DNA of 64,000 nucleotides, taken from positions 162,699 through 226,698 of the IMG/VR virus record IMGVR_UViG_3300025098_000012; one strand, given 5' to 3'. This document shows, piece after piece, positions 1-64,000 of this stretch. Each line of letters opens with the position of its first letter. Position 1 is the first letter of the stretch. The notes below the pieces were generated by a model that worked only from the letters and a program-made list of their open reading frames with translations, did not search any database and was not told the DNA's origin. The position numbers were made by a program, and so were the translations under genes.

Positions 1-80
1 TCTGGAACATAATTTGGAGTTGGGCAAGTATGGAGTCCCTGCGAGTCCGAAAATATCTGTTCCATTAACTTCTGATCCAT
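1..80 (-). CDS. Partial hypothetical protein running off the window (MDQKLMEQIFSDSQG...)
   Basis: ATG at 80-78, open to the window edge, with the late-type motif at 102-114 upstream; not in the ORF track. Confidence 0.45.
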   Translation of the reverse strand, partial: MDQKLMEQIFSDSQGLHTCPTPNYVP

Positions 81-84
81 TTTT

Positions 85-603
85 TTAAGCCCCTTCTACG
101 GATAAACAATCTATAGTGTGTATGATTTCTACACTCCTAAAAGACAGGTGGATAGCGTACATTCGTACATCGCCATCTCTCCAAGTCATCACTACCTCTC
201 CCTCAAAGCTCTTAAAAGGACCAGATTTTAATCGAACATAGTCTCCTTGTTTGAAAGAACCCCCTAGATTATCCACTTGCTTGACCATTCTCTTCAAATC
301 AGAGTCGGGGATCACTCCCATACTCATAAGGCCAGTGCGAGAATCTAGTTGAGAGATGATGTCTCTTACTAACCCACATTGCTTTAAACTATAATACTCA
401 ACAGCACCATACCCACTCTTGATGAAGATATACCCTTCCATTAACCAAATAGGTTCATGGTATCTCTGAACCATCAAAGGTATGTATACATCATCAACAT
501 TAAAAGCAGTGTTGGAAACAATTCTATCTTTGAGCGACCCTTTTAGGGCTTCTTCTTCGCCTTTAGTTGAAAGCTCAAGGACAACCCACGAAGTTTCTCT
601 CAT
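85..603 (-). CDS. nusG: NusG/RfaH-like transcription elongation/antitermination factor
   Basis: N-terminal W-VL...GYIFIK NGN-like segment; C-terminal KOW motif FKQGDYVRLKSGPFKSFEGEV. Confidence 0.8.
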   Translation of the reverse strand: MRETSWVVLELSTKGEEEALKGSLKDRIVSNTAFNVDDVYIPLMVQRYHEPIWLMEGYIFIKSGYGAVEYYSLKQCGLVRDIISQLDSRTGLMSMGVIPDSDLKRMVKQVDNLGGSFKQGDYVRLKSGPFKSFEGEVVMTWRDGDVRMYAIHLSFRSVEIIHTIDCLSVEGA

Positions 604-630
604 AGATAACTCACAGTAAAAAGAATGGTG

Positions 631-1824
631 TTAAATAGATACCATTCCTTTTACCATCTTGCTAAAATCCGATAGCGAAAGTTGTTTCTTAGGCGGTACT
701 TTATCCACCTGTGGTTCTGAAACAGCGATTTTTTCTTCAGAAATTGCTTGATGCACTTGTAGGGTTTGTACACCGCCGATCTTCCACTTCAACAAATCAC
801 ACTTGAACATACCACCTGTCGGTCTAATCGGACGACTCGCTAAACTGTCTGCAAGACTTAATAAAGGCATACCATACTTATCCCAAATCTCTTGCAAAAG
901 AGGTCTGTTCCAATATGGGGGTGGCACACCTGCCTTCATACCTAGAGAAATAGCAAACATACACGCAGATTGCAACCTGTCATAAGCAATACCCACAGGA
1001 GTCGATTGCAATAACTCATCGACCAAGCTCAAAGACTTAGAGTTGTCACTCAACAAGAGCTGACAGATAACATCATTACGATCTACATGGAGATATGCCC
1101 TCACACCTAGTAGACCCACCACACCCTCATTCGAGGAAGCTACACCCTCAATCGCTTTTAAAGCATCTCGAATATGACCCTCTGTGAAGTCAGCTATTAA
1201 AACCAACGCTTCACGCTCATACTCGAAGCCTTCCCACTCACACACCTTTTGTAAGCGATCTGCTATTTCTTCTGAGTCCACATGGCGAATGATGAACGCA
1301 GGAGCACACCTACTCAACACAGTCTGTCTCATCTTCTCTGGTTCGGTAGTGGCAAATATACAGACGAGCTTCTTATCGAAGCTACCCCGATCATTCTCCT
1401 CCATCGGCTTCAATAGAGCATCGAGTGCATCCTTAGATAACTGATGGGCCTCATCAAAGAGGTAGAGCTTCTTCTTCCCCGAAAATGAAGAATACCCTAG
1501 TTCCTCTAAGAGCTTCTTCACATCTGCTTTACCACTATTCGTAGCCGCATCTACCTCAATGAATGAGTCATGGCTACCTATTAACATCGCTTTACATGAA
1601 TGACATTCATCACAAGGCTCTCCATTAACAGGAGAGCCACACAATAAAGCACGAGCCATGATCCGACCTAGAGTGGTCTTGCCCGAACCATAAGGACCAG
1701 CGAATAGATAAGACTGTCTCCAACCTGCGTCTGACTTGACAAAGCCTTTGAGCGTTTGGATGGTAGCCTTTTGACCAAGCACATCGCTGTATGTTCTCGG
1801 TCTGTATTTGGTGTCTAAGGACAT
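631..1824 (-). CDS. dnaX: DNA polymerase III gamma/tau clamp-loader ATPase
   Basis: KYRPRTYSDVLGQ, Walker A GPYGSGKTT, Zn motif C...EPCDECHSC, EVDAATNSG, DEAHQLS, SRC motif. Confidence 0.93.
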   Translation of the reverse strand: MSLDTKYRPRTYSDVLGQKATIQTLKGFVKSDAGWRQSYLFAGPYGSGKTTLGRIMARALLCGSPVNGEPCDECHSCKAMLIGSHDSFIEVDAATNSGKADVKKLLEELGYSSFSGKKKLYLFDEAHQLSKDALDALLKPMEENDRGSFDKKLVCIFATTEPEKMRQTVLSRCAPAFIIRHVDSEEIADRLQKVCEWEGFEYEREALVLIADFTEGHIRDALKAIEGVASSNEGVVGLLGVRAYLHVDRNDVICQLLLSDNSKSLSLVDELLQSTPVGIAYDRLQSACMFAISLGMKAGVPPPYWNRPLLQEIWDKYGMPLLSLADSLASRPIRPTGGMFKCDLLKWKIGGVQTLQVHQAISEEKIAVSEPQVDKVPPKKQLSLSDFSKMVKGMVSI

Positions 1825-1899
1825 CTTCTCTCCTCTCGTATAGGTACATATACCTTTATACTATTTCGAGAAGATTTAAGACCCTTAGAAGGGATAAGA

Positions 1900-2379
1900 T
1901 TAAATAACCTCTATCATCCAACCACGACCTAGACCGCCACCAAAAGATCCACGAGATGTCTGTAAGTAATCTTTGATAGCATACGCTATATCAACATCAC
2001 CCTCAAAGCGATCTTCCAAGTCATGAATACCTGCGTTCATATATATATCATCCATCTCAACGGGATGGCTTGCTTCTACTGCTAATGCAAAGTCAAAAAG
2101 ACTCACATTGCAAGACCAATGGTTATCTGGACAGATAAAGTTGATCTTTGATCTTTCTCCATTAGGGATGATGTTTACAACACATCGACCTGTTGCTTGG
2201 CTTTTGACCATTGAAAGTAGCTCTTGGACTGTCATCCTCTCCACTTCGTTTCTTGGTGATCCTGTAGAGATTGACACCTTGATCTTCGAGCTTGCTGTAC
2301 GATTTGAAGCTGTTTTGGACTCAAGTCGAGCAATCCTTTGCTCAAGGTCTTTGATGATTTCACTAGCAGATCTTCTCAT
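1900..2379 (-). CDS. MRRSASE-leader cassette protein (putative virion-internal cargo)
   Basis: ATG at 2379 after GGAG RBS; leader MRRSASEIIKDLEQRIARLESKTASNRTAS; unrelated C-terminal payload. Confidence 0.8.
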   Translation of the reverse strand: MRRSASEIIKDLEQRIARLESKTASNRTASSKIKVSISTGSPRNEVERMTVQELLSMVKSQATGRCVVNIIPNGERSKINFICPDNHWSCNVSLFDFALAVEASHPVEMDDIYMNAGIHDLEDRFEGDVDIAYAIKDYLQTSRGSFGGGLGRGWMIEVI

Positions 2380-2439
2380 GGTTTTTCTCCATTGGTTTAA
2401 GGTTAAAGAGATCACTTATGAGAGGGTATAAATAAACTA
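2358..2439 (-). repeat. 82-bp promoter-UTR-leader cassette, exact inverted copy of 56387-56468
   Basis: Base-by-base identity between the two loci; diverged copies at 5077-5165, 25199-25241, 42979-43036, 50040-50140 and, coding part only, 52613-52669 and 22925-22979. Confidence 0.95.
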
Positions 2440-2440
2440 C
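2427..2440 (-). promoter_or_regulatory. Putative late-promoter motif (sense RTAGTTTATTTAT-like), representative copy
   Basis: Minus-sense copies at 102, 2427, 4620, 5151, 8214, 11852, 15233, 24196, 25228, 26141, 33528, 36237, 39801, 43024, 48806, 49611, 50127, 53623; plus-sense copies at 18111, 54438, 56385, 58476; nearly always oriented toward a downstream start. Confidence 0.75.
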
Positions 2441-2485
2441 AAATAAAGTACCATTAGCATGATGTTGTTTCCTCATCTGTCTCTA

Positions 2486-2758
2486 TTACCCGATCAGACT
2501 CTTGAAGATGCTTTTGTCGAGAGGCTTCATGGTGATCTCACCATTCTTCATAGTGGCTGATTGTGCATCAAGTACCCAAGCACCCTTCTCAGAAGGTACG
2601 ATTTGGATTTGATACTGCACCCCGTCCTCGTAGTTCATCTTCTCCTCAGAGAAAGAGGGAAGTGGAGTACAGAAGAGAGTCGGTGAGTTCCCATGTGGCA
2701 GAGCATTTACTGCCTCTTTTAGATCATTAAGAGTAGGGATGATAGTTGGTTGTAGCAT
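2486..2758 (-). CDS. Hypothetical protein
   Basis: AGGAG RBS; GTAACCCCTTAT motif upstream at 2815-2830. Confidence 0.7.
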   Translation of the reverse strand: MLQPTIIPTLNDLKEAVNALPHGNSPTLFCTPLPSFSEEKMNYEDGVQYQIQIVPSEKGAWVLDAQSATMKNGEITMKPLDKSIFKSLIG

Positions 2759-2814
2759 ATTTTCTCCTTATTGAGAGTGGAAGTTGGTGGGCTTCATTGC
2801 CCCGATACTATGAT

Positions 2815-2830
2815 ATAGATAAGGGGTTAC
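2815..2830 (-). promoter_or_regulatory. Putative early/middle promoter motif GTAACCCCTTATYYAT, representative copy
   Basis: Seven copies: 2815-2830(-), 15261-15276(+), 15608-15623(+), 39102-39117(-), 39822-39837(+), 58173-58188(-), 58456-58471(-), all intergenic and oriented toward a downstream unit. Confidence 0.75.
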
Positions 2831-2881
2831 ACACCACATTCTCGGTATCATTCATATAAAGGGAATGGGAGACAAGACACC

Positions 2882-4003
2882 ATGCAAGTTAAAATAGAAA
2901 ACTACCAATCAATCAAACACGCTGAGTTTGAGGTCAAAGGTCTGACTGTCATTACAGGACCGAATAACACAGGCAAGTCTGCTTGTGCGAGAGCCATTGC
3001 AGGTGCTTTCTCTAACGCTAGGGGTTATTCTCATGTTCGCAAAGGTGAAAAGTCATCAAAAGTCTCCATCGACTTTGATGATGGCAACTCGGTCATTTGG
3101 GAAAAGGGAAAAGGGGTCAACAAATATGAGATCAACGGACAAAAGCTAGATAAGGTTGGATCAAAGACTCCCGATGAACTTGATGACTTAAACATTATTT
3201 CAGTAGATGTAGATGGAAAAACTGTCTGGCCTCAGATAGCTAGACAGTTTGAACAAATCTTCTTGCTTGATATGCCCCCTAGTGTCCTCTCTAGTGCCTT
3301 GTCTGATGTCAAGACGATAGAAGCCTTAGAGAAAGCCTCAAGTTTCTCTAGGAGCGAAACTAAGAGCCTTAATCAACGCATTAAGATTAAGCATGAGGAC
3401 TTAGAGTATGAGCGTAAACGATTACCTAAGTTCAATGAACTGTCAGACGCAGAAAAAGCAATCAATCATATAAATGATCTTGAGGGGTCGATTAAGACCC
3501 TTGAAGAAAGAGTTAAAAAGCTAGAGGCAATCAAAGAAAAGAGAGAAAACCTTATGTTTCAAACACAGTTCGTATCTGCCTTGCAAAATGTACACTTTCC
3601 ACAGGTCAACCCACATGACTTCATGGGGATCAAAGACCTTGAGCGTATCCGTAGAGAAAAGAACCGACTAAGGATCATGGAAGGTATCGTAGGTGTCGGC
3701 TTAACATCATTCCCATCTTTGCCCGATGTGGAGGTCAAAGACCATAGACCACTTGAGCGAGTCTTGAATAAGCGTAAAGAGCTTGACCAAACAATCAAGT
3801 CAATCTCTATGCTAGAGGTCGAACTACCAAAAGTAGATACCACTATCGAGAATGACCTCAAAATCGCTTCGGAACGCTTTGAACTGTTCAGTCGCATCTC
3901 TCGCACCGAACGAGAGGTAGAAAAGCTCACAGAGGAGCTTGACGCTATCAAATGCGAGATTGGTGATACTTGTCCTTTATGTGAACAAGGTATCGACCAC
4001 TAA
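2882..4003 (+). CDS. SbcC/Rad50-like ATPase, N-terminal half ending at the zinc hook
   Basis: IENYQSIKH, Walker A GPNNTGKS, Q-loop region, coiled coil, terminal CPLC; no signature or Walker B motif. Confidence 0.8.
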   Translation: MQVKIENYQSIKHAEFEVKGLTVITGPNNTGKSACARAIAGAFSNARGYSHVRKGEKSSKVSIDFDDGNSVIWEKGKGVNKYEINGQKLDKVGSKTPDELDDLNIISVDVDGKTVWPQIARQFEQIFLLDMPPSVLSSALSDVKTIEALEKASSFSRSETKSLNQRIKIKHEDLEYERKRLPKFNELSDAEKAINHINDLEGSIKTLEERVKKLEAIKEKRENLMFQTQFVSALQNVHFPQVNPHDFMGIKDLERIRREKNRLRIMEGIVGVGLTSFPSLPDVEVKDHRPLERVLNKRKELDQTIKSISMLEVELPKVDTTIENDLKIASERFELFSRISRTEREVEKLTEELDAIKCEIGDTCPLCEQGIDH

Positions 4004-4057
4004 CTCACTTTGTCTCTTCTTTAATCACTTTGAGGACTGAGATTTCTAGCGAGTATA

Positions 4058-4588
4058 TTAAAATCTATACCCCATGCCATAGATCAAACCCCAAACCAAA
4101 TCACCATCTGGATTATATGGTGAGGTTGTCACCCCTGCATACATAGTGCTGTCTTCGTCTTTAACGAACTTCAAACGAAACGCACCCACAGGGAAGAACT
4201 GACCATTAAGAGTAATCGTGTGTCCGACTGAAGCACCAACATCAAGACCTAAAGATTTCTTGTCAGAGATCTCATATCCTAATAACTCATAACTCGCACC
4301 TAGCATAAGACTAGGTGGTGTCTGAGACTCTACAAGTAAACCTTCCTCTGTAAACCTTTTGTTAGAGGAGGTAGGTAGATTGAACACAACCCATAATGCA
4401 AAGTTCTCATACATCTTACGAGATAAGATGAATGTGGCAGAGTTCGTAGGTACAGGTATTGAACCCTCTTCGTACCCACCGATGAACATTTGCGTTGTGC
4501 CTAGACTCACTTCCCAGTTATTCTCTTCAGCGTGAGAAATCGTAGAGGTGAGCAAGAAAGATAAGAGTAAAGCGATAGTAAGTCTCAT
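4058..4588 (-). CDS. Secreted outer-membrane beta-barrel-like protein
   Basis: Signal peptide MRLTIALLLSFLLTSTISHA, amphipathic strands, C-terminal YGMGYRF. Confidence 0.6.
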   Translation of the reverse strand: MRLTIALLLSFLLTSTISHAEENNWEVSLGTTQMFIGGYEEGSIPVPTNSATFILSRKMYENFALWVVFNLPTSSNKRFTEEGLLVESQTPPSLMLGASYELLGYEISDKKSLGLDVGASVGHTITLNGQFFPVGAFRLKFVKDEDSTMYAGVTTSPYNPDGDLVWGLIYGMGYRF

Positions 4589-4636
4589 GGTGTCTCTCCT
4601 TTATGGATAAAAGACACCGATAAAGAGACTATTAAT

Positions 4637-4688
4637 CCCTAGATACGAAAAACCCCCCCCAAAATCTCAAAGGGAGATGAGGTTCTTT
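4637..4688 (-). terminator. Rho-independent terminator, variant copy of the capsid terminator
   Basis: AAAGAACCTCATCT...GAGAT...GGGGTTTTT.GTATCTAGGG, homologous to 6501-6547. Confidence 0.65.
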
Positions 4689-4695
4689 ATAGACC

Positions 4696-5103
4696 CTACA
4701 GGCTGTTTTTTGCTCTGCGAATAACAGCAGGAGATGAAAGTCGATCACCCTTATTAGCACCCTCAATGATAGCAACCCAAGCCTCAACTGGAGAACTCGC
4801 TCTCAACTTCTTCTGTAAAGCCTCTCCCCACACTTGAATGTCCTGTTTAGTCATTTTTTGTGACTTCCAAGAGATCTTCTCTGATCCACCTCTAGTGTAT
4901 TCTAGCGTCATGGTAAACATAGCAATACCATTATCATCTTCAACTGTAGCTGAGTATCCTTCATCACTTTCTACAACACGACCCATAACGAGCGTAGAAA
5001 ATGCCTCCTCAGACCAAGAAAAAGCAAAAGGATTTGCTTGCTTTTCAAGACGGGCGATTCTCATCTCAAGATTTCTGATTACTTCACTAGCTGATCTTCT
5101 CAT
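4696..5103 (-). CDS. MRRSASE-leader cassette protein
   Basis: Leader MRRSASEVIRNLEMRIARLEKQA; cassette UTR and late motif at 5104-5165. Confidence 0.8.
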   Translation of the reverse strand: MRRSASEVIRNLEMRIARLEKQANPFAFSWSEEAFSTLVMGRVVESDEGYSATVEDDNGIAMFTMTLEYTRGGSEKISWKSQKMTKQDIQVWGEALQKKLRASSPVEAWVAIIEGANKGDRLSSPAVIRRAKNSL

Positions 5104-5170
5104 GTTTTTTCTCCATTGGTTTTTGGTTAATGAGATCACCTATGTGAAGATATAAATAAACTATTGAAAT

Positions 5171-5196
5171 CCCTAGATACAAAAAAACCCCATCTC
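5171..5196. repeat. 26-bp direct repeat (half terminator) identical to 6501-6526
   Basis: CCCTAGATACAAAAAAACCCCATCTC at both sites, flanking the LAGLIDADG gene and a membrane gene. Confidence 0.9.
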
Positions 5197-6106
5197 ACTC
5201 CACACCAAACTTAACCATCCAACGACCAATCGTACTCGCACCCACATCAAGATACTTGGCAATCCTACGCTGACTCCAACCCTTACTCCTTAAGTCCTCT
5301 AAGATGCCTTTGTCCATCTTCTTCTTGATAGCATTGTTGCGACCTTGAAAACCAAAGTCCAACTTGTAAGACATACAATCGGGTACATGAGGCTTAATGA
5401 TCTCAATGAAACGATCAGCGTTATCACCCTTAAAGTGAAACTCTCCTGCCTCCCCTTTTTTATGTGTCCAGTTAGGAGCTAAACCAAACTTCTCAAAGAT
5501 TAAGTAAGCGTTAGCTCGACTCCCCTGTTTTGCTCCAAAACAAATCTGAGGCCAATGTCCTGCATTACCATCATCGAGATACCACATAGCCAAAGCTAAC
5601 TCATCTACTTGGTCTATAACATCAGACTTAACAACTTTCCAACCCTTATCCCTATCCTCATAGAACAAGTCTCGATACTCATTAAGCATTGGGTGAGCGT
5701 GGGTGCGAAAGATATATGAGGTAAAATCTCGGCTCTTCGCTGTGGTTAACTCACCACTTGACCATTTGCCCCACTTCTCTTGCTTCCACTCAAGATACTC
5801 TTTCTGATTCGGTGCGTGTCGTTCCTCATAGTGTGAAGCGTTCGTTCTAAAGGCAATACGACCGTCACCTAGCATAGAACCAATAAGGATTGATCTTAAC
5901 TCCCCCTCAATCTTTGGTAGCTCAAGACGATCATATTTAGCCACTGTCTCAATCTCATAGCGTAGTCTCCAACTACGGACACGCTTTATGCTTGAGTCAA
6001 CACCCTCAGAAATCAACAAATCGTTAATCTGCTCCTGTGTTAAGTATTGCTTAGTATAGAGGTCTTCAAAACGCTCTTTAGATATAGGGCATGGTATCGC
6101 TCTCAT
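5195..6106 (-). mobile_element. Free-standing LAGLIDADG homing endonuclease with C-terminal HTH
   Basis: Two motifs, ILIGSMLGDG and LAMWYLDDG; terminal WSQRRIAKYLDVGASTIGRW; ATG at 6106 overlaps the upstream stop (ATGA). Confidence 0.85.
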
Positions 6107-6420
6107 AACCAACCACCCCCTAGATCCTCTTTTCCTGTCAGCAACCAATATACTGTCGCAATCATAAAAAGAGTCATACAGATAAGAAAGTACACAAATC
6201 CTACGATAACAAGTACCCCAATAGAGTTCAAGTTGAGATCAGAAAAGACAAAACCCCAAAAACCTTCCCAACTGAAGTAGCCAAGTAGCCCCCCTATGAC
6301 GAATCCTGTTAAACAAGTCATAAAGACAGACAAGTACAGGCTACACAAAGTAAGGAGGAACTTCCCTACCTTATGTACTAGGAAGCATACCCTGTTGAAG
6401 ATGCGTTCAAAAGCGTTCAT
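6103..6420 (-). CDS. Small membrane protein
   Basis: Two to three hydrophobic segments; GAGG RBS; coupled to the endonuclease gene. Confidence 0.65.
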   Translation of the reverse strand: MNAFERIFNRVCFLVHKVGKFLLTLCSLYLSVFMTCLTGFVIGGLLGYFSWEGFWGFVFSDLNLNSIGVLVIVGFVYFLICMTLFMIATVYWLLTGKEDLGGGWL

Positions 6421-6500
6421 AATGACCTCTTTAGGTTCTTGTGTGGTTGGTTGTGTTCCATTTGTACCACTATGAACCTAAAGAGGTCAAGATTTATTTC

Positions 6501-6547
6501 CCCTAGATACAAAAAAACCCCATCTCCCGAAGAAGATGAGGTTCTTT
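6501..6547 (-). terminator. Rho-independent terminator downstream of the major capsid gene
   Basis: AACCTCATCT-loop-AGATGGGGTT followed by a T-run on the minus strand. Confidence 0.8.
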
Positions 6548-6605
6548 CTAAGTACCTCTTACACCTACTAAGTAGGCGAATGTACAAGCATTGTTATCTT
6601 AAAGA

Positions 6606-7484
6606 TTAACGCTGTACAGTAAGACGAGCAAGACCACGAGGGTTGTAAGCTCCGATACCCAAGTTTTCAAAGACACTGAAGCCGATTGTACGAGCTTTAG
6701 GATCGTCAGCAGAAAGGACGGTCAACTCGGTACGAACAGGGATACGACCAAACATCTCTGGCTCACAGCAGACATAAACAGTTCCAACAGGAACAAGTCG
6801 GCTAGTGATGATCTGAGCACCCCAAAGGGTAGCCTGTAGACCAGTCTTGAGAAGTGCCGCTTGGCTCTCGATGTCGAGAATGTCACGACCGAACTTACGG
6901 ATGTCAGCGTAATCACGAGCATTCATGAATACACGAGCAACACGAAGGTCATGACGCTCAATGAGGCTGTATGCGTCAGCAAGAACAGCACCATTAAGAG
7001 GAGCGATAACAGGAATGTCAGCGTTAGTCTGACCTGCAACGCTATCAAATCCGTTAGCCGCAACTGCATCAAGGATAGCGAATACACGCTCGTCCTCAGC
7101 CGCTTGGATTTGAGCACGAGCAAGATCCTGAGCACGCTCGATAAGGTCGAACCTACGCTCTTTGATCTGTGTGAGTGGGATCTCTGGGTTAGAAGCGATC
7201 TCAAACAATGGGAAGATAACCCTGCGTGGCTTGGTGATAGCAAGGATGTTCTCACCCTCTTCACCAACTACGAAAGCAGTCACATCGGGATCTTTGTCGT
7301 AGATAGGTAAAGCACCATCTGGAAGTTGCTCGACTAAGAAAGTCTTACGACCAACAGAGGTGTAATCTCTACGAAGGCGAAGTGGTTGAGTCATTGAAGC
7401 GGCGAGCTTCGCACGACCCTGTGGAGTCTTAATGTAGTCAGAAATGATCTTCTGTTTTACGGCATTATCAACTGTATTACTCAT
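6606..7484 (-). CDS. Major capsid protein (HK97 fold)
   Basis: 292 aa; HK97-like pattern (VVGEEGE, FEIASNPEI, MNARDYADI, LWGAQIITS, ENLGIGAYNP); lies after protease, scaffold and decoration genes. Confidence 0.85.
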   Translation of the reverse strand: MSNTVDNAVKQKIISDYIKTPQGRAKLAASMTQPLRLRRDYTSVGRKTFLVEQLPDGALPIYDKDPDVTAFVVGEEGENILAITKPRRVIFPLFEIASNPEIPLTQIKERRFDLIERAQDLARAQIQAAEDERVFAILDAVAANGFDSVAGQTNADIPVIAPLNGAVLADAYSLIERHDLRVARVFMNARDYADIRKFGRDILDIESQAALLKTGLQATLWGAQIITSRLVPVGTVYVCCEPEMFGRIPVRTELTVLSADDPKARTIGFSVFENLGIGAYNPRGLARLTVQR

Positions 7485-7506
7485 AATAAATCACTCTTCC
7501 TTTCTA

Positions 7507-8100
7507 TCAAATGCGTTGGTCGTATACCAACTCATCAGAAGTTGAGTCGGGAGCGATTTTAAGAATACCGATAGTAGTAGTATCAGTATGAGCGTTTGCG
7601 TTTCCTGTCTCAGTAGTCAAGAAACCATTACGAGAAGCAACAAGTGAAGCACCTGGAACATATGCTTGAGTCAAAGCTCCACCACCGTTGTCAATACGGA
7701 TTGTCTCATAAAGAAGGTTTGCGTAAGTACCTTGTGCAGAAACATAAGGTCCTCGGTTTGACGCAACACCTGGTTGGTTTTCAAAAGCATTGCCCGAAGC
7801 ATTGTTGATGAAAACACCAAGTACACGCTCAGTTGCAGGTGCAACAGCCTGTGAAGGCCCACCATGCTCATTAGCAGTACCACGAGTAAAAGCGATAGAA
7901 CCACTAAGTACACCGAGTACATTTGTTAAAAGTCCAGGAGCGGTGGTAGTATCACCGTTACCTGCAAAATCTACGGGGTTAGACTGAGTGAAAGCACTGC
8001 TGTGTAGTTGACCTACAGTGTTACGCACACCAACATGGAGGATACGCAACGCAGAGCTTGACTCTGTAAAACCACCACTAGCTTGTCCAAGTAGAGCCAT
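7507..8100 (-). CDS. Probable head decoration/cement protein
   Basis: Gly/Ala/Thr-rich 197 aa directly upstream of the capsid gene, with a late motif at 8214. Confidence 0.55.
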   Translation of the reverse strand: MALLGQASGGFTESSSALRILHVGVRNTVGQLHSSAFTQSNPVDFAGNGDTTTAPGLLTNVLGVLSGSIAFTRGTANEHGGPSQAVAPATERVLGVFINNASGNAFENQPGVASNRGPYVSAQGTYANLLYETIRIDNGGGALTQAYVPGASLVASRNGFLTTETGNANAHTDTTTIGILKIAPDSTSDELVYDQRI

Positions 8101-8245
8101 GAGATTTCTCCTATTTAGCTCGTACTCTCTGTTTTCAAGAGAGTAGTGTTGTGTTGAAATAGGGTGGTCTTACAACCAACCCCGAAAAGGTTTTCCAATA
8201 TAATAGCGTCAGATATAAATAAACTATTACAAGTTTATCTATATC

Positions 8246-9814
8246 TTATCCGAAGAACTTGCTTACATCGGGAGCAGACTCCCAAAGTTTAGAAAGCTCA
8301 TCAGAAGCACTTGAAGCCTCACGAGAGATGTTACCGAGAGTCTTAACAGCCGCTTTACGAGCAGAGGTGCGTGGGCGATAAGAAGCCTTCTTATCAGCCT
8401 TTTCCTCTTTAGCCTCTTCCTCAGTAGCTTCTTCTTCGGTAGCTTCTTCTTCGGTAGCTTCTTCCTCAGTAGCTTCTTCCTCAGTAGCTTCTTCGGTAGA
8501 CTCTTCCTCAGCGTCTTCATCAGCCGCTGTGAAGATTGAAGCGAGGCGAGGGTCCATAGCCATTGCATCTTCTGCGTCCATGTCAAGACCCATGACATCT
8601 TCACCCATGCTCATTGTAGTTTCGACTTCTTCAGCAGTATATCCATACTCTGGATCATTCTGCTCACGAGTGTCATCTGCTTCAAGCTCTGCAAGGAGAG
8701 TTGCCATCTCATTATCAGCAGTAGTGTCCATGTCAGACATATAAGTTGAAAGAGCTTCTGCAAGACGCTCAATCTTTGCTAAACGCTGAGTAGGCTGACC
8801 CTCTGAAGGCTCACTAGCAGGAGCAGTCTCAAGTGCTACAGTGTCGTTCTGACCTTGATAGCCTGTACCAACTTGTACTGCGTTATCAGCGAGTTTACGA
8901 ACCTTGCGAGCAAGACGAGCATTAGCGGCTTTAAGAGTAGCGATTTCTTCTGCGAGAGCTTCGGCTGATGAAGAGTGATCCTCAGCCATCATCATAGCCT
9001 CGTGATCTTCAGCCATCAACATTGCTTCGTGATCTTCAGCTTCAAGATCAGCCATGATTTGTGAAAGCTCATCTTCTGCTTCAAGTTCGTCTGCGAAAGA
9101 CTCACCAAGACCAAGAGCGATTTCATCACGAGAAAGGAAGCCATCCTCATTCATATCAAGATCGTCAAAGATCTCGTCAGAGCCACCCCATTCGTCCATA
9201 GAAATCATGCCATCGCCATCGGTGTCATAAGCGTCAAACATAGAGTGACCCATGTGATCGTCAGCTTCTAGTTCATCACTTGCATTTCCTGGTCCTGTGA
9301 ATTCAAGACCTTCATCATACTCAGTTCCAACTTGTACAGCATTGTCAGCAAGACGAGCAACACGAGCATTAACAGTACGACTAGGAAGATCCATCATGCG
9401 AAGTGCAAGATCCTCGATCTCACGCTGTGAAGCAGTACGACCAAGACGACTTTCAGCGATGCGAATGCACTTAGCCGCTTTACGCTCCATAGCTTTTTTA
9501 AGGTTCTCTTGGCGAAGGTCATCAGTAAGAGCATAATCTTCAACAAGCTCATCGCTTACAGCAGGATGCTCTGGCTCCCAACCATAAGATGCAGGAGCAG
9601 GACCAGAACGGTAAGGTCCTTTACGGACTCCTTCACCGAACTCTGAGTCGAAGCCATACTGATCTACAGAAGGCTGATCGGATGAAGCAGGGTGACCGAA
9701 GTGATCCCAACCAAGATTATCGTATCCTGGGAGGCCAGAGTTTGCTCTGCGATTTCTTCTACGAGCAAGCTCTGCCCTGCGAGACATATTCTTAGAACGA
9801 GAATACCTAGACAT
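8246..9814 (-). CDS. Probable capsid scaffolding protein with an EF-hand pair
   Basis: Very acidic, coiled-coil-like, between protease and capsid genes; DTDGDGMISMDE and DMNEDGFLSRDE loops. Confidence 0.65.
   Translation of the reverse strand: MSRYSRSKNMSRRAELARRRNRRANSGLPGYDNLGWDHFGHPASSDQPSVDQYGFDSEFGEGVRKGPYRSGPAPASYGWEPEHPAVSDELVEDYALTDDLRQENLKKAMERKAAKCIRIAESRLGRTASQREIEDLALRMMDLPSRTVNARVARLADNAVQVGTEYDEGLEFTGPGNASDELEADDHMGHSMFDAYDTDGDGMISMDEWGGSDEIFDDLDMNEDGFLSRDEIALGLGESFADELEAEDELSQIMADLEAEDHEAMLMAEDHEAMMMAEDHSSSAEALAEEIATLKAANARLARKVRKLADNAVQVGTGYQGQNDTVALETAPASEPSEGQPTQRLAKIERLAEALSTYMSDMDTTADNEMATLLAELEADDTREQNDPEYGYTAEEVETTMSMGEDVMGLDMDAEDAMAMDPRLASIFTAADEDAEEESTEEATEEEATEEEATEEEATEEEATEEEAKEEKADKKASYRPRTSARKAAVKTLGNISREASSASDELSKLWESAPDVSKFFG
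8410..8510 (-). repeat. In-frame 15-bp tandem repeat encoding (EEEAT)n
   Basis: Repeated tcagtagcttcttc/tcggtagcttcttc units. Confidence 0.9.
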
Positions 9815-9852
9815 AAGGCTATTCCTTTCTGTGGGGTGAAACAGGGCGAGAC

Positions 9853-11292
9853 TTATTTCTGCCCGTAAGTGTTAAGGGATAAGAGTTTAGCTAATCTTAC
9901 AAGACGAAGAGTGTCTTGCTTCGACAGATTTTTACCATTTAAGTAGCTTGCTTGCTCCAGATAATCAACTACATCATTATACTGACTGGTTGAGCCGAGC
10001 AAACTAGCTAACTTATAAACATGGGTAGGAATCTGAACATTACAGTGATTATTCACTAGAGTTATGTTCAGTACAGCTTCTTCAACAGACTTAGCTGTTC
10101 TAACAGAAGCATCTAAGAGGCTCATGTACTTGGAAGCAGACATACCCTCTTTGACAATCGTATCGTTTTGTTCAACGACAGACTTATCAATAGGTGGGTT
10201 CATTACTTCTTGAGCCTTCTCTGCTTTGAGTTCGTTTTCTAGCTTTTGGCGAAAACGATCTACAATAGCAGTCTCGTAAACATTTTCGAGCTGTTTCAAC
10301 AAAGACTCGGAAGGTGCGTCAGCTTTATCATCACCACCTTCATCCTCATCCATGTCAAAAGGTCCAGCTTTCTTGTTTAGCTGACCATGAGGGTCATACC
10401 AAGGAGAACTCTGTAAACTAGACGCTTTAGCAATCCACTTCTGTGGAACTTCATTAAGTTGATCATCAGAAGCTGATTTAGCCATGTCAGCTTTAGGGAT
10501 GTCTAATACATTGCGAGCGACAGCTCCTACAAATGCAGGGGTTGCAACCCAAGATGCTTCGATGAATGTAACACCTGCTGTACCACCGATTTCTTCATGA
10601 CCACAAAGCTCTGCTACTCTATGTTGATTTCCTTGTTCATCATAGAAAACATTGCCTTTCTCATATTTGATATGAGAACACATCTCGGTTTCATCAGCGG
10701 CCACATGACCACATTTGGTGCAAATGGTAAAGTCTACGCTACATCCCATAGACATTGAGTTCATTTGACCCGACTCAATCTGTTTAACCAAGTCTTTGTG
10801 TTTGCGATCAGTAGCGACAAGGATGTCTACATATAAAGAATCACCGATGTCTCTAAGAACAGCATCAATGATCCGACCCTTAGATAGTTCTTCAACTTGG
10901 ATATGCTCAACAAAGTTATGAGCACCAATGAAGGTCTGATAAGATTTCTTAATCACACCTCTTGACCATGAGTCGAGGTTGTTATTGATGAACTTATCAG
11001 TGCCAGAGCTGACACGATAGTCAGCGTATTTACGATTAATAGTTTGTCCACCCTCAGTGATCGAGCCTGTCTTTGTGTTTGGAGGTGTGATTGCATCGAC
11101 AGAGCAAACGATAGTGGAGTGGGTAAGTAGAAATCTATCGGGAGTGAAAGGTTCGCCTAAGATGTCCTCTGCTTGCTTTTTGAGCGAAGCATTGATGGTT
11201 TTAGCACCAGAAGCGATCCTTACCTTATCCCATTGTAGACCATGAATGGAGGGCTGAACTACATTAGCCCTAGCATATCTTAAAAATGCCAT
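9853..11292 (-). CDS. Prohead (capsid maturation) serine protease with Cys/His insertion
   Basis: TFIGAHNFVEH, KGRIIDA, SMSMGC followed by CTKC-x-CSH, FIEASWVATPAF; head-operon position. Confidence 0.7.
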   Translation of the reverse strand: MAFLRYARANVVQPSIHGLQWDKVRIASGAKTINASLKKQAEDILGEPFTPDRFLLTHSTIVCSVDAITPPNTKTGSITEGGQTINRKYADYRVSSGTDKFINNNLDSWSRGVIKKSYQTFIGAHNFVEHIQVEELSKGRIIDAVLRDIGDSLYVDILVATDRKHKDLVKQIESGQMNSMSMGCSVDFTICTKCGHVAADETEMCSHIKYEKGNVFYDEQGNQHRVAELCGHEEIGGTAGVTFIEASWVATPAFVGAVARNVLDIPKADMAKSASDDQLNEVPQKWIAKASSLQSSPWYDPHGQLNKKAGPFDMDEDEGGDDKADAPSESLLKQLENVYETAIVDRFRQKLENELKAEKAQEVMNPPIDKSVVEQNDTIVKEGMSASKYMSLLDASVRTAKSVEEAVLNITLVNNHCNVQIPTHVYKLASLLGSTSQYNDVVDYLEQASYLNGKNLSKQDTLRLVRLAKLLSLNTYGQK

Positions 11293-11295
11293 GCT

Positions 11296-14200
11296 TTACC
11301 CCTTAACGATGTCGGAAGGTTTGATGATAAAGAGGCAGGTATAACAAGCGAGCAGTTTCTCACTCTTACCTCCTCTTCTTTTGTAAACAGTATTGCCGAG
11401 TGGAGTTTTACACTTGGGACAACAAGGTTTTTCCTCATTCCGACATTGGCGATAAGTACGATCTTTCTTATACCAATAAATAGCTTGCTTCATGTATCTG
11501 GAGGCAACACGATTAGCTTGCTTTTTGACGGCACGAGAAGTTACAGGAACAGTACCAGCTCCACCTGGTATAGTATCTTGATCGTCAGTATAAATGTTCA
11601 AGTAATCACCCGAAGTATCTACAACAAGATCTTCTACAGGATAGCGTTGCGATCCATGAGGGAACTGCACATCGACCATACCAATTGCAGGGAAGATAGC
11701 TATAACGAGTCCAGACCTTGACGGATTACCACCAAGAAAGGGGTATACACGCATCCCTAGCTCGAACGCTTGGGATCTACGCTGATAGTCAACATATTGT
11801 GTAGATCGTTTTTGCATGATTACAGTGCCTCCACTCTTATAGTAGGTGTCAATAAATGATCTATTAAAATTATTTGCTTGTTTATTTGATGAGGTAGACT
11901 CAATTTCTTGTGTCGCTGTGTCATCAAATAGCTCAGTAAGCCTACTTCTTATGTCTTTGAGCCTCTGTCTCTTAGTCGCACCATCTAAACTTTTCACTTT
12001 TTCTAGTTCTTGCTGTATCTGCTCCCATCTAAACTTTTTCGTGTTATCACTGTAGAGCTGAATACCGTCAATGCTACTCCGAGTTTCTTCAATTCTCCAT
12101 CTTGTCCTAAATTCTTCTCCAGCGGCTTCTCTCTCTTCTTCGGTGTATTCTTTACCAGTTGATAGATCAACACCATCAACGAACACCTCGAAAAACTTAT
12201 CTTTGTTTTCTCTCCAAAAGAGCTTCATTTGCTCTTTGACTTTCTTAGAAGGACCAGAGCTATCACCTTTAGGTTTGTAGTAGCCATCCCCCTTAGACTC
12301 TTTTTCGACAGTATGGAGATTAACGAAACCTCCACTCATGTAATCCCTTAACAGTTTCTTCATGTCATCAGACAATGGGTTAGGACAGGGATCATCTGAG
12401 GGGAGGAGCTTCTTGTCTCCCACACCTGCGGCGTTATTTGTAGGCCCACCAGGACAGTAGTCGTCATCTAATAAATCCAACATATCTCCATAAGGTCCTT
12501 GCTCACCTCCAACTACAGCTTTAAAATCTTCTGTGTCGAGGTTTTCAGTGACCGACTCAATCAAATCTCGTGTCTTACTAGGGTTAGTGCCTTGTTGGGA
12601 GAGCATACTGATGCCTTCTTCCCAAGCCTCTGATCCTGTTTGTCTTGCGAGTTCAAGTAATCGGTCGGGTACTTCGGCATACCCATCAATGACACCCTCA
12701 CTATTTATCATGCGTATTGTATTGAGGGCTGTTTCAGATGCTTTTAAGTTTACGAGCTTACCCTGTAATGATTTCTTTTCTTCATCAGACAGACCTTCCC
12801 CATCATTTTCTAGGAGTGCTTTTGCTTCACCAATCTCCTCTGCGACCCTTCCAACCATAGCATTACGCTGTTCTTCATTCATCTTCTTAAAGCGTCTGCC
12901 TTGAACTCTGCGTACATTCTGTAGGTGCTTCTCTTTATCGTGATCATCCCCATCAGTAGGGAACTCAAGTAGCCCGAACTCTGGATCTTCCACAATACTC
13001 TTTTGTGCATGGGTTGTTGCTAAGTAGCTACCTAGATTTTGTGCGTACTCCTTTTGAACAGCCTCATAGTTTTCTAAGTCTGATTTTAAGGAACTGAGAG
13101 AATCTTCTGCATCTTTCAAAGAATTCTTAAGTTGCTTTAGAGTTTCCTCATCTGTGTCATCGTCAGCTTCCGATAACTTTTGTTGAGCTTTATTCACCTT
13201 GTCGGTGGTTTCCTTAATGTCCTTATTGAGTTGTTCTACTGTAGGAGGAGGTGTGGGGGGCTTTAAATCCTTTGCCTCTTCGTCAATGTAAGACTGTAGA
13301 CCATCGAGTCCTTGATTTCTCATCACTTCTTCGACTTTGAATGCACCGGATCCGTAAGCCTGCACCATTTGTTGAACTTGATCTTCGGTCAACTCATCAA
13401 GTGCATCTACAGTTTCACTTATCCTTTGAATAAATGTGCGAGTGCTCTTTCTAGTTGATGCAAGATCCTTCTTCTCAAGTCCTTTGATTTGTTCCTTGAG
13501 ATCACGCTTCTCTTTATCGCTTAAAGAAGGATCTTCGAGCTTTTTTTCGAGATTCTCTATCTTCTCACTCGTGCCTTTGCTTAACTTATCCCTAAAGGCT
13601 TTCTCAAGGCGATCCTTGATTTCTGCCTTTTGGACATAGCTCGGCTGTTCCAATAAAGGAGCACCTTCAACAAACGGAGGTTCTTCTTTCGGAGGTGTAT
13701 CATCCCCCTTTGCGTCATCCTTTCCCGATTCATTTCTAGGTTTTGGCTCACCCTTACCTTTGCTTTTACCCTTGCCTTTGGGTTCTTCTTCTCCTGTTTG
13801 CTTCTCACGCTCTTTAGCTCTCTCGTCCAAGACATCTTTGGTTTCTTTTACTTCTTCTTCAGTAATGTCGGATGCCTCTTGAACATCAACCTCGACAGCA
13901 TCAATCCCCTCTTCTTCAAGAGATGTGGTGAGCTTTTCAGCGACTCTCTTTTTATAAGGACCTCGCTTTTTGCCTTTATCGGATCTTGTTTTTCTTTTCT
14001 TCTTAGGTGGTGGTTCACCTACTTCTTCCCGAACCTCCTCATGGATGTCCATAAGAAGAGCCATAATGTCTCTCATGGTGCGTTCTTCAACAAGAGACAT
14101 ATCTCTCATATCACGACCATTGTTCATCCTTGAGAGCAGGTCATATTGTTCATCATTGAGAGTAGCGGCTACGGAATAGCTGACATCACTAGAGTCTCCC

Positions 14201-14541
14201 TTAGACCCTCTAGCTTTATCCATAGCTTTGTTAAAGTCTTGGACAGCTTTTGGGTGGGCACGATTATAAGCTGTATTAAACGACAACTCATCACCTGTCA
14301 GCCTACTCTTATACTTACGACTTTTGAGCTTGTCTTTGACCTTCTTAACGATCTTCTGCTCTTTTTTCTGTTTCCTTTTCTGCTCTGGCGTGAGCTTTTG
14401 CTTCTTTCGCTTTTTCTTTTTAGTTGGCTTACGAGATCCGTCCTCACGCTTTTGAGAAGCCGCAACTCGGTGTGCCTCTAAAAGAAGGCGATCTGTTTTC
14501 TCTAGCTCCGTTTGGAGTTCTAGTAGAAGGCGACTAATCAT
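11296..14541 (-). CDS. Large charged virion-associated protein; C-terminal 173 aa probably also a separate gene (11296-11817)
   Basis: 1081-aa ORF; internal late motif at 11852, GGAGG at 11828-11832, ATG at 11817; C-terminal SH3-like segment, RVASRY tag and CxxC zinc ribbon. Confidence 0.7.
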   Translation of the reverse strand: MISRLLLELQTELEKTDRLLLEAHRVAASQKREDGSRKPTKKKKRKKQKLTPEQKRKQKKEQKIVKKVKDKLKSRKYKSRLTGDELSFNTAYNRAHPKAVQDFNKAMDKARGSKGDSSDVSYSVAATLNDEQYDLLSRMNNGRDMRDMSLVEERTMRDIMALLMDIHEEVREEVGEPPPKKKRKTRSDKGKKRGPYKKRVAEKLTTSLEEEGIDAVEVDVQEASDITEEEVKETKDVLDERAKEREKQTGEEEPKGKGKSKGKGEPKPRNESGKDDAKGDDTPPKEEPPFVEGAPLLEQPSYVQKAEIKDRLEKAFRDKLSKGTSEKIENLEKKLEDPSLSDKEKRDLKEQIKGLEKKDLASTRKSTRTFIQRISETVDALDELTEDQVQQMVQAYGSGAFKVEEVMRNQGLDGLQSYIDEEAKDLKPPTPPPTVEQLNKDIKETTDKVNKAQQKLSEADDDTDEETLKQLKNSLKDAEDSLSSLKSDLENYEAVQKEYAQNLGSYLATTHAQKSIVEDPEFGLLEFPTDGDDHDKEKHLQNVRRVQGRRFKKMNEEQRNAMVGRVAEEIGEAKALLENDGEGLSDEEKKSLQGKLVNLKASETALNTIRMINSEGVIDGYAEVPDRLLELARQTGSEAWEEGISMLSQQGTNPSKTRDLIESVTENLDTEDFKAVVGGEQGPYGDMLDLLDDDYCPGGPTNNAAGVGDKKLLPSDDPCPNPLSDDMKKLLRDYMSGGFVNLHTVEKESKGDGYYKPKGDSSGPSKKVKEQMKLFWRENKDKFFEVFVDGVDLSTGKEYTEEEREAAGEEFRTRWRIEETRSSIDGIQLYSDNTKKFRWEQIQQELEKVKSLDGATKRQRLKDIRSRLTELFDDTATQEIESTSSNKQANNFNRSFIDTYYKSGGTVIMQKRSTQYVDYQRRSQAFELGMRVYPFLGGNPSRSGLVIAIFPAIGMVDVQFPHGSQRYPVEDLVVDTSGDYLNIYTDDQDTIPGGAGTVPVTSRAVKKQANRVASRYMKQAIYWYKKDRTYRQCRNEEKPCCPKCKTPLGNTVYKRRGGKSEKLLACYTCLFIIKPSDIVKG

Positions 14542-14547
14542 TGCAGA

Positions 14548-15189
14548 CTACCCTCTCAAGTTAAGGAACTTACGAGCAACACGCTGTGCCATCTTCTCAC
14601 TTCTACGAGAAAGATCGGGATCACCTTTGTCTCCACGACCAACACCTTGTAGATCGGGGTCATCGCTAATTTGTACTCTGTTCTTACGGAGGTCTTTGCG
14701 AGGAGGCTTATTCTTAGGAGATCTCCTAACGAGCTTTTCAACTGCTTCGTCCTCTTTTTCAGCTTGGGTCTTAGTCGCTACTCTCTTGTGAGGACAGATA
14801 TATGAACTTGCCTTACGCTCCATACTCGCCATCTTGCGAACATCAAAGCAATGTCCTGCAAAACTCTTTCTGAGAACTCTAAGTGCTTGAGCGAGGATGA
14901 GGTAAAACCTATGAGCGTGTTCGCTCTCTCTGGTGTCTAGCCAAACAGCTTGGAGCTTTCTAACTTCTTCAGCTTTACCGTCTAAAACATCTACATATTT
15001 AAGCTCTTTATCAAGAGAGACAGCTTCCTCAAAAAGTGCTTCTATGGTGAGGAAATGCTTACGGATGCAGTCTGGACATCTTTTACGAGGTTGGTTAAGA
15101 TGATCTTCGAGTAGGACAATCTGTTTACAGATCTCTCGTAAGTTATATAAGGGACTCATAATCGGCAATAAACCTTGATCGTTGCTCAT
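14548..15189 (-). CDS. Late protein with CPDC motif and RVA tags
   Basis: ATG at 15189 with GAGG RBS; late motif at 15233; RKMAS, RKAS, RVATK and terminal RVARKFL. Confidence 0.7.
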   Translation of the reverse strand: MSNDQGLLPIMSPLYNLREICKQIVLLEDHLNQPRKRCPDCIRKHFLTIEALFEEAVSLDKELKYVDVLDGKAEEVRKLQAVWLDTRESEHAHRFYLILAQALRVLRKSFAGHCFDVRKMASMERKASSYICPHKRVATKTQAEKEDEAVEKLVRRSPKNKPPRKDLRKNRVQISDDPDLQGVGRGDKGDPDLSRRSEKMAQRVARKFLNLRG

Positions 15190-15319
15190 AACTACACCTC
15201 TTTTTTTTGGGATACTAACTACAAGTAGGAAATATAAACAAACTATTAAACTAAGAGAGCGTAACCCCTTATTTATATCTCTATGTAAGAACCACCAAAC
15301 ACTCTTAAAGGAGAACAAC

Positions 15320-15583
15320 ATGGGCAAGAAAAGACCAGATCAAGTGAAGCGAGTCCACGAGGCTTTGAAGATGAACGCTAAAGAGGCCAAGTACGGTATG
15401 CCGTACTGTAAGTGGCGAAAAGAAGAATCTCGTTGGGAGATCTCAGACGCTTCGGGTCGAGATGCGTCAATGTTCTTCTATCCCGAAGGGGAGCGTTGGA
15501 CTTATCAAGCTCCTTACTACGATGAGGAGGACTCAACCTTTAGTCGTTCACTTGGGAACGCCTACTGTTGTTACACAGGTTAA
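15320..15583 (+). CDS. Hypothetical protein
   Basis: AAGGAG RBS, ATG at 15320, GTAACCCCTTAT motif upstream. Confidence 0.7.
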   Translation: MGKKRPDQVKRVHEALKMNAKEAKYGMPYCKWRKEESRWEISDASGRDASMFFYPEGERWTYQAPYYDEEDSTFSRSLGNAYCCYTG

Positions 15584-15664
15584 TCCTGTAGCCTTTGTCT
15601 TTGGTGCGTAACCCCTTATTCATATAACTACATAACGAAACCCACTCCCACTAGGAGAAAAAGT

Positions 15665-16162
15665 ATGACTGTTTCAACCCCCAACCCACGATATATCTTG
15701 GTTCAAGAGGAATACGGATACCGACATTGGGTCGGTGTCCTACCCTCCGAGATGAAACGAGATAACATCATCTCGTGGTGGAAGAATCTACCCTCTGTAA
15801 TGGGTATGTTCTTCAACCCAAGTGGGAGCTTCCCTCTTACTCTTATCGAGCTTGAAGATGTAGCACCCGATGGTGCTGACAAAGCCACATGGAAATGGAT
15901 AGACCCCGATGGTCAAGTGCATATCCTTGATCGCTCTAATGTGGTGCTGTTCGCCCATGTTCACATGGATGATGACAGCTACCTCAAAATCCCTCAAGGA
16001 GAGACTTTTCACCATGCAGGGTATGGAGAGATGCCCTTTGCAGATGAGGAGGACGAGGACGAGTGTGATGAGCCTACTGAAGAACAAATCAGAGAGTGGG
16101 CTTCCGAGAGCGAACTCAGTAGAAAGGTGTTCCAATCCTTGTATCCAGAGATGAAGCTATGA
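15665..16162 (+). CDS. Hypothetical protein
   Basis: AGGAG RBS; GTAACCCCTTAT motif at 15608. Confidence 0.75.
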   Translation: MTVSTPNPRYILVQEEYGYRHWVGVLPSEMKRDNIISWWKNLPSVMGMFFNPSGSFPLTLIELEDVAPDGADKATWKWIDPDGQVHILDRSNVVLFAHVHMDDDSYLKIPQGETFHHAGYGEMPFADEEDEDECDEPTEEQIREWASESELSRKVFQSLYPEMKL

Positions 16163-16326
16163 GTCCGACAGTAGTCGTGCCGAGTAGTTGGGTTTTAGCT
16201 TACCTCATCGGTCTTGTTTTTTGTTTTTACAAGGCACACAGGACTGACAAGGTAGAGCTGTTCTTTACCTTTGGTATGATCTATCTACTAGCCCTCACCA
16301 TTGGACTAAGACTCTACTATGCTTGA
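16159..16326 (+). CDS. Small membrane protein (55 aa)
   Basis: Hand translation MSPTVVVPSSWVLAYLIGLVFCF...; ATGA overlap with the upstream gene; not in the track. Confidence 0.6.
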   Translation: MSPTVVVPSSWVLAYLIGLVFCFYKAHRTDKVELFFTFGMIYLLALTIGLRLYYA

Positions 16327-16474
16327 CATCTATTATTCGGCACTCATCAGCCTACTTTTCATCTCATTTGGAATAGGTCTTTTTTACTCAACCACAAGAG
16401 CGAGATACTTCGCCTATGCAGGTGTCGGATCTTACATCATAGGACTATTTTTAGGAGTGTATTATGGCTACTAA
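16319..16474 (+). CDS. Small membrane protein (51 aa)
   Basis: Hand translation MLDIYYSALISLLFISFGIGLFY...GVYYGY; overlaps both neighbours. Confidence 0.6.
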   Translation: MLDIYYSALISLLFISFGIGLFYSTTRARYFAYAGVGSYIIGLFLGVYYGY

Positions 16475-16637
16475 CAAATATGCAAAAAACAAGAGATCAA
16501 TCTACTTATCAGACCCGATAATCCAAGAACTTGAAGCTGAGGCAAAGCGTCAAGATAGAACGGTGTCTTGGCTAATCAAGAGAGCTTGGCTTGAGTCTCG
16601 TGAGAAGATAAAGAAGTATCCCGATGTCGAGCAATGA
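16464..16637 (+). CDS. Ribbon-helix-helix regulator resembling the Myxococcus MXAN_4361/4362 small-protein family
   Basis: AGGAG RBS; KRSIYLSDPIIQELEAEAKRQDRTVSWLIKRAWLESREKIKKYP; not in the track. Confidence 0.7.
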   Translation: MATNKYAKNKRSIYLSDPIIQELEAEAKRQDRTVSWLIKRAWLESREKIKKYPDVEQ

Positions 16638-16998
16638 ATTCACCCACATCGTAGACGGACAAAGACAATGGAGTCAGAAGGGTCTTAGAACCATCCAAAG
16701 TACACTGTGTCTTGAGAATACTTTTTTACGATTTAATACCCTCAAAGTATTACTCACAGAGTCCTTTGAAGAGTGTGGTGGTAAGTTCAAGAAGATTCAA
16801 GAGTCAGATATGATCTGTAGGTGGATGTTGCAGACTCCCTGTTGGGATTGCAGTGTGGTACTGCACCACCAACCCACATACCGAGACTCTATTGTTCTTA
16901 GGGTAGGTGGGGGTGTCGAACCAATGAGGCCAGAGAAAGACCTTTTTCCCTTGTGGGGGATCATAAGGGATAAGTGGGAAAATGAAAACAGAGATTAG
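16624..16998 (+). CDS. Hypothetical protein, DGxRxW paralog 1
   Basis: DGQRQWSQKGL ... LWGIIRDKW. Confidence 0.7.
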   Translation: MSSNEFTHIVDGQRQWSQKGLRTIQSTLCLENTFLRFNTLKVLLTESFEECGGKFKKIQESDMICRWMLQTPCWDCSVVLHHQPTYRDSIVLRVGGGVEPMRPEKDLFPLWGIIRDKWENENRD

Positions 16999-17347
16999 AG
17001 ATGGTCAGAGGGTGTGGACTAAAGATTCCATAGAGATCATTTTAGAGGGGTATAAACCACATCAGTCAGATGATTACTGGTATAAGTTAGGGGCGGTTTT
17101 TCGAGGTGGACTCATAGAAGCAGGTTTTAGTGAACCTAAAACCTTATTAGAAAATAAGATCACCCTCCACCTAAACACTCAAAAATGGTTTTGCCCCATA
17201 CACCTTCTTCGATTAGATGACGGACAGATCGTCTTTCTTTTTGATCTTGAAATGCACCCTGCAAGAGACTTGATCTATCTGTGGGATTATATCAGAGAGG
17301 CTTGGTCAAAAAAGATCAAGGGTAGCGATTACCCCATATCACCCTAA
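16982..17347 (+). CDS. Hypothetical protein, DGxRxW paralog 2
   Basis: DGQRVWTKDSI ... LWDYIREAW. Confidence 0.7.
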   Translation: MKTEIRDGQRVWTKDSIEIILEGYKPHQSDDYWYKLGAVFRGGLIEAGFSEPKTLLENKITLHLNTQKWFCPIHLLRLDDGQIVFLFDLEMHPARDLIYLWDYIREAWSKKIKGSDYPISP

Positions 17348-17639
17348 TCCTCTCAAAAAGGGTTCTAGGGTCTTTGACCGTCTCCAAAATAACCTCATCG
17401 CCATCGCTCCCACAAGCGTCTTTCCCGATGAGTGTTCCTTGTCGGGTAGCTCTCACAAATAGGTGTTGAGAAATCCAAAACATACGAGAGTCATGTTTTG
17501 TTGATTTTAACCCACACTCAGAAAGAGCGTTGGTGATGACGATGAGGGTCATCATCTCATGTTCAGATTTTTGAATCTCGGTCAGTCCGTAAGCAGACCA
17601 CTCCCTTCGACCATTAACTTTCTCGGTGAGCGTATTCAT
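17316..17639 (-). CDS. Hypothetical protein, DGxRxW paralog 3
   Basis: NGRREWSAYGL ... LFERIRVIW. Confidence 0.65.
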   Translation of the reverse strand: MNTLTEKVNGRREWSAYGLTEIQKSEHEMMTLIVITNALSECGLKSTKHDSRMFWISQHLFVRATRQGTLIGKDACGSDGDEVILETVKDPRTLFERIRVIWGNRYP

Positions 17640-17823
17640 TCCTAATGTACCTCAACTTTGCTTCATACTCATCATTTGCAAACAATACATCAATCTCTAC
17701 TTGTGCTTGAGAGGGTGATGACTGCACGATTTTTTCTGCTTCAAGGTCAAGATGATCCAAAGGCTTTGCAGAACCAGTGATGCGAGCATAGGTGTAAGAT
17801 TGAATTAGTTGGTCGATGTTCAT
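17614..17823 (-). CDS. Hypothetical protein
   Basis: GGAGG RBS supports the MNIDQL start at 17823. Confidence 0.6.
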   Translation of the reverse strand: MNIDQLIQSYTYARITGSAKPLDHLDLEAEKIVQSSPSQAQVEIDVLFANDEYEAKLRYIRNEYAHRES

Positions 17824-17845
17824 TTCTTCCTCCATAAGTGGGTGG

Positions 17846-18097
17846 TTAAGACTCGTTATATGATTTAACATCTTCCATCCCATAAGTCCGTACACCTTCT
17901 TTAGCAAACTCACGAGCGATAAGATACTCAGCGAGCTGTCCATTCAGCGTTTCTATACGCTCATCTACATACTCATAAGGGTCATTTCTCTCTTTCCAAC
18001 CTTCGTACCAGTCAATCATCCTTTGGTGTGCTTCGATTTGTGCGTTGATATGATCTATTTTAGATATGTCTATTGTGTATCTTAGTAAAGGGTTCAA
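17846..18097 (-). CDS. Hypothetical protein
   Basis: TTG start with AAGGAGG RBS. Confidence 0.65.
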   Translation of the reverse strand: MNPLLRYTIDISKIDHINAQIEAHQRMIDWYEGWKERNDPYEYVDERIETLNGQLAEYLIAREFAKEGVRTYGMEDVKSYNES

Positions 18098-18145
18098 TAG
18101 ATACCTCCTTGTAGTTCATTTATAATACCACTAAAGAAAAGGAGA

Positions 18146-19579
18146 ATGAATATGCCTACACCACAAGAAGAAAGAAAAATCTCTGCGTTTCAACGCAAAG
18201 CCCTCACAGCTTTTAGGTCGCTTTTGAAAGACCTCAAAAGTTATGGTGCTCAAGCTAAGTCCGAGCATAAAGGTCGAGGACAAGCTGTTATCAATAAGAG
18301 AAAAAGACACATAGTTAAGTCGATTAAGACGCTCCCTCAAGTTCTCACCTTCATGGAGAAGTTTGTCGGATCAGACGAAGTGAGCGATAAAGCATACTCT
18401 TGGAGGAACACTACCCTTTATCTCATTCGTGATCACTTGGCAGGTCAAAAGACGCTAAAAGAGGTGAGCGAGACATTCAAAAAAAACAGCATCCGATCCT
18501 TCAAAGCACTAGAAATCCACAAGAGACAAGCACCTCTTAAGTCAATCATCCCTGTAGAGCTTAGAGCTTACTTACCCGACACAATCACTATTGATGTAGA
18601 CGATGAGGGATATATTAAGACGATCAACGATATGTTCGGCAATAAGACTTACACTTTAGCCGAGAAGATCAAGTCTCAAAAGAAGCTCATCAAAAAGTAC
18701 AACACAATCGTTAAGCTCATTAAAAGGGATCTCAAATCGAGAGATGAGATGACTAAGTTATCTGCAATCATCACTTCAATCATCATGGAAACAGGGATAA
18801 GACCAGGACAGATTGGAAATGGGATTGTAGAAACAGTAGACGACCAAGAAGTTCAAGTTGAAACCTTCGGAGCGATCACGCTGAACACATCTCATGTTAG
18901 CTTTGTGAGGAATAACTTTGCCGAGCTAAGTTTCAGAGGGAAGATGGGAACTGTAAACACAGCGTCCATCTCAAACTCAGCAATCGTCAAAGTGCTGAAA
19001 GATTATGTGGATAATGCTCTTTCATCTGGTTCAGATTACATTTTCATTACGAGTGAAGGTGAAAGGTTCACCTACCAAGACCTCATAAAATACTTTAGGA
19101 CTAACTTTAAGGGATTTAAGATCACTGATTTTAGGAAACTAAGGGCGACACAAGAAGTTTTTGACGGACTCCAAGAAGAAAGAGATTCAATGCTTCGGAG
19201 GATTAAAGAGGTCGCAGAGATGGAGACAGAGGATTTGACTCAGCGTGTTGTTGAGATCGTAGCCGAAACGATCAATAAAGCACACGAGAGGGCACAAGTG
19301 GCTTTGAGCCACGATAGTGGAACAACGACTAAGAAATCGTACATCAACCCCGAAGTTCTACTAAGGTTCTTGAGTACAGCTTCAATGCAAAGCACTCTCA
19401 AAGAGAGCATTACGACAGGTAAGACAAAGCTCCACTTTGACCCTATGATGTTCGTTCGAGAGGCGACTCGAACAGCAGGATTGCGTATGATTTCTGCATC
19501 GGGGAGGACGCTAGAGAGTATAGATACAATCATTGATATGTTAGAGCATATTTTTGATGGTGGTATAGTAGAAGGTTGA
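18146..19579 (+). CDS. DNA topoisomerase IB-like enzyme
   Basis: Catalytic pentad-like motifs GIRPG, FRGKMG, DFRKLRAT, LSH, KKSYINP; late motif at 18111; the start may be 18152. Confidence 0.8.
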   Translation: MNMPTPQEERKISAFQRKALTAFRSLLKDLKSYGAQAKSEHKGRGQAVINKRKRHIVKSIKTLPQVLTFMEKFVGSDEVSDKAYSWRNTTLYLIRDHLAGQKTLKEVSETFKKNSIRSFKALEIHKRQAPLKSIIPVELRAYLPDTITIDVDDEGYIKTINDMFGNKTYTLAEKIKSQKKLIKKYNTIVKLIKRDLKSRDEMTKLSAIITSIIMETGIRPGQIGNGIVETVDDQEVQVETFGAITLNTSHVSFVRNNFAELSFRGKMGTVNTASISNSAIVKVLKDYVDNALSSGSDYIFITSEGERFTYQDLIKYFRTNFKGFKITDFRKLRATQEVFDGLQEERDSMLRRIKEVAEMETEDLTQRVVEIVAETINKAHERAQVALSHDSGTTTKKSYINPEVLLRFLSTASMQSTLKESITTGKTKLHFDPMMFVREATRTAGLRMISASGRTLESIDTIIDMLEHIFDGGIVEG

Positions 19580-19601
19580 AACCCTAAAAAGAGGATGTGT
19601 T

Positions 19602-20225
19602 ATGACTAACATTAATGGCATCAAGACCGACCCGAATAAACAAAGAGGCAAGAACACATTTGGTGGAGGGAATGAAAATTCTCTTTACATTCCGATGTCG
19701 GACATCGAGCAAGAGTTCATCGCTCGTCTTGTTGAGCAGGGAGAAATCTTGGTCGAGTTTCATGGTTGGGGTACGGTTCAGCCTATCGTGACCTTTGGTG
19801 ATAAGGTCATCCATGCTCACATTAAAATCTTGTTCCATAATGCTCCCCCTCCCCCTGGCAAACCTGTTCCTTTCTTTGACATGGATCTTCGGACTCAATC
19901 GGGGATCAGTCTCTACAGACAAAAGATGCCGACATCTTATGGCAACACACCAATCACCATCTCTAACGAGGTTGAACTTGAAATGGTGTGGGATATAGCC
20001 CTCAAATATATTGATCCGAAGCTCATCAAGACGCTCATGCCCCAAGTGAGAGGGTTTACGACAAGGCTTGAAGATCGAGATACGCACGACATCACTGTAA
20101 CTGGTAATATGAGACTTAATAAAGAGCAGGTTAAGTCAGCTCATAGCCTTCATCAGAGCGAACAGAACATCAAAGTATATGATGAAAATAAGCTCGCTGA
20201 GTCGATCACTAAAATCTCAAAGTAA
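19602..20225 (+). CDS. Hypothetical protein
   Basis: GAGG RBS; 207-aa ORF. Confidence 0.7.
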   Translation: MTNINGIKTDPNKQRGKNTFGGGNENSLYIPMSDIEQEFIARLVEQGEILVEFHGWGTVQPIVTFGDKVIHAHIKILFHNAPPPPGKPVPFFDMDLRTQSGISLYRQKMPTSYGNTPITISNEVELEMVWDIALKYIDPKLIKTLMPQVRGFTTRLEDRDTHDITVTGNMRLNKEQVKSAHSLHQSEQNIKVYDENKLAESITKISK

Positions 20226-20561
20226 TAGTCTATAGGGGTGTTTATCCCACTTAACTTTAACTGCACCTTTAGGGAGAGTACATTCAGTTCTCTTGTCTTT
20301 ATCTAGGTAGTAGACCTTACGATTAGAAGATTTCTCGTAGTATTTACTCCCTAGCCGATAGAGAGTCCACTTTAGATTGTGCTTGGCTTTTAGTATGAGA
20401 TTGCTTGGGTATAGTTCTTCAAGAATGTAGCCCATTTCATCCTCATACTCTTTAAGAGACTTATATCGCTTCTCTCCATCTTGAGAGTTCACATAACAAG
20501 ACTCATTTTTATAGACTATAAATACATCGTCTTTCATGTTGTATGTAAGAACGGATTTCAT
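20217..20561 (-). CDS. Hypothetical protein
   Basis: ORF from MKSVLTYN; start uncertain. Confidence 0.5.
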   Translation of the reverse strand: MKSVLTYNMKDDVFIVYKNESCYVNSQDGEKRYKSLKEYEDEMGYILEELYPSNLILKAKHNLKWTLYRLGSKYYEKSSNRKVYYLDKDKRTECTLPKGAVKVKWDKHPYRLLL

Positions 20562-20575
20562 AAAGGTAGACTCCC

Positions 20576-21241
20576 ATGAAGATTTTGATTGTAAGCACAA
20601 CCACGCATAGGGATAAATCAACTAGCAAAATGGTGCTAAGTAAACTGTCAGATAAACTAAATGAAAAGCATGATATAGACTTCATTGATGCAAATGATCT
20701 TCACATCGTTCCTAATCTTAGTTGTTATTCTGATGGGAAAATGAACTGTGCTAATCCAGACGCAGGTAAATATAGATGTTGGGCACATAAACTTAGTCAT
20801 GACAACCCCGATGATTATCGGGGGAAAGATGAGATGAACATCATTTATGACGCTTTAGATTGGTGCGACTTGGTAATATGGGGAACGAGTGTTCGTTGGG
20901 GTAGTCATTCAGCCTTGATGCAGAAGATCATAGAGCGTATGAATACCCTTGAAAACCAACAAACAGTATATGGAGAGAAGAACCCTTTAGAGGGTAAGAA
21001 ATGTGGTGTTGTGGTAACTGGACAGCATTATAAGGCACAATCGGTATCTGAACACCTCATCACACAGTTCGGGTGGATTGGTTTTGATACAGACCCCTCT
21101 TATGTTTTGACTTGGCAGAAATCCCAAGACATACACCTAGAGCAAGAAGATGATAACAACGACCCTCTTGAAGCATATCTCAAATCTAAAGAGGGCAAGG
21201 CACAAGTAGATAACTTCCTTTCATTCATGGAGATCAAATGA
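20576..21241 (+). CDS. Flavodoxin-fold NAD(P)H-dependent FMN reductase / iron-sulfur flavoprotein
   Basis: IVSTTTHR...STS, CYSDG..NC...[39 protein letters not shown]. Confidence 0.75.
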
Positions 21242-22722
21242 GAATCGAAACAGACTTTAAACTCGACTTTAAAGATGTGTTGTTTAAGCCTAAGAGGTCT
21301 ACCCTCACATCACGCAAAGATGTGAAACTATCTAGGGAGATTAAACTCCCTCACAGTAAAAGAATATGGGAGGGTGTACCTATAGTAGCCGCTAATATGG
21401 ACACCGTAGCTACCTTTGAAGCAGGTAAAGTCCTCACCGACCTCCACATGATGGTCTGTCTCCATAAGCATTACACCGAAGAACGATACATGGAGATATA
21501 TGATTGGGTGTATTCCAATCAAGGATGTGGCTACGCTCCATATTGGGCTTACTCTATGGGTATCTCAGACGAAGAATTTGATAGACTTGTGCGTATTCAA
21601 GATAAGACCAATGGAATGATCCTCACGATCTGCATTGATGTGGCTAATGGGTATACAGAGCGTTTCATTGAGTTTGTCGCTAAGGTAAGGAAAAAGTATC
21701 CACTCTCCATCATCATCGCAGGGAATGTAGTCACAGCAGAAATCACTGAACAGTTGATCTTAGCAGGTGCTGACATCGTAAAGGTTGGGATTGGTTCGGG
21801 ATGCTTCGTTGCTGGTACACCTATCCTCACCAATAATGGACTCAAGGCGATTGAGGAAGTTGAGGTAGGAGATAAAGTAATGACTCACATGGGTCGTGAG
21901 CGTACTGTGTCGAACACCTTCACCCATACCGATAAGAATCTACTCGTTAATGTGAATGGTATCAAAGCGACACCAAACCATGAGTTCTATGTGGTACATA
22001 AGTCTGATGCAGATAAGGTGAATGACGAGAACATCCATGAGTACGCAAAGTGGGTTCGAGCTGATGAACTGACCTATTCACATTATCTTTTAGAAGCACC
22101 CTCATTTAGTCTCATAGAAATCAATACCCTAGAAACAGAACCTAACCCATCGGGGATCGCCTATGACCTTGAGGTCGAGGAAGATCACTCATATACGATT
22201 GGGGAGAATAGGACTGTAGTTCATAACTCAGCGTGTACGACCAGAATACAGGCAGGTGTAGGTTATCCACAGTTAAGTGCTGTTATTGAGTGTGCTGATG
22301 CCGCTCATGGTTTAGGTGGACGCATCATGTCAGATGGTGGTTGTACCTGTCCTGGTGATGTAGCTAAGGCATTTGGTGGTGGAGCTGACTATGTGATGCT
22401 TGGGGGTATGCTCGCAGGACACACCGAGAACCTTAGACTTGATGAAGATGGAAACGCACTCTTCTATGGTATGTCATCAGACACAGCCATGAACAAGTAT
22501 CATGGTGGTGTTAATGACTATCGTTCGTCAGAAGGACGCACAGTAGCCATTGAGCGTAAAGGTTCAATCAAAGATACCCTCCAAGACATACTTGGAGGCA
22601 TCCGATCAACCTGTACTTATATTGGTGCAAGCGAGCTAAGAGAACTGAGTAAATGCACGACATTCATTCGTGTTCGTCAGCAATATAACTCTGTGTTTGA
22701 GTCTAGGACGCTTAAGTCTTAG
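21238..22722 (+). CDS. guaC: GMP reductase (type 1) containing an intein
   Basis: [44 protein letters not shown]|[45 protein letters not shown]. Confidence 0.9.
21802..22227 (+). mobile_element. Mini-intein (142 aa, no endonuclease)
   Basis: Starts [10 protein letters not shown]; block B ATPNHEF; [11 protein letters not shown]; ends VVHN before Ser+1. Confidence 0.92.
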
Positions 22723-22985
22723 TAAGCACCTGCGATGTGCTTGATTTCTTCTTCAACCCTCATGGAGAGCGTATACCAACGCTCTGCTAAGTCAGCATAG
22801 TAGCGATCCTCCACATCTCCTCTGAATGAAGGCATCTTTTCAAGTTCACGCTCCATCTCTTGCATAGCCTTTAAGACTTTTTCTGCCGACTTACGAATCG
22901 GTGTTGAAGATTGCTTCTGTTCAAGTCTAGCAATCCTAGACTCAAGATTTCTTATCGTTTCTTCCGCTGTTCTTCTCATGTTCAT
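22719..22985 (-). CDS. MRRxA-leader protein
   Basis: [26 protein letters not shown]; ATGA-coupled to the SOD stop. Confidence 0.7.
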
Positions 22986-23593
22986 AATCCTTTCGAGGCA
23001 TAGCCCCAACTTAATAGATTGTCGATTACTTGCTCTAGGAACTCTTTACGACCATTCTCATAGTCGGGGTAATAAGCGTGTTCCCATAGGTCAATGGTTA
23101 AGATAGGTCGATGACCTCTCATCATTGGTGTGTTTTGATTTAGAGTCGAATAAACTCTAAGCTCGCCTGTCTTAGTCTCGGCTAACCAAACCCAACCAGA
23201 ACCGAAATGACTCGTTCCTTCAAGGATAAGTTCATCTCTAAGTTCTGAGTATCCACCAAAAGTCTTATTAACTTTACCTTGAAAAGATCTTGAGGTGTCC
23301 TCATATCTAATAGGTTTAGGGGAGAGACAGTTCCAATAAAAAGCATGGTTCCAGACACCACCACCAAAGTCGATTACAGACTGTTTGATTTCTTGTGGTA
23401 TCCACTTTGGGTTAGATATGAGTTGATAGAGGCTACCTACTCGTTCAAGCATTTCTGGATATTGCTCAAGAGTCGTATTGAGCTTATCTACATATCCTTT
23501 CTGGTGTGAAAGGTGATGTAGCCTCATAGCCTTTTCAGAGATAATAGGCTCAAGAGCGTCATACTTATATGGTAGTGGTTGTAGTTTAATCAT
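22982..23593 (-). CDS. sod: Fe/Mn superoxide dismutase (Mn-type residues)
   Basis: LHHLSHQKGYV, GGGVWNH, FGSGWVWL, NQN, DLWEHAYY. Confidence 0.93.
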   Translation of the reverse strand: MIKLQPLPYKYDALEPIISEKAMRLHHLSHQKGYVDKLNTTLEQYPEMLERVGSLYQLISNPKWIPQEIKQSVIDFGGGVWNHAFYWNCLSPKPIRYEDTSRSFQGKVNKTFGGYSELRDELILEGTSHFGSGWVWLAETKTGELRVYSTLNQNTPMMRGHRPILTIDLWEHAYYPDYENGRKEFLEQVIDNLLSWGYASKGL

Positions 23594-23607
23594 ATTAAGA
23601 TCCTACT

Positions 23608-24156
23608 TTATGGTCGTTTAAGTATAGCTAGGCATAATCCAGATGAAGGGTATTTACGACCTAGTGATGCCCATACTCGTTTAGCATCATTGCTAGTTGA
23701 ACCTGTTTCCATACAACCATCTGGAACAAATATAAAAGGCTGACCTACTTTATTCCAGTAAGTTCTAGCAAAAGTAAGGTACATATCAGTTCCTATTTTC
23801 TTACCTTTGTATTCATCTTTAATTGCAGTATTGTAAACTGAAAGGATAGGGGCATAAGGTCTATCCTTCCAATCATTCTGAACAAGGTGCGGGTATTTGT
23901 TCAAAAGTTTTTGAACATCATTAGAACATTTTAGGCTCTCAACCTGTGATATGTCTTGCCCCATGATAGGGTTTAGTTTTTTTTCATTTAACCCACCTTG
24001 TATTTGACCAATGCGTTTACGACCATGAAAAATGACAAGTTGATAAAAACTCCCAACATTACCCTTAACAGTGTACTTGATCTTTTCATCTCTCAATGGG
24101 TTAGCTATCTCTAATCTCTTTGCATATTTACTAGCTACTCTTTGATATGGTTTCAT
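23608..24156 (-). CDS. GNAT-like acetyltransferase with RVA tag
   Basis: MKPYQRVASKY start; IKDEYKGKKIGTDMY acetyl-CoA-motif-like segment; SNDAKRVWASL; late motif at 24196. Confidence 0.55.
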   Translation of the reverse strand: MKPYQRVASKYAKRLEIANPLRDEKIKYTVKGNVGSFYQLVIFHGRKRIGQIQGGLNEKKLNPIMGQDISQVESLKCSNDVQKLLNKYPHLVQNDWKDRPYAPILSVYNTAIKDEYKGKKIGTDMYLTFARTYWNKVGQPFIFVPDGCMETGSTSNDAKRVWASLGRKYPSSGLCLAILKRP

Positions 24157-24223
24157 CTGTTTATTCCTTATATGCCTAATCATATAAGTATAGTGATAAA
24201 TAAACTATTGAAAGGTTAAATCT

Positions 24224-25198
24224 ATGATAAAGCTACTATGGAGAACCGATGTCCACATGGGGGATAAAACACCACGCAGACGCACAGGGAACTGGACGGA
24301 TGATGTGGTCAACAAGCTCAAGTGGATTGGTGATCTCGCTAAAGATAAAGAGATTGATGCTGTTCTTGATGGAGGAGACTTCTTTGATGTCAAATCACCT
24401 ACCAAGAATAGCCATAGTTTAGTCCGTAAAGCGTGTGAAGCACATGAGCATTACCCTTGCCCTACTTATGGTCTAGTCGGCAACCACGATGTAAAATATG
24501 GGAACATAGACTACCTACCCGAACAGCCTCTAGGTGTCCTATTCTCATCGGGTGTGTTCAAGCAGTTTGGGGATGATGTAGAAATCAACTTTGAAAAAGA
24601 TGGTGTCAAAGTTCGTGTCGTGGGTGTGCCTTATCATGGTGTCATCTATGACTTTGATCGGCTCAAAAACATAAAGAAGAAAGATGAAGACTACCTGTTA
24701 GTAGCTTGCCACTTGTTAGCCCGACAAGGTAAGACAGGATCTATGTTTGAGAATGAGGATATAATCGGATATGACTTCCTCAACGAAAACACAGAGGTTG
24801 ACGGTTGGTTCTTTGGTCATTGGCACAAAGACCAAGGGATCTCCACGCTCTTAAATGGAGCGAGGGTAGTCAATGTAGGGTCATTAACTAGAGGCTCTTT
24901 GCACCTTGATGACTTAGACCGTAGACCTTGTGTGGTAGAGGTTCAAGCGACCAAAGAGTCGCTTAACTTCATCAGACACGATGTTCCTGTACGAGATGCC
25001 AATGAGGTATTCAAAATAGAGGAAACAGTGCGTGAGAAGGAAGATAAGCAACGCATGGAGGACATCGTAGACAAGATGAAAGCTGTAGCCACATCGGGTT
25101 GGTCTGAACTGACTCTTAAAGAGCGTGTAATGCAGACTATGGGTTCAAATGGAGCTAAGGAGATGGCTATCTCTTACCTTGAACGAGTCGAGGAATAA
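24224..25198 (+). CDS. SbcD/Mre11-like metallophosphoesterase nuclease
   Basis: DVH, GGDFFD, GNHD, HLLA, GHWH motifs. Confidence 0.82.
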   Translation: MIKLLWRTDVHMGDKTPRRRTGNWTDDVVNKLKWIGDLAKDKEIDAVLDGGDFFDVKSPTKNSHSLVRKACEAHEHYPCPTYGLVGNHDVKYGNIDYLPEQPLGVLFSSGVFKQFGDDVEINFEKDGVKVRVVGVPYHGVIYDFDRLKNIKKKDEDYLLVACHLLARQGKTGSMFENEDIIGYDFLNENTEVDGWFFGHWHKDQGISTLLNGARVVNVGSLTRGSLHLDDLDRRPCVVEVQATKESLNFIRHDVPVRDANEVFKIEETVREKEDKQRMEDIVDKMKAVATSGWSELTLKERVMQTMGSNGAKEMAISYLERVEE

Positions 25199-25239
25199 GA
25201 TTAAAGAGATCACTTATGAGGGGGGGTGTAAATAAACTA

Positions 25240-26097
25240 TTAATAGCGATCTTTATCAATAGCGTCTTGGTCAATCTCAACAAAGATACCGTACTCTACC
25301 TCAGCCAAAACATGAGCGATGATATGTCTATCGTCCTTAATCTCTAAACCTCTGACCATGTAGTCATGCTCAAGGATCTCAATGTGAGTGAGGTTGTGAT
25401 ACTCTGGTATATCGTATTCGACCTCATGCTGTACATCACCAAAAGCGAGATTAAGCTGATCGTCATCCATATTCCTAAGAATGTTGCCCTTGATGTTCTT
25501 GGTGATAGCATCACAAAGATTTCTTACTGAACTCGGATCATCATCGAGGTACATATCAGCAAGGTTCATATCAGCAAGGTTCTCAAGCTCGTCTAGCTCA
25601 ACCTCAATAGCCATCTTAACAAGAAGACCTGTAGTACCCTCAATAGAATCATTTTCGGGGTAATTTGGACTGCTTGGGTGAAGCGAAGAAGGAACTTCCA
25701 CCTCGATCTCGCCCTTAACTTTTTTGAGTTCCATTTTGAGTACATCACCATCTACTATTAAAGAAGAGAGAGCGTGTAAAAACTTGTTTGCTTCCTTTTT
25801 GCTTGTGCCTGGAAGCAATGTTTGAACTGCTTGTAGTCCTGTACCTGCGAGTTTATTTCGTGCAGTACGACTAGTAATCCTGTCTGCATCCCGATCAGAG
25901 AGATACATATCTGCATCCCGATCATAATACTTTCCCTCACTAGGGTCATAATAAAGGATCTCCCCTCCTTTAAACTGAAATGGACCTTCCATTCCCTTTA
26001 ATGGGGTGTAGCGATCTTGGTCAAGGCGAGGCATACGGAACTTTCCCATCATTTCTTCGTGGTGTCTTTTAGCTGACGCTTTTCTAATTGAAGCCAT
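25240..26097 (-). CDS. Two-module late protein
   Basis: EGPFQFKGGEILYYDPSEGKYYDRDADMYL module, then RTARNKLAG boundary and an acidic module; late motif at 26141. Confidence 0.7.
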   Translation of the reverse strand: MASIRKASAKRHHEEMMGKFRMPRLDQDRYTPLKGMEGPFQFKGGEILYYDPSEGKYYDRDADMYLSDRDADRITSRTARNKLAGTGLQAVQTLLPGTSKKEANKFLHALSSLIVDGDVLKMELKKVKGEIEVEVPSSLHPSSPNYPENDSIEGTTGLLVKMAIEVELDELENLADMNLADMYLDDDPSSVRNLCDAITKNIKGNILRNMDDDQLNLAFGDVQHEVEYDIPEYHNLTHIEILEHDYMVRGLEIKDDRHIIAHVLAEVEYGIFVEIDQDAIDKDRY

Positions 26098-26172
26098 AAT
26101 ACACTTCCTTTCTAATTTTCCTGTTCATAACTTGGTATCAATAAATAAACTATTAAAGAAAGGACTTTGAAA

Positions 26173-27366
26173 ATGACTCAAGTGATCGCAGTAATAGGTG
26201 GACAATGGGGCGATGAGGGTAAAGGAAAAATCGTTGATTTTTTGTCGCACAAAGCTGACTACTGTATACGCTTTCAAGGAGGAAGCAATGCAGGACACAC
26301 CATCATTTTTGGAGGTGAAACATACAAGCTCCGACTTCTACCTTCTGGTGTACTCAGAGGAGCTAAAGGTGTACTTGGTGCAGGTATGGCAATCAACCTC
26401 GATGTCTTACAAGGCGAGTTTGATATGCTATGTGGGATGGTTGGATATGAAGAAGCAAGTAAGAGGGTTCTGATTGATCATCGTGCTCATCTTATTCTCC
26501 CCATCCATATTCAAGTGGATACCGAACGAGAAGAGAAATCTTCCAATCGCATCGGAACAACACGAAACGGAATCGGTGTCTGTTATGAGGATAAAGCAAG
26601 ACGCATTGGGTTGAGAGTAGGAGATTTGCTTGACCCATCAACATGGAATGAGAAAGTCAAACTCATAGCTGAAGCTCATGGTGGGTATTCATCTTCTCTC
26701 GTAAAAGAAGAAATCTTATTGAAGTTAGAGAGGTGGAGGGAGAGCTGGATACCTTTTATTTATGACAACCTCTCTTTAAAGCTCCATGAAGCGATGAATG
26801 GTGGTGTTGATAAGGTTATTATTGAGGGTGCTCAAGGAACTTTCCTCGACATCTCACATGGAACATACCCATTCGTAACAAGTTCAACCACGATTGCAGG
26901 TGGCATCAGTGCAGGTATTGGATGTGCATTACCTCGTGATGCAGAAATCATTGGAGTAGTGAAAGCCTATTGCACACGAGTCGGTGCTGGTCCTTTCGGG
27001 TTAGAGGACACAGGTGAGCTTGGTGAGCGTTTGAGAAGCAAAGGTGGAGAGTTTGGTGTGGTCACAGGTCGAGCTAGACGCTGTGGTTGGAACTCACTAC
27101 CCATGCTTAAACACGCTCAAGTCTTAAATGGGTTCACCTCACTAGCCATCACCAAAGTAGATGTGCTTGATGGGTTTAGTGAGGTGAGGATCGGATTGGA
27201 GGGTGGCATGAAAGTCTTTGAAGGGTGGGATAACTCGGCAGGAGTTCAAGACTACTCCTTCCTCCATGCAAATCTCAAAGAGTATATTGATTACATCAAT
27301 GAGAATGTAGTCCCTGTGTCGATCATCTCAACAGGTGCTGATAGAGAAGATACGATCTTCGTTTAA
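26173..27366 (+). CDS. purA: Adenylosuccinate synthetase
   Basis: QWGDEGKGK, GGSNAGHT, GTTRNGIG, EGAQG, YPFVTSS, TGRARRCGW, TKVDVL. Confidence 0.93.
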   Translation: MTQVIAVIGGQWGDEGKGKIVDFLSHKADYCIRFQGGSNAGHTIIFGGETYKLRLLPSGVLRGAKGVLGAGMAINLDVLQGEFDMLCGMVGYEEASKRVLIDHRAHLILPIHIQVDTEREEKSSNRIGTTRNGIGVCYEDKARRIGLRVGDLLDPSTWNEKVKLIAEAHGGYSSSLVKEEILLKLERWRESWIPFIYDNLSLKLHEAMNGGVDKVIIEGAQGTFLDISHGTYPFVTSSTTIAGGISAGIGCALPRDAEIIGVVKAYCTRVGAGPFGLEDTGELGERLRSKGGEFGVVTGRARRCGWNSLPMLKHAQVLNGFTSLAITKVDVLDGFSEVRIGLEGGMKVFEGWDNSAGVQDYSFLHANLKEYIDYINENVVPVSIISTGADREDTIFV

Positions 27367-29459
27367 AAGCGATACCTCAACCTAGAGTATCTAAGACCAC
27401 TAGACGCATTACCAACGCAAATAGCCACAGCGTCTTTATCTCCTACCAAGACAGCCTTATCCTTAGCTCTAGTTACTGCTGTATAGAGCAAAGAGCGTTG
27501 TAAGAGGTTTGAGCTATGCTCGGTGGTCATCGGCATAATAATGGTGTCATATTCAAGACCTTGGCTCTTATGGACAGTTGTCGCATAAGCGAGTCTCAAG
27601 AGTTTCCTTACTTGGTCAGATGGGATGTCTACAATCTGATCCTTCACACCTTTGATAAGTACACTCACGCTTGTTTTATCAATCGACCTAATACGACCTA
27701 TATCCCCATTATAGACATTTAGATCATACTCATTCTTGGTAATCATCACCCGATCACCTACTCGGATAGAGTCTTTTCCTACTCGGATGAAAGCACCACC
27801 TATATCGGGGTTCAAAGCCGACCTTAGTTCTCGGTTAAGGTTGGTTACACCGACTTTCCCATGATGGGTGGGGCTGACTACATGGAAGTCTACTTGATCC
27901 ATGTGAAGCTCTTTACATCGGTTCACAATCTCATCAAGAATGTCTTGAGAGGTGTAGCGATCAATAAACTGATAATCCTTATTGTGTTGAGGTACTTCAC
28001 CTGCATGGATCTTATGAGCGGCAATCGTAACACCACTCCCCTCTCCTTGCCTAAAGATTTCCGTAAGGTGTTCTCTCGGTACAGCATTTGACTCTATAAG
28101 TTCTGACAACACAAAGCCTGCCCCGACAGGGGGGAGCTGTGCTATATCACCTACCATGATGACTCGGCACTTAGGCGATATACCTTTCATCACTCTCCAC
28201 ATGAGGTGTAAGTCAATCATAGAGGACTCATCTATAATGACAACCGACTCTGTTCGTGGGTTCTGTGGATTATGCCTCCAAATCTCTCGACTTGGATCAT
28301 TGCTGTTCCCAATACCCTTGACTCCACTTTCTTCGTCTTTCTTCACACCCTCATAGTCGGACTTGTCTGTCTTATCGTCCATAGGTAGACCTGCACCGAA
28401 CGCTCTATGAACAGTGAAAGCGTCCATATTGGTTAAGGCACTTGCTCGCTTTGCGGCAATACCTGTGGGGGCGATGAGCAAGATACTCTCTTTACGATCA
28501 AGCAAGATTTTACATAGTGTATTGAGAATGGTTGTTTTGCCTGTTCCTGGCAATCCTGTCACGATTGAGAATGGTTCTGTAAGACCTTGTTGGATTGCCT
28601 TAAGCTGTGTATTGGTTAATGGGTAGCGTGAATATGATTTGATGTCATCAATACTCATTGATTGAAGCATCGTATTCAATCTAAGAGGCGATTTAATCTC
28701 CTCTGCAACCTCTACCTCCATTTTGTAATAAGAAGGCAAATAAAGGGCAATAGAGGAGTCCTGTTGGATCTTATCGACCACAATGCGAGGGGGCTTTGCT
28801 TCTTTCATCGACTTGATGACTTGACCGATCTCTTTCGGGTTCGTCAAGCCTGTAAGGACAGCAGTATCTTTAAACACTGTATTAGTGTCTAGGTGGCAAT
28901 GGCCTTGATACACACCTTGAAGCATAGACCAAAAGATTGAAGCCTCTACTCGTCCCTCATTTTCGGGATCAAAGTCTTTCTTTAGGAGCGTCTTAGCTAT
29001 TTCATCTGCACCTTGAAAGGACACCCCCTTGTATACCAAAGCCCAAGGATTTGATGCGATGGATTCGGGAGACATTTGAACATCATTCCAAATGGAGTTG
29101 ATGATGTTCAAAGGCACTCCTGCTTCAGAGAGGCTTGATATGACCTCAATAGACTCTTGCATAAGAGGATCAGACCAATCCGTCCAACTGTATAGAGCCG
29201 ACCCTTTGAGGTACTTAGGGTTAATCGGATTACGGACTATATCAAGGTTTTTCTTACCATTACGCTTGTCGAGCGTTTCTTTACCTTGAAAGGTAAACAC
29301 TTGACCTCTTGAGACAGGGCCAGCGATCTTACCTTTGACCACGATAGGCTTCGTATCCGCCTCTGAAGCTACGATACACCGTAAAATATAATATGGGGGA
29401 TTGGCAAAAATCTGCCCCAACACTTTTGCAACATAAAACACAAAGAAAACCTTTCTCAA
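27363..29459 (-). CDS. recD2: RecD2-like SF1B helicase
   Basis: TGLPGTGKTT, APTGIAAKR, DESSMID, GDIAQLPPVG, YATTVHKSQGLEY, LYTAVTRAK. Confidence 0.9.
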   Translation of the reverse strand: MRKVFFVFYVAKVLGQIFANPPYYILRCIVASEADTKPIVVKGKIAGPVSRGQVFTFQGKETLDKRNGKKNLDIVRNPINPKYLKGSALYSWTDWSDPLMQESIEVISSLSEAGVPLNIINSIWNDVQMSPESIASNPWALVYKGVSFQGADEIAKTLLKKDFDPENEGRVEASIFWSMLQGVYQGHCHLDTNTVFKDTAVLTGLTNPKEIGQVIKSMKEAKPPRIVVDKIQQDSSIALYLPSYYKMEVEVAEEIKSPLRLNTMLQSMSIDDIKSYSRYPLTNTQLKAIQQGLTEPFSIVTGLPGTGKTTILNTLCKILLDRKESILLIAPTGIAAKRASALTNMDAFTVHRAFGAGLPMDDKTDKSDYEGVKKDEESGVKGIGNSNDPSREIWRHNPQNPRTESVVIIDESSMIDLHLMWRVMKGISPKCRVIMVGDIAQLPPVGAGFVLSELIESNAVPREHLTEIFRQGEGSGVTIAAHKIHAGEVPQHNKDYQFIDRYTSQDILDEIVNRCKELHMDQVDFHVVSPTHHGKVGVTNLNRELRSALNPDIGGAFIRVGKDSIRVGDRVMITKNEYDLNVYNGDIGRIRSIDKTSVSVLIKGVKDQIVDIPSDQVRKLLRLAYATTVHKSQGLEYDTIIMPMTTEHSSNLLQRSLLYTAVTRAKDKAVLVGDKDAVAICVGNASSGLRYSRLRYRF

Positions 29460-29556
29460 CTAGAGATCATTTTCTTCATGTTATATGATTTAACTCTTAT
29501 GAGAAACTAGCCGAGCGAGGGAAAGTCTCGCTTAACCCTTACTCGACTAAGATTTC

Positions 29557-32500
29557 TTAGCTATCGAGATAATGCTCCATAGCGTACATGAGGTCTAGGT
29601 CTTCCATGCTCGCACCCTTGAAGCTCGCATTGCGAAGGTTCAAAGACTCCTCAGATGGAATACAAGCCTCTGAGATGAACTGAGAAGGTCCACCTGTATG
29701 CTTGTTTCGTCCTGGTCCGTACATAACCTTAACACGATCTTGACCACGAGTAAGGGCAACATAGGCAAGCCTACGCTCAGACTCGATAGAAGATCGTTTA
29801 TCGGGGAACGCTCCACCAGTCATAGGCAAGTACATATCACGACACTCTAAGCCCTTCCAAGAGTGCATAGTACCCAAGAACACACAGTTCTTCTTACCTT
29901 GATTGCCTTGCATAGCTTTTGACTGCTCTTTAAGAGTCATGAAGAAATCAAGACCCTCTTCAAGAGTGCGATTTTGCATCACTCTACGAACAATGCTTGT
30001 ACCACTGTCAGCATATTCTTCCATATCTTCTTGAGAAACTTCGCCCGACTCGGTTTCTTCTGAAAGCTCATTGACCTCTGCTGGACTGAGGTTTTTACCA
30101 AGACGCTCCATCAAGTTTTTACCATCAGCTCCCCTTACCTCATAACACACAAACTCGATAAGCTCTTGTGTAGTACCATCAAAGTCAATGATAGACTGAA
30201 GCATATCAGCATACGCTTTAGCGTTTGCATTACTCCTACGAGCAGTTCGAGGATAAATCTGACTGTAGCCACCTCTCAGATACCAATCGAGTGGGTGCTG
30301 ATCTGCAATCATTGCCCCTCGTTCTACTTTCTCATTGAATGCTTTATCAATGAAGAAATTAAGGTGTCTGTGTGCAATAAATACAGTTTTAGCTCTCAAC
30401 ACAGGATTTGATGACTTGACTGCCATCAGATCAATCGGTGCAAGCATTGTCTTAGAGTCAAGTAGATCATTCTTAGAGTAATAAGGAATCCCTTGAATGA
30501 GTAGTTCAAAAGCATATCCTTTAAGCTCTTTATTAGTACGACAACCAATGCCAAACTTATGCTGTTCTCCACCCTCGTGATCCCAACCCTCAAGATCAAC
30601 AACTTGCTTCATCTCTTCGGCAATCTCCATAGCACCTGGAGACATTGGGTTTTCACCCGAACCATAGCCTTCAAAAGAGATACGACCTTCTTCTTTAGAA
30701 GCGTTTGGATTACAAGTCATAGGGATTTGACGACTATTATGTGCGATCAACTTATTAGCCGCTTGGACGATGTTTCGACCCGACCTAAAGTTAGTACGCA
30801 GGATAGAAGTCTTGAACTCCCCACCCTGTGAGTCAGAAATGTTGATGAACTCTTCTGGTTCTGCACCTCTAAATTCGTAGATCGCTTGCTTGTCATCCCC
30901 AATGAAACAGAAAGTATCGGCTGTCATTCGACCATCACCATAAGGCTTTAAAGTCTCTGGATTGATATGACCTGCGATTAAACCAAACAAGATGTGCTGA
31001 CTCTCGTTCAAATCTTGTGCTTCATCAACAAAGATGTACTTATAAGTGGCTTGAAGCCTCCTCAGAACCTGTGGGTTCTCTACGAGGGTCTTATTAGCGT
31101 TAAGGAGCATATCATCAAAGTCATACGATTTCCCAATAGCTTTAAGATACTCGTAAGCACCATAAACAGCTACTCTTTGCCTATCACCACCCTCAAACCA
31201 AAGCTCGGTTGGAGACTGCAACTTTGACTTCGCAATACCGATGAATTTTGCGTATTCCTTCTCATTTATATCTTTATTGACCATCTGTGTTGGGTCAATG
31301 CCGAGATTAAACCATTGGTTTAATGGAACTTCAAAATGTTTACGAGGGTTATCTTCCGAAGCGAACTTACCTGGAAAACCTGGGAATGGTTCAGCCTTCT
31401 GTAAAGAGTTCATTCCACGACTTGGAGATCCATCACGCTTCGCTTTGAGTTTATTGTTAATCATGGCTCGGAAGCGAGGGTTGTCCCATACAGGATCGTC
31501 TTCATTGGGGAGTACAGCTTCATTTCCCTGTCTACCTACAATGATGCTCCCCAAGTCATTGAGATCGTATCTAGCCCAACCATATCCTTTACTCTCACCC
31601 CAAAGTGCTTTGTCAGCAATCGCTTGAGTAGTACGGATTAAGAGTTGCTTCAAGTCATATTGAAAGGCATCTTCTTCACTCAAGGTTTCTTGGATAATAG
31701 GAGCTTGGTTGATTGCCTTACTTGTATCAATGAAAGGCATTGGTACAACTTCACCAACTGGAGCTGTTGGTCGAAGGGTGACTTGAGCAATAGCCGCTTT
31801 AAGTAGGTTTGCTTGGGCACTCTTTTTTAAGAGCCTCTTACCCCTAAACACCTTAGCGTCAAGGCAAACGCTATTTCCAATAGAGTGTGTTGTTTTTCCA
31901 ACAAACTTACCAACTGACGCTCCGTCAGAGTATTTTAACGCTCTCTTTTCAAGCTCTCCTGCGGCTTCATTGCTGAAAGTCGTTGCAATAATGTTGCTAG
32001 GGCTAACACCAAGCTCTTTAATGGTATATGCAATCTTGGATGCGAGAACACGAGTTTTACCCGAACCTGCACCTGCGGCGATGATTGACTTGCCTGTGAC
32101 CATCATCGCTTCTTCTTGCTCTGGTGTAAGACCTTGCTTCTCACCTGTGCGAGTTTGGAAAGCTGTGTTGGTGTTGATGATACGACTCGCCTCACTAAGA
32201 ACAGCTTGTCGGTTCGATGTGTTTCGGCTCATGTCCAAAAGAAGATCAAACTTAGTCTCACGCTCTTGAAGAAGATGAATACGCCCATCCTCAGAAAGAC
32301 TGCCTGCACGAATACGAGCATCAATACTCTTGATTTCTTCTGCAAGAAGGTTTGACTCTTGAAGGTCGGCAATACCAAGCTCTACTTCATTCGCTTGATC
32401 AAGCTCTTCACAAGCCATAACGATCCATTTACCGATTGTAGTTGCTCGGCTCGCTCTCGGTGCTTGAAGAAGGGCATTAAGGTCGATGAAATCCTCATGA

Positions 32501-32883
32501 CAAGCACTAGAAATCGCACATAATGCCTCTTTAGTTCTCTTGTCTGGATATCTCTCTTTTAACTGTACAAGTCGAGAGTTAAACCAACCCATAACCTCTT
32601 GGACCGCTGATGCTACACCAATCGCCTCTTCAGCATCTAAAGTTCCTTTACGAGCTTGAGAGAGCTTGGTATGAATAGGACCTGATGCGAGGCCAGGTAG
32701 TCCTTCTTCAAGAAGGGGTTCGATCATGGTATCAACCATAGCATCGAACTCGCCCTTGTAGCGTTTTAGGATAGTCTCAGCCTTCTTTAAGCCTTTGGGA
32801 TCTCCCCCAAGCTCTTCATAGGCTTTCATCGCTAGACTCAACTTCATCAAGTCAGCAAAAATTCGTGTATCTGGCGTTGTCAT
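29557..32883 (-). CDS. UvrD/PcrA-like SF1A helicase with N-terminal extension and insertions
   Basis: AGAGSGKT, VDEAQD, GDDKQAIYEFRGA, NFRS, TMHSWKGLE, ERRLAYVALTRG. Confidence 0.88.
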   Translation of the reverse strand: MTTPDTRIFADLMKLSLAMKAYEELGGDPKGLKKAETILKRYKGEFDAMVDTMIEPLLEEGLPGLASGPIHTKLSQARKGTLDAEEAIGVASAVQEVMGWFNSRLVQLKERYPDKRTKEALCAISSACHEDFIDLNALLQAPRASRATTIGKWIVMACEELDQANEVELGIADLQESNLLAEEIKSIDARIRAGSLSEDGRIHLLQERETKFDLLLDMSRNTSNRQAVLSEASRIINTNTAFQTRTGEKQGLTPEQEEAMMVTGKSIIAAGAGSGKTRVLASKIAYTIKELGVSPSNIIATTFSNEAAGELEKRALKYSDGASVGKFVGKTTHSIGNSVCLDAKVFRGKRLLKKSAQANLLKAAIAQVTLRPTAPVGEVVPMPFIDTSKAINQAPIIQETLSEEDAFQYDLKQLLIRTTQAIADKALWGESKGYGWARYDLNDLGSIIVGRQGNEAVLPNEDDPVWDNPRFRAMINNKLKAKRDGSPSRGMNSLQKAEPFPGFPGKFASEDNPRKHFEVPLNQWFNLGIDPTQMVNKDINEKEYAKFIGIAKSKLQSPTELWFEGGDRQRVAVYGAYEYLKAIGKSYDFDDMLLNANKTLVENPQVLRRLQATYKYIFVDEAQDLNESQHILFGLIAGHINPETLKPYGDGRMTADTFCFIGDDKQAIYEFRGAEPEEFINISDSQGGEFKTSILRTNFRSGRNIVQAANKLIAHNSRQIPMTCNPNASKEEGRISFEGYGSGENPMSPGAMEIAEEMKQVVDLEGWDHEGGEQHKFGIGCRTNKELKGYAFELLIQGIPYYSKNDLLDSKTMLAPIDLMAVKSSNPVLRAKTVFIAHRHLNFFIDKAFNEKVERGAMIADQHPLDWYLRGGYSQIYPRTARRSNANAKAYADMLQSIIDFDGTTQELIEFVCYEVRGADGKNLMERLGKNLSPAEVNELSEETESGEVSQEDMEEYADSGTSIVRRVMQNRTLEEGLDFFMTLKEQSKAMQGNQGKKNCVFLGTMHSWKGLECRDMYLPMTGGAFPDKRSSIESERRLAYVALTRGQDRVKVMYGPGRNKHTGGPSQFISEACIPSEESLNLRNASFKGASMEDLDLMYAMEHYLDS

Positions 32884-32893
32884 GATTAACTCC

Positions 32894-33487
32894 TTATTTT
32901 AGCAGGTCATACTCTTCTTTAGAGATATAAACAGGATATGGGTTAGGTTGAATTAGATGAGCGTTGAACTCAACTCCAAAGTGATCACACACTGTCTCAA
33001 TGGCATCGAGGTTCTTCTGAGTATCTTCCCAAACAGACACGCTCTGAATGTTAGGGTATTTCTTGAGGAGATCAAAGGTTAGTTTAGCCTTATAGCGAGA
33101 TGTAGACCCTGTGCCTGGTTTTAGGTGAACCTCATCAAAGTCCAACCCTTTACCCTTTAATAGCTCGGCTACACGATAACGCATAGCACCGTTGTCATTA
33201 AGGCGACCTGTACACATGATCGCAAGAGTGTCCATGTCAGAGATAGAGCGTTTAGCTTCACCAACAACACCATTAAACCAATAATCCCCACTAGGCTTTT
33301 GAGGGATAAAAGGTTCACTTAAACTAATGGCCTCGTTGAACCAATAACCCATTTTTTTGTTCGACCACCACTCTGGTGGTTCGGGGCTACGGAACAATGT
33401 ATTATCAAAGTCAAAGATATGAAGCTCAAGACTTTCTGAGCTTGTTTTCATATACTTTGTTGCCACTCTCGCAACAAGATTTCTCAT
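32894..33487 (-). CDS. HAD-family phosphatase ('Swiss Army Knife' RNA-repair type) with RVA tag
   Basis: MRNLVARVATKYMKTS, then IFDFDNTLF, CTGR, WED; GAGGAG RBS; late motif at 33528. Confidence 0.7.
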   Translation of the reverse strand: MRNLVARVATKYMKTSSESLELHIFDFDNTLFRSPEPPEWWSNKKMGYWFNEAISLSEPFIPQKPSGDYWFNGVVGEAKRSISDMDTLAIMCTGRLNDNGAMRYRVAELLKGKGLDFDEVHLKPGTGSTSRYKAKLTFDLLKKYPNIQSVSVWEDTQKNLDAIETVCDHFGVEFNAHLIQPNPYPVYISKEEYDLLK

Positions 33488-33542
33488 GTCTGTTCTCCTC
33501 AAAGGTAATATACAGAAGTATCTCATAATAAAGGATCTACAA

Positions 33543-34424
33543 ATGTTAATTATACTTTCCCCGACATCACAGTTAGCTACTGACACTCTTAGGCTGTCAA
33601 ATCCTCCTGCACTATCGGTAGAAGCAGAATATGGTGGGTTCGTCCTTGAGGGTACAAAATACACTGCCGCTCATCACCAACCACTCGGATCACCTTATGT
33701 CGGTCGCCATGTCACCCCCTTTGGTAGACCTGCACCTTGTAATGACTCCAATATACCAAAGCTCAATGATAATGAAGTAGCCATCATCTCACACCTCGAC
33801 ATCGACACTCTTGGTGGACTTATGAGAGCTACAGATCAGTTCGAGGATAACCCTGTCTTTTGGTTCTATGCTGAACATATCGACACCAATGGCATCCACA
33901 AGGCAAGACAAGACCACCCCTGTTGGGTTCTATATAATGGACTTAACGCATGGATCAATGAAAACTATCCAGAGATAGACACAAAGAGAAACAACGATGT
34001 GACCGATTTCTGCTACAAAGCATTCGACTTCATTAAAGAAATGCTTAATGACGGTCTGCTTGCTACTCGAATGGGTAATGCTCACATCTATCTCCAAGAA
34101 AAGCTCGATGAGTCCTCCTTTGTAGAGATGAAACCATGTGGTCTGATCGTTAGACGAACAAGAGGTGAAAAGGTAAATCATCTCTATCGTGGAGAAAATG
34201 CGATCATCACTTACGATGAAAAATATAAGAAGATTAGGATTTCTACTGCTGACCCCATTCCAAACCTATCTTGTAGACGACTCGTTCAAGAATGGTGGGG
34301 TGATAGAGCTGGTGGACACGATCAGATCGCAGGTTCTGCAAGAGGCCAAATCATGTCCGAAGATCAGTTTAGGGAGGCAATAGAAAGGTTTGAAACTGAA
34401 CTAACTAGAGCATTACAAAGGTAA
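33543..34424 (+). CDS. DHH-like phosphoesterase
   Basis: SHLDIDTLGG and C-terminal GGHDQIAGS; AAGGA RBS before ATG 33543. Confidence 0.5.
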   Translation: MLIILSPTSQLATDTLRLSNPPALSVEAEYGGFVLEGTKYTAAHHQPLGSPYVGRHVTPFGRPAPCNDSNIPKLNDNEVAIISHLDIDTLGGLMRATDQFEDNPVFWFYAEHIDTNGIHKARQDHPCWVLYNGLNAWINENYPEIDTKRNNDVTDFCYKAFDFIKEMLNDGLLATRMGNAHIYLQEKLDESSFVEMKPCGLIVRRTRGEKVNHLYRGENAIITYDEKYKKIRISTADPIPNLSCRRLVQEWWGDRAGGHDQIAGSARGQIMSEDQFREAIERFETELTRALQR

Positions 34425-34427
34425 TAA

Positions 34428-35468
34428 ATGGCTTTCACAGAAAAAGTAAACAACATTAGAAGGGCAAAAAGCCACATCGTTCAAACTTTCCATGAGATCT
34501 TTGAAGAGTTTGATGAACTTTGGGAAAAGAATCCTCACGAAACAGCCACAGGCATAATCAATGAGGTCTTAAAAGAAAGCGGATTTGATCAGTGGATCTG
34601 TGAACACATGAATAGGGATGTTTGGATCAGTGGAGCTGATCAATGCCTTATGGTGTGGGTAAAAACACGAAACTACAAGACCCATATTGATGTAACGATT
34701 GCCTGTCGTGGTTCAGCAAAGAACCTAAAACTAGACACACACAAGCCTCTATGGAAAATGATTGATTTGCTCCTAAGTACGATTAGAGGATCTTACTTCA
34801 AAACTAGAGAGGTCGGATTTGAACAGCTTTTAGAAATCTATTCATTAGAACGATTAGAGGGCATAAAAGAAGATCTAAAAGATCAAGTAGACAGGAAAGC
34901 AAGAGTCATCATCAATCAACAAAGCCAAGAGGTCAAAGATGAACTCAATGACTTGTTCACTGATGTTGAACTCGAAAAGAAGCTGAAGCACATCCAAAAT
35001 AACATCCCAACACTCACAACATATTACGATTGGGAGATGGGTCAAAATGGAGTTACAAAAAGATACTACTCAAAGCAACTCTCGGACTTAGGGAAGAGGC
35101 TTTATAAAGAGTGCTTAGAAGATCGCTTACTTATGATTAACTTCTTAGGGAGCGTTATTATGGAATGTGGGGCGAAGCGAGTTCGTTGCACTAGAAGAAC
35201 CAAACCAACGAGTCCAGATCGAAGCCCTACTTTTCTGTTTGAAAAAAATGGAAAGACCCTCTATGTGCGTTTCTTTCCTGTGTGCATCAATCTCAGCCCA
35301 AGAGAAAACTCTTTTGATGACGAAAATGAGATTGATCTGCCCGAAAATAACCCCGATAAATTCGATATACTCTCAAGCATCGAAAGTCATTGGGAACATC
35401 TATACGGAGAAAACAAAACTCCGTACCTCAACTGGACAATCGAAAACCCATATGGTTGGGTAGATTAA
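34428..35468 (+). CDS. Hypothetical protein
   Basis: 346-aa ORF in operon with the upstream gene. Confidence 0.7.
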   Translation: MAFTEKVNNIRRAKSHIVQTFHEIFEEFDELWEKNPHETATGIINEVLKESGFDQWICEHMNRDVWISGADQCLMVWVKTRNYKTHIDVTIACRGSAKNLKLDTHKPLWKMIDLLLSTIRGSYFKTREVGFEQLLEIYSLERLEGIKEDLKDQVDRKARVIINQQSQEVKDELNDLFTDVELEKKLKHIQNNIPTLTTYYDWEMGQNGVTKRYYSKQLSDLGKRLYKECLEDRLLMINFLGSVIMECGAKRVRCTRRTKPTSPDRSPTFLFEKNGKTLYVRFFPVCINLSPRENSFDDENEIDLPENNPDKFDILSSIESHWEHLYGENKTPYLNWTIENPYGWVD

Positions 35469-36190
35469 GAAGAAGCCATACCAAAGAAGTAATAACCCTC
35501 AACTTTACCTACCTTCTTTTGAATCCTCTTACCACTTACAGTGTAAGTAGCAAGTTTAGAAGATTCAGCATAAGACATACCACCTTGATCTTGTACTTTT
35601 AAAATACGAACAACTTGACCAGGATCAATGTTGTTTGGGCTTTCAAGTAACTCTTTCGTAGAGGCAACAGCCTCTTTCTTTGTAGAATACTTTTTATTAG
35701 TATTGCTACTCCTAATATAAAAAACTTCACCATTTGGTTTATCTGTCGTGATCTTCCTTTTTCCCGCAGGAGTAGTTAAAACTACACCTCCGTTCCAAGG
35801 GATTTCAACCTCAATGACTGCTCCTGCTCTCTTCTTCCCACCCATCATTTTCTCTTGAACCATCTTTTTTGCTTCTTCTTTATTTCGTGCCTTCACCTTT
35901 ACTTCAAATTCCTTTTCGGCAACAACCTTTTCTTCTCCGAAAGCAACACAACCAGCGTCATCCCACTTGCCATAGTCATCATAATGCTCGTCAGCATACT
36001 CTTGAGCTTTCTTCTTAGACATAACTTCACGAGTAGCCATAGTGAAACCGCCTTTTTCAGCAATGGTTCCAGTATAACCACCACTTCCATACTCGTATCG
36101 AGCTTCTTGTACGAGTTCAGCGAATACTCGGTTTGCGTTTGCACCATAGCCAGAATTGACAAAGCCATCTGCTCCTGCTTGTTTCTTCAT
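35465..36190 (-). CDS. Late hypothetical protein
   Basis: AAGGAG RBS before MKKQAGADG; ARYEYGSGGYTGTIAEK; late motif at 36237. Confidence 0.7.
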   Translation of the reverse strand: MKKQAGADGFVNSGYGANANRVFAELVQEARYEYGSGGYTGTIAEKGGFTMATREVMSKKKAQEYADEHYDDYGKWDDAGCVAFGEEKVVAEKEFEVKVKARNKEEAKKMVQEKMMGGKKRAGAVIEVEIPWNGGVVLTTPAGKRKITTDKPNGEVFYIRSSNTNKKYSTKKEAVASTKELLESPNNIDPGQVVRILKVQDQGGMSYAESSKLATYTVSGKRIQKKVGKVEGYYFFGMASS

Positions 36191-36257
36191 AACATTTCTC
36201 CTTGTGTGCCGTGTTAAATCAACACCCATGAGGAGTTATAAAGAAACTACAAAAGCA

Positions 36258-37355
36258 CTAGGCGATCTCTGACCAATCCAAATCCCTAGCCTTAATCGAA
36301 TCATATCCTCGCCTACTACCTAACTCCCAATCAACACTCGCTAACAATAACCTCTTAGCTGTACCCCTACCCAAAAATACGGTCTGCTTCTTAAGGTTGT
36401 TCCTCAAAGTGATGTTCACACTCTTAAAGAGATAACCCTCTTTGAGCTTGTTAATGTAGTCTTCACGACACACTTCCTCTACATCACCCTCTAAGTTGAT
36501 TAACTTCACAGGCTTACTAGACCAACTGCTCACTTGACCGTTAGCCTTAGCCTCCTTGACTCCAGATAACTTAGAGATCACATCATAGTTCACACGCTCT
36601 AAATCAAAGTGCGTTCCAAACTTGAACCCATGATCCAAAACAAGATGCTTCACCACATCATGTTGACCACAACTATATATCCCAATGTCTTCTCTATGAA
36701 TGTTCACAACTCCCTTAGAGCAAAGCGACCAACCCAACCTAAAGTAATCAGATAACTCACCTCTAGGGATCTCAACCTCTACACCTGTACGCACCATCGC
36801 TATCGTATCTGGTTTGTTCTTGCTATGTAGCTTTGCTCTTTTCTTCGGACAGTTTGCAGATGCTTTGATCCTAGCCCTCACCTCTGGATCTTTTAGAGCC
36901 TTTTTGTGCGAATCATGCCATCTTTGGCGAGGTTCACCCTCTCTTGAAGCTAAAACACGCTCCCGATAACTCTCATCTTCCCATAGTTCCTTACCTCTTT
37001 TACTCATCTCCATCTTCACGATAGGATTAGAGCAATAGTGTTTCAAAGCGTTAGAGGATGAACCCATGCCCCCACTGTTCATGTTCAAACAAAGTGGGTC
37101 ATGGTCAGAACCCCCGATATATTTCTCACCAACCAACTCGGCTTCATAAGCGTAAGCGTCATCCTCGTTCTCAAAGACCCTAATGATTTCTTTTTCAAAC
37201 TCATTAGGGTGAGCTTTCATTTTACGCAAGAGCAAGAGTCCAGAGCCTTGATACTTACTCCCATCGGGATCACGATCTGAGTAAGTTCCTTTACCCAAGT
37301 AATACTCGCCTGTCCTCTTGTTGAACTGACGATATACATAATAACCTTTTGCCAT
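36258..37355 (-). mobile_element. Free-standing GIY-YIG (Seg-like) homing endonuclease
   Basis: YYVYRQFNKRTGEYYLGK, YQGSG, FEKEII, EAEL, LNMNSGG; directly downstream of nrdB. Confidence 0.8.
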
Positions 37356-37439
37356 TTCAATGCCTTTCAAAGAAGTTATTGAAAAGCGTACCAAAACGAC
37401 AAATGTTAGTCAAGAACTAAAGGTCATAAATACCTATTT

Positions 37440-38414
37440 TTAGGCGATTTCTGACCAATCCCATTCACCTACAAGACCGTTGGCGGAGTAGTCTGACACA
37501 ACCCCCTCAAAGAAGTTCTTGAAAGAGTCACCACTTACGACCCAATCGAGCCATTGGAGTGGATTTTTCTTTTGTTTGAAGACGGGTTTAAGTCCGAGTT
37601 GTAGAAGTCTACGATCAGCGAGGTATCGGACATAGGTTTTGAGATCATCTGAAGTGAGATCATTGATAGCACCGTTATGATTATAAACGAGGTCAATGAG
37701 TTTATCTTCTAGTTCAACAGCCTTCTCATAGTTTGTGTAGATGTAGCTCTTAAGTTTATCGGTCACAACACGAGGGTGTTCTTCACAATAAGCATGAAAG
37801 AGCTTTGTCATACCCTCTACATGAGTAGATTCATCTCTAATGCTCCATTCCACGATCTCGCACATACCTTTCATCTTCCCGAACCGTTGGAAGTTGAGGA
37901 GCATAACGAAAGCAGAGAATAAGCTCATGCCCTCGTTACATACAGATCGGGCAAGCTCAAATGCGATGTTGGTGATACGACCTAAACCTTCTGGTGCTTG
38001 AGTCATAAACTCGATCTTCTCACGCATCTCATCAAACTCTAGGAACGCAGAGTATTCTTTAACTGCAAGTCCTAGAGTGTCATTTAATAGTGCGTATGCT
38101 CTTTGATGTGTTCCTTCACGATTAGCGAAGGATAAGAGCATATTTCTGATCTCGTTGTTCTTGAACTCTTTGATAAAGATGTCGCAGTAGTTCCCACCGA
38201 CAGCAACATCGGATTGAGTGAAGATCCGTAGGATTTGTGTGATGTGTTGTTTCTCCGAGTCAGAAATCTGACCACCTTTCCATTGGTTCACATCTTCCTG
38301 TAGCTTCGCCTCCCAAGTTCCCCAATGAATTTTCTCGTGTTCCTCTGCGATGTTCATCGCCCAAGGATACTGAAATGGCTTGTAAGTTGTACTGAACTCA
38401 AGTAGTCCTGCCAT
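37440..38414 (-). CDS. nrdB: Ribonucleotide reductase class Ia beta subunit
   Basis: FTQSD, REGTHQRAY, EGMSLFSAF, RDESTH di-iron ligands and radical Tyr. Confidence 0.93.
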   Translation of the reverse strand: MAGLLEFSTTYKPFQYPWAMNIAEEHEKIHWGTWEAKLQEDVNQWKGGQISDSEKQHITQILRIFTQSDVAVGGNYCDIFIKEFKNNEIRNMLLSFANREGTHQRAYALLNDTLGLAVKEYSAFLEFDEMREKIEFMTQAPEGLGRITNIAFELARSVCNEGMSLFSAFVMLLNFQRFGKMKGMCEIVEWSIRDESTHVEGMTKLFHAYCEEHPRVVTDKLKSYIYTNYEKAVELEDKLIDLVYNHNGAINDLTSDDLKTYVRYLADRRLLQLGLKPVFKQKKNPLQWLDWVVSGDSFKNFFEGVVSDYSANGLVGEWDWSEIA

Positions 38415-38480
38415 GTTCTTAACCTCTCGTTATAGAGTTGAATGTTATTGATACCACCCTACAATGAGAGAATATAAAAA

Positions 38481-39077
38481 CTACAAATCACCCATCTTCT
38501 CTTTGAGAACCTTCTTATACTCCGACCATGATCTCCTAAAGGTTCGCATGAAGCCCTCAAGATCATCGTAGAGGCTAGATGGATTGAGTACACCTGTGAG
38601 CTTCGGCAAGTTCCAACCCCCACTGAAGATGTTATCAAGAAACTCCTGTGCATCTTTATGCCCTGTATGCTCTCGCTCATCGTTGAAGTTGATCAAATAC
38701 TCGACTACATCTTCACCGTAGCTAAACTCTATGTCGATCTGTAAGCGATCTTCATCACAGAGCATCACCCCACAAAAGTCACACTCTTCCTCGACTGTTT
38801 CCTCGACTCTAAAGCCAAGCTCATGCAAGAGCTTAAGAAACGCTCCGATAGCGTAAAAGGTGTTTTGGTTTTCAAGCACCTCGTCTGAGACACCACGAAC
38901 ACCATTACGCTTCTCGGTCATCCGTTGCTCTATGAGATTTTGTCGAGCGTTTTCCTCGATAGCACACTCAAACATAAGTCCGTATGTGCGAAATGTGTCT
39001 TCAACACCTTTAAGTGCAGTGTCAGTTTCAAGAAAGTCTGCGAAGATGAACTTCTCGTCATCATGGATCTCATTCAT
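38481..39077 (-). CDS. Hypothetical protein
   Basis: AGGAGG RBS; GTAACCCCTTAT motif at 39102. Confidence 0.7.
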   Translation of the reverse strand: MNEIHDDEKFIFADFLETDTALKGVEDTFRTYGLMFECAIEENARQNLIEQRMTEKRNGVRGVSDEVLENQNTFYAIGAFLKLLHELGFRVEETVEEECDFCGVMLCDEDRLQIDIEFSYGEDVVEYLINFNDEREHTGHKDAQEFLDNIFSGGWNLPKLTGVLNPSSLYDDLEGFMRTFRRSWSEYKKVLKEKMGDL

Positions 39078-39198
39078 ATTGTCCTCCTGTTCTAAGGGGC
39101 GATAGATAAGGGGTTACATCTGCAACCTCTAAACTACTAACGCTTCCTAGAACACAAAACGGACAATTTTTCTTTTTCAAACTTAGAAAAAAGTTTTT

Positions 39199-39753
39199 TT
39201 ACTGACCAAAGTCCCAAGGAAGGTCGTACATATCTTGACCCGAACGAGCGTCTTTCCAACCAACTCGTGCTTGGATAGAACCACGAGCAGGAATGATTTC
39301 TCCCTTAGCTAGAAGCTCGTTACTGTATTTAGCTCCGACACCATTAGTAGCAATCGTGATATGTGGGTCATCATTCTTAACAAGTCGAGCTAAAGGACCT
39401 TGAGGCTCAACAAGAACAGCCATACCCTTATCGTCATGTGCGTAGCCCACGATGTTAAGAACAACATTCTTACCGATAAGATCAGCATAAGGCTCAAGGA
39501 TGTTAGACTCAGCACGACCCTCTCTCTTGAGAGCTTTCTTTTCCTTCTTATCAAAGAACTCAATGGTCATGTGGTGAGCGGCTACTTTCCAACCCATAGC
39601 TTCTGGATCAAGACCCGATTGATCTTGGAACCAGTTAAGCAAATCTCTCTTATCAATAACAGCTTCGGCAAACATGACGCTTGCAGGTTTATCTTGGGCG
39701 AGCTTCCTCATGTGTACAGAAGCGACTCTTCGGATCATGCGATTGTAGTTCAT
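39199..39753 (-). CDS. 2H phosphoesterase with RVA tag
   Basis: RRVASVHMRKLA leader; HMTI and HITI motifs; late motif at 39801. Confidence 0.75.
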   Translation of the reverse strand: MNYNRMIRRVASVHMRKLAQDKPASVMFAEAVIDKRDLLNWFQDQSGLDPEAMGWKVAAHHMTIEFFDKKEKKALKREGRAESNILEPYADLIGKNVVLNIVGYAHDDKGMAVLVEPQGPLARLVKNDDPHITIATNGVGAKYSNELLAKGEIIPARGSIQARVGWKDARSGQDMYDLPWDFGQ

Positions 39754-39898
39754 GTTAAACTCCTTTTAGAGATTGGTTAAACGCATATAAACTAGAGTCA
39801 TATAAACAATCTACAAATCCTGTAACCCCTTATCTATGAGATTGTGTGGGAGAGGTATGTAAGCCTTGCCCAAGCCTTACTCCAACAAGGAGATCCAA

Positions 39899-42025
39899 AT
39901 GAGAGTTTTCAAGAACAAGTTCGCCAAAAAGTGTAATGTCTGTAAGACCCCTGTAGCTGAGGGTGCAGGGTTCACATATCAGCCACAGGGTGGAGCGTAC
40001 ACCACCATCTGCAATAGCTCTGTATGTCTTGACGCAAGTCCTGCACAGGTCAAGGCTCTCCTTAACGCACCCTCTGTGCGTGAGATCAATGCACAAGGTG
40101 AGATCAAGATGCCTTATGAGGCAGACGCTTTACCTATCTTGCGTGGGATGCCTGGAGCAAGGTGGAATGGCGATCTCAAGTGTTGGACTGTAAGTCTTGC
40201 ACCGAAGGATCGTCAGCGTGTGATGGAGGGTGTGCGTAGGCTCAACCTCAGCTTCCCTATCGGCTTCGATGGAGTACAGCAAGATAGCTCTGTCTTAGAT
40301 GCTATCAGTCGAGCCAAAGACGGTGGTGCTTACACCTATCAACTTGATGGGGTCAAGTTCCTGTCAAGCCATGAGAACTGCTTGCTTGCAGATGACATGG
40401 GTCTTGGGAAGACCCTACAGGCACTCATGGCTATCGAGATGGGTGGTCGAGCTATCGTACTTTGCCCTGCAACTTTGAAGCTCAATTGGGCAAACGAGGT
40501 TCGCAAGTGGAGGTCTGACCTCTCTCCAGTGGTCTGTAAAGGTCGCAAGGGGTTCAAGCTCCCTCAAGCGAATGAGGTTGTCATCCTCAACTATGAGATC
40601 CTCCCTACAGAGATGACTCCTACTGACAAGTGGGGTGATGACTCTGAGAATGTACCTCAAGCATGGCGAGATGTGCTTGCTCAAACAACCCTTATCGCTG
40701 ACGAGGCTCACCTCTGTAAGAGCCACAAGGCGATCCGTAGCAAGCGTACTAAGGTTCTCTCCAACCTCTGTAAGAGGAGTTGGGCGATGACTGGAACTCC
40801 CCTCTTGAGCAAAGGTTTTGACCTATGGGGTGTAGTCAGCACCTTCGGAATGGGTCGCACCATCTTCGGTGGCTTCAAGGGGTTCATCCGAGACATGAAC
40901 GCTCATCAAAACTACTATGGTGGATGGGAGTTCGGCACACCTAACCCATGTGTACCAGAGAAGCTCCGTAGGGTCATGCTCCGTAGGACTAAGACTGAGG
41001 TCTTGACCAACCTCCCACCTAAGACCTACCAAGATGTACTTGTCGAGGTAGGCTCAAAGCGACTCCTCAAGATGAGTGAGAAGATGCTTGAGGCAATGAA
41101 GGAGAATGGCTCAAACGCTATCCCCGACTTTAGCGAGTTCAGTCGCATCCGAGCCGAGCTTGCCGAGTCTCGTATCTCTGCCCTTGAAGAGATGGTTGAG
41201 AGCTTCGAGGAGGCTAACGAGCCTGTGGTCGTGTTCTCTGCACACCGATCACCAATCGAGGCTATGGCAAAGCGTGATGGTTGGGCTGTAATCATGGGGG
41301 ATACCGACCAAGATGATCGTGAAGATGCTGTTATGGCTTTCCAAGCTGGAATGCTCAAAGGGATCGCCTGTACCATCAAAGCTGGTGGTGTCGGGATCAC
41401 CCTCACCAAAGCAAGCAAGATGATCTTCTGTGATCAAGAGTGGAATCCTGCTCTTAATCTCCAAGCTGAGGATCGTATCTGTCGTATCGGTCAGACTGCT
41501 TCTAACTTGCAGTACATCCGACTCGTATCGGACTGTGCGATGGATCTTCATGTCCTCAAACTCATAGACAAGAAAAAGGCTCTTATCGAGGCATCAATCG
41601 AGAAAGAGTGTGGAGCGTTGACCTCAACTGCTACCACTAAGGGTGTCGCTATCAAGCAAGAGACTCGTGAGGAGCGTGATGCTCGTATCGCTAAAGCTGT
41701 TCAGCGAGACGCTCAAAACGCTGTCTCTAACCAACTTACAGAGTGGACTAAGGCAATCCCATCAAAGATCCTCAATCGTTCTGTAGACGCTAACCTACAA
41801 GCTCAAATCATCACAGCAAGTGAGTCTCTTGACGGTGCTTGTGATGGGGCAACCGATAAGGACGGAATGGGGTTCAACAAACCCGACAGCTATGTGATGA
41901 AGAACATCAACTCAAGTGGTCTACTCCATGACCTCGATCAGCAAGACTTGCTCAAGTTCGCTTGGTCAAAACTCCTCAAGTATCGGGGTCAAGTAGGAAC
42001 TATCGCACCTAGCCTTTACCTATAA
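39899..42025 (+). CDS. SNF2/SMARCAL1-like SF2 helicase
   Basis: LADDMGLGKT, DEAH, TGTP, LRRTK, NLQAEDRICRIGQ; AAGGAG RBS before ATG 39899. Confidence 0.88.
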   Translation: MRVFKNKFAKKCNVCKTPVAEGAGFTYQPQGGAYTTICNSSVCLDASPAQVKALLNAPSVREINAQGEIKMPYEADALPILRGMPGARWNGDLKCWTVSLAPKDRQRVMEGVRRLNLSFPIGFDGVQQDSSVLDAISRAKDGGAYTYQLDGVKFLSSHENCLLADDMGLGKTLQALMAIEMGGRAIVLCPATLKLNWANEVRKWRSDLSPVVCKGRKGFKLPQANEVVILNYEILPTEMTPTDKWGDDSENVPQAWRDVLAQTTLIADEAHLCKSHKAIRSKRTKVLSNLCKRSWAMTGTPLLSKGFDLWGVVSTFGMGRTIFGGFKGFIRDMNAHQNYYGGWEFGTPNPCVPEKLRRVMLRRTKTEVLTNLPPKTYQDVLVEVGSKRLLKMSEKMLEAMKENGSNAIPDFSEFSRIRAELAESRISALEEMVESFEEANEPVVVFSAHRSPIEAMAKRDGWAVIMGDTDQDDREDAVMAFQAGMLKGIACTIKAGGVGITLTKASKMIFCDQEWNPALNLQAEDRICRIGQTASNLQYIRLVSDCAMDLHVLKLIDKKKALIEASIEKECGALTSTATTKGVAIKQETREERDARIAKAVQRDAQNAVSNQLTEWTKAIPSKILNRSVDANLQAQIITASESLDGACDGATDKDGMGFNKPDSYVMKNINSSGLLHDLDQQDLLKFAWSKLLKYRGQVGTIAPSLYL

Positions 42026-42037
42026 GGAAGAATAACA

Positions 42038-42559
42038 ATGACAAAAGTAATGTATATACATGGACTAGAGGGAGAACCTAATGGAGTGAAAGGGTCGTAC
42101 TGTCAGACCCATTACAACGCAGTCGCTCCACAGATACCAGCCACCTTAGAGTCTCTTATGAGGAGTCGTAAAGACTGTATCAAGACCTGCTATAAAATCG
42201 CTAAAAAAGCTGTCCTATCCCATAAGCCCGACATCATCATCGGGTCGAGCTTTGGAGGAGGGATCACTATGGCTCTTATGCAGAACAATGTCCATAAAGG
42301 TAAGGCAATCTTACTCGCACCTGCTGGTGTTAAATATGGACTTCCAACCCTAATCCCAAAAGGAAACCGAGTGGTTATCCTCCATGACCCCACAGACGAC
42401 ATCGTACCTTTTAAGGACAGCGTTCGTATCTATGGAGACAATATACTTGATGGGTGTGATGTTAAGCTCATCAAAACAGATGGAGGACACCGACTCATCA
42501 ACCTCACAACCGATGGTCTATTAGACCAAGTGGTTCTTAGTCTAAGCGAAGATCAATGA
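42038..42559 (+). CDS. Alpha/beta hydrolase (YqiA/esterase-like)
   Basis: YIHGLEG, GSSFGG nucleophile elbow, HDPTDDIVP, GGH. Confidence 0.8.
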   Translation: MTKVMYIHGLEGEPNGVKGSYCQTHYNAVAPQIPATLESLMRSRKDCIKTCYKIAKKAVLSHKPDIIIGSSFGGGITMALMQNNVHKGKAILLAPAGVKYGLPTLIPKGNRVVILHDPTDDIVPFKDSVRIYGDNILDGCDVKLIKTDGGHRLINLTTDGLLDQVVLSLSEDQ

Positions 42560-42878
42560 TGCCACTGTGTTGCCTCTTAACATAATTAAGACCATCACTA
42601 TAGAAAGAATCTTCTGAGTCAATCTCCACATCAAGGATCTCAACACTACTTCCATTTGCTTTGAAGGTAACAGCGGCCCAACCTTCCACACCTTCTCGTG
42701 GATTACCTTCACCATCGTACTGATAGTCATAACCCGCAAAGTCCTCTAACTCTGGCTCATCATCATCGTCTGACTCTTGCCACTCCTCATATGCCTCCTC
42801 ATACTCCTGCACAGCGTTTTGATGGTCATCCCATTCCTCTGCACTTGTTTCTGAGTAAAGAGTTAAGTCAAATCCCAT
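42537..42878 (-). CDS. Acidic hypothetical protein, possibly frameshifted at its 5' end
   Basis: The frame stays open 30 codons upstream to 42968; cassette UTR and ATG lie in the adjacent frame. Confidence 0.6.
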   Translation of the reverse strand: MGFDLTLYSETSAEEWDDHQNAVQEYEEAYEEWQESDDDDEPELEDFAGYDYQYDGEGNPREGVEGWAAVTFKANGSSVEILDVEIDSEDSFYSDGLNYVKRQHSGIIDLRLD

Positions 42879-43035
42879 GACAAAGTAATCTTCTCTTTGG
42901 CTGTAACCAAGATAACACTCTTGAGTCCAGTTTATCTCAAGATCGTTATTAAAATTGAGATCAGATTTTTAAAGAAATCATATCCATTTGGTTTAAGGTT
43001 AATGTGATCACTTATGTGGGTTCATAAAGAAACTA

Positions 43036-44799
43036 TCAGCCTTGACAGCTCATACATTCATCAAGATCATAATCTTTTAATGCCTTACGCTCAATCTTCT
43101 CACTCACTTTATCGGCTACAACACCAGCGTTGGTGCGAAGATAGTACAAGCCCTTGAGCTTCTTCTTCCATGCACTCAAATGAACAGCGTTGACATAGTT
43201 CTTATCTGAACCAGCAGGGAAGAATAAGTTGACCGACTGACCTTGGCAAACCCACTCTTGACGAACGGAAGCGTGTTCCACAATCCACATTTGGTCGATC
43301 TCAAAAGCAGTCTTGAATGTGTCCTTTTCAATCTGAGTTAAGAAATCTAAGTGCTGTACGCTCCCTTGATTGAGGATGATACTCTGACGCACTTCATCGA
43401 GATCAATGTCCTCTTTCTTCTCAAGCACAGCTTCAAGATACTTATTGAACTGCAAAAACGACCCTGCTCGTGTCCTATGCGTAAACGCATTTGACTTCCA
43501 AGGTTCGATACTTGGGCTTGTATCGAGAATGATAGCCGAGTTAGCGTTTGGGGCGATGGCGAGAAGATGGCTATTCCTCATGCCCGATCCGATACCGTCA
43601 AGGTACTCACCCTTGATTTCTGCTAAACGCTTAGAGGAAGCTACTGCTCGTTCTTTGATGGTTGAGTAAATCTTACGGTTAGCCGAGACAGCAAAGATCG
43701 ACTCAAAGGGCAGACCCTTTTTTTGAAGATAGGCATGAAAACCCATTGTACCTAAACCAAGAGAGCGTTCGGCTTCTGCACTCTTGATCGCCTTCTCAAG
43801 TTGAGGGGGAGCGTTTTCAATGAAATACTGTAGGACATCATCTAAGAACTCGATCAAGTCCTCAACGATGGGGGTATCTTTCCATTCATCGAACATTTCA
43901 ACATTGAGACTAGATAGACAACAGACTGCCGAGCGATTAGGACCTGTGGGAAGATGAATTTCATTACAGAGATTTGAGCCATGTATCTCCAACCCCTTAT
44001 CCTTGAGGGGCTGTGGGAGATGTCTATTGGCTTCATCAATAAAGTTGAGGTAAGGCTCTCCTGTACGGAAGCGTACTTCAAGGATGCGTTGCCATAGTTC
44101 ACGAGCATCTACGGTGTCTCTGACTGTATTATCGGCAGGGTCAATGAGATTCCAAGTTCCACCGCTCATCACAGCAGTCATAAACTCATCAGTAATGTTA
44201 AGGGCATTGTTAAGGTTGAAACACTTACGGTTAGTGTCTCCACCTGTAGGAAGTCGAAGGTTCATAAACTCAACGACATCGGGGTGGCTAATGTCGAGGT
44301 AAGCCGCATAACTACCTTTGCGTGTAGACCCTTGCCTATACGCAACCATATCCGAGTCTACGGTTTTGAGAAAAGGAATAGGTCCTGGTGCTTTTTTGCT
44401 AACTGAGCGAACATCATCCCAATGTCCACCGACACCCCCTCCCATAACGCTCATCCACCGAAGCTCCTCTGTGTGTTCGATCAGACCCTCAACTGTGTCG
44501 GGTACATAAGTGAGGAAGCAAGAAATCGGCATACCTGTACTCTCAGCGTTCGAGAGTATAGGTGAACTGAACATGAACCAACCTTTGGTTGCGTACTCTA
44601 ACACCCTCTCAGCAAGTTCTTTATTTGGGGTGTATGCGTAAGCGGCTCTCCTAAATGCTTCCTGTGGTGATCCGTCCGACTCTTTCATGTAATAAGAGTT
44701 CAATAGTGTCAATGCGTGGTCTGAAAAAGGGAATCCCATGCCTTTTCCTTTCATTTTTTCAATCGGTTTTTTCTCATAGTTGCACTTGAGTTCTCTCAA
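43036..44799 (-). CDS. nrdA: Ribonucleotide reductase class Ia alpha subunit
   Basis: PISCFL, GGGVG, GSNLCNEI, VCCLSSLN, APNANS, QGQSVN, LYYLR, C-terminal CMSCQG. Confidence 0.93.
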   Translation of the reverse strand: MRELKCNYEKKPIEKMKGKGMGFPFSDHALTLLNSYYMKESDGSPQEAFRRAAYAYTPNKELAERVLEYATKGWFMFSSPILSNAESTGMPISCFLTYVPDTVEGLIEHTEELRWMSVMGGGVGGHWDDVRSVSKKAPGPIPFLKTVDSDMVAYRQGSTRKGSYAAYLDISHPDVVEFMNLRLPTGGDTNRKCFNLNNALNITDEFMTAVMSGGTWNLIDPADNTVRDTVDARELWQRILEVRFRTGEPYLNFIDEANRHLPQPLKDKGLEIHGSNLCNEIHLPTGPNRSAVCCLSSLNVEMFDEWKDTPIVEDLIEFLDDVLQYFIENAPPQLEKAIKSAEAERSLGLGTMGFHAYLQKKGLPFESIFAVSANRKIYSTIKERAVASSKRLAEIKGEYLDGIGSGMRNSHLLAIAPNANSAIILDTSPSIEPWKSNAFTHRTRAGSFLQFNKYLEAVLEKKEDIDLDEVRQSIILNQGSVQHLDFLTQIEKDTFKTAFEIDQMWIVEHASVRQEWVCQGQSVNLFFPAGSDKNYVNAVHLSAWKKKLKGLYYLRTNAGVVADKVSEKIERKALKDYDLDECMSCQG

Positions 44800-44839
44800 A
44801 GAAGAACCAAGCGACTCTTATGCTTGTGGTATTTATTAT

Positions 44840-45772
44840 CTACAAAATACCAAGTACACCAACCTTAAACTTCAACCAACTGTCCCGACCACCAGAGACT
44901 ACATTGTTCTCACACTCATAAAGCACATTCAGCAACCTACGAAGGTTTTGCACACCTCCAAAGGAATAAATCTTGGGTGCGATAAAGTTTTTTATCGCAT
45001 ATGGATTTTTCCTCAGATCGCTTGCAATCTGCTCAAGGTTCATCTTGGCTTCTACTCGTAAACCTACTTCAAGTAGATTGATACAGTTCGACAATAAGAT
45101 CCCATTACAGACAGCCATCGTCTGATCTGTCTTAGATGAACGCTCAATCTTCTCACAGACCTTGATGAACGCTTTGTGGTTTCTCTCCATGATCGCATTG
45201 GACAAGTCAATGAAGCTCGCTTCGGTCAGATCAGAAATCAAGTTTACTACGATGTTTGGTGTGATCTGATCTTCATCTCCAACAGCATGGACATACTTCA
45301 CCACTTCCCATCGCAAAGCACCTAAATCAATCCCGACCCTGTTCACAACAGCACGACACAGAACAGGGTCGATCTTCTTTTCATATTTCTCTACATATTT
45401 ATGCACCCAATCGCTCGCCCATTCTTTCTTTTGATCCTCGTACTGTGGTTCATCAAGTTTTCTTGAAAGATAACCCTCTAAGGCTTTCGGTAGGCGATCA
45501 TTTGTGTGTACGACTAAGACCTCACTCGCTCCTCTTGCTTTGAGATGTTGATCGAGCTTCTTGTTCTTGGTCGGGTTAGTTAGCACAACAAAGATTGGGT
45601 CTGTATCAAATAATCCAGACTCGAAGGCTGTCATGAGATCATCGGTCTTAGCGTCTACCTCACGAACATCATATCCATTAGCCCGATACTCAAGTGTGAT
45701 GTCTCTTGCTGTTAGGTCAATCCACTGTTTTGATGATCCGTATAAGACCATTACATTTTCGTCATTACTCAT
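44840..45772 (-). CDS. holA: DNA polymerase III delta subunit-like
   Basis: VLYGSS, inactive AAA+-like architecture, DLGALRWEVVKY, NPYAIK; adjacent to a delta-prime-like gene. Confidence 0.65.
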   Translation of the reverse strand: MSNDENVMVLYGSSKQWIDLTARDITLEYRANGYDVREVDAKTDDLMTAFESGLFDTDPIFVVLTNPTKNKKLDQHLKARGASEVLVVHTNDRLPKALEGYLSRKLDEPQYEDQKKEWASDWVHKYVEKYEKKIDPVLCRAVVNRVGIDLGALRWEVVKYVHAVGDEDQITPNIVVNLISDLTEASFIDLSNAIMERNHKAFIKVCEKIERSSKTDQTMAVCNGILLSNCINLLEVGLRVEAKMNLEQIASDLRKNPYAIKNFIAPKIYSFGGVQNLRRLLNVLYECENNVVSGGRDSWLKFKVGVLGIL

Positions 45773-46352
45773 TTTTTAACCCTAAGAAATAGCCATATAC
45801 GCACACCTTGCGTACATGAGGTCTTTTAAGAACAGCCTTCAGATCATCGTCATAACGCTCTACTAATCCCTCATCAACTAACACATCCACATACGCTTCA
45901 AGAAAAGCTCTATGTTGCCCCTTCTCGATCTTTTTAAGGCAATCTGATACGAGGATAAGGTTTTCATCAGAAAGAGCCTTAGAGAGCGTTTTAGCGTCCT
46001 CATAAAGTGGGTGTTGAGGTTGGGGCTGATAATGAAACCTCTCCCCACACCTTGATCGGATCGTTTCGGGAACAGACCCATAGTCTCTAGCCCATAAGAT
46101 CAGTTCGGGGGCAGAGGGATAAGGTTCTTCAATCCTCTTAAGTAAGATGTCTAGCGTTTGAGGGTTCGCTTCATCAAGAGGACCTGCTACTAAGAGTGGG
46201 TTATCTTGAGGCCAAACTTGAGAGTACATCTCCACTAACTCTTTTACAGCGTCAGTCTTTAAGTCTCGGTAGGGGGGTTTAATGAGAGTCTTACCTTCCA
46301 TGAGATCAGCTAAGGCTCTCTCAACTCCCGACCCATGATGTATGAATAGCAT
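45765..46352 (-). CDS. holB: DNA polymerase III delta-prime-like subunit (short)
   Basis: LLVAGPLDEANPQTLDILLKRIEEP; PETIRSRC. Confidence 0.65.
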   Translation of the reverse strand: MLFIHHGSGVERALADLMEGKTLIKPPYRDLKTDAVKELVEMYSQVWPQDNPLLVAGPLDEANPQTLDILLKRIEEPYPSAPELILWARDYGSVPETIRSRCGERFHYQPQPQHPLYEDAKTLSKALSDENLILVSDCLKKIEKGQHRAFLEAYVDVLVDEGLVERYDDDLKAVLKRPHVRKVCVYGYFLGLKNE

Positions 46353-46429
46353 ATAATCTCCTTTCTTTTACCCTTATAGATTTTTACCCTTTACATCTCC
46401 TCGTAAGTCTCATATAAGGGTTCTTGTGT

Positions 46430-47110
46430 TTCCCCTTTGGGGATTGTCTCTAGTCCTCTTAAGTGAGATCAAGACAGGAGATGGTTAATGACCATTAGGT
46501 GGGATAGTCTAGCTTCTAGTACGCACCTAACGACACAAAATTAACTGTTCATACGCTGTGGCTTATATGTACCCTAACCTTTTAACCGAGATTGGGTATG
46601 CTCCTTGGGAGAAGAGCTGACTTAATACACTTGTTAAGTTTCATTCTAGGAATACCTCAACTAGATCAGCTTAGTCTCTTACTCGTAGCTTACATTAGAT
46701 ACTCTTTAGAGTAGATAAACTCTTAGAGGAGTATACTCTAAGAGTTAGTAAGATACGAAGTATCGCTAGAGTTAAAAAGAATACTAAGAAAAAAACTACA
46801 ACTACAACTTTAACTTCTACAAGTTCAAGTTCTACATCTACTACTACTAATAGTACACCTACAGGTACTAGTAGTTCTTCTTCAACTCATTCAGCTTCAG
46901 CTACTATATGTTCTACTCTATCTTAACCTACATCTTCTACATCATCTTATCTTATTATATCTTCCAGTATATCGTATTATCCATATATGCGATATGTGTA
47001 TATAGAAGATACCTTATCAGTAAGGATAAGGTATCAAAAGATAGTATTTCCTCTTAGTTAAATAGAGGAAATATGGTATAATCTCTCTAAGATACTAAGA
47101 GAGAGATTAA
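46430..47110. other. Long non-coding region with dense hairpins and skewed low-complexity tract; candidate replication origin and/or RNA
   Basis: No start-bearing long ORF; several 9-11 bp inverted repeats; G-poor (ACT)n tract; sits at a gene-orientation switch. Confidence 0.5.
47074..47082 (+). promoter_or_regulatory. Extended -10 sigma70-type promoter
   Basis: TGGTATAAT about 35 nt upstream of ATG 47116. Confidence 0.55.
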
Positions 47111-47115
47111 GAGAA

Positions 47116-47463
47116 ATGAAGTTAATAGAGATCAACCTATCTGGAACAAATGAAAAGGATGTAAAGAGCTTATGTGAAGCTCTAAGCAGAAGGTTCTTAG
47201 GTTGTACTCTCTACAGGACTATCGGTTATTGGAGTGAAGAAGGTTATCAGTTTAAGAAATCTTATGAGGGGACCAAAGAGGAACAGGGGTATGGGATTAA
47301 GGTCTTAATAGAAGATGATCTCGATCAAGTGGAAAAGATTATAAGAACCTACTTATCGGAAACAGATCTGAACTGGGTTCAAGTAGTATCTTATGGGGTA
47401 GATACCCATCATGTAAACTTGAGGGGGGAGTTTAAAAGGGTAAGTTCATATAAGGGTAGGTGA
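47116..47463 (+). CDS. Hypothetical protein
   Basis: 115-aa ORF after the extended -10 element. Confidence 0.6.
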   Translation: MKLIEINLSGTNEKDVKSLCEALSRRFLGCTLYRTIGYWSEEGYQFKKSYEGTKEEQGYGIKVLIEDDLDQVEKIIRTYLSETDLNWVQVVSYGVDTHHVNLRGEFKRVSSYKGR

Positions 47464-47493
47464 ACCAACCAACCTTAAAAGGAGACTCACCCT

Positions 47494-47838
47494 ATGAGTG
47501 AAGTAAAAGATTTAAAAGAGCAGATCGTTCGTATTCGGGAAAACACCAAGATCACTCAGATCATGGTTTCAAGGTGTGTGAAGATGCCTCGTGGTGGAGG
47601 AGATGTTTTCGTTTCCTTAACAGGAAACTACGGTGAGCCTAATGATGTGGAGGGAGGATTAAGCCTCGAAGATGCAAAAGTGGCGACCCATTTACTTGGG
47701 CTTGAAGCAAACATCATGGCTTTCCAACAAGCTAGATCATCGGGTATCTTATCGGCACAACAATGTGATAGTGCCATAAAGCACACAAAGAACAACTTTG
47801 GTCAGCTCCTTATGAGCCTAGATGGAGACAAAAAATAA
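47494..47838 (+). CDS. Hypothetical protein
   Basis: AAGGAG RBS. Confidence 0.7.
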   Translation: MSEVKDLKEQIVRIRENTKITQIMVSRCVKMPRGGGDVFVSLTGNYGEPNDVEGGLSLEDAKVATHLLGLEANIMAFQQARSSGILSAQQCDSAIKHTKNNFGQLLMSLDGDKK

Positions 47839-48677
47839 TGATTGAACAAGCGTATATTGATCGCATTTATGAGAGACTTACAGCTATGGATGTCCAACTT
47901 GATGCTGACCCTATTGAGTTTGGACCTAGTCGGCTTAACTACAAGACATCAGAGGTTCGAGGGCATCTTTCATCAACTGAAAAAATCTTCATGGAAGTCA
48001 GTCACAATCTTCAAAAGATCAAGCGTGATCTGTTGATCCGACAGACCGAATATAACATCGAACAGACTCAGCTCATTGCTAATGATCCCCATGTGCGTTC
48101 GGGTCGCTCCCAAAAAGAGCGTGAAGCACTAGCGGCCACTAGACTCGTTCATATCCAATCAAAGATCAATGACCTCACTTTGTCGGCTCATGATCTTGAG
48201 GACTTGATGACGGTTATTAAGGCAAAGCGTACAGACCTTAAAGACCTTCAAGGTCGATTACGAGATCAGTTGAAGTTATGCCAAGAGCAGATCGCTTTAG
48301 GTCAGCGTTGGGGGTCTAAGACCTTTACATCTAGGACTTTTGATGACCCTAATGTGATCTCCACCGAAGTCAATACAGCTAAACTTGTGGATCAGTTTAT
48401 CACTCAGCGTCAAAATGCTGAAGCGAAGGTTGATGAGCAAGCTGAACAAATGACTCAAGTCGAAGCAGAGACACCTAAGCGAGAAGTAATCTCTGTAGAG
48501 GACGAACTTAGTGTAGCTTTGTCTCAATCTCCTAAAGACAGTTCCCCCTTAAATGGAACAAACACTAAAGCGAATGAGGACGAGATTGAGGGCTTTGTAA
48601 AGACTCCGTTGGAGGAGATTGATACAAATGTTGATGCGATTGATCTTGATGATCTTTTTGCTGAGTTTGGTGGTTAG
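47838..48677 (+). CDS. Coiled-coil protein with acidic tail
   Basis: TAATG overlap; helical N-terminal half; C-terminal DLDDLFAEFGG. Confidence 0.7.
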   Translation: MIEQAYIDRIYERLTAMDVQLDADPIEFGPSRLNYKTSEVRGHLSSTEKIFMEVSHNLQKIKRDLLIRQTEYNIEQTQLIANDPHVRSGRSQKEREALAATRLVHIQSKINDLTLSAHDLEDLMTVIKAKRTDLKDLQGRLRDQLKLCQEQIALGQRWGSKTFTSRTFDDPNVISTEVNTAKLVDQFITQRQNAEAKVDEQAEQMTQVEAETPKREVISVEDELSVALSQSPKDSSPLNGTNTKANEDEIEGFVKTPLEEIDTNVDAIDLDDLFAEFGG

Positions 48678-48817
48678 GTAGACAAGGGGCTGAGTCTTTC
48701 TGCATAGGGCAGAAAATACGAACGATACCACCGCATTTATAACAGGAATGAGGAGACATACTAAGAGCCTTTGAGCGAGGGTTGAGAGGGTATTCTTTGA
48801 TACCCATAAAAATACTA

Positions 48818-48979
48818 TTAAACAACCCTTACCAAAGAGACTCGATAAAGAAGGTTAAAGAGATCTCCTTTGTGCCTCTTTCTTTTATTTGTCTCTTCGA
48901 TTTCTATTCGGACAGGTTTAGCCGAGTCCTCGCTACAGCAAAGAGTACAGCATATCACTAATATAAAGGTCAGTCTCAT
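48818..48979 (-). CDS. Small secreted/lipoprotein-like protein (53 aa)
   Basis: AGGAGG RBS; MRLTFILVICCTLCCSEDS...; not in the track. Confidence 0.55.
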   Translation of the reverse strand: MRLTFILVICCTLCCSEDSAKPVRIEIEETNKRKRHKGDLFNLLYRVSLVRVV

Positions 48980-49035
48980 CGAAAAAATACCTCCTATTTA
49001 ATCTTGGGAAACAGGGGGTATTTAATGACTATGAA

Positions 49036-49566
49036 TCAAAGTTTGAGAGGATCGCCATTATCGTCAAAAAGACGCTCAACATCGAATGTTCCGTCTTCGG
49101 ATACTTTCATACTCCATAGGTCTTGGGTAGCCTTATGTACTAGGGTAGACTCACCACCTGCTTGGCTCAAAAAGCTCGCTGAAAGGTTAGGTCCACTCAA
49201 CACGATGAAGTGATCCTCAATGCTCGCAACTTTCATGCTTGCTACACGCAAGAAGTTAGCAGGGATGCGATCAATCTTGTTGCGTCCGTCAAACTTTACA
49301 AACACCTCTCCGTCAAGAGAGGTAACGTCACCTGTTGCAGTCTTAACAGATACGACTGTTCCCTTTGTGCCAGCAGTCGGGAGCTGACCAGGTAAGATCA
49401 CACCGTTATTAGTGTGTGAGACTACACGCATACCATCTTCAAAGTTGAGTGCTTCTCTTTTATTCTTGCGACCCCGATCAGTTAAGTCAGAAATCTTAGT
49501 ATCAAGAACAGCGTCCATGCTAGAGGTCTTTTGAAACGAGCCAAATACAATGTCATTATCCCACAT
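49036..49566 (-). CDS. Late hypothetical protein
   Basis: AGGAG RBS, late motif at 49611; LRVASMKVAS boundary. Confidence 0.7.
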   Translation of the reverse strand: MWDNDIVFGSFQKTSSMDAVLDTKISDLTDRGRKNKREALNFEDGMRVVSHTNNGVILPGQLPTAGTKGTVVSVKTATGDVTSLDGEVFVKFDGRNKIDRIPANFLRVASMKVASIEDHFIVLSGPNLSASFLSQAGGESTLVHKATQDLWSMKVSEDGTFDVERLFDDNGDPLKL

Positions 49567-49657
49567 AATCAGTCTCCTAGTGTGAATAAAGTGTCTGATT
49601 ATGTGGGCGATATAAAGAAACTATTAAAGTAGATCTCTACCTGTGGATCATAAACGA

Positions 49658-50074
49658 TTACTTAGCAGGGATTGAGTTTGGCAGATTAGTGATTGTTTCA
49701 CTAATCCAATCATGACCACTATCTAACAAGTCTTCACCCCAAAAGCTAGGGTCAGAGATTTTCACTGTAATGCAAATGCAAGATTCACATTCCGATGTAG
49801 TTACAAAATCTTCAATCATCTGACTGTGGGGCCACTGATTGATAGAGGTTTTAAAATCTTCTACAGATCTTTTTAGGATCGCCCTGTTCATGTGCATGAA
49901 ACAAAGGTTAATTTTGTCTTCTTCATACTCACGATCATCTACCATGATGATAGCACGAGCATTACTTAATTTTGCTGTCTTTGCGGCAGACTTCGTTCTT
50001 CTTGAGGTGCTGTTTTCAAGTCGAGCAATACGATCTTCAAGATTTCTGATGGTTTCGTTTGCTGATCTTCTCAT
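49658..50074 (-). CDS. MRRSA-leader cassette protein
   Basis: MRRSANETIRNLEDRIARLENSTSRRTKSAAKTA; cassette UTR at 50075-50140. Confidence 0.8.
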   Translation of the reverse strand: MRRSANETIRNLEDRIARLENSTSRRTKSAAKTAKLSNARAIIMVDDREYEEDKINLCFMHMNRAILKRSVEDFKTSINQWPHSQMIEDFVTTSECESCICITVKISDPSFWGEDLLDSGHDWISETITNLPNSIPAK

Positions 50075-50107
50075 AATGGTTCTCCATTTGGTTTAAGATT
50101 AAAGGGA

Positions 50108-50788
50108 TCACTTATTGATAGGGGGGATAAATAAACTATTAACACGCTCGTACTTGATGACCTCATCAACCAAACCAAGCTCAAGACACTTCTTAGGGTT
50201 CATCCAAAGATCACGCTTTAGAAGATCTTTGAGTTGCTTCTTCTTCATGTTGGTGTTCTTGAGGTAAATGGACTCCAACATTTCCATGAGCGAGTCCATA
50301 GACTCTTTCTCATCAGTTAGGTTCTCGTATGTTCCCCATACACCTGTGCTGATTTGGTGGATGAGCATGAAACTATGCTCGGTGATGAAGCGTTTAGTTC
50401 CGACACAAGACATGATAGTCGCCGCTGACGCCGCCGACCCCTCGACATAAGTGAAAACAGGGATGTCCGAGTCTAAGATATGGCTCGCCCCTGCAAGACC
50501 ACTAAAGGCACATCCTCCACCACTATTGATATGAAGGTGGATCGCAGGAGCTTGAGAGAGTCCAAGATCAGTGACCATATTAATGATCTGTTGACCGATG
50601 GACTTGATCGCAATCCCCATCTCCATGACAGACTTCGGAGAGATGCCTTGATAGAGGTAGATGTGATTGTCGCTTACGGTAATCTCACCATAGAAATCTG
50701 CTTGTGCGTTTTTGCGTTGAACATGAGCTTCTTCGTCATCATAAATTCTACGCATAGTGGGTGGGTGGTTAAAGTATTTCATAATCAT
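50108..50788 (-). CDS. clpP: ClpP-like (S14) serine protease
   Basis: LHINSGGG, VEGSAASAATII, FMLIHQ, RDLWMNPKKCLELGLVDEV. Confidence 0.8.
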   Translation of the reverse strand: MIMKYFNHPPTMRRIYDDEEAHVQRKNAQADFYGEITVSDNHIYLYQGISPKSVMEMGIAIKSIGQQIINMVTDLGLSQAPAIHLHINSGGGCAFSGLAGASHILDSDIPVFTYVEGSAASAATIMSCVGTKRFITEHSFMLIHQISTGVWGTYENLTDEKESMDSLMEMLESIYLKNTNMKKKQLKDLLKRDLWMNPKKCLELGLVDEVIKYERVNSLFIPPINK

Positions 50789-51207
50789 GCCCTTTCTCGG
50801 ATTATGTGAAATCCTTCTAGCCAAGCTAGAACAAGAGGTCTAAGAGATTGAGTGGCGAGTGGGGAAAAACACTCTGGCATTTTCCGATGTCCTAAGATAC
50901 AGTGGTCTTTCTTATACGACAGACAATGGTCTTTTTCATCACAGTCTTTGGGTACATCAAGGAGCTTTAGACAGCCTCTAGGCTCTCTAAGGTTTTGATT
51001 CATCAGAGGGGTTGTGAACCCTCTCATTGCTTGGTCGAGTATGTCATGTGAGACTTCGGGGATTAAACGCTCTACAGGTGTTCCTACAAGGTCAGAGAAC
51101 GCACCCCAATTTGTACTCTCATAAGGAAGGATCTTAGCGATCTTAGGGTTATTCCAATGACGATCAGTAAGGGTCATAAAGATTAACCCATCTCTACGGT
51201 ACATCAT
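50785..51207 (-). CDS. Hypothetical Cys-containing protein
   Basis: 140-aa ORF coupled to neighbours. Confidence 0.6.
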   Translation of the reverse strand: MMYRRDGLIFMTLTDRHWNNPKIAKILPYESTNWGAFSDLVGTPVERLIPEVSHDILDQAMRGFTTPLMNQNLREPRGCLKLLDVPKDCDEKDHCLSYKKDHCILGHRKMPECFSPLATQSLRPLVLAWLEGFHIIRERA

Positions 51208-51527
51208 TAGTGGACGACCTCATCCTTCTTCATGAGTTCGATTTCTCTAAGGCATATATTAGCAAGATCTTCGGATATGATCTTTTCATCGGTGAGGTAA
51301 TCTACAACTAAAGGGTGTAATGTGCCGATAAGAAGGATCGGTTGGCGATCATCATTTTTATCGGGGGTTACTAACACTTGCATTTCGGGGAAGATACGCT
51401 CTATCCCCATCATTCGCCCAACATAGAACCACATTTTAATCAGTTCTTCTTTTGAGTCTGACTGAGCTACTATATTGTTGAGTATTGCCTGCAATACTTC
51501 AACAGGATCTATTGAGTCGTTGTCCAT
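51207..51527 (-). CDS. Hypothetical protein
   Basis: GGAG RBS; TAATG overlap. Confidence 0.65.
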   Translation of the reverse strand: MDNDSIDPVEVLQAILNNIVAQSDSKEELIKMWFYVGRMMGIERIFPEMQVLVTPDKNDDRQPILLIGTLHPLVVDYLTDEKIISEDLANICLREIELMKKDEVVH

Positions 51528-51575
51528 GATACATCTCTCCTTTTATATAGAGAGATGTATCTAAAGACTACAAAC

Positions 51576-51860
51576 TTAATGTTGTCTATGCAGACATCTC
51601 GCCCTAACCTCATTGAGCATAGATTCGATCTTATTAAACTTATCTAAAAATTCTTTATAGGGTCGAAGCACATCTTCATCACTGAGGTTATCGAGCATTT
51701 CAGCGGCATCATCAAAGATTCTTTTAAGATCACGATTTTCACTTAGAAAGTCATGGTTTTCATACTTTTTTCTAAGGTCTACGAGCCTACCTAGATTGTC
51801 ATCTAGGTTTTCTCTCACATCGTGAAACATCTTGGTTTTAGAGACTGCGTTTCTTACCAA
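51576..51860 (-). CDS. Hypothetical protein
   Basis: ORF overlapping the upstream stop; start uncertain. Confidence 0.55.
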   Translation of the reverse strand: MVRNAVSKTKMFHDVRENLDDNLGRLVDLRKKYENHDFLSENRDLKRIFDDAAEMLDNLSDEDVLRPYKEFLDKFNKIESMLNEVRARCLHRQH

Positions 51861-53584
51861 CTTTTTTTTTGATAAGAAGCTCTTCTACGACCACCACTCA
51901 TAGCACCCTCAAGTTTACGGATGAGTTTCTGTAGACCTGCAATGGCTTTACGAGTACGAACTTCAACAGGCTGACGACCTGCACGACCAGTTCCTTGAAT
52001 ACGATCAAGTGCGAGGCGAATGTCGTTCGCAGACTCTTGGGAAAGTTGATCTCGATTAGTGCCGAGTGAACGCTGTGTTGCCATGAGCTGTTGTACAGCT
52101 CGCTCATCAACGATACCGTTATCTTGGAATGAAGCAATCGCCGCACGAACAACAGAAACGGTATCTGTGATCATAGCTTGTGAGTAAGCAATGTCTTGGT
52201 TCTGCCACATTCCAGGATTTGAAGTAAGACCGATTGGATACGAGCCATAGAGAGGACCGCTCTTACGGTGTTCACCTCTCTGTGAATATGCAGAGACATA
52301 ACCCTTCTTGAGCTTAGACTTGAGCTGTTTAACAAAGAAAGCCTGTGCTTCATAAGAGTCCATAAATGATTTATCGGCTCTACGACCCGAAGAACCAAGA
52401 CGACCATAAAGGATTTCTACATCTGATCCGCTAACGACCATCTCGTAGAATTTGCTTTTGTTCTCGGACTCACCGATGAGATAAAGCATACAAGAGGTAG
52501 CCTCTGCCATTGAGCGACCCTCATGATAAGCTGTGCTTGAGCGAACACCTGCGAGTTGTGGCTCACCTGCGGCTTCACGATTCATGCTTGCAGTGCGATT
52601 GAGGTTTGCCTCAAGACGAGCGATCCTCATCTCAAGGTTACGGATTACTTCACTAGCTGATCTTCTCATTTGAGATCCTTTCTTTAGAAGCCTTCTGACT
52701 TCATCTTTAGAGTAAGAGTTGTCGAGCTTACGCTCATTACGATAGATGAGGTGACGCAAACGCTTACGCTCCTCATCATTGAGTGAATCAATGCCTCTAC
52801 GCTGACCTTTATTGATAAGCATAAAGTCATCACGCTCAAGATAGGCATTGGATTTAAGGTCTGCAAGTAGCTTAGATGCTGGAGATGACTGACTAGCAAT
52901 GATTTCTTCAACCACATTCATCTGTCTTTCAGAGAGCTGAATACGATCTTCAGCTTTAGACTTGAGTTGTGCCAAGAAACGATTACGAGGGTCGAGTTCA
53001 AGTGCCTTTTCAATACGGACAAGCTGATTACTTGTCTGATTACCAACCATTTGAGTTTGCATCAGTTTTTCGTCAAGCACTTCAATCTGTCTCTCGGAAA
53101 GCTCTCTACCACCCATAAACTGATCGTAGAGACTTCTGAAAAAACGATTAGTAGGTTGCATCGCAATCGCTTGGTTGAGCTTCGTTAAGATGTCTTGATC
53201 GGGATTCTCAATACGCTCTTCAGTTTCGATTAGGATTTCCTCAACCCTGTAGTGAAGGGGATCTCCTTGTTGAAGCTCATTTAAGATGTCTTTCCACCAA
53301 TCACTATTCGGATTAAGAGCAAGAACTGCTTGAACACGCTCAATGCTCTCTACATCTCTGAACTTACCTGGAAAGTCGATCTTGAGTTGGATGAGTCCAT
53401 CACTGATGGACATATCTCCAAGACTCCTTAACAGAGACACAAGAACATCTGGTCCTTTTTTGTTGAGTTTAACTTCAAAATCGTCAAAGTTAATCATGGC
53501 ATTGTCTCTACGAGACTCCATCTCAAGCATCTCTAGTGCTTCTTCTACTGTGGTATTGTAGAAATATATTTGATTGGCTTTCAT
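51854..53584 (-). CDS. Multidomain late protein: helical repeats + internal MRRSASE leader + WGR domain
   Basis: LSERQ repeats; MRRSASEVIRNLEMRIARLE; SKFYEMVVSGSDVEILYGRLGSSG...QLKSKLKKGY; late motif at 53623. Confidence 0.75.
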   Translation of the reverse strand: MKANQIYFYNTTVEEALEMLEMESRRDNAMINFDDFEVKLNKKGPDVLVSLLRSLGDMSISDGLIQLKIDFPGKFRDVESIERVQAVLALNPNSDWWKDILNELQQGDPLHYRVEEILIETEERIENPDQDILTKLNQAIAMQPTNRFFRSLYDQFMGGRELSERQIEVLDEKLMQTQMVGNQTSNQLVRIEKALELDPRNRFLAQLKSKAEDRIQLSERQMNVVEEIIASQSSPASKLLADLKSNAYLERDDFMLINKGQRRGIDSLNDEERKRLRHLIYRNERKLDNSYSKDEVRRLLKKGSQMRRSASEVIRNLEMRIARLEANLNRTASMNREAAGEPQLAGVRSSTAYHEGRSMAEATSCMLYLIGESENKSKFYEMVVSGSDVEILYGRLGSSGRRADKSFMDSYEAQAFFVKQLKSKLKKGYVSAYSQRGEHRKSGPLYGSYPIGLTSNPGMWQNQDIAYSQAMITDTVSVVRAAIASFQDNGIVDERAVQQLMATQRSLGTNRDQLSQESANDIRLALDRIQGTGRAGRQPVEVRTRKAIAGLQKLIRKLEGAMSGGRRRASYQKKSW

Positions 53585-53649
53585 CACATCTCCTTCGGTT
53601 TGTTTCACAGCAAAGGAGGAGGTATAAATAAACTATAAAAGGTAAAGAT

Positions 53650-54165
53650 ATGAACCCCATCTTAAAGATCTCTCCCGAAAACCAAGACCGATTAAACAAA
53701 GCACTAGAATCTATTCTGAACGAACACTTGATGCTCACACAGATGTACTCATTCGAGGGTTCGGATAAAGATTTGGTTCGAGTCGCAGAATTTTCGTCCA
53801 CTTGCCTCGAACACCTTAGCAATGTCCTTATTAGTGATACTGACATCACATGGGATTGGGAGGCATACCAAAAGGCTCGCAAAGAGTTCATGGACAAGCC
53901 CACTCCTCAAACTAAAGAAAAGCTGATCCTCCATATTCAGTTTAATCTTGGTGTGCATGAGTCGTCCCTTCACACAGGGGAGAAATGGGAACTAGTTGAA
54001 GATAAGAACGGATACTTGAAGTTCAAACCTGTTTACCCGAACAAGTTCCACATTCGTTTAGGTCAGTTAGAGGACTTAAAGAAATCTTACACCTTTGTTG
54101 ATGATGTGGTATACAACCAAGATGGGCTTTATGTTCAGTACAACGAGGTACAAAATGACACATGA
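53650..54165 (+). CDS. Hypothetical protein
   Basis: 171-aa ORF with AAGG RBS. Confidence 0.65.
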   Translation: MNPILKISPENQDRLNKALESILNEHLMLTQMYSFEGSDKDLVRVAEFSSTCLEHLSNVLISDTDITWDWEAYQKARKEFMDKPTPQTKEKLILHIQFNLGVHESSLHTGEKWELVEDKNGYLKFKPVYPNKFHIRLGQLEDLKKSYTFVDDVVYNQDGLYVQYNEVQNDT

Positions 54166-54442
54166 CGAGTTGATCGCTAAGTGGAAGTCATTATTCACAG
54201 ATGAATATGGGGATTCGACACTGACATATCTTGAAGTGCCTGATTCTTGGTATTTATTAGTCGATACACTATGTGATCAAATCCAAAGCCACCTAGTAAA
54301 AACACCCGAAGCTGGTTTCTTTTATGTAGTTCAGATTAAAGAGAAGTTTGGTGGTTTAAGGTTTTATACTAACAGTCATGACTCAACTATAGAGGGTCTG
54401 ATCCGAATGGCAGAAGCATATAGCTACCACATACCTCAATAG
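54155..54442 (+). CDS. Hypothetical phage protein (QIKEKFGGLRFY motif)
   Basis: GAGG RBS before MTHDEL; motif recurrent in phage proteins. Confidence 0.7.
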   Translation: MTHDELIAKWKSLFTDEYGDSTLTYLEVPDSWYLLVDTLCDQIQSHLVKTPEAGFFYVVQIKEKFGGLRFYTNSHDSTIEGLIRMAEAYSYHIPQ

Positions 54443-54483
54443 TTGTTTTATATCCTCAACTAACAACAAAGGGGGGTATAAAT

Positions 54484-54750
54484 ATGTCATTACCTAGAGA
54501 ACGAAAAAGAGCTGACTATCGAGTCATTGCTCGCATCTTGCAACTGAGTCATGGACAAGCAGATCCAAAAGACTCATTGCTTGAAAAGATTTCTAATGTA
54601 TTTAATCGTAATGGTGGCTCTTGGGTATTATTCTTTGAAGGACACCCAAAACACAGCAAGCTACTTAAAGTAGTGATAAAAGCTGTCGTAAAACATAAGA
54701 AGGATCAACATGAGCGAAGAACTAGAAGCCAAATCAGTTGGGAAGATTAA
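54484..54750 (+). CDS. Late hypothetical protein
   Basis: Late motif at 54438; GGGGG RBS. Confidence 0.6.
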   Translation: MSLPRERKRADYRVIARILQLSHGQADPKDSLLEKISNVFNRNGGSWVLFFEGHPKHSKLLKVVIKAVVKHKKDQHERRTRSQISWED

Positions 54751-56386
54751 ACCCCGATCAAAAGCGATCACTCGTAAGCTCAATCCTGCCGAGATGAAAT
54801 CGAGGGTCAAAGTGGCGATGACCACAGGAGGCTCTATGATGGGGTCGGGTGGGAACTTCTACTCACCAGAGTTATCTACTGACTTTCTTGAACTACCTCA
54901 AAGTCAAGACGAACAACGCAACTACTTTAGGTTCTTTTATCGCACTGACCCCTTCGTAGGACAGGCGATTGATCTACATACAGAGCTTCCCCTCTCTAAG
55001 ATCAGATTAGGGCTACCTAAAGCTCGCAACCGAGACATGGCTTATGAAGCACTTAGGTTCTGTGAAAAATGGGCGAAGCGAGTCGGACTACTTCACCGAC
55101 TCATAGAAATCTTACATGAGTTCAACCTGCTCGGTGAGGTTTTTGTTTTCTGTGAGGACAATAATCCAGATGTGCCTCAAGAGGTGACACATAGTGGTCG
55201 GAATGTTCTTAAAGAAGATGGCGAAGCGTTTACTGAGTGGACTGAGTATGAGGACTCCCATGAACGAGCTTACAAGTGGCTCAAGAGGAACTATAAAGGG
55301 TGGACAGGTGTTCGTATCCTCCCTCCCGAACAAGTTCACATGGAGAGTTTTCCTTTCACTAGTGAGAAGATCATTCAACTTATTCCCGATAGTAAAACTC
55401 GTGATGTAGTTGAACGAGCTTCGGTTAATGATCCCTCTGCTCTTCGTATTGTAGACTCAATGCCAGGAGATGTTGTAGAAGCTATTCGAGATGGTCGCAA
55501 CATTGACCTCAATACTGATCCCGATCAAGGATCATTCGTTTATTATATGGCTCGTAAGAAATCACAATATGAACCTCGTGGACACTCTATGCTTGAGCGT
55601 TGTCTTCGTATCCTCGTTTATCGAGATAAATTAAGACAAGCCCAAACTTCTATCGCTTCAAGACACATGACTCCTATCCGACTCGTATATGCAGAGGATA
55701 TGGATGCGTCTGATGTTGAAGAGTTGAGAGATCAAGTGGATCTTGCACTACAAGATCCAGACTATTCTATCATCGCTAACTTCCAAGTCTCTTGGGAAGA
55801 GATGGGTGCTGACTCTCGTTTGCTTGAACTATCGGGCGAATATGATATGACAGACCGACAGATGTATGCAGGTCTAGGTGTTACAGAATCTCTGTTATCT
55901 GGTGAGTCTAGTTATAGTGGCGATAGGATCAACTTAGAAGTCATCAACACACGCTATATGCTTATGCGTGAGGTTCTTCAAGAGATGGTTGAAGAGAACA
56001 TCTTGAAGCCAATGTGTAGACGAATGGGTTTCGTTGAAATAGATGAAGATGGTGATGAGGTTGTAGTACACCCAACCCTTAGCTTCACTCGACTTGGATT
56101 GCGTGATAATCAAGATACCTTTGACGCTCTCTTTAACCTGTATCAGAAGGGTTCATTGGACATTGATGTGATCCTAGAACTCCTCAATGTAGATCCTATG
56201 ACAACTAAGGCTAAACTTGAGCGTGATATGTGGACACTCAATGACTCTCAGTTTAACGAAGTTCTGAGAGGGGTCTATGGTGAAGCAGGTCGTATGTTAG
56301 CCGAGAACACAGAAGCGATTGAGATCATCGCTAAGAATCTTGGATTAAAGTACAACCCACCAGAAGATGACGGTGGTCGTTTCTAA
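54710..56386 (+). CDS. Portal protein
   Basis: 558 aa; FFYRTDPFVGQAIDLHTELPLS, EFNLLGEVF, GHSMLERC, QAQTSIA, GVTESLLSGE are typical of large-phage portals. Confidence 0.75.
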   Translation: MSEELEAKSVGKIKPRSKAITRKLNPAEMKSRVKVAMTTGGSMMGSGGNFYSPELSTDFLELPQSQDEQRNYFRFFYRTDPFVGQAIDLHTELPLSKIRLGLPKARNRDMAYEALRFCEKWAKRVGLLHRLIEILHEFNLLGEVFVFCEDNNPDVPQEVTHSGRNVLKEDGEAFTEWTEYEDSHERAYKWLKRNYKGWTGVRILPPEQVHMESFPFTSEKIIQLIPDSKTRDVVERASVNDPSALRIVDSMPGDVVEAIRDGRNIDLNTDPDQGSFVYYMARKKSQYEPRGHSMLERCLRILVYRDKLRQAQTSIASRHMTPIRLVYAEDMDASDVEELRDQVDLALQDPDYSIIANFQVSWEEMGADSRLLELSGEYDMTDRQMYAGLGVTESLLSGESSYSGDRINLEVINTRYMLMREVLQEMVEENILKPMCRRMGFVEIDEDGDEVVVHPTLSFTRLGLRDNQDTFDALFNLYQKGSLDIDVILELLNVDPMTTKAKLERDMWTLNDSQFNEVLRGVYGEAGRMLAENTEAIEIIAKNLGLKYNPPEDDGGRF

Positions 56387-56446
56387 TAGTTTATTTATAC
56401 CCTCTCATAAGTGATCTCTTTAACCTTAAACCAATGGAGAAAAACC

Positions 56447-56740
56447 ATGAGAAGATCTGCTAGTGAAACTATTAGAAATCTTGAAGATCGTATCGCTCGC
56501 CTTGAAGGTAAGACAGCGAAAATCAACCTCAAATCCCTTGCCAAGCACATAAGTAAAAAAAGAAGCGATGGTACTGGTACTGTTGGCTTTGTGGAATATG
56601 ACGCACGAAGCCAAACAGTAATTTTCCTCAATGGGGACTATGAAGATATAGTAGTACCTGTAGACAAGTTGTTAGCTCAACTTATCCGAGAGGAGATGGG
56701 TAATGACCTGTATGACTTAGAGGGCAACACTATCAGTTAA
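56447..56740 (+). CDS. MRRSASE-leader cassette protein (plus strand; track strand label is wrong)
   Basis: ATGAGAAGATCTGCTAGT at 56447 reads MRRSAS on the + strand, ending TAA at 56738-56740. Confidence 0.85.
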   Translation: MRRSASETIRNLEDRIARLEGKTAKINLKSLAKHISKKRSDGTGTVGFVEYDARSQTVIFLNGDYEDIVVPVDKLLAQLIREEMGNDLYDLEGNTIS

Positions 56741-57249
56741 GAGGATAAAGCCTTATATAGCTTCTCCCACTGACGCACCTTTGAGTCCTCTAGCGATGAG
56801 AGCATATTGAACACCTCCCAATAGCGTAAGGTGTCCTCATAATCCTCTCTCCTAGAGGTTTTCTCGTTTAATAGACCCTCTACCCTACGCATTATCATTT
56901 CTTTGCGTGTAGGGTCTTCGTAGGTGTCCTCAAAGATGTCTTTCTTTGGTTGGTACTTCCACACCTCAAGCCCATACTTGAGTTCTAGGGCTGTGCAAGC
57001 CCTACCAAAGTCAAGACCCTCTTTTTCCATTACCGTAGCGATGGAGTCTCGCACCTTACCACAGGCGAAACAGAACCAAGTGTTTGTCTCTGGATAAACA
57101 CGAGCTGAGGGTGCGTTATCCGATCCATCCCCATGTAAGTCGCACCTAAACTGTTGTTGGTTGGTGTGTCCATGCACATCATAGTTATAAGCACTTAATA
57201 CTGAGAGAATAGGTATCTTCTCTTTGATTCTTTCGGCTCTTTTGCTCAT
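56737..57249 (-). CDS. Stand-alone CHC2 primase zinc-binding-domain protein
   Basis: FRCDLHGDGSDNAPSARVYPETNTWFCFACG; no TOPRIM domain. Confidence 0.8.
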   Translation of the reverse strand: MSKRAERIKEKIPILSVLSAYNYDVHGHTNQQQFRCDLHGDGSDNAPSARVYPETNTWFCFACGKVRDSIATVMEKEGLDFGRACTALELKYGLEVWKYQPKKDIFEDTYEDPTRKEMIMRRVEGLLNEKTSRREDYEDTLRYWEVFNMLSSLEDSKVRQWEKLYKALSS

Positions 57250-57479
57250 TTACTGCCTCGCTTCATCACTTGTCGTAAGTGATGGTATCGTTCATTGACC
57301 ATCACTTCTTCATGGCATTCCCCAAACGATAACTCTTGAGGGGGAGCGTTCACGCTCACATAAGTTGATACTCCGTCTGACTCACAAAGATGGACGGACA
57401 CCTCTCTACTGCTGTCCATATAGATAAGCCCGAAGCATAGGGCAATAAAAGCGATCACAGCGATTCCGTCAGATGTCAT
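57246..57479 (-). CDS. Small membrane-anchored protein
   Basis: N-terminal hydrophobic helix; GGAG RBS. Confidence 0.6.
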   Translation of the reverse strand: MTSDGIAVIAFIALCFGLIYMDSSREVSVHLCESDGVSTYVSVNAPPQELSFGECHEEVMVNERYHHLRQVMKRGSK

Positions 57480-57837
57480 ATTTAACTCCTAGTGCCTTCC
57501 ATGAAGCGTAAGCGAACCAGTCCTCTTGAGAGAGTATCATCTCATAGTCATGGGCGAGACCGATGCGAACATAGTTCTCATTGAACTCAAGACTTGGGGT
57601 GTACTTAAAGTCTCTCTCTGCCTCTAGGAAAGCCTCAAACTCACCATAGTAGAGGTTATATTTCTCATACTCCTCATATTCCTCATAGTCTGGAGTATTG
57701 AGGTCTGTCCTCACCAGCAACTTGCGAGTGGTGAAAGGCATGACTCTTTGTTCGGTAAAGTCGATGTCGTATTCAAGCATTGCTGTTTTCCTCTCGGTAG
57801 TGAAGCTCATCTCCGATAGAGATGTATAGATCTTCAT
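57469..57837 (-). CDS. Hypothetical protein
   Basis: 122-aa ORF coupled to the downstream gene. Confidence 0.6.
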   Translation of the reverse strand: MKIYTSLSEMSFTTERKTAMLEYDIDFTEQRVMPFTTRKLLVRTDLNTPDYEEYEEYEKYNLYYGEFEAFLEAERDFKYTPSLEFNENYVRIGLAHDYEMILSQEDWFAYASWKALGVKYDI

Positions 57838-57991
57838 ACTCGTTGGTTGGGTGGGTGGCGAGTATGTGCTTTTGGATCGCCACTAGAGTCTCGTTAGGTA
57901 AAGCGAGTTGATCATAAGGTGGGATCTCATCACCGTTAATGGTGATGGTGTGGTCGCCTTCAAGGTTTGGTAGTGAGACTGTGATGTTCAT
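57773..57991 (-). CDS. Hypothetical protein
   Basis: AAGGAG RBS. Confidence 0.6.
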   Translation of the reverse strand: MNITVSLPNLEGDHTITINGDEIPPYDQLALPNETLVAIQKHILATHPTNEYEDLYISIGDELHYREENSNA

Positions 57992-58189
57992 AGAGTGTTC
58001 TCCTTTGGGAAGTTTTAGTATTGCTCCTCCACCACCGAGTCAGAGGACTCAACTCCCATCTAAAGGTGCGTGGTGGTGTTAGGGTTCTTATGGGTAAAGA
58101 GTTCGATGAGGGCTAGGGTTAGAAGAATGTGTTTCAAGTTTCTCCTTTGGGAGTGAGTGGTTATACAATGTTATAGATAAGGGGTTACA

Positions 58190-58442
58190 AACACCCCGAC
58201 TCTCCTAAGAGAAGCCGAGGTGTCGGGCAAGTGAGCTGACCTCGCCAAGCATATCTGAGTCTGCGTAAAGCCCGTTTCTATAGGAAAGACGCAACATCTC
58301 ACCTTATGTTGGCTCAAACCCCCCTTTTGAGATTGAACCTACGATGCGAGGTCAGAATCACCCACAACGACCACTACCCTTTCAATGGGTGGTTTACCTT
58401 TACAACAGCGTAAAGGCTTTGTTGGGCTAGTGGCATCCCCCA
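58190..58442 (-). ncRNA. Candidate structured non-coding RNA of unrecognised family, with its own terminator
   Basis: GTAACCCCTTAT motif + TATAAT upstream; 10-bp helix CTGACCTCGC/GCGAGGTCAG; multiple hairpins; terminal hairpin with G-U pairs only on the minus strand. Confidence 0.6.
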
Positions 58443-58519
58443 ACGACATTATACAATAAATAAGGGGTTACAGTTGTAGTTTCTTTATCGCTCTCAATAT
58501 AAAGAAAAAGGAGCTTACT

Positions 58520-60382
58520 ATGCAGAATATAACTAGTAGAATAAGACCACCAAGAGCAGTAGTCGAACAGATCGAAGAATACCTATTAAGCCAAGTCGGG
58601 GTATACGAAACCCTTAATCTAAATGTTAATGTTCCCCCACCTCCAAGAACTCGTGGTTATGTAGAGGACTTAGACTTGAGAGTGGAGATAATTCCTCCTC
58701 ATGCGTCTGAAAAATATAATAGAGTTGAAGCTAAATATGACTCTACGAACTCTGTTCTTTATGTGAACCTCCCCTACTTTGAAAAAAAATATGAGGGAAG
58801 GGAACTAGCAGAAGCTCTTTACAGAGTAGTCGCTCACGAGCTAGTTCATGTATATCAAATCCTTTATACTAGATCACGAGATGGCGATCCGAGATCTGAC
58901 TCTCCAACAGCAGGGCTTCCTGGACTTAGAGAGAGAACCCCACAATATAGACAGGAAACAGGTGAGATACTTGACCATCGTTTAGACGACAATGAGTTTT
59001 ACCCACGCTTAGAGGACACCATCAATGCAATCAACTTTGTAGCGAGAACAAGGCAAGATGAGATAGCGAGTATCATTTCTTATGTTGTAGGTGAGTCAAA
59101 ACGACCAGCGTACCGTTCTAAGCACTTAAGAGAGCCTATGGCATGGCTTGAAGACTTAGGGAAGTACGCACCTAAAAAGTTCCTCAAAGCTGTGAGAAAG
59201 ATCAAGAACGAGTTCCCCGAAACAGCAAAAATGCGTACTGCCGATTTCTTTAGGCAGGTTAGTCCTCCCGATGAGTTAAGTACCTTTAGTAATGGAACAC
59301 CCACAGGTAAAGGAACAGACCTTAAAGACAAAGGTGAAGGCTCTCAAATGCCAAATGGAGATGGAGCTAGGAATATAGGTCGCCCTAGCCCCGACTCCCC
59401 TAACCTTAAATCAAGAAATCTTGATCGCTCTGAGTCTTATGGTCGTAAGCCTGCTGAGGGATTTGATGGAGGTTATGTGCATGATAGTGGTAGCGGTAGT
59501 GCTAGGGTTATCCCTTATGATAGTGGTTTTGCGAACAACTCATCTCCTTTGAGAAAAGCGTCAAAGCGTGTTGCTCACAGATACTTAGATTCATTAAAAG
59601 CACCTTCGATGAAGACATCGGCAAGACCGATACGCATTGATAAAGCTAAGATCAAAGAGATGACTAAGGATGCGATCAAAACCCTTGAGGACATAGTTAA
59701 GAAAACTAAGGAGGAAACCTTATCCAAAGCTATCAAACGCAAGACGAGAGACGGAACTATATTTCTAGGTAGCTACCTAGATTCTGGTTCCTCTATTGAG
59801 ATTCAGATCATGGTCAAAGAAACGCACGAAAATGGGCAGTACATCTACAATCCACAAAGGGGTTTGCATGAGATCGAAATCTATCTTGCAGATAGAACCG
59901 TCAAAGAACTGACTCACCCTTATCTGTATAAAATGTCAATAAGACCAGCGATGGTTAAGCACATATACTCTATTCTCATACATGAGATTACTCATGCCGT
60001 TGAGCGAATCCGATACTTGCAGACTGACGAGGACTTGCTAGGCTTTGGTTTAAATCAAGGATCTAGGTTTGATAAGGCAAAGATCAAGACACGCAAAGAC
60101 AAAGATAAGGTATTAAAGGCGTATTACAATGACCCTAGCGAGGTTAAGGCTTACCTCCAACAGATTGCTGATGAAGTAGAGGAATACCTTAACCAAAAGC
60201 ATGGAGGGCTGTCTAAAGAATCCCTACAGTCTGGTTGGAGAGATTCTTTTGGTTATTACGGTTCTAAGACTTGGGATCAAGTTTCTAAATACCTCACCCC
60301 AAAGAACCAAAAGTATATCAAGAAAGCAGTGCTCTCACATCTCATAGAGACCATAGACTCAAAGGAATCAACCAATGGCTAA
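58520..60382 (+). CDS. Polyprotein-like late protein with two HExxH metallopeptidase-like modules
   Basis: AHELVHVYQ...DDNEFY and IHEITHAVE...DPSEVKAY; RTAD, RKAS, RVAHRYL, KTSA boundaries; late motif at 58476. Confidence 0.75.
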   Translation: MQNITSRIRPPRAVVEQIEEYLLSQVGVYETLNLNVNVPPPPRTRGYVEDLDLRVEIIPPHASEKYNRVEAKYDSTNSVLYVNLPYFEKKYEGRELAEALYRVVAHELVHVYQILYTRSRDGDPRSDSPTAGLPGLRERTPQYRQETGEILDHRLDDNEFYPRLEDTINAINFVARTRQDEIASIISYVVGESKRPAYRSKHLREPMAWLEDLGKYAPKKFLKAVRKIKNEFPETAKMRTADFFRQVSPPDELSTFSNGTPTGKGTDLKDKGEGSQMPNGDGARNIGRPSPDSPNLKSRNLDRSESYGRKPAEGFDGGYVHDSGSGSARVIPYDSGFANNSSPLRKASKRVAHRYLDSLKAPSMKTSARPIRIDKAKIKEMTKDAIKTLEDIVKKTKEETLSKAIKRKTRDGTIFLGSYLDSGSSIEIQIMVKETHENGQYIYNPQRGLHEIEIYLADRTVKELTHPYLYKMSIRPAMVKHIYSILIHEITHAVERIRYLQTDEDLLGFGLNQGSRFDKAKIKTRKDKDKVLKAYYNDPSEVKAYLQQIADEVEEYLNQKHGGLSKESLQSGWRDSFGYYGSKTWDQVSKYLTPKNQKYIKKAVLSHLIETIDSKESTNG

Positions 60383-62336
60383 AAATGTACCTACCGATGA
60401 GAAGTTATGGACTGAGATACAATCTCTAGCTAAAGGTGAGTCTAGTAAGCCTGTTTCTAGGGGTAAAGAGTCTGTCAATCCTGTGAATGATGGGAAAGGG
60501 TTTGAAACTTTCCCATCGGCTTATGCTAACGGTTGGGCTTTGGCTCAGTACAAGCGACTAGGTGGTAAGTGGAAAAAGGAATCTAAAAAAGCAGGTCTGA
60601 TAAGACCTCCAAAACATATTGTAGATAAAGTTTCAGAGATACTGACGGCAGGGTTTGCTTCTTATTGGGTTGGGAAGCAAAAGGAAATGGATAATAAACC
60701 GTATTTATCTATATCTCTTGAAAAGATCTCTAACTTTGAAAACCTTATCGAAGATTTAGATGAAGCGTATATGTCCGTAAGGATGAAACGAGCTACTTTT
60801 GATGAATTGGAAAGAGCTTTAAGAGCTTTGAGAGTATCGACTCAAGAGCTTATAGATATGTTTAAAGGGCGAATACCTCCTACCCTTGAAAAGATGAGTC
60901 ATATTTTAGAAAACATGAGTCCGATTAGTGTCTTTGAAGAACCTAAAAAATATAAAAAAGAATTTATGTTTTTAGGTAGGACATTCGGTTTAATTTCAGA
61001 GTTGAGATCTCTGAGACAAGATCCTGTTTCTTACATCTCAGAGAAATCAAGGGCATTATATGAGGGTGAAGCTAATAAAGTTAAAAGGTTTGATAAATTC
61101 TTAGATCGACCTTCTCAATCGACATGGATTTTTCAAACAGAAGATTTAGGCACACTTCGGTTACAAGTAAGAGAATCTAAGGGTGCTAAGGGTTTAGCGT
61201 ATTATCGTTATGATGAAATTGATGATCTACATACAATAACCGTTAGGGTGTTTCCTAACTCCAATGACTTGAGTGGGGAAGATCTAGGTAAGATTAAAGA
61301 TTATGTACGGCATGAGTTAGTTCATGCTATGCAAAAAAAAATGTCATTGGACTTCAATGTTGATCAAGCAGGTATTCCTTTCCAAAAGCGAGATATGACT
61401 TACTTGCAAGGACATAAATACAAAGAAAAAGACCTTAAAGCTCAATATGAAAGAGAGGGTCTTGACTCAGATTTGGTAAGTATCCATGCACTTGATGACA
61501 TCGAGTTTTATACGAGACTTTTAGATGAAGTGGTGGAATTTCAGAGACTTAATGTGAGTGGTTCAGACCTTAATCAAGAGGTGCATGAGTGGGTGTCCAA
61601 AAGAAAATTTTTTGTAAGTTTAAAAAGGTTTAAGAAAAAGAATTGGAACAAGGCTGTTGGTATTTTCTTTGAAGCAGTCAGTTCTAATCGAAAGTATGCT
61701 CGTAAGTGGGACAAAGATCATTGTGAGTCTAAGAGTTGCGATGAGATGGGCTTCTCTGAAAAGGCTTCATGTCGCCCCTATAAGAACTGCTACGAGAAGT
61801 CAGCGTCCTCCAAAGTTAAACCCATGTACTTAGGTTCAGAAAGTGGAGCGATGGCTTACGATTTCTACTTTATGCGTGTGGAAAAGGATTACTATTACCA
61901 CTACACATACAGAGATCGTGCCGAAGAAATAATAGAGGATGGTTATTTAAGACCCAATTTCTACAACGATCAACCAGGAGGACAAGGTGTTTTTGCCATC
62001 TCTGGATCTTATGGACAAGAGGTCACAGACCTTCAAGTCAGTGGTTCTAGGAAAAAACACATGGATAGGATAGTTGCCCTCAAGTTTAAGACTAAAACTG
62101 AGCCTAAGTATGGATACCCCGAAGAAATCATTTGGGATAAACCTGTGAAACTTATTCGACCAGAGATTGTTAGCTTTTCGGAAGCTGAGGCAGACATTAA
62201 GAGGAATGAGGACTTAGGAGAATACTTCAAGGTATTTTACGACTTTAAGAAGGCTGTCGAGATTAAAAAAGAATATGGAACAGTGATCTCTAGGGTTGCT
62301 CACAGATACTTAAGGAATCTAAAAAATGAAACATAA
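60375..62336 (+). CDS. Polyprotein-like protein: small basic module, HExxH module, Cys module, ART-like module
   Basis: FPSAYANGW; RHELVHAMQ...DDIEFY; WDKDHC...MGFSEKASC; YHYTY...IIEDGYLRP; terminal RVAHRYL. Confidence 0.75.
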   Translation: MAKNVPTDEKLWTEIQSLAKGESSKPVSRGKESVNPVNDGKGFETFPSAYANGWALAQYKRLGGKWKKESKKAGLIRPPKHIVDKVSEILTAGFASYWVGKQKEMDNKPYLSISLEKISNFENLIEDLDEAYMSVRMKRATFDELERALRALRVSTQELIDMFKGRIPPTLEKMSHILENMSPISVFEEPKKYKKEFMFLGRTFGLISELRSLRQDPVSYISEKSRALYEGEANKVKRFDKFLDRPSQSTWIFQTEDLGTLRLQVRESKGAKGLAYYRYDEIDDLHTITVRVFPNSNDLSGEDLGKIKDYVRHELVHAMQKKMSLDFNVDQAGIPFQKRDMTYLQGHKYKEKDLKAQYEREGLDSDLVSIHALDDIEFYTRLLDEVVEFQRLNVSGSDLNQEVHEWVSKRKFFVSLKRFKKKNWNKAVGIFFEAVSSNRKYARKWDKDHCESKSCDEMGFSEKASCRPYKNCYEKSASSKVKPMYLGSESGAMAYDFYFMRVEKDYYYHYTYRDRAEEIIEDGYLRPNFYNDQPGGQGVFAISGSYGQEVTDLQVSGSRKKHMDRIVALKFKTKTEPKYGYPEEIIWDKPVKLIRPEIVSFSEAEADIKRNEDLGEYFKVFYDFKKAVEIKKEYGTVISRVAHRYLRNLKNET

Positions 62337-64000
62337 GTCTTTAATCGAAAAGGTGGCCCAACGCTATTTAGAGTCTGTAAAGCGTGATGATCCTAAAAAA
62401 AAGAACACTGGTAAGGGTGGGTTAGGTACTTGGTTTGCAGGGCATGGTGGTGGAGATCCCGATGATCGTGCTACATGGGGCGATTGGATTGCTATAACAC
62501 CTGTAAAACACACTATCAAAAAAGAAGATGGAGAGGACAAGACCTATGAACCAGGAGACATTGTTGGCCCATGTGCCATATCTAGTGAAAAAGAGTGGTC
62601 AGATGTTACAAGTGGGGGAAAAAAACCCCTCAAGTGTATGCCACGAGAAAAAGCATGGAAAATGCCCAAGAAAGACCGAGCCGAGATTGCCAAAAAGAAA
62701 AGGCGGGAAGAAGCGAAGCATCGTGGGAAGAAGCCTGTTAATACTCCGACTTTCTCTGATGAAGCTAAAGAGATCACAGAGAAAAAGAAGAAGACTTCTG
62801 GCTTAATCAGACCTCCAAAACACATTGTAGATCAAGTAGCAGAAATAGGTAAAGGATTACTCGCCCAATACTGGATTAAAAGGGAAAAAGAGGATAGCTC
62901 CAAAGGTGGACTAGATCCAGAGTCTGTTGAGGGTCTTGAGTGGATACTTGAGGATCTTGATTATCTGCCACTTGGGGTCAAAAGAGGTGAACATGATGAG
63001 GAAGAAGTGATCTTCCAAGTCAGAAATGTACAGAGAGCTTTTTCCGAGATAGATGAACAGATGGAATCTGCAAACCTCAAATACTCAGACTTCCACAAAA
63101 TCAAGACAAAGATAGATCAGCTCGATGCACAGAGCATCTTTAATGACCCAAGAGGGAATAAGGCTCTCATCGGGTCTATCTCGGATAGGGCATCTGATTT
63201 ACTTCGTGAGTTTAAAAAATGGTCAACAGGGAGTAAACAATACATCCCCACCTTAATGCGTAATGACTACCTTGAAGCTGTCGAACGACTGTCAAAGTAC
63301 AAGGTCAAGGACAGTGGTAGATACTATGTTGAAGATGATGAGCTAGGCTTAGTGGCAGTACATCTTCAAGAGTCCTCACATGGTGCGGCTCAATACTATT
63401 GGGATGGTATTCACCACATCATATTTAATGTTCTCAAGAATATGACTGAACTCCCTCTCAAGTATTTAACAGATCGAGAAACGATAGCAGGACATGAGCT
63501 AGTTCATGCAATGCAACAACATTACGCTAATAAAGCGAACATAGAGGAAGCAGGATTACCAAGTCAGAAAAGAGATGAACAGTTTCGTTTTGACATGAAG
63601 GAGAAACAGAAAGAGCTGAGAGTCCAATATGCTAGAGAGGGGATGGATTTTGAGCTGATCTCTATCCATGCGTTAGATGACATAGAGTTTTACTCTCGCC
63701 TACTCGATGAGGTTACTGAGTTCAAAAGACGCAATAAGGGTCTTAATGATGAAATACATAAATGGGTAAAAAAACGACCTTTTTTTGTAAGTCTTAAGAG
63801 ATTTAAGCGTAGGAATTGGAAAAAAGCAGTAGGCATCTTTGTTGATGCTGTGCAACTTAAAGCTAAGTCAGCTAGTCGGGTAGCTCATCTCTATTTGCAA
63901 GCGGCTGCTCAACCTGCACAAGACCTAGCAGGTGTCAAAACATGGGTCGATAAAACCCGACAAGACCAAATCAATAACGATACCTCTACCCCAAATAAAT
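62326..64000 (+). CDS. Partial polyprotein-like protein with HExxH module (runs off the window)
   Basis: Hand translation MKHKSLIEKVAQRYL...KKTSGLIRPPKHIVD...GHELVHAMQ...HALDDIEFYSRLLDEV...KSASRVAHLYL; not in the track. Confidence 0.8.
   Translation, partial: MKHKSLIEKVAQRYLESVKRDDPKKKNTGKGGLGTWFAGHGGGDPDDRATWGDWIAITPVKHTIKKEDGEDKTYEPGDIVGPCAISSEKEWSDVTSGGKKPLKCMPREKAWKMPKKDRAEIAKKKRREEAKHRGKKPVNTPTFSDEAKEITEKKKKTSGLIRPPKHIVDQVAEIGKGLLAQYWIKREKEDSSKGGLDPESVEGLEWILEDLDYLPLGVKRGEHDEEEVIFQVRNVQRAFSEIDEQMESANLKYSDFHKIKTKIDQLDAQSIFNDPRGNKALIGSISDRASDLLREFKKWSTGSKQYIPTLMRNDYLEAVERLSKYKVKDSGRYYVEDDELGLVAVHLQESSHGAAQYYWDGIHHIIFNVLKNMTELPLKYLTDRETIAGHELVHAMQQHYANKANIEEAGLPSQKRDEQFRFDMKEKQKELRVQYAREGMDFELISIHALDDIEFYSRLLDEVTEFKRRNKGLNDEIHKWVKKRPFFVSLKRFKRRNWKKAVGIFVDAVQLKAKSASRVAHLYLQAAAQPAQDLAGVKTWVDKTRQDQINNDTSTPNK

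What the first reader, a model, noticed from the sequence alone, without database searches (positions are those of the whole stretch)
51854..53636. Leader cassette caught in an internal fusion ahead of a WGR domain
Seen: 27 nt at 52643-52669 are identical to 5077-5103 but lack UTR/RBS, sitting mid-ORF between LSERQ-type helical repeats and a WGR domain, followed by RTAS. Established: WGR binds nucleic acid in PARPs. Inference: the leader works internally, and polyproteins grow by cassette fusion.
Basis: partly seen in the sequence, partly recalled or inferred. Interest (0 to 1): 0.6.

Follow-up and report, generated by a model that had tools for sequence, protein, structure and literature searches.

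The report
Portable leader peptide fused mid-gene
In an uncultured marine jumbo phage, a 20-residue helix that normally begins about a dozen small unknown proteins sits in the middle of one real 576-residue gene, joining an orphan domain to a WGR domain. Relatives carry the same pieces split, swapped or trimmed at exactly this peptide.

Summary
The 27 nt at 52643-52669 equal 5077-5103 and lie mid-ORF in a 576-aa gene on the minus strand (51854-53584). The gene encodes an orphan N-terminal domain (NTD), the leader, and a WGR domain plus four-helix bundle.

The window is the end of a 227-kb marine phage contig distantly related to Bacillus phage G. The gene lies between the portal and a ClpP-type head protease.

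The leader starts 11 other ORFan proteins here and about 30 in a complete 376-kb relative. Most follow a shared promoter-like element and 5'UTR.

The fusion is not an assembly artefact:
- About 20 orthologous protein clusters carry it.
- An independent sample bridges the junction.
- The internal leader is the best-conserved segment of the protein.

Split forms exist: NTD plus a separate leader-WGR gene, NTD-leader-stop, and leader-WGR alone. One (L046) derives from the fused form by NTD deletion and starts at the same ATG. On the NTD tree the fused forms are not one clade (AU p 0.0009).

Shown: the leader is a position-independent peptide module and a recombination junction.

Inferred, about 45%: it is a T4-CTS-like capsid-targeting and processing helix.

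Also possible: the internal ATG gives a second, shorter product. Cleavage and release of a WGR fragment are untested.

The parts
51854..53584 (-). One gene of 576 aa plus stop: NTD, leader, WGR domain, four-helix bundle.
   Evidence: ORF and translation. An identical 576-aa database protein, P0024. Full-length orthologues at 80-89% identity. Contigs bridge the junction.
53623..53635 (-). Promoter-like TAGTTTATTTATA upstream of the fused gene.
   Evidence: An exact copy of the motif that precedes the leader genes. There are 47 sites with up to 2 mismatches against 10-19 in shuffles.
53589..53593 (-). GGAGA ribosome-binding site, 4 nt before the ATG at 53584.
   Evidence: Sequence.
52670..53584 (-). 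NTD, residues 1-305: a small alpha/beta subdomain, then helical repeats with two LSERQ motifs, ending in the hinge LLKKG-x-x.
   Evidence: AlphaFold model with pLDDT 85. No convincing fold match: best Z 6.9, atlas TM below 0.4. No Pfam or PHROG family. The family has variable tails.
52676..52681 (-). SD-like AAAGGA (Lys-Lys-Gly codons), 6 nt before the internal ATG.
   Evidence: The same context is the only available start in the NTD-deleted relative L046.
52610..52669 (-). Internal leader, residues 306-325: an amphipathic helix. The 27 nt identical to 5077-5103 are 52643-52669.
   Evidence: Predicted helix 311-329 in P0003 numbering. Mean column identity among 16 fused orthologues is 0.86.
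52496..52609 (-). Post-leader linker with the NRTAS and REAAG-x-PQL motifs. Predicted disordered but conserved.
   Evidence: Module X is inserted between the leader and this segment in P0009, P0030, P0034 and P0047.
52289..52495 (-). WGR domain.
   Evidence: Pfam PF05406, E 7e-13. Fold matches 2ra8_A (Z 10.1, 31% identity) and PARP1-3 WGR.
51857..52279 (-). Conserved disordered segment, four-helix bundle and a basic tail (GGRRRAS...).
   Evidence: The bundle matches only generic four-helix bundles.
4696..5103 (-). Paralogous leader gene (135 aa ORFan) with the canonical promoter-like element and UTR. It holds the other copy of the 27-mer.
1900..2379 (-). Leader gene (159 aa ORFan).
22719..22979 (-). 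Leader gene (86 aa ORFan) that uses an AAAGGA SD and lacks the canonical UTR.
49658..50074 (-). Leader gene (138 aa ORFan) directly downstream of the ClpP-type protease. Relatives carry a different cargo in this slot.
56447..56740 (+). Leader gene (97 aa ORFan) directly downstream of the portal gene.
50108..50824 (-). ClpP-type head maturation protease (context; start codon uncertain).
   Evidence: Pfam CLP_protease, E 1e-25; phrog_94, E 4e-43.
54710..56386 (+). Portal protein (context).
   Evidence: phrog_16240, E 8e-32. 26.5% identical to the phage G portal, 36.8% to Tunturi_5.
6606..7484 (-). Major capsid protein (context).
   Evidence: 38% identical to phage G gp27. phrog_2522, E 2e-51.
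9853..11292 (-). Second candidate head maturation protease (context).
   Evidence: phrog_18299, E 2e-15. Homologues are annotated as head maturation protease in phiRSL1, Lauda and AD1. Matches phage G gp19.

Best explanation
Window 51854-53584 (minus strand) is one genuine late gene of a marine jumbo phage distantly related to phage G. It encodes three modules: an orphan N-terminal domain (NTD), a 20-24-residue amphipathic 'leader' helix, and a WGR domain with a four-helix bundle.

**Shown**
- The leader is a portable peptide module. It is N-terminal on 11 other ORFan proteins in this genome and about 30 in a complete relative.
- It is C-terminal on NTD-only relatives.
- It is internal here, where it is under purifying selection.
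- Its two edges are recombination junctions at which modules are repeatedly fused, swapped, inserted and deleted.

**Inferred**
- The helix docks its bearer onto a common partner during head assembly, as the T4 capsid targeting sequence does.
- Its two invariant Leu-Glu pairs may be sites for a head protease.
- The fused protein would then be loaded as one unit and possibly cut into NTD and WGR parts.
- The WGR part would be a nucleic-acid-binding cargo.
- The internal ATG, with its AAAGGA 6 nt upstream, probably also gives a shorter leader-WGR product from the same gene.
For: **The gene is real and conserved**
- Five IMG/VR contigs and about 20 protein clusters carry full-length fused orthologues, with a constant two-residue hinge.
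- Contigs from three samples bridge the junction with no differences.

**The leader is a family**
- There are 12 copies in this genome and about 31 in the 376-kb relative G001.
- M1, A5, L12, E13, R15, L19 and E20 are invariant, and nothing is alignable after residue 24.

**Selection acts on the peptide**
- Variability by codon position is 0.17, 0.08 and 0.33.
- Fused orthologues differ by many synonymous changes in the leader.
- Column identity is 0.86 for the leader, about 0.75 for the NTD and 0.80 for WGR. The two hinge residues score 0.2-0.3.

**Position independence**
- NTD-leader-stop proteins: P0032, P0054 and the Met-less P0056.
- A Met-less internal copy in L031.

**Junction behaviour**
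- L018 carries the NTD with a 100-aa tail, a stop, the promoter-like element and UTR, then a separate leader-WGR gene.
- Leader-X-WGR, leader-WGR-WGR and NTD-leader-other forms also occur.
- Fused rows are not one clade on the NTD tree.

**Head context**
- The gene sits between the portal and the ClpP-type protease.
- Leader genes lie next to the portal, the protease and the capsid gene.
- The slot after the protease carries leader genes with different cargo in relatives.
- The same promoter-like motif precedes a gene beside the capsid gene.
- Nearly all cargoes are ORFans, as the T4 internal proteins are (PMC9026906).

**Internal start**
- L046 lost about 0.9 kb of NTD, keeps the NTD promoter and the last NTD codons out of frame, and has no other in-frame start.
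Against: - No direct evidence shows that any leader protein is in the virion or is cleaved.
- The capsid-protein-plus-leader complex test gave no verdict.
- No sequence similarity to any known targeting peptide was sought or seen.
- The proteases here are a ClpP type and a phrog_18299 type. Their specificity is unknown, so the Leu-Glu cleavage idea is only an analogy with T4 and phiKZ-type enzymes.
- Leader genes in G001 are scattered over the whole genome rather than confined to head modules.
- The relative LR745208.1 shares the portal (71% aa) and the second protease but gave no leader match.
- The AAAGGA is forced by a conserved Lys-Lys-Gly that is also present in Met-less forms. Its presence is therefore not evidence of selection for a start.
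Confidence: 0.5

Rival explanations
1. The leader is a general coiled-coil or hub tag unrelated to the capsid. It brings about 30 ORFan proteins to a common phage or host partner in the cytoplasm. The fusion simply shares one tag between two cargoes.
For: - Heptad-like spacing of I9, L12, I16 and L19.
- Leader genes are scattered genome-wide in G001.
- No partner has been identified.
Against: - Leader genes flank the portal, protease and capsid genes, and share a promoter-like motif with a capsid-adjacent gene.
- The pattern of a conserved short leader with hypervariable ORFan cargo matches the T4 internal proteins.
Confidence: 0.22
2. The conserved element acts mainly at the RNA and translation level. 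The promoter, UTR and first codons form an expression cassette. In the fused gene its remnant serves chiefly as an internal start that makes leader-WGR, and the long ORF is secondary.
For: - Codons 2-3 are AGA in 23 of 24 cases against 30% genome-wide, and the first 14 nt are nearly invariant.
- Met is kept in all fused orthologues.
- L046 uses this ATG as its only start.
Against: - Codons 7-20 vary freely at third positions while the residues stay fixed.
- Met-less internal and C-terminal copies exist.
- The NTD reading frame and hinge length are conserved in about 20 fused clusters. The long product is therefore selected.
Confidence: 0.15
3. The leader is a recognition tag or degron for the ClpP-type protease. 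It times the destruction of these proteins rather than their packaging.
For: A ClpP-family protease lies four genes away, and a leader gene follows it directly.
Against: - This protease matches phage head maturation protease families (phrog_94, E 4e-43).
- No unfoldase partner was noticed.
- A degron placed mid-protein or at the C-terminus of the NTD is hard to reconcile with strong conservation of both flanks.
Confidence: 0.08
4. The mid-ORF position is an artefact: two adjacent genes joined by misassembly or a sequencing error, or a neutral relic of a recent fusion.
For: The leader is a repeat, and repeats can misjoin contigs. The 27-nt identity with a paralogue looks recent.
Against: - The same in-frame junction occurs in about 20 diverged clusters from JGI, ENA and Logan assemblies, on contigs up to 376 kb.
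- A unitig from an independent sample bridges it.
- The leader is the best-conserved segment.
- 54/60 nt identity is only slightly above the family range of 45-52.
Confidence: 0.02

Closest known systems
Capsid targeting sequences (CTS) of the phage T4 internal proteins IPI, IPII, IPIII and Alt
   Same: Both are short N-terminal peptides (10-19 residues in T4), shared by otherwise unrelated, fast-evolving small proteins in a phage with a head protease. In T4 the peptide both targets and carries the processing site, and it works when fused to foreign proteins (PMC9026906, PMC5694885).
   Different: - Packaging and cleavage are unproven here.
- This leader is longer, helical and heptad-like.
- It occurs about 30 times per genome, and also internally and C-terminally.
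- The phage is distantly related to phage G, with ClpP-type and phrog_18299-type proteases rather than gp21.
PeSL mobile regulatory cassettes of T4-type phages
   Same: Both are repeated promoter-containing cassettes that precede ORFan genes and act as recombination sites for insertion, deletion and replacement of genes between close relatives (PMC2839356, PMC4122927). Here a promoter-like element plus a roughly 50-nt UTR precedes 9 leader genes, and slots change cargo.
   Different: - This cassette runs 60 nt into the coding region, so exchanges are in frame and give protein fusions, not only gene swaps.
- No terminator stem-loop was examined.
- Promoter activity is not shown.
In-frame nested head genes such as T4 gp21/gp21s
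   Same: An internal in-frame ATG with an SD-like sequence lies inside a head-module gene, which could give a long and a short product (for gp21s; here).
   Different: Two products are not demonstrated here. The SD-like sequence is a by-product of conserved Lys-Lys-Gly codons.
WGR domains of PARP1-3 and the bacterial WGR protein 2ra8
   Same: The Pfam WGR match and the fold agree: 2ra8_A at Z 10.1 with 31% identity, and PARP1 WGR at Z 7.9.
   Different: - No catalytic PARP domain is present.
- The motif reads Y-G-R rather than W-G-R.
- The domain is followed by a generic four-helix bundle.
- Nucleic-acid binding is untested.

Membership tests
WGR domain (Pfam PF05406) | Profile match above the curated threshold. 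| tested here: met
   48.9 bits against a cut-off of 22, E 7e-13, profile positions 2-75 of 79. Confirmed in the genome scan.
WGR domain (Pfam PF05406) | WGR fold as in PARP and 2ra8. | tested here: met
   2ra8_A: Z 10.1, rmsd 2.2 over 71 residues. PARP1: Z 7.9. Foldseek probability 1.0 for PARP2 and PARP3 WGR.
WGR domain (Pfam PF05406) | Binding of nucleic acid (DNA breaks in PARPs). | not testable with these tools
   The motif is Y-G-R-L-G, with Arg kept and Trp replaced by Tyr.
T4-type capsid targeting sequence | A short N-terminal peptide shared by otherwise unrelated proteins of one phage. | tested here: met
   35 leaders were aligned. Seven positions are invariant and nothing is alignable beyond about residue 24.
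T4-type capsid targeting sequence | The bearers are incorporated into the prohead or virion. | not testable with these tools
   Only genomic context speaks to this. The capsid-protein complex test gave no verdict.
T4-type capsid targeting sequence | The peptide is removed by the prohead protease at a defined motif. | not testable with these tools
   L12-E13 and L19-E20 are invariant. The specificity of the proteases is unknown.
T4-type capsid targeting sequence | Homology to the T4 CTS and a gp21-type protease. | not tested
   No comparison with T4 sequences was run. The family scans named only ClpP-type and phrog_18299 proteases.
PeSL-type mobile regulatory cassette | A repeated promoter-bearing cassette before non-core genes. 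| tested here: met
   A conserved element of about 65 nt precedes 9 leader genes. The motif has 47 sites against 10-19 in shuffles. Promoter activity is itself unproven.
PeSL-type mobile regulatory cassette | The cassette is non-coding and includes a terminator stem-loop. | tested here: not met
   The conserved unit continues through 20 codons. A stem-loop was not examined.
PeSL-type mobile regulatory cassette | Gene replacement, insertion or deletion at the cassettes between relatives. | tested here: met
   The protease-adjacent slot changes cargo. Fused, split and deleted forms occur. The AU test gives p 0.0009.
Viral polyprotein | Proteolytic release of the modules. | not testable with these tools
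   No data.
In-frame nested gene | An internal start with a ribosome-binding site, and two products. | tested here: inconclusive
   ATG plus AAAGGA at a 6-nt spacing. The same context is the sole start in L046. The products were not observed.

The most novel reading that the evidence does not exclude
The leader is a position-independent capsid-loading and processing signal of an abundant marine jumbo phage clade. It sends about 30 hypervariable ORFan effectors per genome into the head for co-injection, among them a WGR protein that would bind nucleic acid. Because the signal is also an in-frame recombination site, the phages build and dismantle multi-cargo polyproteins at it.
Probability: 0.3. 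Interest if true: 0.75.

Novelty: new variant of a known kind. Interest (0 to 1): 0.55.

Why it matters
If the leader is a loading tag, it marks the whole set of packaged, probably injected proteins of an uncultured and very abundant marine jumbo phage group. The capsid protein alone has more than 2,000 clusters at 90% identity. Those proteins could then be read directly from sequence.

It would also show how in-frame recombination at a shared peptide-coding cassette creates and dissolves multi-domain virion proteins.

Independently of function, the natural series gives a worked example of gene fusion and fission at a defined 60-nt module. The series runs from split, to fused, to NTD-deleted, to X-inserted forms.

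Such a tag could also be tried as a packaging handle once a relative is in culture.

Tried and rejected
- **Complex prediction.** Leader (alignment A4) against the major capsid protein (A5) gave no verdict (score 0.00), so it is evidence neither way. The capsid alignment was shallow, at 88-97% identity.
- **Known phages.** tblastn of the whole protein and of the leader found nothing. Distant DNA search hit only LR745208.1, at the portal. That 485-kb phage gave no leader match.
- **Family scans.** Pfam and PHROGs on the other leader proteins found only chance-level hits. Among 31 G001 leader proteins there was one DUF4258 and one HAAS match.
- **NTD fold.**
  - The ESM Atlas feature search gave no usable hit.
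  - The atlas shape search gave TM up to 0.37.
  - The wide PDB search gave a best Z of 6.9 on a 73-residue subdomain.
  - I therefore name no fold.
- **C-terminal bundle.** It matched only generic four-helix bundles. A PARP helical-domain resemblance in Foldseek had rmsd 15-20 Å and was dropped.
- **Capsid gene.** PF05065 did not find it. Phage G gp27 did.
- **Second protease.** It has no solved relative by sequence.
- **RNA evidence.** No RNA run holds the locus, and all holders are stored as contigs, so transcript starts could not be read.
- **Gene conversion.** I considered it as the cause of the 27-nt identity. It is not needed, because the pair is only slightly above the family range and the first 14 nt are constrained in all copies.
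- **Large profile search.** Not used. No claim here rests on absence of relatives.
Full report
**Where the window lies**

The window is the last 64 kb of a 226,698-bp IMG/VR virus contig, 73% complete by CheckV. Its portal is 26.5% identical to that of Bacillus phage G, 36.8% to Tunturiibacter phage Tunturi_5 and 71% to the uncultured 485-kb phage LR745208.1. Its 292-aa capsid protein is 38% identical to phage G gp27. That capsid protein has more than 2,000 database clusters at E below 1e-10, almost all from marine metagenomes. The finding therefore concerns an abundant, uncultured marine jumbo phage. A complete relative, G001, is 375,691 bp.

**The observation**

- The gene is on the minus strand. 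With the ATG at 53584, preceded by GGAGA, it encodes 576 aa and ends at 51854. The database holds the identical 576-aa protein (P0024).
- The 27 nt at 52643-52669 equal 5077-5103. A third copy at 2353-2379 has three mismatches, and shuffles give none.
- On the coding strand these 27 nt are the first nine codons of a 20-codon unit.
- That unit starts the 135-aa ORF at 4696-5103. In the gene under study it begins at residue 306.
- Pfam places a WGR domain 58 residues further on (E 7e-13).
- Upstream of the internal copy is coding sequence, not the conserved upstream element of the other copies.
This is the same kind of ribosome-binding site that the leader gene at 22719-22979 uses.

**The leader family**

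- The genome holds 12 copies, 11 of them at the N-terminus of small proteins of 86-180 aa.
- Nine are preceded by a nearly identical stretch of about 65 nt. It contains TAGTTTATTTATA, a conserved untranslated region and GGAGAA.
- G001 has about 31 copies.
- In an alignment of 35 leaders, M1, A5, L12, E13, R15, L19 and E20 are invariant, and R2, R3, E7, I9, A17 and R18 nearly so. A weak [RK]-Q-A-[SG] preference follows, and then nothing aligns.
- The hydrophobic positions 9, 12, 16 and 19 follow heptad spacing, and the model makes the segment a helix.
- Variation sits at third codon positions (0.33, against 0.08 at second positions), so the peptide is what is selected. Codons 2-3 are AGA in 23 of 24 cases against 30% genome-wide, so the extreme 5' end also carries a nucleotide-level constraint.
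- The cargoes are ORFans. Nothing significant appears in Pfam or PHROGs for the ten others here. Among 31 in G001 there is one DUF4258 and one HAAS hit.

**Is the fusion real?**

Yes.
- Five IMG/VR contigs encode the full-length protein at 80-83% identity.
- A domain-restricted search found about 20 further fused clusters of 568-584 aa from JGI, ENA and Logan assemblies, on contigs up to 376 kb.
- All have exactly two variable residues between the conserved LLKKG and the leader Met.
- A 1,005-bp contig and a 151-nt unitig from an independent sample bridge 52669/52670 without a difference. Paralogous contigs match only 52611-52669 and then run into the canonical untranslated region.
- Among 16 fused orthologues the leader has the highest mean column identity (0.86). 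The NTD scores about 0.75, WGR 0.80 and the two hinge residues 0.2-0.3.
- The DNA of three orthologues differs by seven or more synonymous changes within the 20 codons.

The peptide is thus maintained in its internal position.

**Split and rearranged relatives**

- (a) A Tara Oceans scaffold (L018) has the NTD as a separate 404-aa gene. It matches up to LLKKGS and then carries a 100-aa tail and a stop. The promoter-like element, untranslated region and a 273-aa leader-WGR gene follow. After that comes the same 105-aa, 140-aa and ClpP-protease series as in the window.
- (b) L021 and L047 have canonical stand-alone leader-WGR genes behind unrelated genes.
- (c) P0032, P0054 and P0056 are NTD proteins that end with the leader and stop. 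P0056 has no Met at that place. They lie divergent from the portal cluster, as here, and no WGR gene follows.
- (d) Other forms are NTD-leader-X-WGR (689-763 aa), leader-X-WGR, leader-WGR-WGR, NTD-leader-other, and NTD with tails that begin with degenerate RRxAS-like sequences.
- (e) L046 is a stand-alone leader-WGR gene that descends from the fused form.
  - It keeps the divergent 171-aa neighbour (88% identical) and the NTD gene's promoter-like element.
  - About 45 nt of unclear origin follow, then the last roughly 11 NTD codons, now out of frame.
  - The AAAGAAAGGA and the same ATG come next.
  - There is no other in-frame start after an upstream stop.
- (f) G001 holds two more internal copies: one Met-less inside a 231-aa ORF, and one preceded by a translated remnant of the untranslated region.

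On a tree of the NTD alone, the state after the hinge needs at least 18 changes. Holding the 21 WGR-fused rows together costs 107 log-likelihood units (p-AU 0.0009). Two caveats apply: the group was named after the tree was seen, and recombination inside the NTD would have the same effect.

Both edges of the leader are therefore junctions at which modules are joined, exchanged and lost. Fusion is not a one-way growth process.

**The other modules**

- The NTD folds with confidence (pLDDT 85) into a small alpha/beta subdomain and a run of helical hairpins carrying the LSERQ motifs. It has no convincing structural or sequence relative.
- The WGR domain matches 2ra8 and the PARP WGR domains. Its signature reads Y-G-R.
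- A strongly conserved but disordered stretch follows, then a generic four-helix bundle and a basic tail.
- Nucleic-acid binding is an inference from the PARP family only.

**How it most likely works**

The shown part is the module and junction behaviour described above. The function of the leader is inferred from four observations.
- The gene lies between the portal and a ClpP-type head maturation protease.
- Leader genes directly follow the portal and the protease and lie near the capsid gene.
- The slot after the protease holds leader genes with different cargo in relatives.
- The promoter-like motif also precedes a gene beside the capsid gene and the fused gene itself.

A short conserved N-terminal peptide on many unrelated, fast-evolving small proteins is the signature of the T4 capsid targeting sequence. 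That sequence binds the assembly core, carries the protease site, and works on foreign fusions (PMC9026906, PMC5694885).

I therefore favour a docking helix used during head assembly. The two invariant Leu-Glu pairs are candidate processing sites. On this reading the fused protein is loaded through a single internal tag and may be cut into NTD and WGR parts. I put this at about 45-50%.

The internal ATG may also give a separate leader-WGR product. L046 shows that this exact context can be the only start of the gene. However, the Lys-Lys-Gly codons are conserved in Met-less forms too, so the Shine-Dalgarno-like sequence is not itself evidence of selection.

Rivals are a cytoplasmic hub or oligomerisation tag, a mainly translational cassette, and a protease degron. 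The artefact reading is refuted.

**Comparison with what is known**

- Functionally the nearest model is the T4 CTS. Membership cannot be claimed, because packaging and cleavage are untested and the proteases are of other families.
- Genetically the nearest model is the PeSL cassette of T4-type phages, which mediates modular shuffling (PMC2839356, PMC4122927). This cassette differs in extending 60 nt into the reading frame, so recombination yields in-frame protein fusions.
- I found no paper linking WGR domains to phage capsids, and no known phage in the collection carries the leader.

**Verdict**

It is a new variant of known kinds: a targeting-peptide-like leader combined with a mobile cassette. 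Interest is moderate to high, limited by the lack of any direct evidence for packaging or cleavage.

Noticed in passing
window 23608-24183 (-), 39199-39753 (-), 11296-14541 (-, near its C-terminus); also G000 near 21397 and 32524: A second recurrent short motif, R-V-A-S-[RK]-Y-[MA]-K, lies a few residues from the N-terminus of four otherwise unrelated proteins and near the C-terminus of the 1081-aa protein. Shuffles give none. A similar string ends the NTD homologue P0062. It may be a second class of tag.
   Followed up: partly
window 8246-9814 (-): A 522-aa very acidic protein lies between the protease-like gene and the decoration-like and capsid genes. It has an EF-hand motif (Pfam E 2e-9), two repeats containing RVARLADNAVQVG-like strings, and an EEATEEEAT run. 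It is a scaffold candidate, possibly calcium-binding.
   Followed up: partly
window 9853-11292 (-) and 50108-50824 (-): There are two different candidate head maturation proteases in one phage. One is a phrog_18299 type next to the capsid module, homologous to phage G gp19 and to genes of cluster C mycobacteriophages. The other is a ClpP type next to the portal module.
   Followed up: partly
window 5195-6148 (-): A LAGLIDADG homing endonuclease gene (phrog_11023, E 1e-20) lies just downstream of the capsid gene, between it and a leader gene.
   Followed up: no
window 4058-4588 (-): A 176-aa ORF has an N-terminal signal-peptide-like stretch and a sequence that looks like a small outer-membrane beta-barrel. 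It has no family match.
   Followed up: no
whole genome G000; e.g. window 53623-53635, 5151-5163, 56375-56387: TAGTTTATTTATA-like motif: 47 sites with up to 2 mismatches against 10-19 in shuffles, mostly 30-60 nt before a start codon. It precedes non-leader genes as well, so it is probably a phage promoter class.
   Followed up: partly
G000:151384-151548 (outside the window); G001:31968-32135; G001 L032:8769-9497: Further WGR-like ORFs exist: small stand-alone ones of 90-105 aa, and a 242-aa leader-bearing paralogue with a degenerate WGR domain (P0020, P0021).
   Followed up: no
RRxAS-like motifs: window 52652-52666 (leader start), about 52586-52597 (NRTAS), about 51872-51886 (C-terminal RRRAS): Arg-Arg-x-Ala-Ser-like strings recur at the hinge, after the leader and at the C-terminus of the WGR module, and at the start of the alternative NTD tails in relatives. 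They could be a cleavage or modification site.
   Followed up: no
window 51576-51860 (-): A 94-aa ORF with a TTG start overlaps the stop of the WGR gene. L021 has a 106-aa ORF in the same overlapping position, while L018 has none called.
   Followed up: no
L021:4908-5942: In one relative the gene upstream of leader-WGR is a 344-aa protein with a very basic Lys/Arg-rich N-terminal third and a helical C-terminal part. It is unrelated to the NTD.
   Followed up: no

What the first reader, a model, noticed from the sequence alone, without database searches (positions are those of the whole stretch)
58190..58471. Unrecognised ~250-nt structured ncRNA with dedicated promoter and terminator
Seen on the minus strand: GTAACCCCTTATTTATTG-TATAAT, then hairpins GTTGGG/CCCAAC, CCTTTAC/GTAAAGG and ACCAC/GTGGT. 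A long-range helix CTGACCTCGC/GCGAGGTCAG, extended by GTGA/TCAC, encloses CTCAAA/TTTGAG, CAACAT/ATGTTG and GCGT/ACGC arms. A 13-bp terminal hairpin has two G-U pairs that work only on this strand. There is no meaningful ORF. It lacks the hallmarks I know for tRNA, tmRNA, RNase P, SRP and 6S. Inference: a new phage RNA class (decoy, ribozyme or regulator).
Basis: partly seen in the sequence, partly recalled or inferred. Interest (0 to 1): 0.82.

Follow-up and report, generated by a model that had tools for sequence, protein, structure and literature searches.

The report
New structured RNA gene in marine huge phages
A roughly 250-base gene in a clade of uncultured marine huge phages makes a folded, non-coding RNA that matches no known RNA family, is detected in ocean RNA libraries, and has an unknown job.

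Summary
The feature is real. Window 58190-58441 (minus strand) is a stand-alone ncRNA gene.

**Evidence for the RNA**
- A conserved -10 box sits 6 nt upstream of a run of G in all nine sequence variants found.
- Both metatranscriptome contigs that reach the 5' end stop at that G (58441). RNA-library contigs cover only this gene within a 3-kb stretch.
- Across the nine variants, 48 helix pairs are 97% canonical. Eleven pairs show compensatory changes. The many G·U pairs fit only the minus strand.
- Rfam 15, ARAGORN and literature searches find nothing similar.

- GTGGT pairs with the loop of the first hairpin, forming a pseudoknot. It does not pair with ACCAC.
- The CTCAAA/TTTGAG arm is in the wrong register.
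- CAACAT/ATGTTG and GCGT/ACGC are not conserved. A variable hairpin (P7) replaces them.
- The 3' hairpin is conserved as structure, but its U-tract is weak, and one RNA contig reads through it.

**Distribution**
The family is narrow: marine relatives of one huge phage. It looks like a moron-type insertion between a divergent HExxH-protein gene and a small operon ending in a DnaG-type zinc-ribbon protein.

**Function**
Function is unknown. My best guess is a stable trans-acting, protein-binding RNA. A cis-acting leader is the main rival.

The parts
58460..58471 (-). Phage promoter-associated motif GTAACCCCTTAT (P1) upstream of the RNA gene
   Evidence: The motif occurs 7 times in the window against 0.17 expected, always pointing at a gene. 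It is kept, with 1-3 changes at its 3' end, upstream of the RNA in the six close variants that have upstream sequence.
58448..58455 (-). TG + TATAAT -10 box of P1
   Evidence: A -10 hexamer lies at a fixed 6-nt distance from the G run in all variants with upstream sequence. It reads TATAAT in six, TATAAG in L092 and TATTAT in L090.
58190..58441 (-). The ncRNA itself (about 252 nt; 5' end at G58441, 3' end at or just after the terminal hairpin)
   Evidence: Two RNA-library contigs from two runs both end at 58441. RNA-run coverage is confined to 58154-58441 within 57000-60000. Fold z = -3.99. There is no Rfam, tRNA or tmRNA hit.
58424..58441 (-). H1: GGG (58439-58441) pairs with CCC (58424-58426). 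The loop carries GCCACUA.
Evidence: All pairs are invariant.
58370..58434 (-). Pseudoknot: H1 loop GCCACUA (58428-58434) pairs with UAGUGGU (58370-58376)
   Evidence: L090 has AUCACUA/UAGUGAU, a C-G to U-A double change. There is one break in 9 variants (L080). The rival local pairing ACCAC/GUGGU is broken in L009, L080 and L090.
58396..58417 (-). H2 hairpin GCCUUUAC/GUAAAGGU
   Evidence: Four of its 8 pairs show compensatory changes across the variants.
58376..58390 (-). H3' small hairpin ACCC/GGGU, abutting the pseudoknot 3' strand
   Evidence: CCC/GGG becomes CCU/AGG in L090 and L092.
58227..58365 (-). Core domain closed by P4 (58358-58365 with 58227-58234) and P5 (58348-58355 with 58236-58243)
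   Evidence: Most changes are to G·U, which fits the minus strand only. There is one double change in P5 (L090). C·A mismatches occur in L090 and L092.
58311..58339 (-). P6 hairpin GGUUCAA-CUC / GGG-UUGAGCC with an invariant loop AAAAGGG (58322-58328)
   Evidence: AA/UU becomes UU/AA in L078 and L090, and U·G becomes C-G or U-A. The loop is invariant in all 9 variants.
58283..58303 (-). P7 variable hairpin (GGUGAGAUG.../...CGUCUUUCC)
   Evidence: Every variant folds to a hairpin here with different sequence and length, from 25 to 61 nt between P6 and GGGC. L084 has a 26-nt insertion in the loop.
58221..58271 (-). 51-nt block with no substitution in the seven close variants. It contains GACUCAGAU (58253-58261), which is conserved in all nine.
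   Evidence: Alignments A3 and A4. The 5' partner strands of P4 and P5 vary while this block does not.
58190..58224 (-). Terminal hairpin (13-15 bp, -20 to -28 kcal/mol) acting as a leaky terminator or 3'-end stabiliser
   Evidence: It is fully compensated in L082. L090 and L092 have an unrelated sequence with the same structure. The tail is weak and the scan does not call it. One RNA contig crosses it.
58160..58188 (-). Second copy of the promoter motif (P2, 58177-58188) plus TATAAC (58160-58165) for the downstream operon
   Evidence: It is intact in 4 of the 7 close variants and degenerate in L009, L084 and L078.
56737..57991 (-). Downstream same-sense operon: o72, o122, o77 (a small hydrophobic protein) and a 170-aa DnaG-type Zn-ribbon protein
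   Evidence: PF01807 scores 1e-09. Synteny of the RNA with the Zn-ribbon gene holds in all nine variants.

Best explanation
This is a stand-alone gene for a ~250-nt, highly structured non-coding RNA of a previously undescribed family. It is carried by a narrow clade of uncultured marine huge phages.

Shown:
- The RNA is transcribed from a sigma-70-type -10 promoter that also carries the phage's own GTAACCCCTTAT motif. Six other copies of that motif lie upstream of genes elsewhere in the window, several of them replication or nucleotide-metabolism genes.
- It starts at G58441.
- It folds into a 5' pseudoknotted domain (H1, the loop-to-downstream helix, H2, H3') and a core multi-helix junction (P4/P5 closing P6 and a variable P7, with conserved single-stranded GACUCAGAU).
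- It ends in a very stable hairpin that stops only part of transcription.

Inferred:
- The RNA accumulates as a stable species and acts in trans by binding a protein, either host or phage. It would be a scaffold or decoy, not an antisense regulator or a riboswitch.
- The gene arose as a moron-type insertion, with its own promoter and hairpin, in an accessory-gene hot spot between two ancestrally adjacent divergent genes.
For: Existence and strand:
- Fold z = -3.99.
- 48 pairs are 97.2% canonical over 9 variants. Eleven pairs have double changes, against 1-6 in slid controls. The opposite strand is only 86.2% canonical.
- P7 and the 3' hairpin are kept as structure with unrelated sequence.

Transcription:
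- In two marine metatranscriptome runs, contigs fall only on 58154-58441 of a 3-kb stretch. DNA runs cover the flanks instead.
- Both upstream contigs end at 58441, which is 7 nt after TATAAT.
- The -10 box keeps its position in all variants.

Independence from the operon:
- A second promoter motif sits right after the hairpin in 4 of the 7 close variants. The divergent L090 also has a repeated -10-like TATATAAG there.
- No RNA-run coverage falls on the downstream ORFs.

Against antisense or riboswitch action:
- No complement of 12 nt or more exists anywhere in the window.
- The candidate antiterminator pairing is absent in L090 and L092.

Sequence constraint beyond pairing:
- A 51-nt block is invariant while its pairing partners vary.

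Insertion:
- Relatives with the same divergent gene pair have 47-160-nt spacers and no RNA.
- The genes between the RNA and the Zn-ribbon gene vary between variants.
Against: - No partner protein is identified, and nothing in the neighbourhood is RNA-related.
- The RNA evidence rests on three read-length contigs at depth 2-3 from one study. The runs were chosen because they hold this sequence.
- One contig reads through the hairpin, and the U-tract is weak.
- P2 is degenerate in three variants. A leader role therefore cannot be excluded.
- Only nine variants exist, seven of them close, so the statistical power for the pseudoknot and for P4/P5 is low.
- H1 and several G-run/C-run pairings are invariant and so untested.
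Confidence: 0.45

Rival explanations
1. A cis-acting 5' leader. The folded RNA would be a sensor (metabolite- or protein-binding) or a processive-antitermination or attenuation element. It would set how much transcription from P1 passes the hairpin into the o72/o77/Zn-ribbon operon. The short stable RNA would be the terminated or processed by-product.
For: - The RNA has the same orientation as the Zn-ribbon operon and lies directly upstream of it in all nine variants.
- The U-tract is weak, while the phage has a canonical U7 terminator elsewhere.
- An RNA-library contig crosses the hairpin.
- P2 is degenerate in L009, L084 and L078.
- In the window-type variants the P5 3' strand can pair with the hairpin 5' strand at -9 to -12 kcal/mol.
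Against: - That alternative pairing is no better than shuffles in L090 and L092.
- A second promoter motif follows the hairpin in four of the seven close variants.
- No RNA-run coverage falls on the operon.
- The hairpin sequence is replaced wholesale in L090 and L092 with no matching change in the upstream fold.
- There is no Rfam riboswitch or leader hit.
Confidence: 0.22
2. A trans-acting base-pairing regulator. It would be an sRNA, or a P4 CI / P1 c4-like immunity RNA, that pairs through its invariant single-stranded block with phage or host transcripts.
For: - A 51-nt stretch is invariant in the close clade, and GACUCAGAU is conserved in all nine variants.
- From my own knowledge: in P4, a leader-encoded CI RNA upstream of the primase operon acts this way.
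Against: - No complementarity longer than 11 nt exists anywhere in the 64-kb window.
- The C4/CI family and every other Rfam family fail to match.
- The RNA is far larger and more structured than typical seed-pairing RNAs.
- The host is unknown, so host targets could not be tested.
Confidence: 0.1
3. A catalytic RNA (self-cleaving or other ribozyme), or an RNA that multimerises through its loop-helix interaction like phi29 pRNA.
For: - The fold is complex, with a pseudoknot, a multi-helix junction and invariant unpaired nucleotides.
- The loop-to-downstream pairing could in principle form between molecules.
- The gene lies 2 kb from the portal gene.
Against: - No known ribozyme or pRNA model matches, even at E<=10.
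- RNA contigs run uninterrupted from 58441 to 58307 and from 58273 to 58154.
- From my own knowledge: pRNA is tied to phi29-type protein-primed phages, and this phage is not of that type.
Confidence: 0.06
4. Not a functional RNA. The region would be a DNA-level element (divergent promoter region, origin or packaging site) or a chance fold.
For: - The plus strand also folds well (z = -3.81).
- The region lies between divergent genes and must also hold the promoter of the 620-aa gene.
Against: - G·U-only substitutions and double changes keep pairing on one strand only.
- RNA-library contigs are confined to the region.
- GC skew shows no turning point here.
- Relatives do without the 260 nt.
Confidence: 0.03

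Closest known systems
GOLLD and ROOL RNAs (large phage/prophage-associated ncRNAs of unknown function)
   Same: Like them, it is a stand-alone, ornate, non-coding RNA gene carried by phages. Comparative evidence for structure is strong and there is no assigned biochemical function.
   Different: It is 250 nt against about 580-800 nt. It does not match their Rfam models. It lies next to replication and accessory genes, and there are no tRNA genes in the window. Its distribution is far narrower.
phi29 pRNA (packaging RNA)
   Same: Both are phage-encoded, of the order of 150-250 nt, have a helical junction core and a loop that pairs with a distant segment. This gene lies 2 kb from the portal gene.
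   Different: There is no match to any Rfam model, pRNA's among them if Rfam 15 still holds one, even at E<=10. The phage is a huge phage related to Bacillus phage G and LR745208, not a phi29-like podovirus. The pairing here is most simply intramolecular.
P4 CI RNA / P1-P7 c4 RNA (leader-encoded immunity RNAs)
   Same: Both are non-coding RNAs encoded upstream of, and in the same sense as, an operon that contains a primase-related gene. Both have partial termination after the RNA.
   Different: Those RNAs are about 77-80 nt, are processed from the leader, and act through repeated complementary sites. Here no complementary site was found and no Rfam family, the C4 family included, matches. The RNA is three times larger.
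Riboswitch or attenuator leaders with an intrinsic terminator
   Same: It has a large conserved fold closed by a long helix, followed within a few nucleotides by a stable hairpin and then a gene.
   Different: It has its own second promoter after the hairpin in most variants. No conserved antiterminator exists. The U-tract is weak. No riboswitch model matches.
6S RNA and bacterial Y RNAs (protein-sequestering ncRNAs)
   Same: The proposed mode of action is the same: an abundant stable RNA that binds a protein.
   Different: It has no rod with a central bubble as in 6S. There is no Ro/TROVE gene in the window. Neither Rfam model matches.

Membership tests
Any Rfam 15 family (4227 models) | Score at or above the family's gathering threshold | tested here: not met
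   There are 0 hits on the whole window. At E<=10 on 57800-58900 only two nonsense lncRNA fragments appear, outside or at the edge of the RNA. There are no hits on the RNA in L092, L091 or L078.
tRNA / tmRNA | Cloverleaf or tRNA-like domain plus tag reading frame, as recognised by ARAGORN | tested here: not met
   ARAGORN finds 0 genes in the window. The GGUUCAA that resembles a T-loop is one strand of a covarying helix.
Riboswitch / transcription-attenuation leader | Conserved, mutually exclusive terminator and antiterminator pairing linked to the sensor fold | tested here: not met
   The candidate pairing scores -9 to -12 kcal/mol in the close clade. In L092 and L090 it scores -3.0 and -5.4 kcal/mol, no better than shuffles.
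Riboswitch / transcription-attenuation leader | No independent promoter between the element and the regulated gene | tested here: inconclusive
   The promoter motif is present after the hairpin in the window, L008, L080 and L082. It is degenerate in L009, L084 and L078.
Intrinsic (Rho-independent) terminator | GC-rich hairpin followed directly by a U-rich tract | tested here: inconclusive
   The hairpin is -20 to -28 kcal/mol and conserved. The tail is UGUUUG, UGUUCG or UUUAGUAU, and only L090 has a U-rich tail. The scan does not call it. One RNA contig reads through.
Sigma-70-type promoter | -10 hexamer about 7 nt upstream of the transcript's 5' end | tested here: met
   TATAAT lies at 58448-58453 and the RNA contig ends fall at 58441 in two runs. 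The position is conserved in all variants. No recognisable -35 exists; the phage motif sits there instead.
P4 CI / c4 antisense RNA | Repeated sites complementary to the RNA in the same transcription unit | tested here: not met
   The longest complement in the window is 11 nt, it is not in the operon, and it is at chance level.
phi29 pRNA | Match to the pRNA fold or model and a phi29-type genome context | tested here: not met
   No Rfam model matches at all. The portal's nearest relatives are huge phages, LR745208 at 71% and phage G at 26%.
Protein-coding small gene | An ORF with a start codon conserved across homologues | tested here: not met
   No ORF is shared by all variants. The 30-aa ORF of the window is lost in L009, L084, L090 and L092. 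Indels of 2, 13 and 26 nt occur.
Conserved structured ncRNA (generic) | Compensatory base changes that keep helices, more than in controls | tested here: met
   Eleven of 48 pairs have double changes and 97.2% of cells are canonical. Slid controls give 1-6 pairs and 35-45%. With only nine sequences, no R-scape-type E-value could be computed.

The most novel reading that the evidence does not exclude
The RNA is the founding member of a new functional class of phage ncRNA. It would be an early/middle-expressed, pseudoknotted decoy or scaffold with which a huge phage captures a host protein, for example RNA polymerase, an RNase or an RNA-sensing defence protein. It would have been acquired as a mobile promoter-RNA-hairpin cassette in an accessory-gene island.
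Probability: 0.25. Interest if true: 0.8.

Novelty: new variant of a known kind. Interest (0 to 1): 0.58.

Why it matters
Huge phages are known for carrying tRNAs, tmRNAs and CRISPR arrays. Stand-alone structured RNAs of their own have hardly been described.

This one is small enough to study (about 250 nt). It has a defined promoter and 5' end, a testable pseudoknot and junction, and natural variants that already map which parts tolerate change.

If it binds a host factor, it would be a new RNA-based host-takeover or counter-defence tool. If it controls the downstream primase-related operon, it would be a new cis-regulatory fold.

Either way it adds a family to RNA databases. It also gives a marker for one clade of marine huge phages whose host is unknown.

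Tried and rejected
1. Known families. Rfam at gathering score and at E<=10, on the window and on three homologue loci (L092, L091, L078), gave nothing. ARAGORN gave nothing.
2. blastn of 1.2 kb against 50,697 phage records found no match.
3. Five exact or degenerate DNA patterns scanned over IMG/VR returned only the same six contigs plus chance hits. A genome-contig scan gave two chance hits.
4. A covariance model (R1) run over 62 sources (666 kb) of related phage loci found only four of the already-known copies (window, L080, L082, L084). Its RNAalifold-derived structure was poor because of misalignment, so I did not use it for pair counts.
5. The syntenic spacers in more distant relatives (L012, L015, L016, L093, L095, L098, L101, L102) hold no RNA.
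6. A search for antisense targets in the window found nothing above chance.
7. A riboswitch-like antiterminator is present in the close clade only, so I rejected it as a conserved feature.
8. A T-loop or tRNA-like reading of GGUUCAAUC was rejected because that segment is a covarying helix strand.
9. An origin of replication was rejected because GC skew shows no turning point at the locus.
10. A small-protein reading was rejected because no ORF is conserved.
11. Neighbouring proteins were scanned against Pfam, PHROGs, PADLOC and NCBIfam for RNA-related partners. Only a DnaG-type Zn ribbon turned up.
12. Four literature searches and paper look-ups found no description of such an RNA.

Full report
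**What is there.**
On the minus strand, the window reads as follows:
- the motif GTAACCCCTTAT (58471-58460), then TTATTG, then TATAAT (58453-58448);
- about 250 nt of GC-enriched sequence with no meaningful ORF;
- a long hairpin ending at 58190;
- a second GTAACCCCTTAT (58188-58177);
- the small genes o72, o122 and o77, and a 170-aa protein with a DnaG-type CHC2 zinc ribbon (PF01807, 1e-09).

On the other side, a 620-aa gene starts divergently at 58520. The 261-nt stretch folds at -100.3 kcal/mol (z = -3.99, 0 of 200 shuffles as good). The complementary strand also folds well (z = -3.81), so energy alone does not choose the strand.

**The phage.**
The window is part of IMGVR_UViG_3300025098_000012 (226 kb; the same sequence sits on a 345-kb metagenome contig). 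The portal (54710-56386) is 71% identical to that of the 485-kb uncultured phage LR745208 and 26% to Bacillus phage G. This is therefore a marine 'huge phage'. Every run that holds the sequence is a marine or seawater metagenome.

Genes identified in the window:
- clamp loader, RNR, RecD- and UvrD-like helicases, SNF2 helicase;
- ClpP, SOD, adenylosuccinate synthetase, an intein-bearing IMPDH;
- two RNA-repair-type domains.

**Promoter and 5' end.**
GTAACCCCTTAT occurs seven times in 64 kb against 0.17 expected. Every copy points the same way as the nearest downstream gene on its strand, and several of those genes are replication or nucleotide-metabolism genes.

Upstream of the RNA, a -10 hexamer lies exactly six bases before a run of G in every variant that has upstream sequence. 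It reads TATAAT in six, TATAAG in L092 and TATTAT in L090.

In two oligo-dT marine metatranscriptome runs, read-length contigs map only to 58154-58273 and 58307-58441 of the stretch 57000-60000. Two DNA runs cover the flanking genes. Both upstream RNA contigs stop at 58441, the G seven bases after TATAAT. I take this as the transcription start.

The evidence is thin: depth 2-3, one study, and runs selected for holding this sequence. It is nevertheless consistent with the promoter anatomy.

**Homologues.**
- blastn against phage GenBank records found nothing.
- Protein-anchored and pattern searches in IMG/VR gave six contigs with three sequence variants.
- One metagenome scan added four variants.
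- Following homologues of the Zn-ribbon protein to their contigs added two much more divergent copies, L092 and L090/L091.

That makes nine distinct variants (alignment A4).

Relatives whose Zn-ribbon protein is 64% identical or less lack the RNA. So does one at 84% and the clade with 87-88% portal identity. Their spacers between the same divergent genes are 47-160 nt (L093, L095) or otherwise lack the RNA, or hold other genes.

More degenerate patterns, a covariance model over 666 kb of related loci, and a scan of 185,579 prokaryotic genomes found no further copies. There is one copy in the window. The family is therefore real but narrow, and the gene looks like an insertion.

**Structure.**
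Helix strands were extracted from each variant by anchors.

| Measure | Proposed pairs | Partner slid by 1-3 nt | Opposite strand |
|---|---|---|---|
| Canonical cells (48 pairs, 429 cells) | 97.2% | 35-45% | 86.2% |
| Pairs with changes on both sides | 11 | 1-6 | not counted |

The strand difference arises because the many G·U cells become A·C on the other strand.

Supported helices:
- H2 (CCUUUA/UAAAGG), with four covarying pairs.
- A 7-bp pairing between the loop of the first hairpin (GCCACUA) and UAGUGGU 45 nt downstream. It is AUCACUA/UAGUGAU in L090.
- A small hairpin ACCC/GGGU, which is ACCU/AGGU in L090 and L092.
- P4 and P5, the long-range helices. Their changes are mostly to G·U, with one double change.
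- P6 (GGUUCAA-CUC/GGG-UUGAGCC). UU/AA swaps occur in L078 and L090, and the loop AAAAGGG is invariant.

Two further elements are conserved as structure but not as sequence:
- A variable hairpin P7, with 25-61 nt between P6 and GGGC. L084 carries a 26-nt insertion in its loop.
- The terminal hairpin. It is fully compensated in L082 and has an unrelated sequence in L090 and L092.

- ACCAC/GTGGT is broken in three variants and is replaced by the loop pairing, which makes the 5' domain an H-type pseudoknot.
- CTCAAA/TTTGAG is a wrong register of P6.
- CAACAT/ATGTTG and GCGT/ACGC are not conserved.
- The outer three pairs of GTTGGG/CCCAAC lie upstream of the mapped 5' end, so only GGG/CCC is certain to be RNA.

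A 51-nt stretch (58271-58221) has no substitution in the seven close variants, although its pairing partners vary. GACUCAGAU, CGUAGG and GCUCA are kept in all nine. No ORF is conserved.

**The 3' end.**
At -22.9 kcal/mol, the hairpin is one of the most stable of the 44-nt hairpins scored in the window. Its tail, however, is UGUUUG (UGUUCG in L082, UUUAGUAU in L092), and only L090 has a U-rich tail. The terminator scan does not call it. The phage has a textbook U7 terminator elsewhere (6510-6553). One RNA contig runs 34 nt beyond the hairpin. I therefore call it a leaky terminator and 3' stabiliser, not a dedicated strong terminator.

**What it does.**
Nothing in the neighbourhood points to an RNA partner:
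- The 620- and 653-aa proteins carry HExxH motifs and have no family match.
- The small ORFs have no match.
- The Zn-ribbon protein matches only primase-type Zn ribbons. Its PADLOC DRT hits go through that same domain.

I tested four mechanisms.
1. **Antisense or seed-pairing regulator.** The longest complement in the window is 11 nt, which is chance level.
2. **Riboswitch-type attenuator.** In the window type, the P5 3' strand can pair with the hairpin 5' strand (-9 to -12 kcal/mol). In L090 and L092 this is no better than shuffles. A second promoter motif follows the hairpin in four of the seven close variants.
3. **DNA-level element.** This is excluded by strand-specific G·U conservation and by the lack of a skew signal.
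4. **Known protein-binding RNA classes, ribozymes and pRNA.** No model matches.

What remains is a compact, multi-domain RNA with invariant unpaired nucleotides. It has its own promoter, is expressed with the replication-gene promoter class, and sits at the head of a variable accessory-gene island (o72 and o122 come and go).

My best reading is a stable, trans-acting, protein-binding RNA that serves as a scaffold or decoy. This part is inference. The main rival is a cis-acting leader for the Zn-ribbon operon. Constant synteny, the weak tail, the read-through contig and the decay of P2 in three variants keep that rival alive.

**Novelty.**
It belongs to no known family under any test available here, and literature searches found no description. 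The general kind, a phage-borne ornate ncRNA of unknown function, is known (GOLLD, ROOL). I therefore rate it a new family within a known kind, with about a one-in-four chance that its function turns out to be of a new type.

Noticed in passing
window 2819-2830(-), 15261-15272(+), 15608-15619(+), 39106-39117(-), 39822-39833(+), 58177-58188(-), 58460-58471(-): A 12-nt motif, GTAACCCCTTAT, usually followed by yTAT, occurs 7 times against 0.17 expected. It always lies upstream of and points at genes, many of them for replication or nucleotide metabolism. Its distance to the nearest -10-like hexamer varies from 6 to 11 nt. It may therefore be a regulator or phage-sigma site, not a -35 box.
   Followed up: partly
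window 58520-60382(+) and 60375-62336(+); L079 6302-7384; L082 3975-6170: The divergent neighbours are 620- and 653-aa proteins with no family match. They carry HExxH metallopeptidase-like motifs (two in the first, one in the second). Further diverged paralogues lie downstream. Only the N-terminal ~360 aa of the 620-aa protein is conserved between phages.
   Followed up: partly
window 57246-57991(-) and homologous loci: The genes between the RNA and the Zn-ribbon gene vary from phage to phage. The window and L082 have o72+o122+o77; L080 has o72+o77; L008, L009, L084, L078 and L092 have o77 only; L090 has none. This looks like an accessory-gene hot spot. o77 is a small hydrophobic protein.
   Followed up: partly
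window 21238-22722(+): The IMP dehydrogenase / GMP reductase gene is interrupted by a Hint/intein domain (residues ~189-330).
   Followed up: no
window 5195-6148(-): A LAGLIDADG homing-endonuclease gene with a C-terminal HTH lies next to a capsid-family gene (6606-7484).
   Followed up: no
window 32894-33664(-) and 39199-39753(-): Two RNA-repair-type domains are present: HAD_SAK_1 ('Swiss Army Knife' RNA repair HAD domain, 1.3e-18) and a weak tRNA-ligase CPD/2H phosphoesterase hit (9e-05). The phage may repair RNA damage. No link to the ncRNA was found.
   Followed up: no
window 18146-19579(+), 22982-23593(-), 26167-27366(+), 20576-21241(+), 51854-53608(-): Unusual cargo includes a eukaryotic-type topoisomerase IB / tyrosine-recombinase-like protein, Fe/Mn superoxide dismutase, adenylosuccinate synthetase, an FMN reductase and a WGR-domain protein.
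   Followed up: no
window 51520-51568 (both strands): A perfect 12-bp palindromic hairpin (GATACATCTCTC...GAGAGATGTATC) lies between genes. It could be a bidirectional terminator or an operator.
   Followed up: no
window 15261-15664(+): A second place where two copies of the promoter motif lie 347 nt apart. Here a small ORF with a Shine-Dalgarno sequence lies between them, not a structured RNA. This is the same promoter-cassette-promoter layout.
   Followed up: no
window 58430-58457(+): The only promoter-like site for the 620-aa gene overlaps the RNA promoter back to back. TACAAT on the plus strand overlaps TATAAT on the minus strand, so the two promoters may compete for polymerase.
   Followed up: no

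What the first reader, a model, noticed from the sequence alone, without database searches (positions are those of the whole stretch)
58520..64000. Tandem array of polyproteins carrying four paralogous HExxH metallopeptidase-like modules
Seen: HELVH (58835), HEITH (59981), HELVH (61311) and HELVH (63493), each followed by a conserved Glu motif (DDNEFY, DPSEV, DDIEFY twice). Three start with IRPP. Modules 3 and 4 are highly similar (SIHALDDIEFY.RLLDEV, FFVSLKRFK..NW.KAVGIF). They are interleaved with small basic/Cys modules and separated by tag and cleavage sites. Established: zincin-like peptidases are common in injected phage 'polyvalent' conflict proteins. Inference: diversified anti-defence proteases delivered with the DNA.
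Basis: partly seen in the sequence, partly recalled or inferred. Interest (0 to 1): 0.75.

Follow-up and report, generated by a model that had tools for sequence, protein, structure and literature searches.

The report
Tagged HExxH modular proteins, huge phage
An uncultured huge marine phage has an operon of multi-domain proteins, next to its portal gene, with four copies of an undescribed zinc-protease-like (HExxH) domain separated by a conserved short peptide tag; this looks like a new variant of the "polyvalent" proteins that phages pack into the head and deliver with their DNA.

Summary
All four HExxH motifs, their downstream Glu motifs and the three IRPP starts sit at the stated coordinates. 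Shuffling the three proteins gives 0.1 HExxH where 4 are seen.

Three modules belong to one family (type A). The fourth, HEITH, is a distant paralogue (type B; hhalign 92.5%).

The three ORFs overlap start-on-stop. A longer copy of the same phage shows a 775-aa third protein and a fourth gene (basic tail plus Dps/ferritin-like domain).

The type A core matches no Pfam family and was not found in 50,697 GenBank phages. It has over 1,100 metagenomic sequence clusters, often fused to ART-like, SOD, PAP2, TopoIB, NTase or LigD domains.

AlphaFold models are confident and have zincin-like topology. Matches to known zincins are weak, and none to a solved structure is significant.

A tag, S-R-V-A-x-R-Y-L, marks module junctions and protein ends (65 seen, 1.6 expected).

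The operon has the same promoter-like motif as the major-capsid operon. In a relative the homologue lies inside the head-gene block.

Best reading: head-packaged polyvalent-type proteins whose metallopeptidase-like modules process tagged chains and/or host targets. Packaging, cleavage and any anti-defence role are inferred, not shown.

The parts
58477..58488 (+). Promoter-like motif TAGTTTCTTTAT, 43 nt before the p1 start codon
   Evidence: TAGTTTnTTTAT occurs 23 times in the 226-kb record against 0.33 expected. 22 of the 23 lie 20-157 nt upstream of an ATG-initiated ORF on the same strand. One precedes the g197-major-capsid operon (window 8226, minus strand) and several precede the RRSAS-tag genes.
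58520..60382 (+). p1, 620 aa: type A HExxH module, disordered linker, tag, type B HExxH module
   Evidence: ORF; domain limits.
58520..59230 (+). p1 type A module (aa 1-237), short form without the helical bundle. RIRPP at 58538, HELVH at 58835, AGLP at 58910, DDNEFY at 58985
   Evidence: Core HMM E 2.5e-24. Atlas structure neighbours are Zn_peptidase (PF04228), M78, M76 and DUF885, TM 0.37-0.48.
59567..59587 (+). Junction tag RVAHRYL (p1 aa 350-356)
   Evidence: Tag regex [KRNH][VI]AxxY[LMIQ]: 65 hits in 231 family proteins against 1.6 in shuffles. Logo.
59603..60379 (+). p1 type B HExxH module (aa 362-620). ARPIRID at 59621, HEITH at 59981, DPSEVKA at 60131
   Evidence: Alignment A3 has invariant HExTH and N-x3-E. 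hhalign against type A: 92.5%, E 4.9e-7. In many homologues type B follows directly after a type A core.
60375..62336 (+). p2, 653 aa; start overlaps the p1 stop by 8 nt (ATGGCTAA)
60375..60584 (+). p2 N-terminal small domain (aa 1-70), DUF5872-like
   Evidence: PF19197 E 0.017, below cut-off. 40% identity to a hypothetical protein of Synechococcus phage S-BM3. 80-90% identical copies head many family proteins.
60594..61706 (+). p2 type A module (aa 74-444): LIRPP at 60597, four-helix bundle 60612-61103, core 61122-61706 with HELVH at 61311, AGIP at 61368, DDIEFY at 61494
   Evidence: AF2 model with alignment A1: pLDDT 89.8, pTM 0.76. Four strands, then the HExxH helix, then the helix carrying the Glu. 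Invariant residues.
61707..61808 (+). p2 Cys-rich linker (aa 445-478)
   Evidence: Read from the sequence. The ending ...CRPYKNCY... recurs just before tags in homologues.
61812..62282 (+). p2 C-terminal domain (aa 480-636), possibly ADP-ribosyltransferase-like
   Evidence: Atlas leads only: DarT, PARP, DUF952, DUF2971 and DUF3990, TM 0.44-0.47. No Pfam hit.
62292..62312 (+). C-terminal tag RVAHRYL (p2 aa 640-646), followed by RNLKNET and the stop
   Evidence: Eleven family proteins carry the tag within 20 aa of their C-terminus.
62326..64000 (+). p3, cut by the contig end. Full length 775 aa on an identical 345-kb contig (L004 10001-12328). Start overlaps the p2 stop by 11 nt
   Evidence: The window and L004 are identical over 5,481 bases.
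62350..62370 (+). N-terminal tag KVAQRYL (p3 aa 9-15)
   Evidence: In P0004 the p2-type C-terminal domain and the p3-type small domain are joined in one ORF through a single tag.
62383..62775 (+). p3 small Gly/Cys/basic domain (aa 20-150)
   Evidence: phrog_23735 E 1e-3. Begins ...KRDDPKKKN..., which follows the tag in many homologues.
62797..63873 (+). p3 type A module (aa 158-516): LIRPP at 62803, HELVH at 63493, AGLP at 63550, DDIEFY at 63676
   Evidence: 38% identical to the p2 module. Core HMM E 5.6e-71.
63877..63897 (+). Junction tag RVAHLYL (p3 aa 518-524). Beyond the window come a disordered stretch and a 100-aa tail that is 43% Lys+Arg

Best explanation
The region is the first three genes of a four-gene, translationally coupled operon (p1-p4) of an uncultured huge marine tailed phage. 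It encodes 'beads-on-a-string' proteins of the polyvalent-protein kind.

Four beads are copies of an undescribed HExxH...E domain family, in two distantly related subtypes: type A three times and type B once. The family is most likely a minimal gluzincin-type zinc metallopeptidase. The other beads are a DUF5872-like domain, a Gly/Cys/basic domain, a possibly ART-like domain, very basic tails and, in p4, a Dps/ferritin-like domain.

Every bead is bounded by a short conserved tag, (K)n-[AS]-S-[AS]-S-R-V-A-x-R-Y-L. The same tag heads or ends other proteins of this phage.

Proposed mechanism (inferred):
1. The operon is expressed together with the capsid genes.
2. The tagged chains are loaded into the prohead.
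3. The metallopeptidase modules cut the chains at or near the tags, in the head or after ejection, in cis or in trans. This releases the individual modules that travel with the DNA.
4. A second role for the peptidase modules, against host proteins, is possible.

Shown: the paralogy, the family and its fusions, the tag and its enrichment, the overlapping genes, the shared promoter-like motif and the head-gene neighbourhood.

Inferred: zinc binding and proteolysis, packaging, cleavage at the tag, delivery.
For: 1. Paralogy. Three type A modules and one type B module are paralogous, with all catalytic-type residues intact. H, E, H, Q(+3), G and the Glu-Phe of DDxEFY are invariant across 78 further distant members.

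2. Structure. The AF2 models are confident (pLDDT 89.8 and 92.0). They show a beta-sheet, then a long HExxH helix, then a later helix carrying the invariant Glu. Named structural neighbours are almost all zincin families:
- M48, IrrE/M78, DUF4932, Peptidase MA-like and DUF2268;
- M3, MA-like, SprT, BSP and YgjP;
- Zn_peptidase, M78, M76 and DUF885;
- polyvalent, N4 virion RNA polymerase and SprT proteins in BFVD, best E 1.4e-3.

3. Family and fusions. There are 1,102 clusters at E<=1e-3. Fusion partners are PAP2, DUF5856/Dps-like, SOD, GNAT and ART-PolyVal, and TopoIB, PolyA_pol NTase, 2H, LigD-PE/PrimPol and M23 in proteins of up to 3,381 aa.

4. The tag.
- 65 hits against 1.6 expected; of 63 distinct instances 40 are internal, 12 N-terminal and 11 C-terminal.
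- Gene boundaries fall at tags. p2 ends with one and p3 starts with one, while P0004 has the two parts fused through a single tag.
- Ten hits in the phage's own record, at least one probably chance (KIANAYL). Several are in proteins without HExxH, including the 1081-aa protein of the head block and, in L006, its homologue between portal and protease.

5. Head context.
- The portal is 2.1 kb upstream.
- In L006 the homologue lies 1.2 kb after the major capsid gene, within a portal-protease-scaffold-capsid block.
- The p1 promoter-like motif is shared with the capsid operon.

6. Gene coupling and tails. Start and stop codons overlap by 8, 11 and 8 nt. The tails are 32-43% Lys+Arg.

7. Literature. 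Iyer et al. 2017 (PMC5512222) describe zincin-like MPTases as the hub domain of phage polyvalent proteins and propose processing of the multidomain chains.
Against: - No Pfam family matches. MPTase-PolyVal and LPD23 give nothing at E<=10, and SprT-like reaches 15.5 bits against a cut-off of 25.6.
- The complex prediction of module + Zn + tag peptide gave no answer.
- The phage has its own head maturation protease (window 9853-11292, phrog_18299). That enzyme could do any trimming at the tags.
- The tag is kept intact on both sides of split genes. That fits a targeting peptide better than a mere scissile site.
- In this phage the capsid genes are 40 kb from the portal, so gene neighbourhood is weaker evidence here than in L006.
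- There is no proteomic, expression or host information.
Confidence: 0.5

Rival explanations
1. The HExxH modules are themselves the payload: diversified proteases injected with the DNA that cut host defence or other host proteins. The variable four-helix bundle before each core would choose the substrate.
For: - Four paralogues in tandem, and over 1,100 clusters in the family.
- The N-terminal bundle varies while the core is conserved.
- Most family members are single-module proteins of about 430 aa with an N-terminal tag, which do not need to process a polyprotein.
- Iyer et al. list this as one possible role of MPTases.
Against: - No target, no defence-system context and no host are known.
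- The conserved tag at every junction points to processing or loading of the phage's own chains.
- The zincin assignment itself is weak.
Confidence: 0.2
2. The tag is a capsid-loading peptide, like the T4 capsid targeting sequence or an encapsulin cargo peptide. It is bound by the prohead interior and trimmed, if at all, by the phage's own head maturation protease. The HExxH modules are then just one kind of cargo and do not act on the tags.
For: - The tag sits at the N- or C-termini of otherwise unrelated proteins, including proteins of the head-gene block.
- It is kept on both products of a gene split.
- A dedicated head protease is present.
- Cargo types such as Dps/ferritin-like and SOD recall encapsulin cargo. 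That comparison is from my own knowledge and was not tested.
Against: - Forty of 63 tags are internal. A terminal loading peptide does not need that unless the chains are also cut.
- No interaction could be tested.
Confidence: 0.15
3. The HExxH domain is not a peptidase. It would be another metal-dependent enzyme (for example an HExxH-type oxygenase or hydrolase) or a purely structural metal-binding module.
For: - There is no significant structural or profile match to any characterised peptidase.
- One of the top, non-significant PDB hits is the HExxH domain of a 2-oxoglutarate-dependent oxygenase, 8s5f, E 0.23, TM 0.22.
Against: - The invariant set HExxH plus a downstream Glu on a helix, after a beta-sheet, is the gluzincin signature.
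- Nearly all named structural neighbours are peptidase families.
Confidence: 0.1
4. The proteins are not packaged at all. They would be intracellular late proteins (for example assembly chaperones or scaffold-like factors) that happen to lie near the portal gene.
For: - Gene order in this phage is scrambled; the capsid genes are 40 kb from the portal.
- The promoter-like motif also precedes genes that need not be structural.
Against: - The position next to head genes is conserved in a second arrangement, L006.
- The tails are extremely basic.
- The domain repertoire is of the polyvalent type.
Confidence: 0.15

Closest known systems
Polyvalent proteins of phages and conjugative elements, with zincin-like MPTase domains (Iyer, Burroughs, Anantharaman & Aravind 2017, PMC5512222)
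   Same: - Several unrelated enzymatic or binding domains in one chain.
- One to five HExxH metallopeptidase-like domains interspersed between the other domains.
- ART and GNAT partners.
- Late/virion gene context.
- The same proposed logic: processing of a multidomain chain that is delivered with the DNA.
   Different: - The HExxH domains here do not match Pfam MPTase-PolyVal or any LPD model.
- The chains are split over four overlapping genes.
- Every module is bounded by a conserved SRVAxRYL tag. I did not search the paper for such a junction motif; none appears in the passages read.
- Partners such as SOD, Dps/ferritin-like, PAP2 and TopoIB are prominent.
MPTase-bearing virion proteins: phage N4 virion RNA polymerase and phage P1 DdrB (as discussed in PMC5512222)
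   Same: Large head-packaged proteins carrying a zincin-like domain. BFVD structure hits include N4-like virion RNA polymerases and polyvalent proteins.
   Different: Those hits are weak (E 0.1-0.4), and there is no sequence similarity. There is no RNA polymerase or ParB-like domain here.
Internal/ejection proteins of T4 (capsid targeting sequence, cut by gp21) and of giant phages SPN3US and phiKZ (paralogous ejection proteins cut by the prohead protease; PMC3012670, PMC7411985, PMC10052503). Listed by the search but not read; the comparison is from my own knowledge
   Same: - Families of paralogous proteins carried inside a large head.
- A short conserved peptide that marks them.
- A dedicated prohead protease in the same genome.
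   Different: - The tag here (SRVAxRYL) is unlike the Glu-ending cleavage motifs of T4 or phiKZ-type phages.
- It is found inside chains and at C-termini as well as at N-termini.
- The cargo itself carries protease-like domains.
Minimal gluzincins and related zincin families (M48/M56, M78 ImmA/IrrE, SprT/Wss1, M76, PF04228)
   Same: HExxH on a long helix after a small beta-sheet, with a Glu on a later helix. These families are the recurrent named structural neighbours.
   Different: - TM-scores are only 0.34-0.5 and no profile match reaches significance.
- Signature extras are specific to this family: HExxHxxQ, AGLP and HxLDDxEFY.
- Type A usually carries an N-terminal four-helix bundle.

Membership tests
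Zincin / gluzincin metallopeptidase superfamily | HExxH motif on an alpha-helix | tested here: met
   All four modules keep H-E-x-x-H. It is invariant in alignments A1-A4 and lies in helix 235-260 of the AF2 model.
Zincin / gluzincin metallopeptidase superfamily | Third metal ligand (Glu) on a helix downstream of HExxH | tested here: inconclusive
   An invariant Glu (in DDxEFY for type A, N-x3-E-V-K-A for type B) sits 50-66 residues after HExxH on a predicted helix.
Zincin / gluzincin metallopeptidase superfamily | Mixed beta-sheet immediately before the active-site helix | tested here: met
   Four strands (module residues 184-226) precede the HExxH helix in a model with pLDDT 89.8.
Zincin / gluzincin metallopeptidase superfamily | Significant structural similarity to a solved zincin | tested here: not met
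Zincin / gluzincin metallopeptidase superfamily | Zinc binding and peptide-bond hydrolysis | not testable with these tools
   This needs biochemistry. The complex prediction that included Zn returned no usable answer.
Pfam MPTase-PolyVal (PF18818) | Match to the family model above its cut-off (27.5 bits) | tested here: not met
   No match at E<=10 in six frames of the whole 226-kb record, while the control genomes did match. Also absent from hmmscan of p1-p3 and of 39+78 family members.
Pfam SprT-like (PF10263) and LPD23 (PF18838) | Match above the curated cut-off | tested here: not met
   SprT-like: 15.5 bits against 25.6, over the HExxH residues only; 3 of 78 members at E >= 0.03. LPD23: nothing at E<=10.
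Polyvalent proteins sensu Iyer et al. 2017 | Two or more unrelated conflict-type domains in one polypeptide, with a metallopeptidase-like hub domain | tested here: met
   p1 has type A plus type B. p2 has DUF5872-like, type A and a possibly ART-like domain. p3 has a small domain, type A and a basic tail. Relatives fuse the core to ART-PolyVal, GNAT, SOD, PAP2, TopoIB, NTase, 2H and LigD domains.
Polyvalent proteins sensu Iyer et al. 2017 | Phage late/virion gene context | tested here: met
   The portal is 2.1 kb upstream. The homologue in L006 sits directly after the capsid gene. The promoter-like motif is shared with the capsid operon.
Polyvalent proteins sensu Iyer et al. 2017 | Packaging into the virion and delivery into the host | not testable with these tools
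   There is no cultured relative with the family: no hit in 50,697 GenBank phages, and none in phage G or Tunturi_5.
Head maturation (prohead) protease | Being the phage's capsid maturation protease | tested here: not met
   A separate gene fills that role: window 9853-11292 (minus strand), phrog_18299 'head maturation protease', E 1.8e-15, next to the scaffold-like and capsid genes.
Capsid-targeting / cargo-loading peptides (T4 CTS, encapsulin cargo peptides) | Short conserved terminal peptide shared by otherwise unrelated packaged proteins | tested here: inconclusive
   A shared tag exists on unrelated proteins, at termini and at junctions. Binding to the capsid, or removal of the tag, could not be tested.

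The most novel reading that the evidence does not exclude
SRVAxRYL is a general address-and-cut label of a clade of huge marine phages. It would load a whole toolbox of enzymes into the capsid: Dps/ferritin-like, superoxide dismutase, phosphatases, ART-like and DNA/RNA-repair domains. A dedicated, previously undescribed family of tag-specific metallopeptidases, itself carried as cargo, would then cut the strings into working pieces on delivery. In effect this is a viral polyprotein strategy inside a tailed-phage head.
Probability: 0.2. Interest if true: 0.8.

Novelty: new variant of a known kind. Interest (0 to 1): 0.55.

Why it matters
Polyvalent, head-delivered proteins are thought to be a main way for phages to act on a host at the moment of DNA entry. 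How the long chains are loaded and cut is still only a proposal.

This locus offers three things:
- a large HExxH family (over 1,100 sequence clusters) that matches no Pfam or PHROG family and no searched phage record;
- a sharply defined junction and terminal tag, which gives a concrete, testable candidate for the loading or cleavage signal;
- a link between huge marine phages and cargo such as Dps-like, SOD and repair enzymes.

If the tag-protease pairing holds, it would give a handle for predicting virion cargo from sequence in uncultured huge phages.

Tried and rejected
- Pfam and PHROGs on whole proteins, on pieces, and on 39 and 78 family members: no family for the HExxH cores.
- Direct tests of PF18818 and PF18838 on the genome: nothing.
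- Profile searches against PDB sequences: A1 hit only coiled-coil noise from the helical bundle; A2 and A3 gave marginal HExxH-only hits to BepA, proabylysin and a neutral protease.
- Fold searches with the whole module were swamped by four-helix bundles.
- I spent the second structure prediction on a core-only construct. It was cut inside the beta-sheet and matched nothing. A construct starting about 20 residues earlier would have been better.
- Complex prediction (module + Zn + tag peptide): 'no answer', so not used as evidence.
- Search for cultured relatives: tblastn of p2, a stand-alone member and a giant-protein segment against GenBank phages found only the DUF5872-like piece in Synechococcus phage S-BM3.
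- The type A profile finds nothing in LR745208, phage G or Tunturi_5. A local HMM scan of all of LR745208 did find a type B homologue (E 7e-20) and other divergent tagged HExxH ORFs.
- So my test of whether tags exist without the protease family was not discriminating.
- Sigma-70 promoter and terminator scans of the operon were at or below the shuffle expectation.
- Read-through or frameshift joining of the ORFs was considered. It is not needed: the overlaps are ordinary ATG/stop overlaps in different frames.

Full report
**What the window is**

The window is the last 64 kb of a 226,698-bp viral record that ends at window base 64000. The portal protein (54710-56386, phrog_16240 E 8e-32) is 71% identical to that of the 485-kb uncultured phage LR745208. 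It is more distantly related to the portals of Tunturiibacter phage Tunturi_5 and Bacillus phage G. So this is an uncultured huge tailed phage. An identical stretch on a 345-kb JGI contig (L004, 0 mismatches in 5,481 bases) supplies what lies beyond the window.

**The observation**

Three ORFs fill the region:
- p1, 58520-60382, 620 aa;
- p2, 60375-62336, 653 aa;
- p3, 62326 onward, 775 aa in full.

A fourth gene, p4 (349 aa), follows in L004. Consecutive genes overlap by 8, 11 and 8 nt in ATG...stop fashion, which indicates one translationally coupled operon.

Four HExxH in 2,048 residues compare with 0.096 in shuffles. Half of all HExxH-bearing long ORFs of the 226-kb record are in this array.

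**Paralogy**

- p2 67-444 and p3 152-518 are 38% identical (E 9e-69).
- A profile of the roughly 165-aa core finds p1 residues 66-237 at E 2.5e-24. It finds the HEITH region only at E 0.012.
- The HEITH module has its own set of about 20 relatives (type B). They share an invariant HExTH and an N-x3-E-V-K-A motif.
- A profile-profile comparison of type A and type B gives 92.5% probability, E 4.9e-7 over 125 columns, with HExxH and the downstream Glu in register.

So all four are homologous, as three close copies and one distant copy. In many relatives a type B module follows directly after a type A core.

**The family**

- The type A core has the invariant pattern HExxHxxQ ... AGLP ... HxLDDxEFY. 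H, E, H, Q, G and the Glu-Phe remain invariant in 78 further, more distant members.
- No Pfam or PHROG family matches it. The MPTase-PolyVal and LPD23 models find nothing in the genome.
- An exhaustive profile search finds 1,102 clusters at E<=1e-3 and 576 at E<=1e-10.
- None is detectable in 50,697 GenBank phage records, nor in phage G or Tunturi_5.
- LR745208 lacks a detectable type A. It does have a type B homologue and other divergent HExxH ORFs of about 450 aa, one of them with an N-terminal tag.
- Many members are single modules of about 430 aa. Others are long chains in which the core is fused to PAP2, DUF5856/Dps-like, superoxide dismutase, GNAT or ART-PolyVal domains.
- In proteins of 1,100-3,400 aa the core is fused to topoisomerase IB, a PolyA_pol-type nucleotidyltransferase, 2H phosphoesterase, LigD phosphoesterase/PrimPol and M23 peptidase domains.

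This is the architecture that Iyer et al. 2017 called polyvalent proteins. In those proteins, zincin-like metallopeptidases are the commonest hub domain and are proposed to process the chains (PMC5512222).

**Is it a zincin?**

With a 39-sequence alignment, AlphaFold2 models the p2 module at pLDDT 89.8 and pTM 0.76. In order along the chain the model has:
- an ordered N-terminal segment (LIRPP...);
- a four-helix bundle;
- a four-stranded sheet;
- a long helix carrying HExxH;
- several more helices, one of which carries the invariant Glu.

That order is the zincin order. Automated comparisons, however, are weak:
- The whole module attracts only helical-bundle matches in the PDB.
- A core-only model (pLDDT 92), which I cut inside the sheet, matches nothing.
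- In libraries of predicted structures, the named neighbours of the core region are almost all zincin families. AFDB gives M48, IrrE/M78, DUF4932, Peptidase MA-like and DUF2268 at E 0.025-0.14.
- The ESM Atlas gives M3, MA-like, SprT, BSP and YgjP at TM 0.26-0.46. For the compact p1 module it gives Zn_peptidase, M78, M76 and DUF885 at TM 0.37-0.48.
- BFVD gives unnamed phage proteins and a Serratia phage BF 'structural protein' at E about 1e-3. Polyvalent, N4 virion RNA polymerase and SprT proteins appear further down.

My reading is that a gluzincin-like metallopeptidase is the most likely assignment. It rests on motif, topology and a consistent set of weak neighbours, not on a significant match.

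**The tag**

A short motif, R-V-A-x-R-Y-L preceded by a Lys- and Ser-rich stretch, occurs at p1 aa 350, p2 aa 640 (seven residues before the stop), p3 aa 9 and p3 aa 518.

- In 231 family proteins it occurs 65 times against 1.6 in shuffles. Of 63 distinct instances, 40 are internal and lie at module borders, 12 are within 25 residues of the N-terminus and 11 within 20 residues of the C-terminus.
- In stand-alone members the protein starts M-x(5-10)-RVAxRYL-x(3-6)-AG(I/L)(I/L)xxPP. In other words, the tag directly precedes the 'IRPP' start of the module.
- Gene boundaries coincide with tags. p2 ends with a tag and p3 begins with one. In P0004 the same two parts are one ORF joined by a single tag.
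- The tag regex hits ten times in the phage's own record, at least one probably by chance (KIANAYL). Several hits are in proteins without HExxH: three small proteins, a HAD-like phosphatase, and the 1081-aa protein of the head-gene block. The L006 homologue of that 1081-aa protein, between portal and protease, carries two tags.

The tag is therefore a general label of a set of proteins of this phage clade, not a feature of the HExxH domain alone.

**Context**

- The head maturation protease (window 9853-11292, minus strand) and the major capsid protein (6606-7484, minus strand) are identified by PHROGs. So the HExxH modules are not the canonical capsid protease.
- In a 143-kb relative (L006) the order is portal, the tagged protein, protease, scaffold-like gene, capsid gene and then, 1.2 kb on, the HExxH protein.
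- In this phage that block is 40 kb from the portal, and the array follows the portal instead.
- A motif TAGTTTnTTTAT occurs 23 times in the record against 0.33 expected. 22 of the 23 lie 20-157 nt upstream of an ATG-initiated ORF on the same strand. One is 43 nt before p1 and one precedes the operon that holds the capsid gene.
- The p3 C-terminal 100 residues are 43% Lys+Arg and the first 110 residues of p4 are 32%. p4 ends in a Dps/ferritin-like domain (phrog_3636 E 9e-13; PF19174 E 1e-5, below cut-off).
- The p2 C-terminal domain has ART-superfamily leads only: DarT, PARP, DUF952 and DUF3990.

**Explanation**

The best-supported reading is an operon of head-associated polyvalent-type proteins. 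Their modules are marked by a shared tag, and four of the modules are metallopeptidase-like. I think the most likely job of these modules is to cut tagged chains, their own and perhaps those of other tagged proteins. A direct attack on host proteins is a live alternative.

The retention of the tag on both sides of split genes, and on termini of unrelated proteins, argues that it is at least partly an address (a loading signal) and not just a scissile bond. Which protease, if any, acts on it cannot be decided here. The one interaction prediction I could run gave no answer.

Nothing here shows packaging, cleavage, injection or anti-defence activity.

**Verdict**

The finding is a new variant of a known kind: polyvalent phage proteins with zincin-like hubs. 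It adds an undescribed, large HExxH family and a sharply defined junction tag. Interest is moderate to good.

Noticed in passing
window 56447 (+), 5103 (-), 2379 (-), 50138 (-), 52666 (- strand, internal); L004 14445, 14688, 15611, 16019: A second tag family. At least 13 copies of M-R-R-S-A-S-E-x-I-x-N-L-E-x-R-I-A-R-L-E in at least 12 genes; most open a small ORF, three are internal. Several share a conserved ~65-nt upstream block (TAGTTTATTTATACCCTCTCATAAGTGATC...), so promoter, leader and N-terminal tag seem to travel as one cassette.
   Followed up: partly
whole record; in the window at 58477, 56387, 8226 (-), 5163 (-), 2439 (-), 15245 (-), 24207 (-), 26152 (-), 36249 (-), 43035 (-), 49623 (-), 50138 (-), 53635 (-): Promoter-like motif TAGTTTnTTTAT: 23 copies against 0.33 expected. 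22 lie 20-157 nt upstream of an ATG-initiated ORF on the same strand; the copy just outside the window (genome 162464, minus strand) has none. Probably a phage-specific (late or middle) promoter class.
   Followed up: partly
window 6606-14541 (-) versus 54710-56386 (+): The head-gene block is about 40 kb from the portal gene and on the other strand. It comprises the capsid gene, g197, a scaffold-like gene, the protease and the 1081-aa tagged protein. In relatives L006 and LR745208 the portal and this block are contiguous.
   Followed up: partly
window 11296-14541 (-): The 1081-aa protein of the head block is highly charged and mostly low-complexity. It ends with a conserved domain, an RVASRYM tag and a four-Cys zinc-ribbon. 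This C-terminal part is conserved in LR745208 and L006.
   Followed up: partly
window 32894-33664 (-): A HAD-like phosphatase (DFDNTLF motif) with an N-terminal RVATKYM tag. Its LR745208 homologue is fused, through a similar tag-like motif, to a domain that reads as topoisomerase IB-like by eye (not scanned) and lies right after the portal.
   Followed up: no
L004 12321-13370 (p4) and L004 17502-22328: Just beyond the window lies p4, with a 32% Lys+Arg N-terminal region and a Dps/ferritin-like domain. It is followed by four RRSAS-tag genes and a protein of more than 2,311 aa with no Pfam hit on record.
   Followed up: partly
LR745208.1 ORFs at 21635 (+), 462936 (+), 203053 (-), 278024 (-), 64640 (+), 452397 (+): The 485-kb relative has a type B homologue (E 7e-20). 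It also has several other ORFs, of 226-560 aa, with an HExxH motif that the type A profiles do not detect; three (442-560 aa) have it near residue 290-320. One has an N-terminal RVAGRYL tag. The tagged-HExxH theme may therefore be wider than the family defined here.
   Followed up: partly
window 39866-42025 (+): The local G+C bump (0.51 against about 0.43) coincides with an ORF that reads as a SNF2-type helicase (GLGKT and DEAH motifs by eye; no family scan was run). Nothing unusual.
   Followed up: yes
window 56737-57249 (-) and 51854-53608 (-): Between and around the portal and the array lie a DnaG-type zinc-ribbon protein and a WGR-domain protein that carries an internal RRSAS tag.
   Followed up: no
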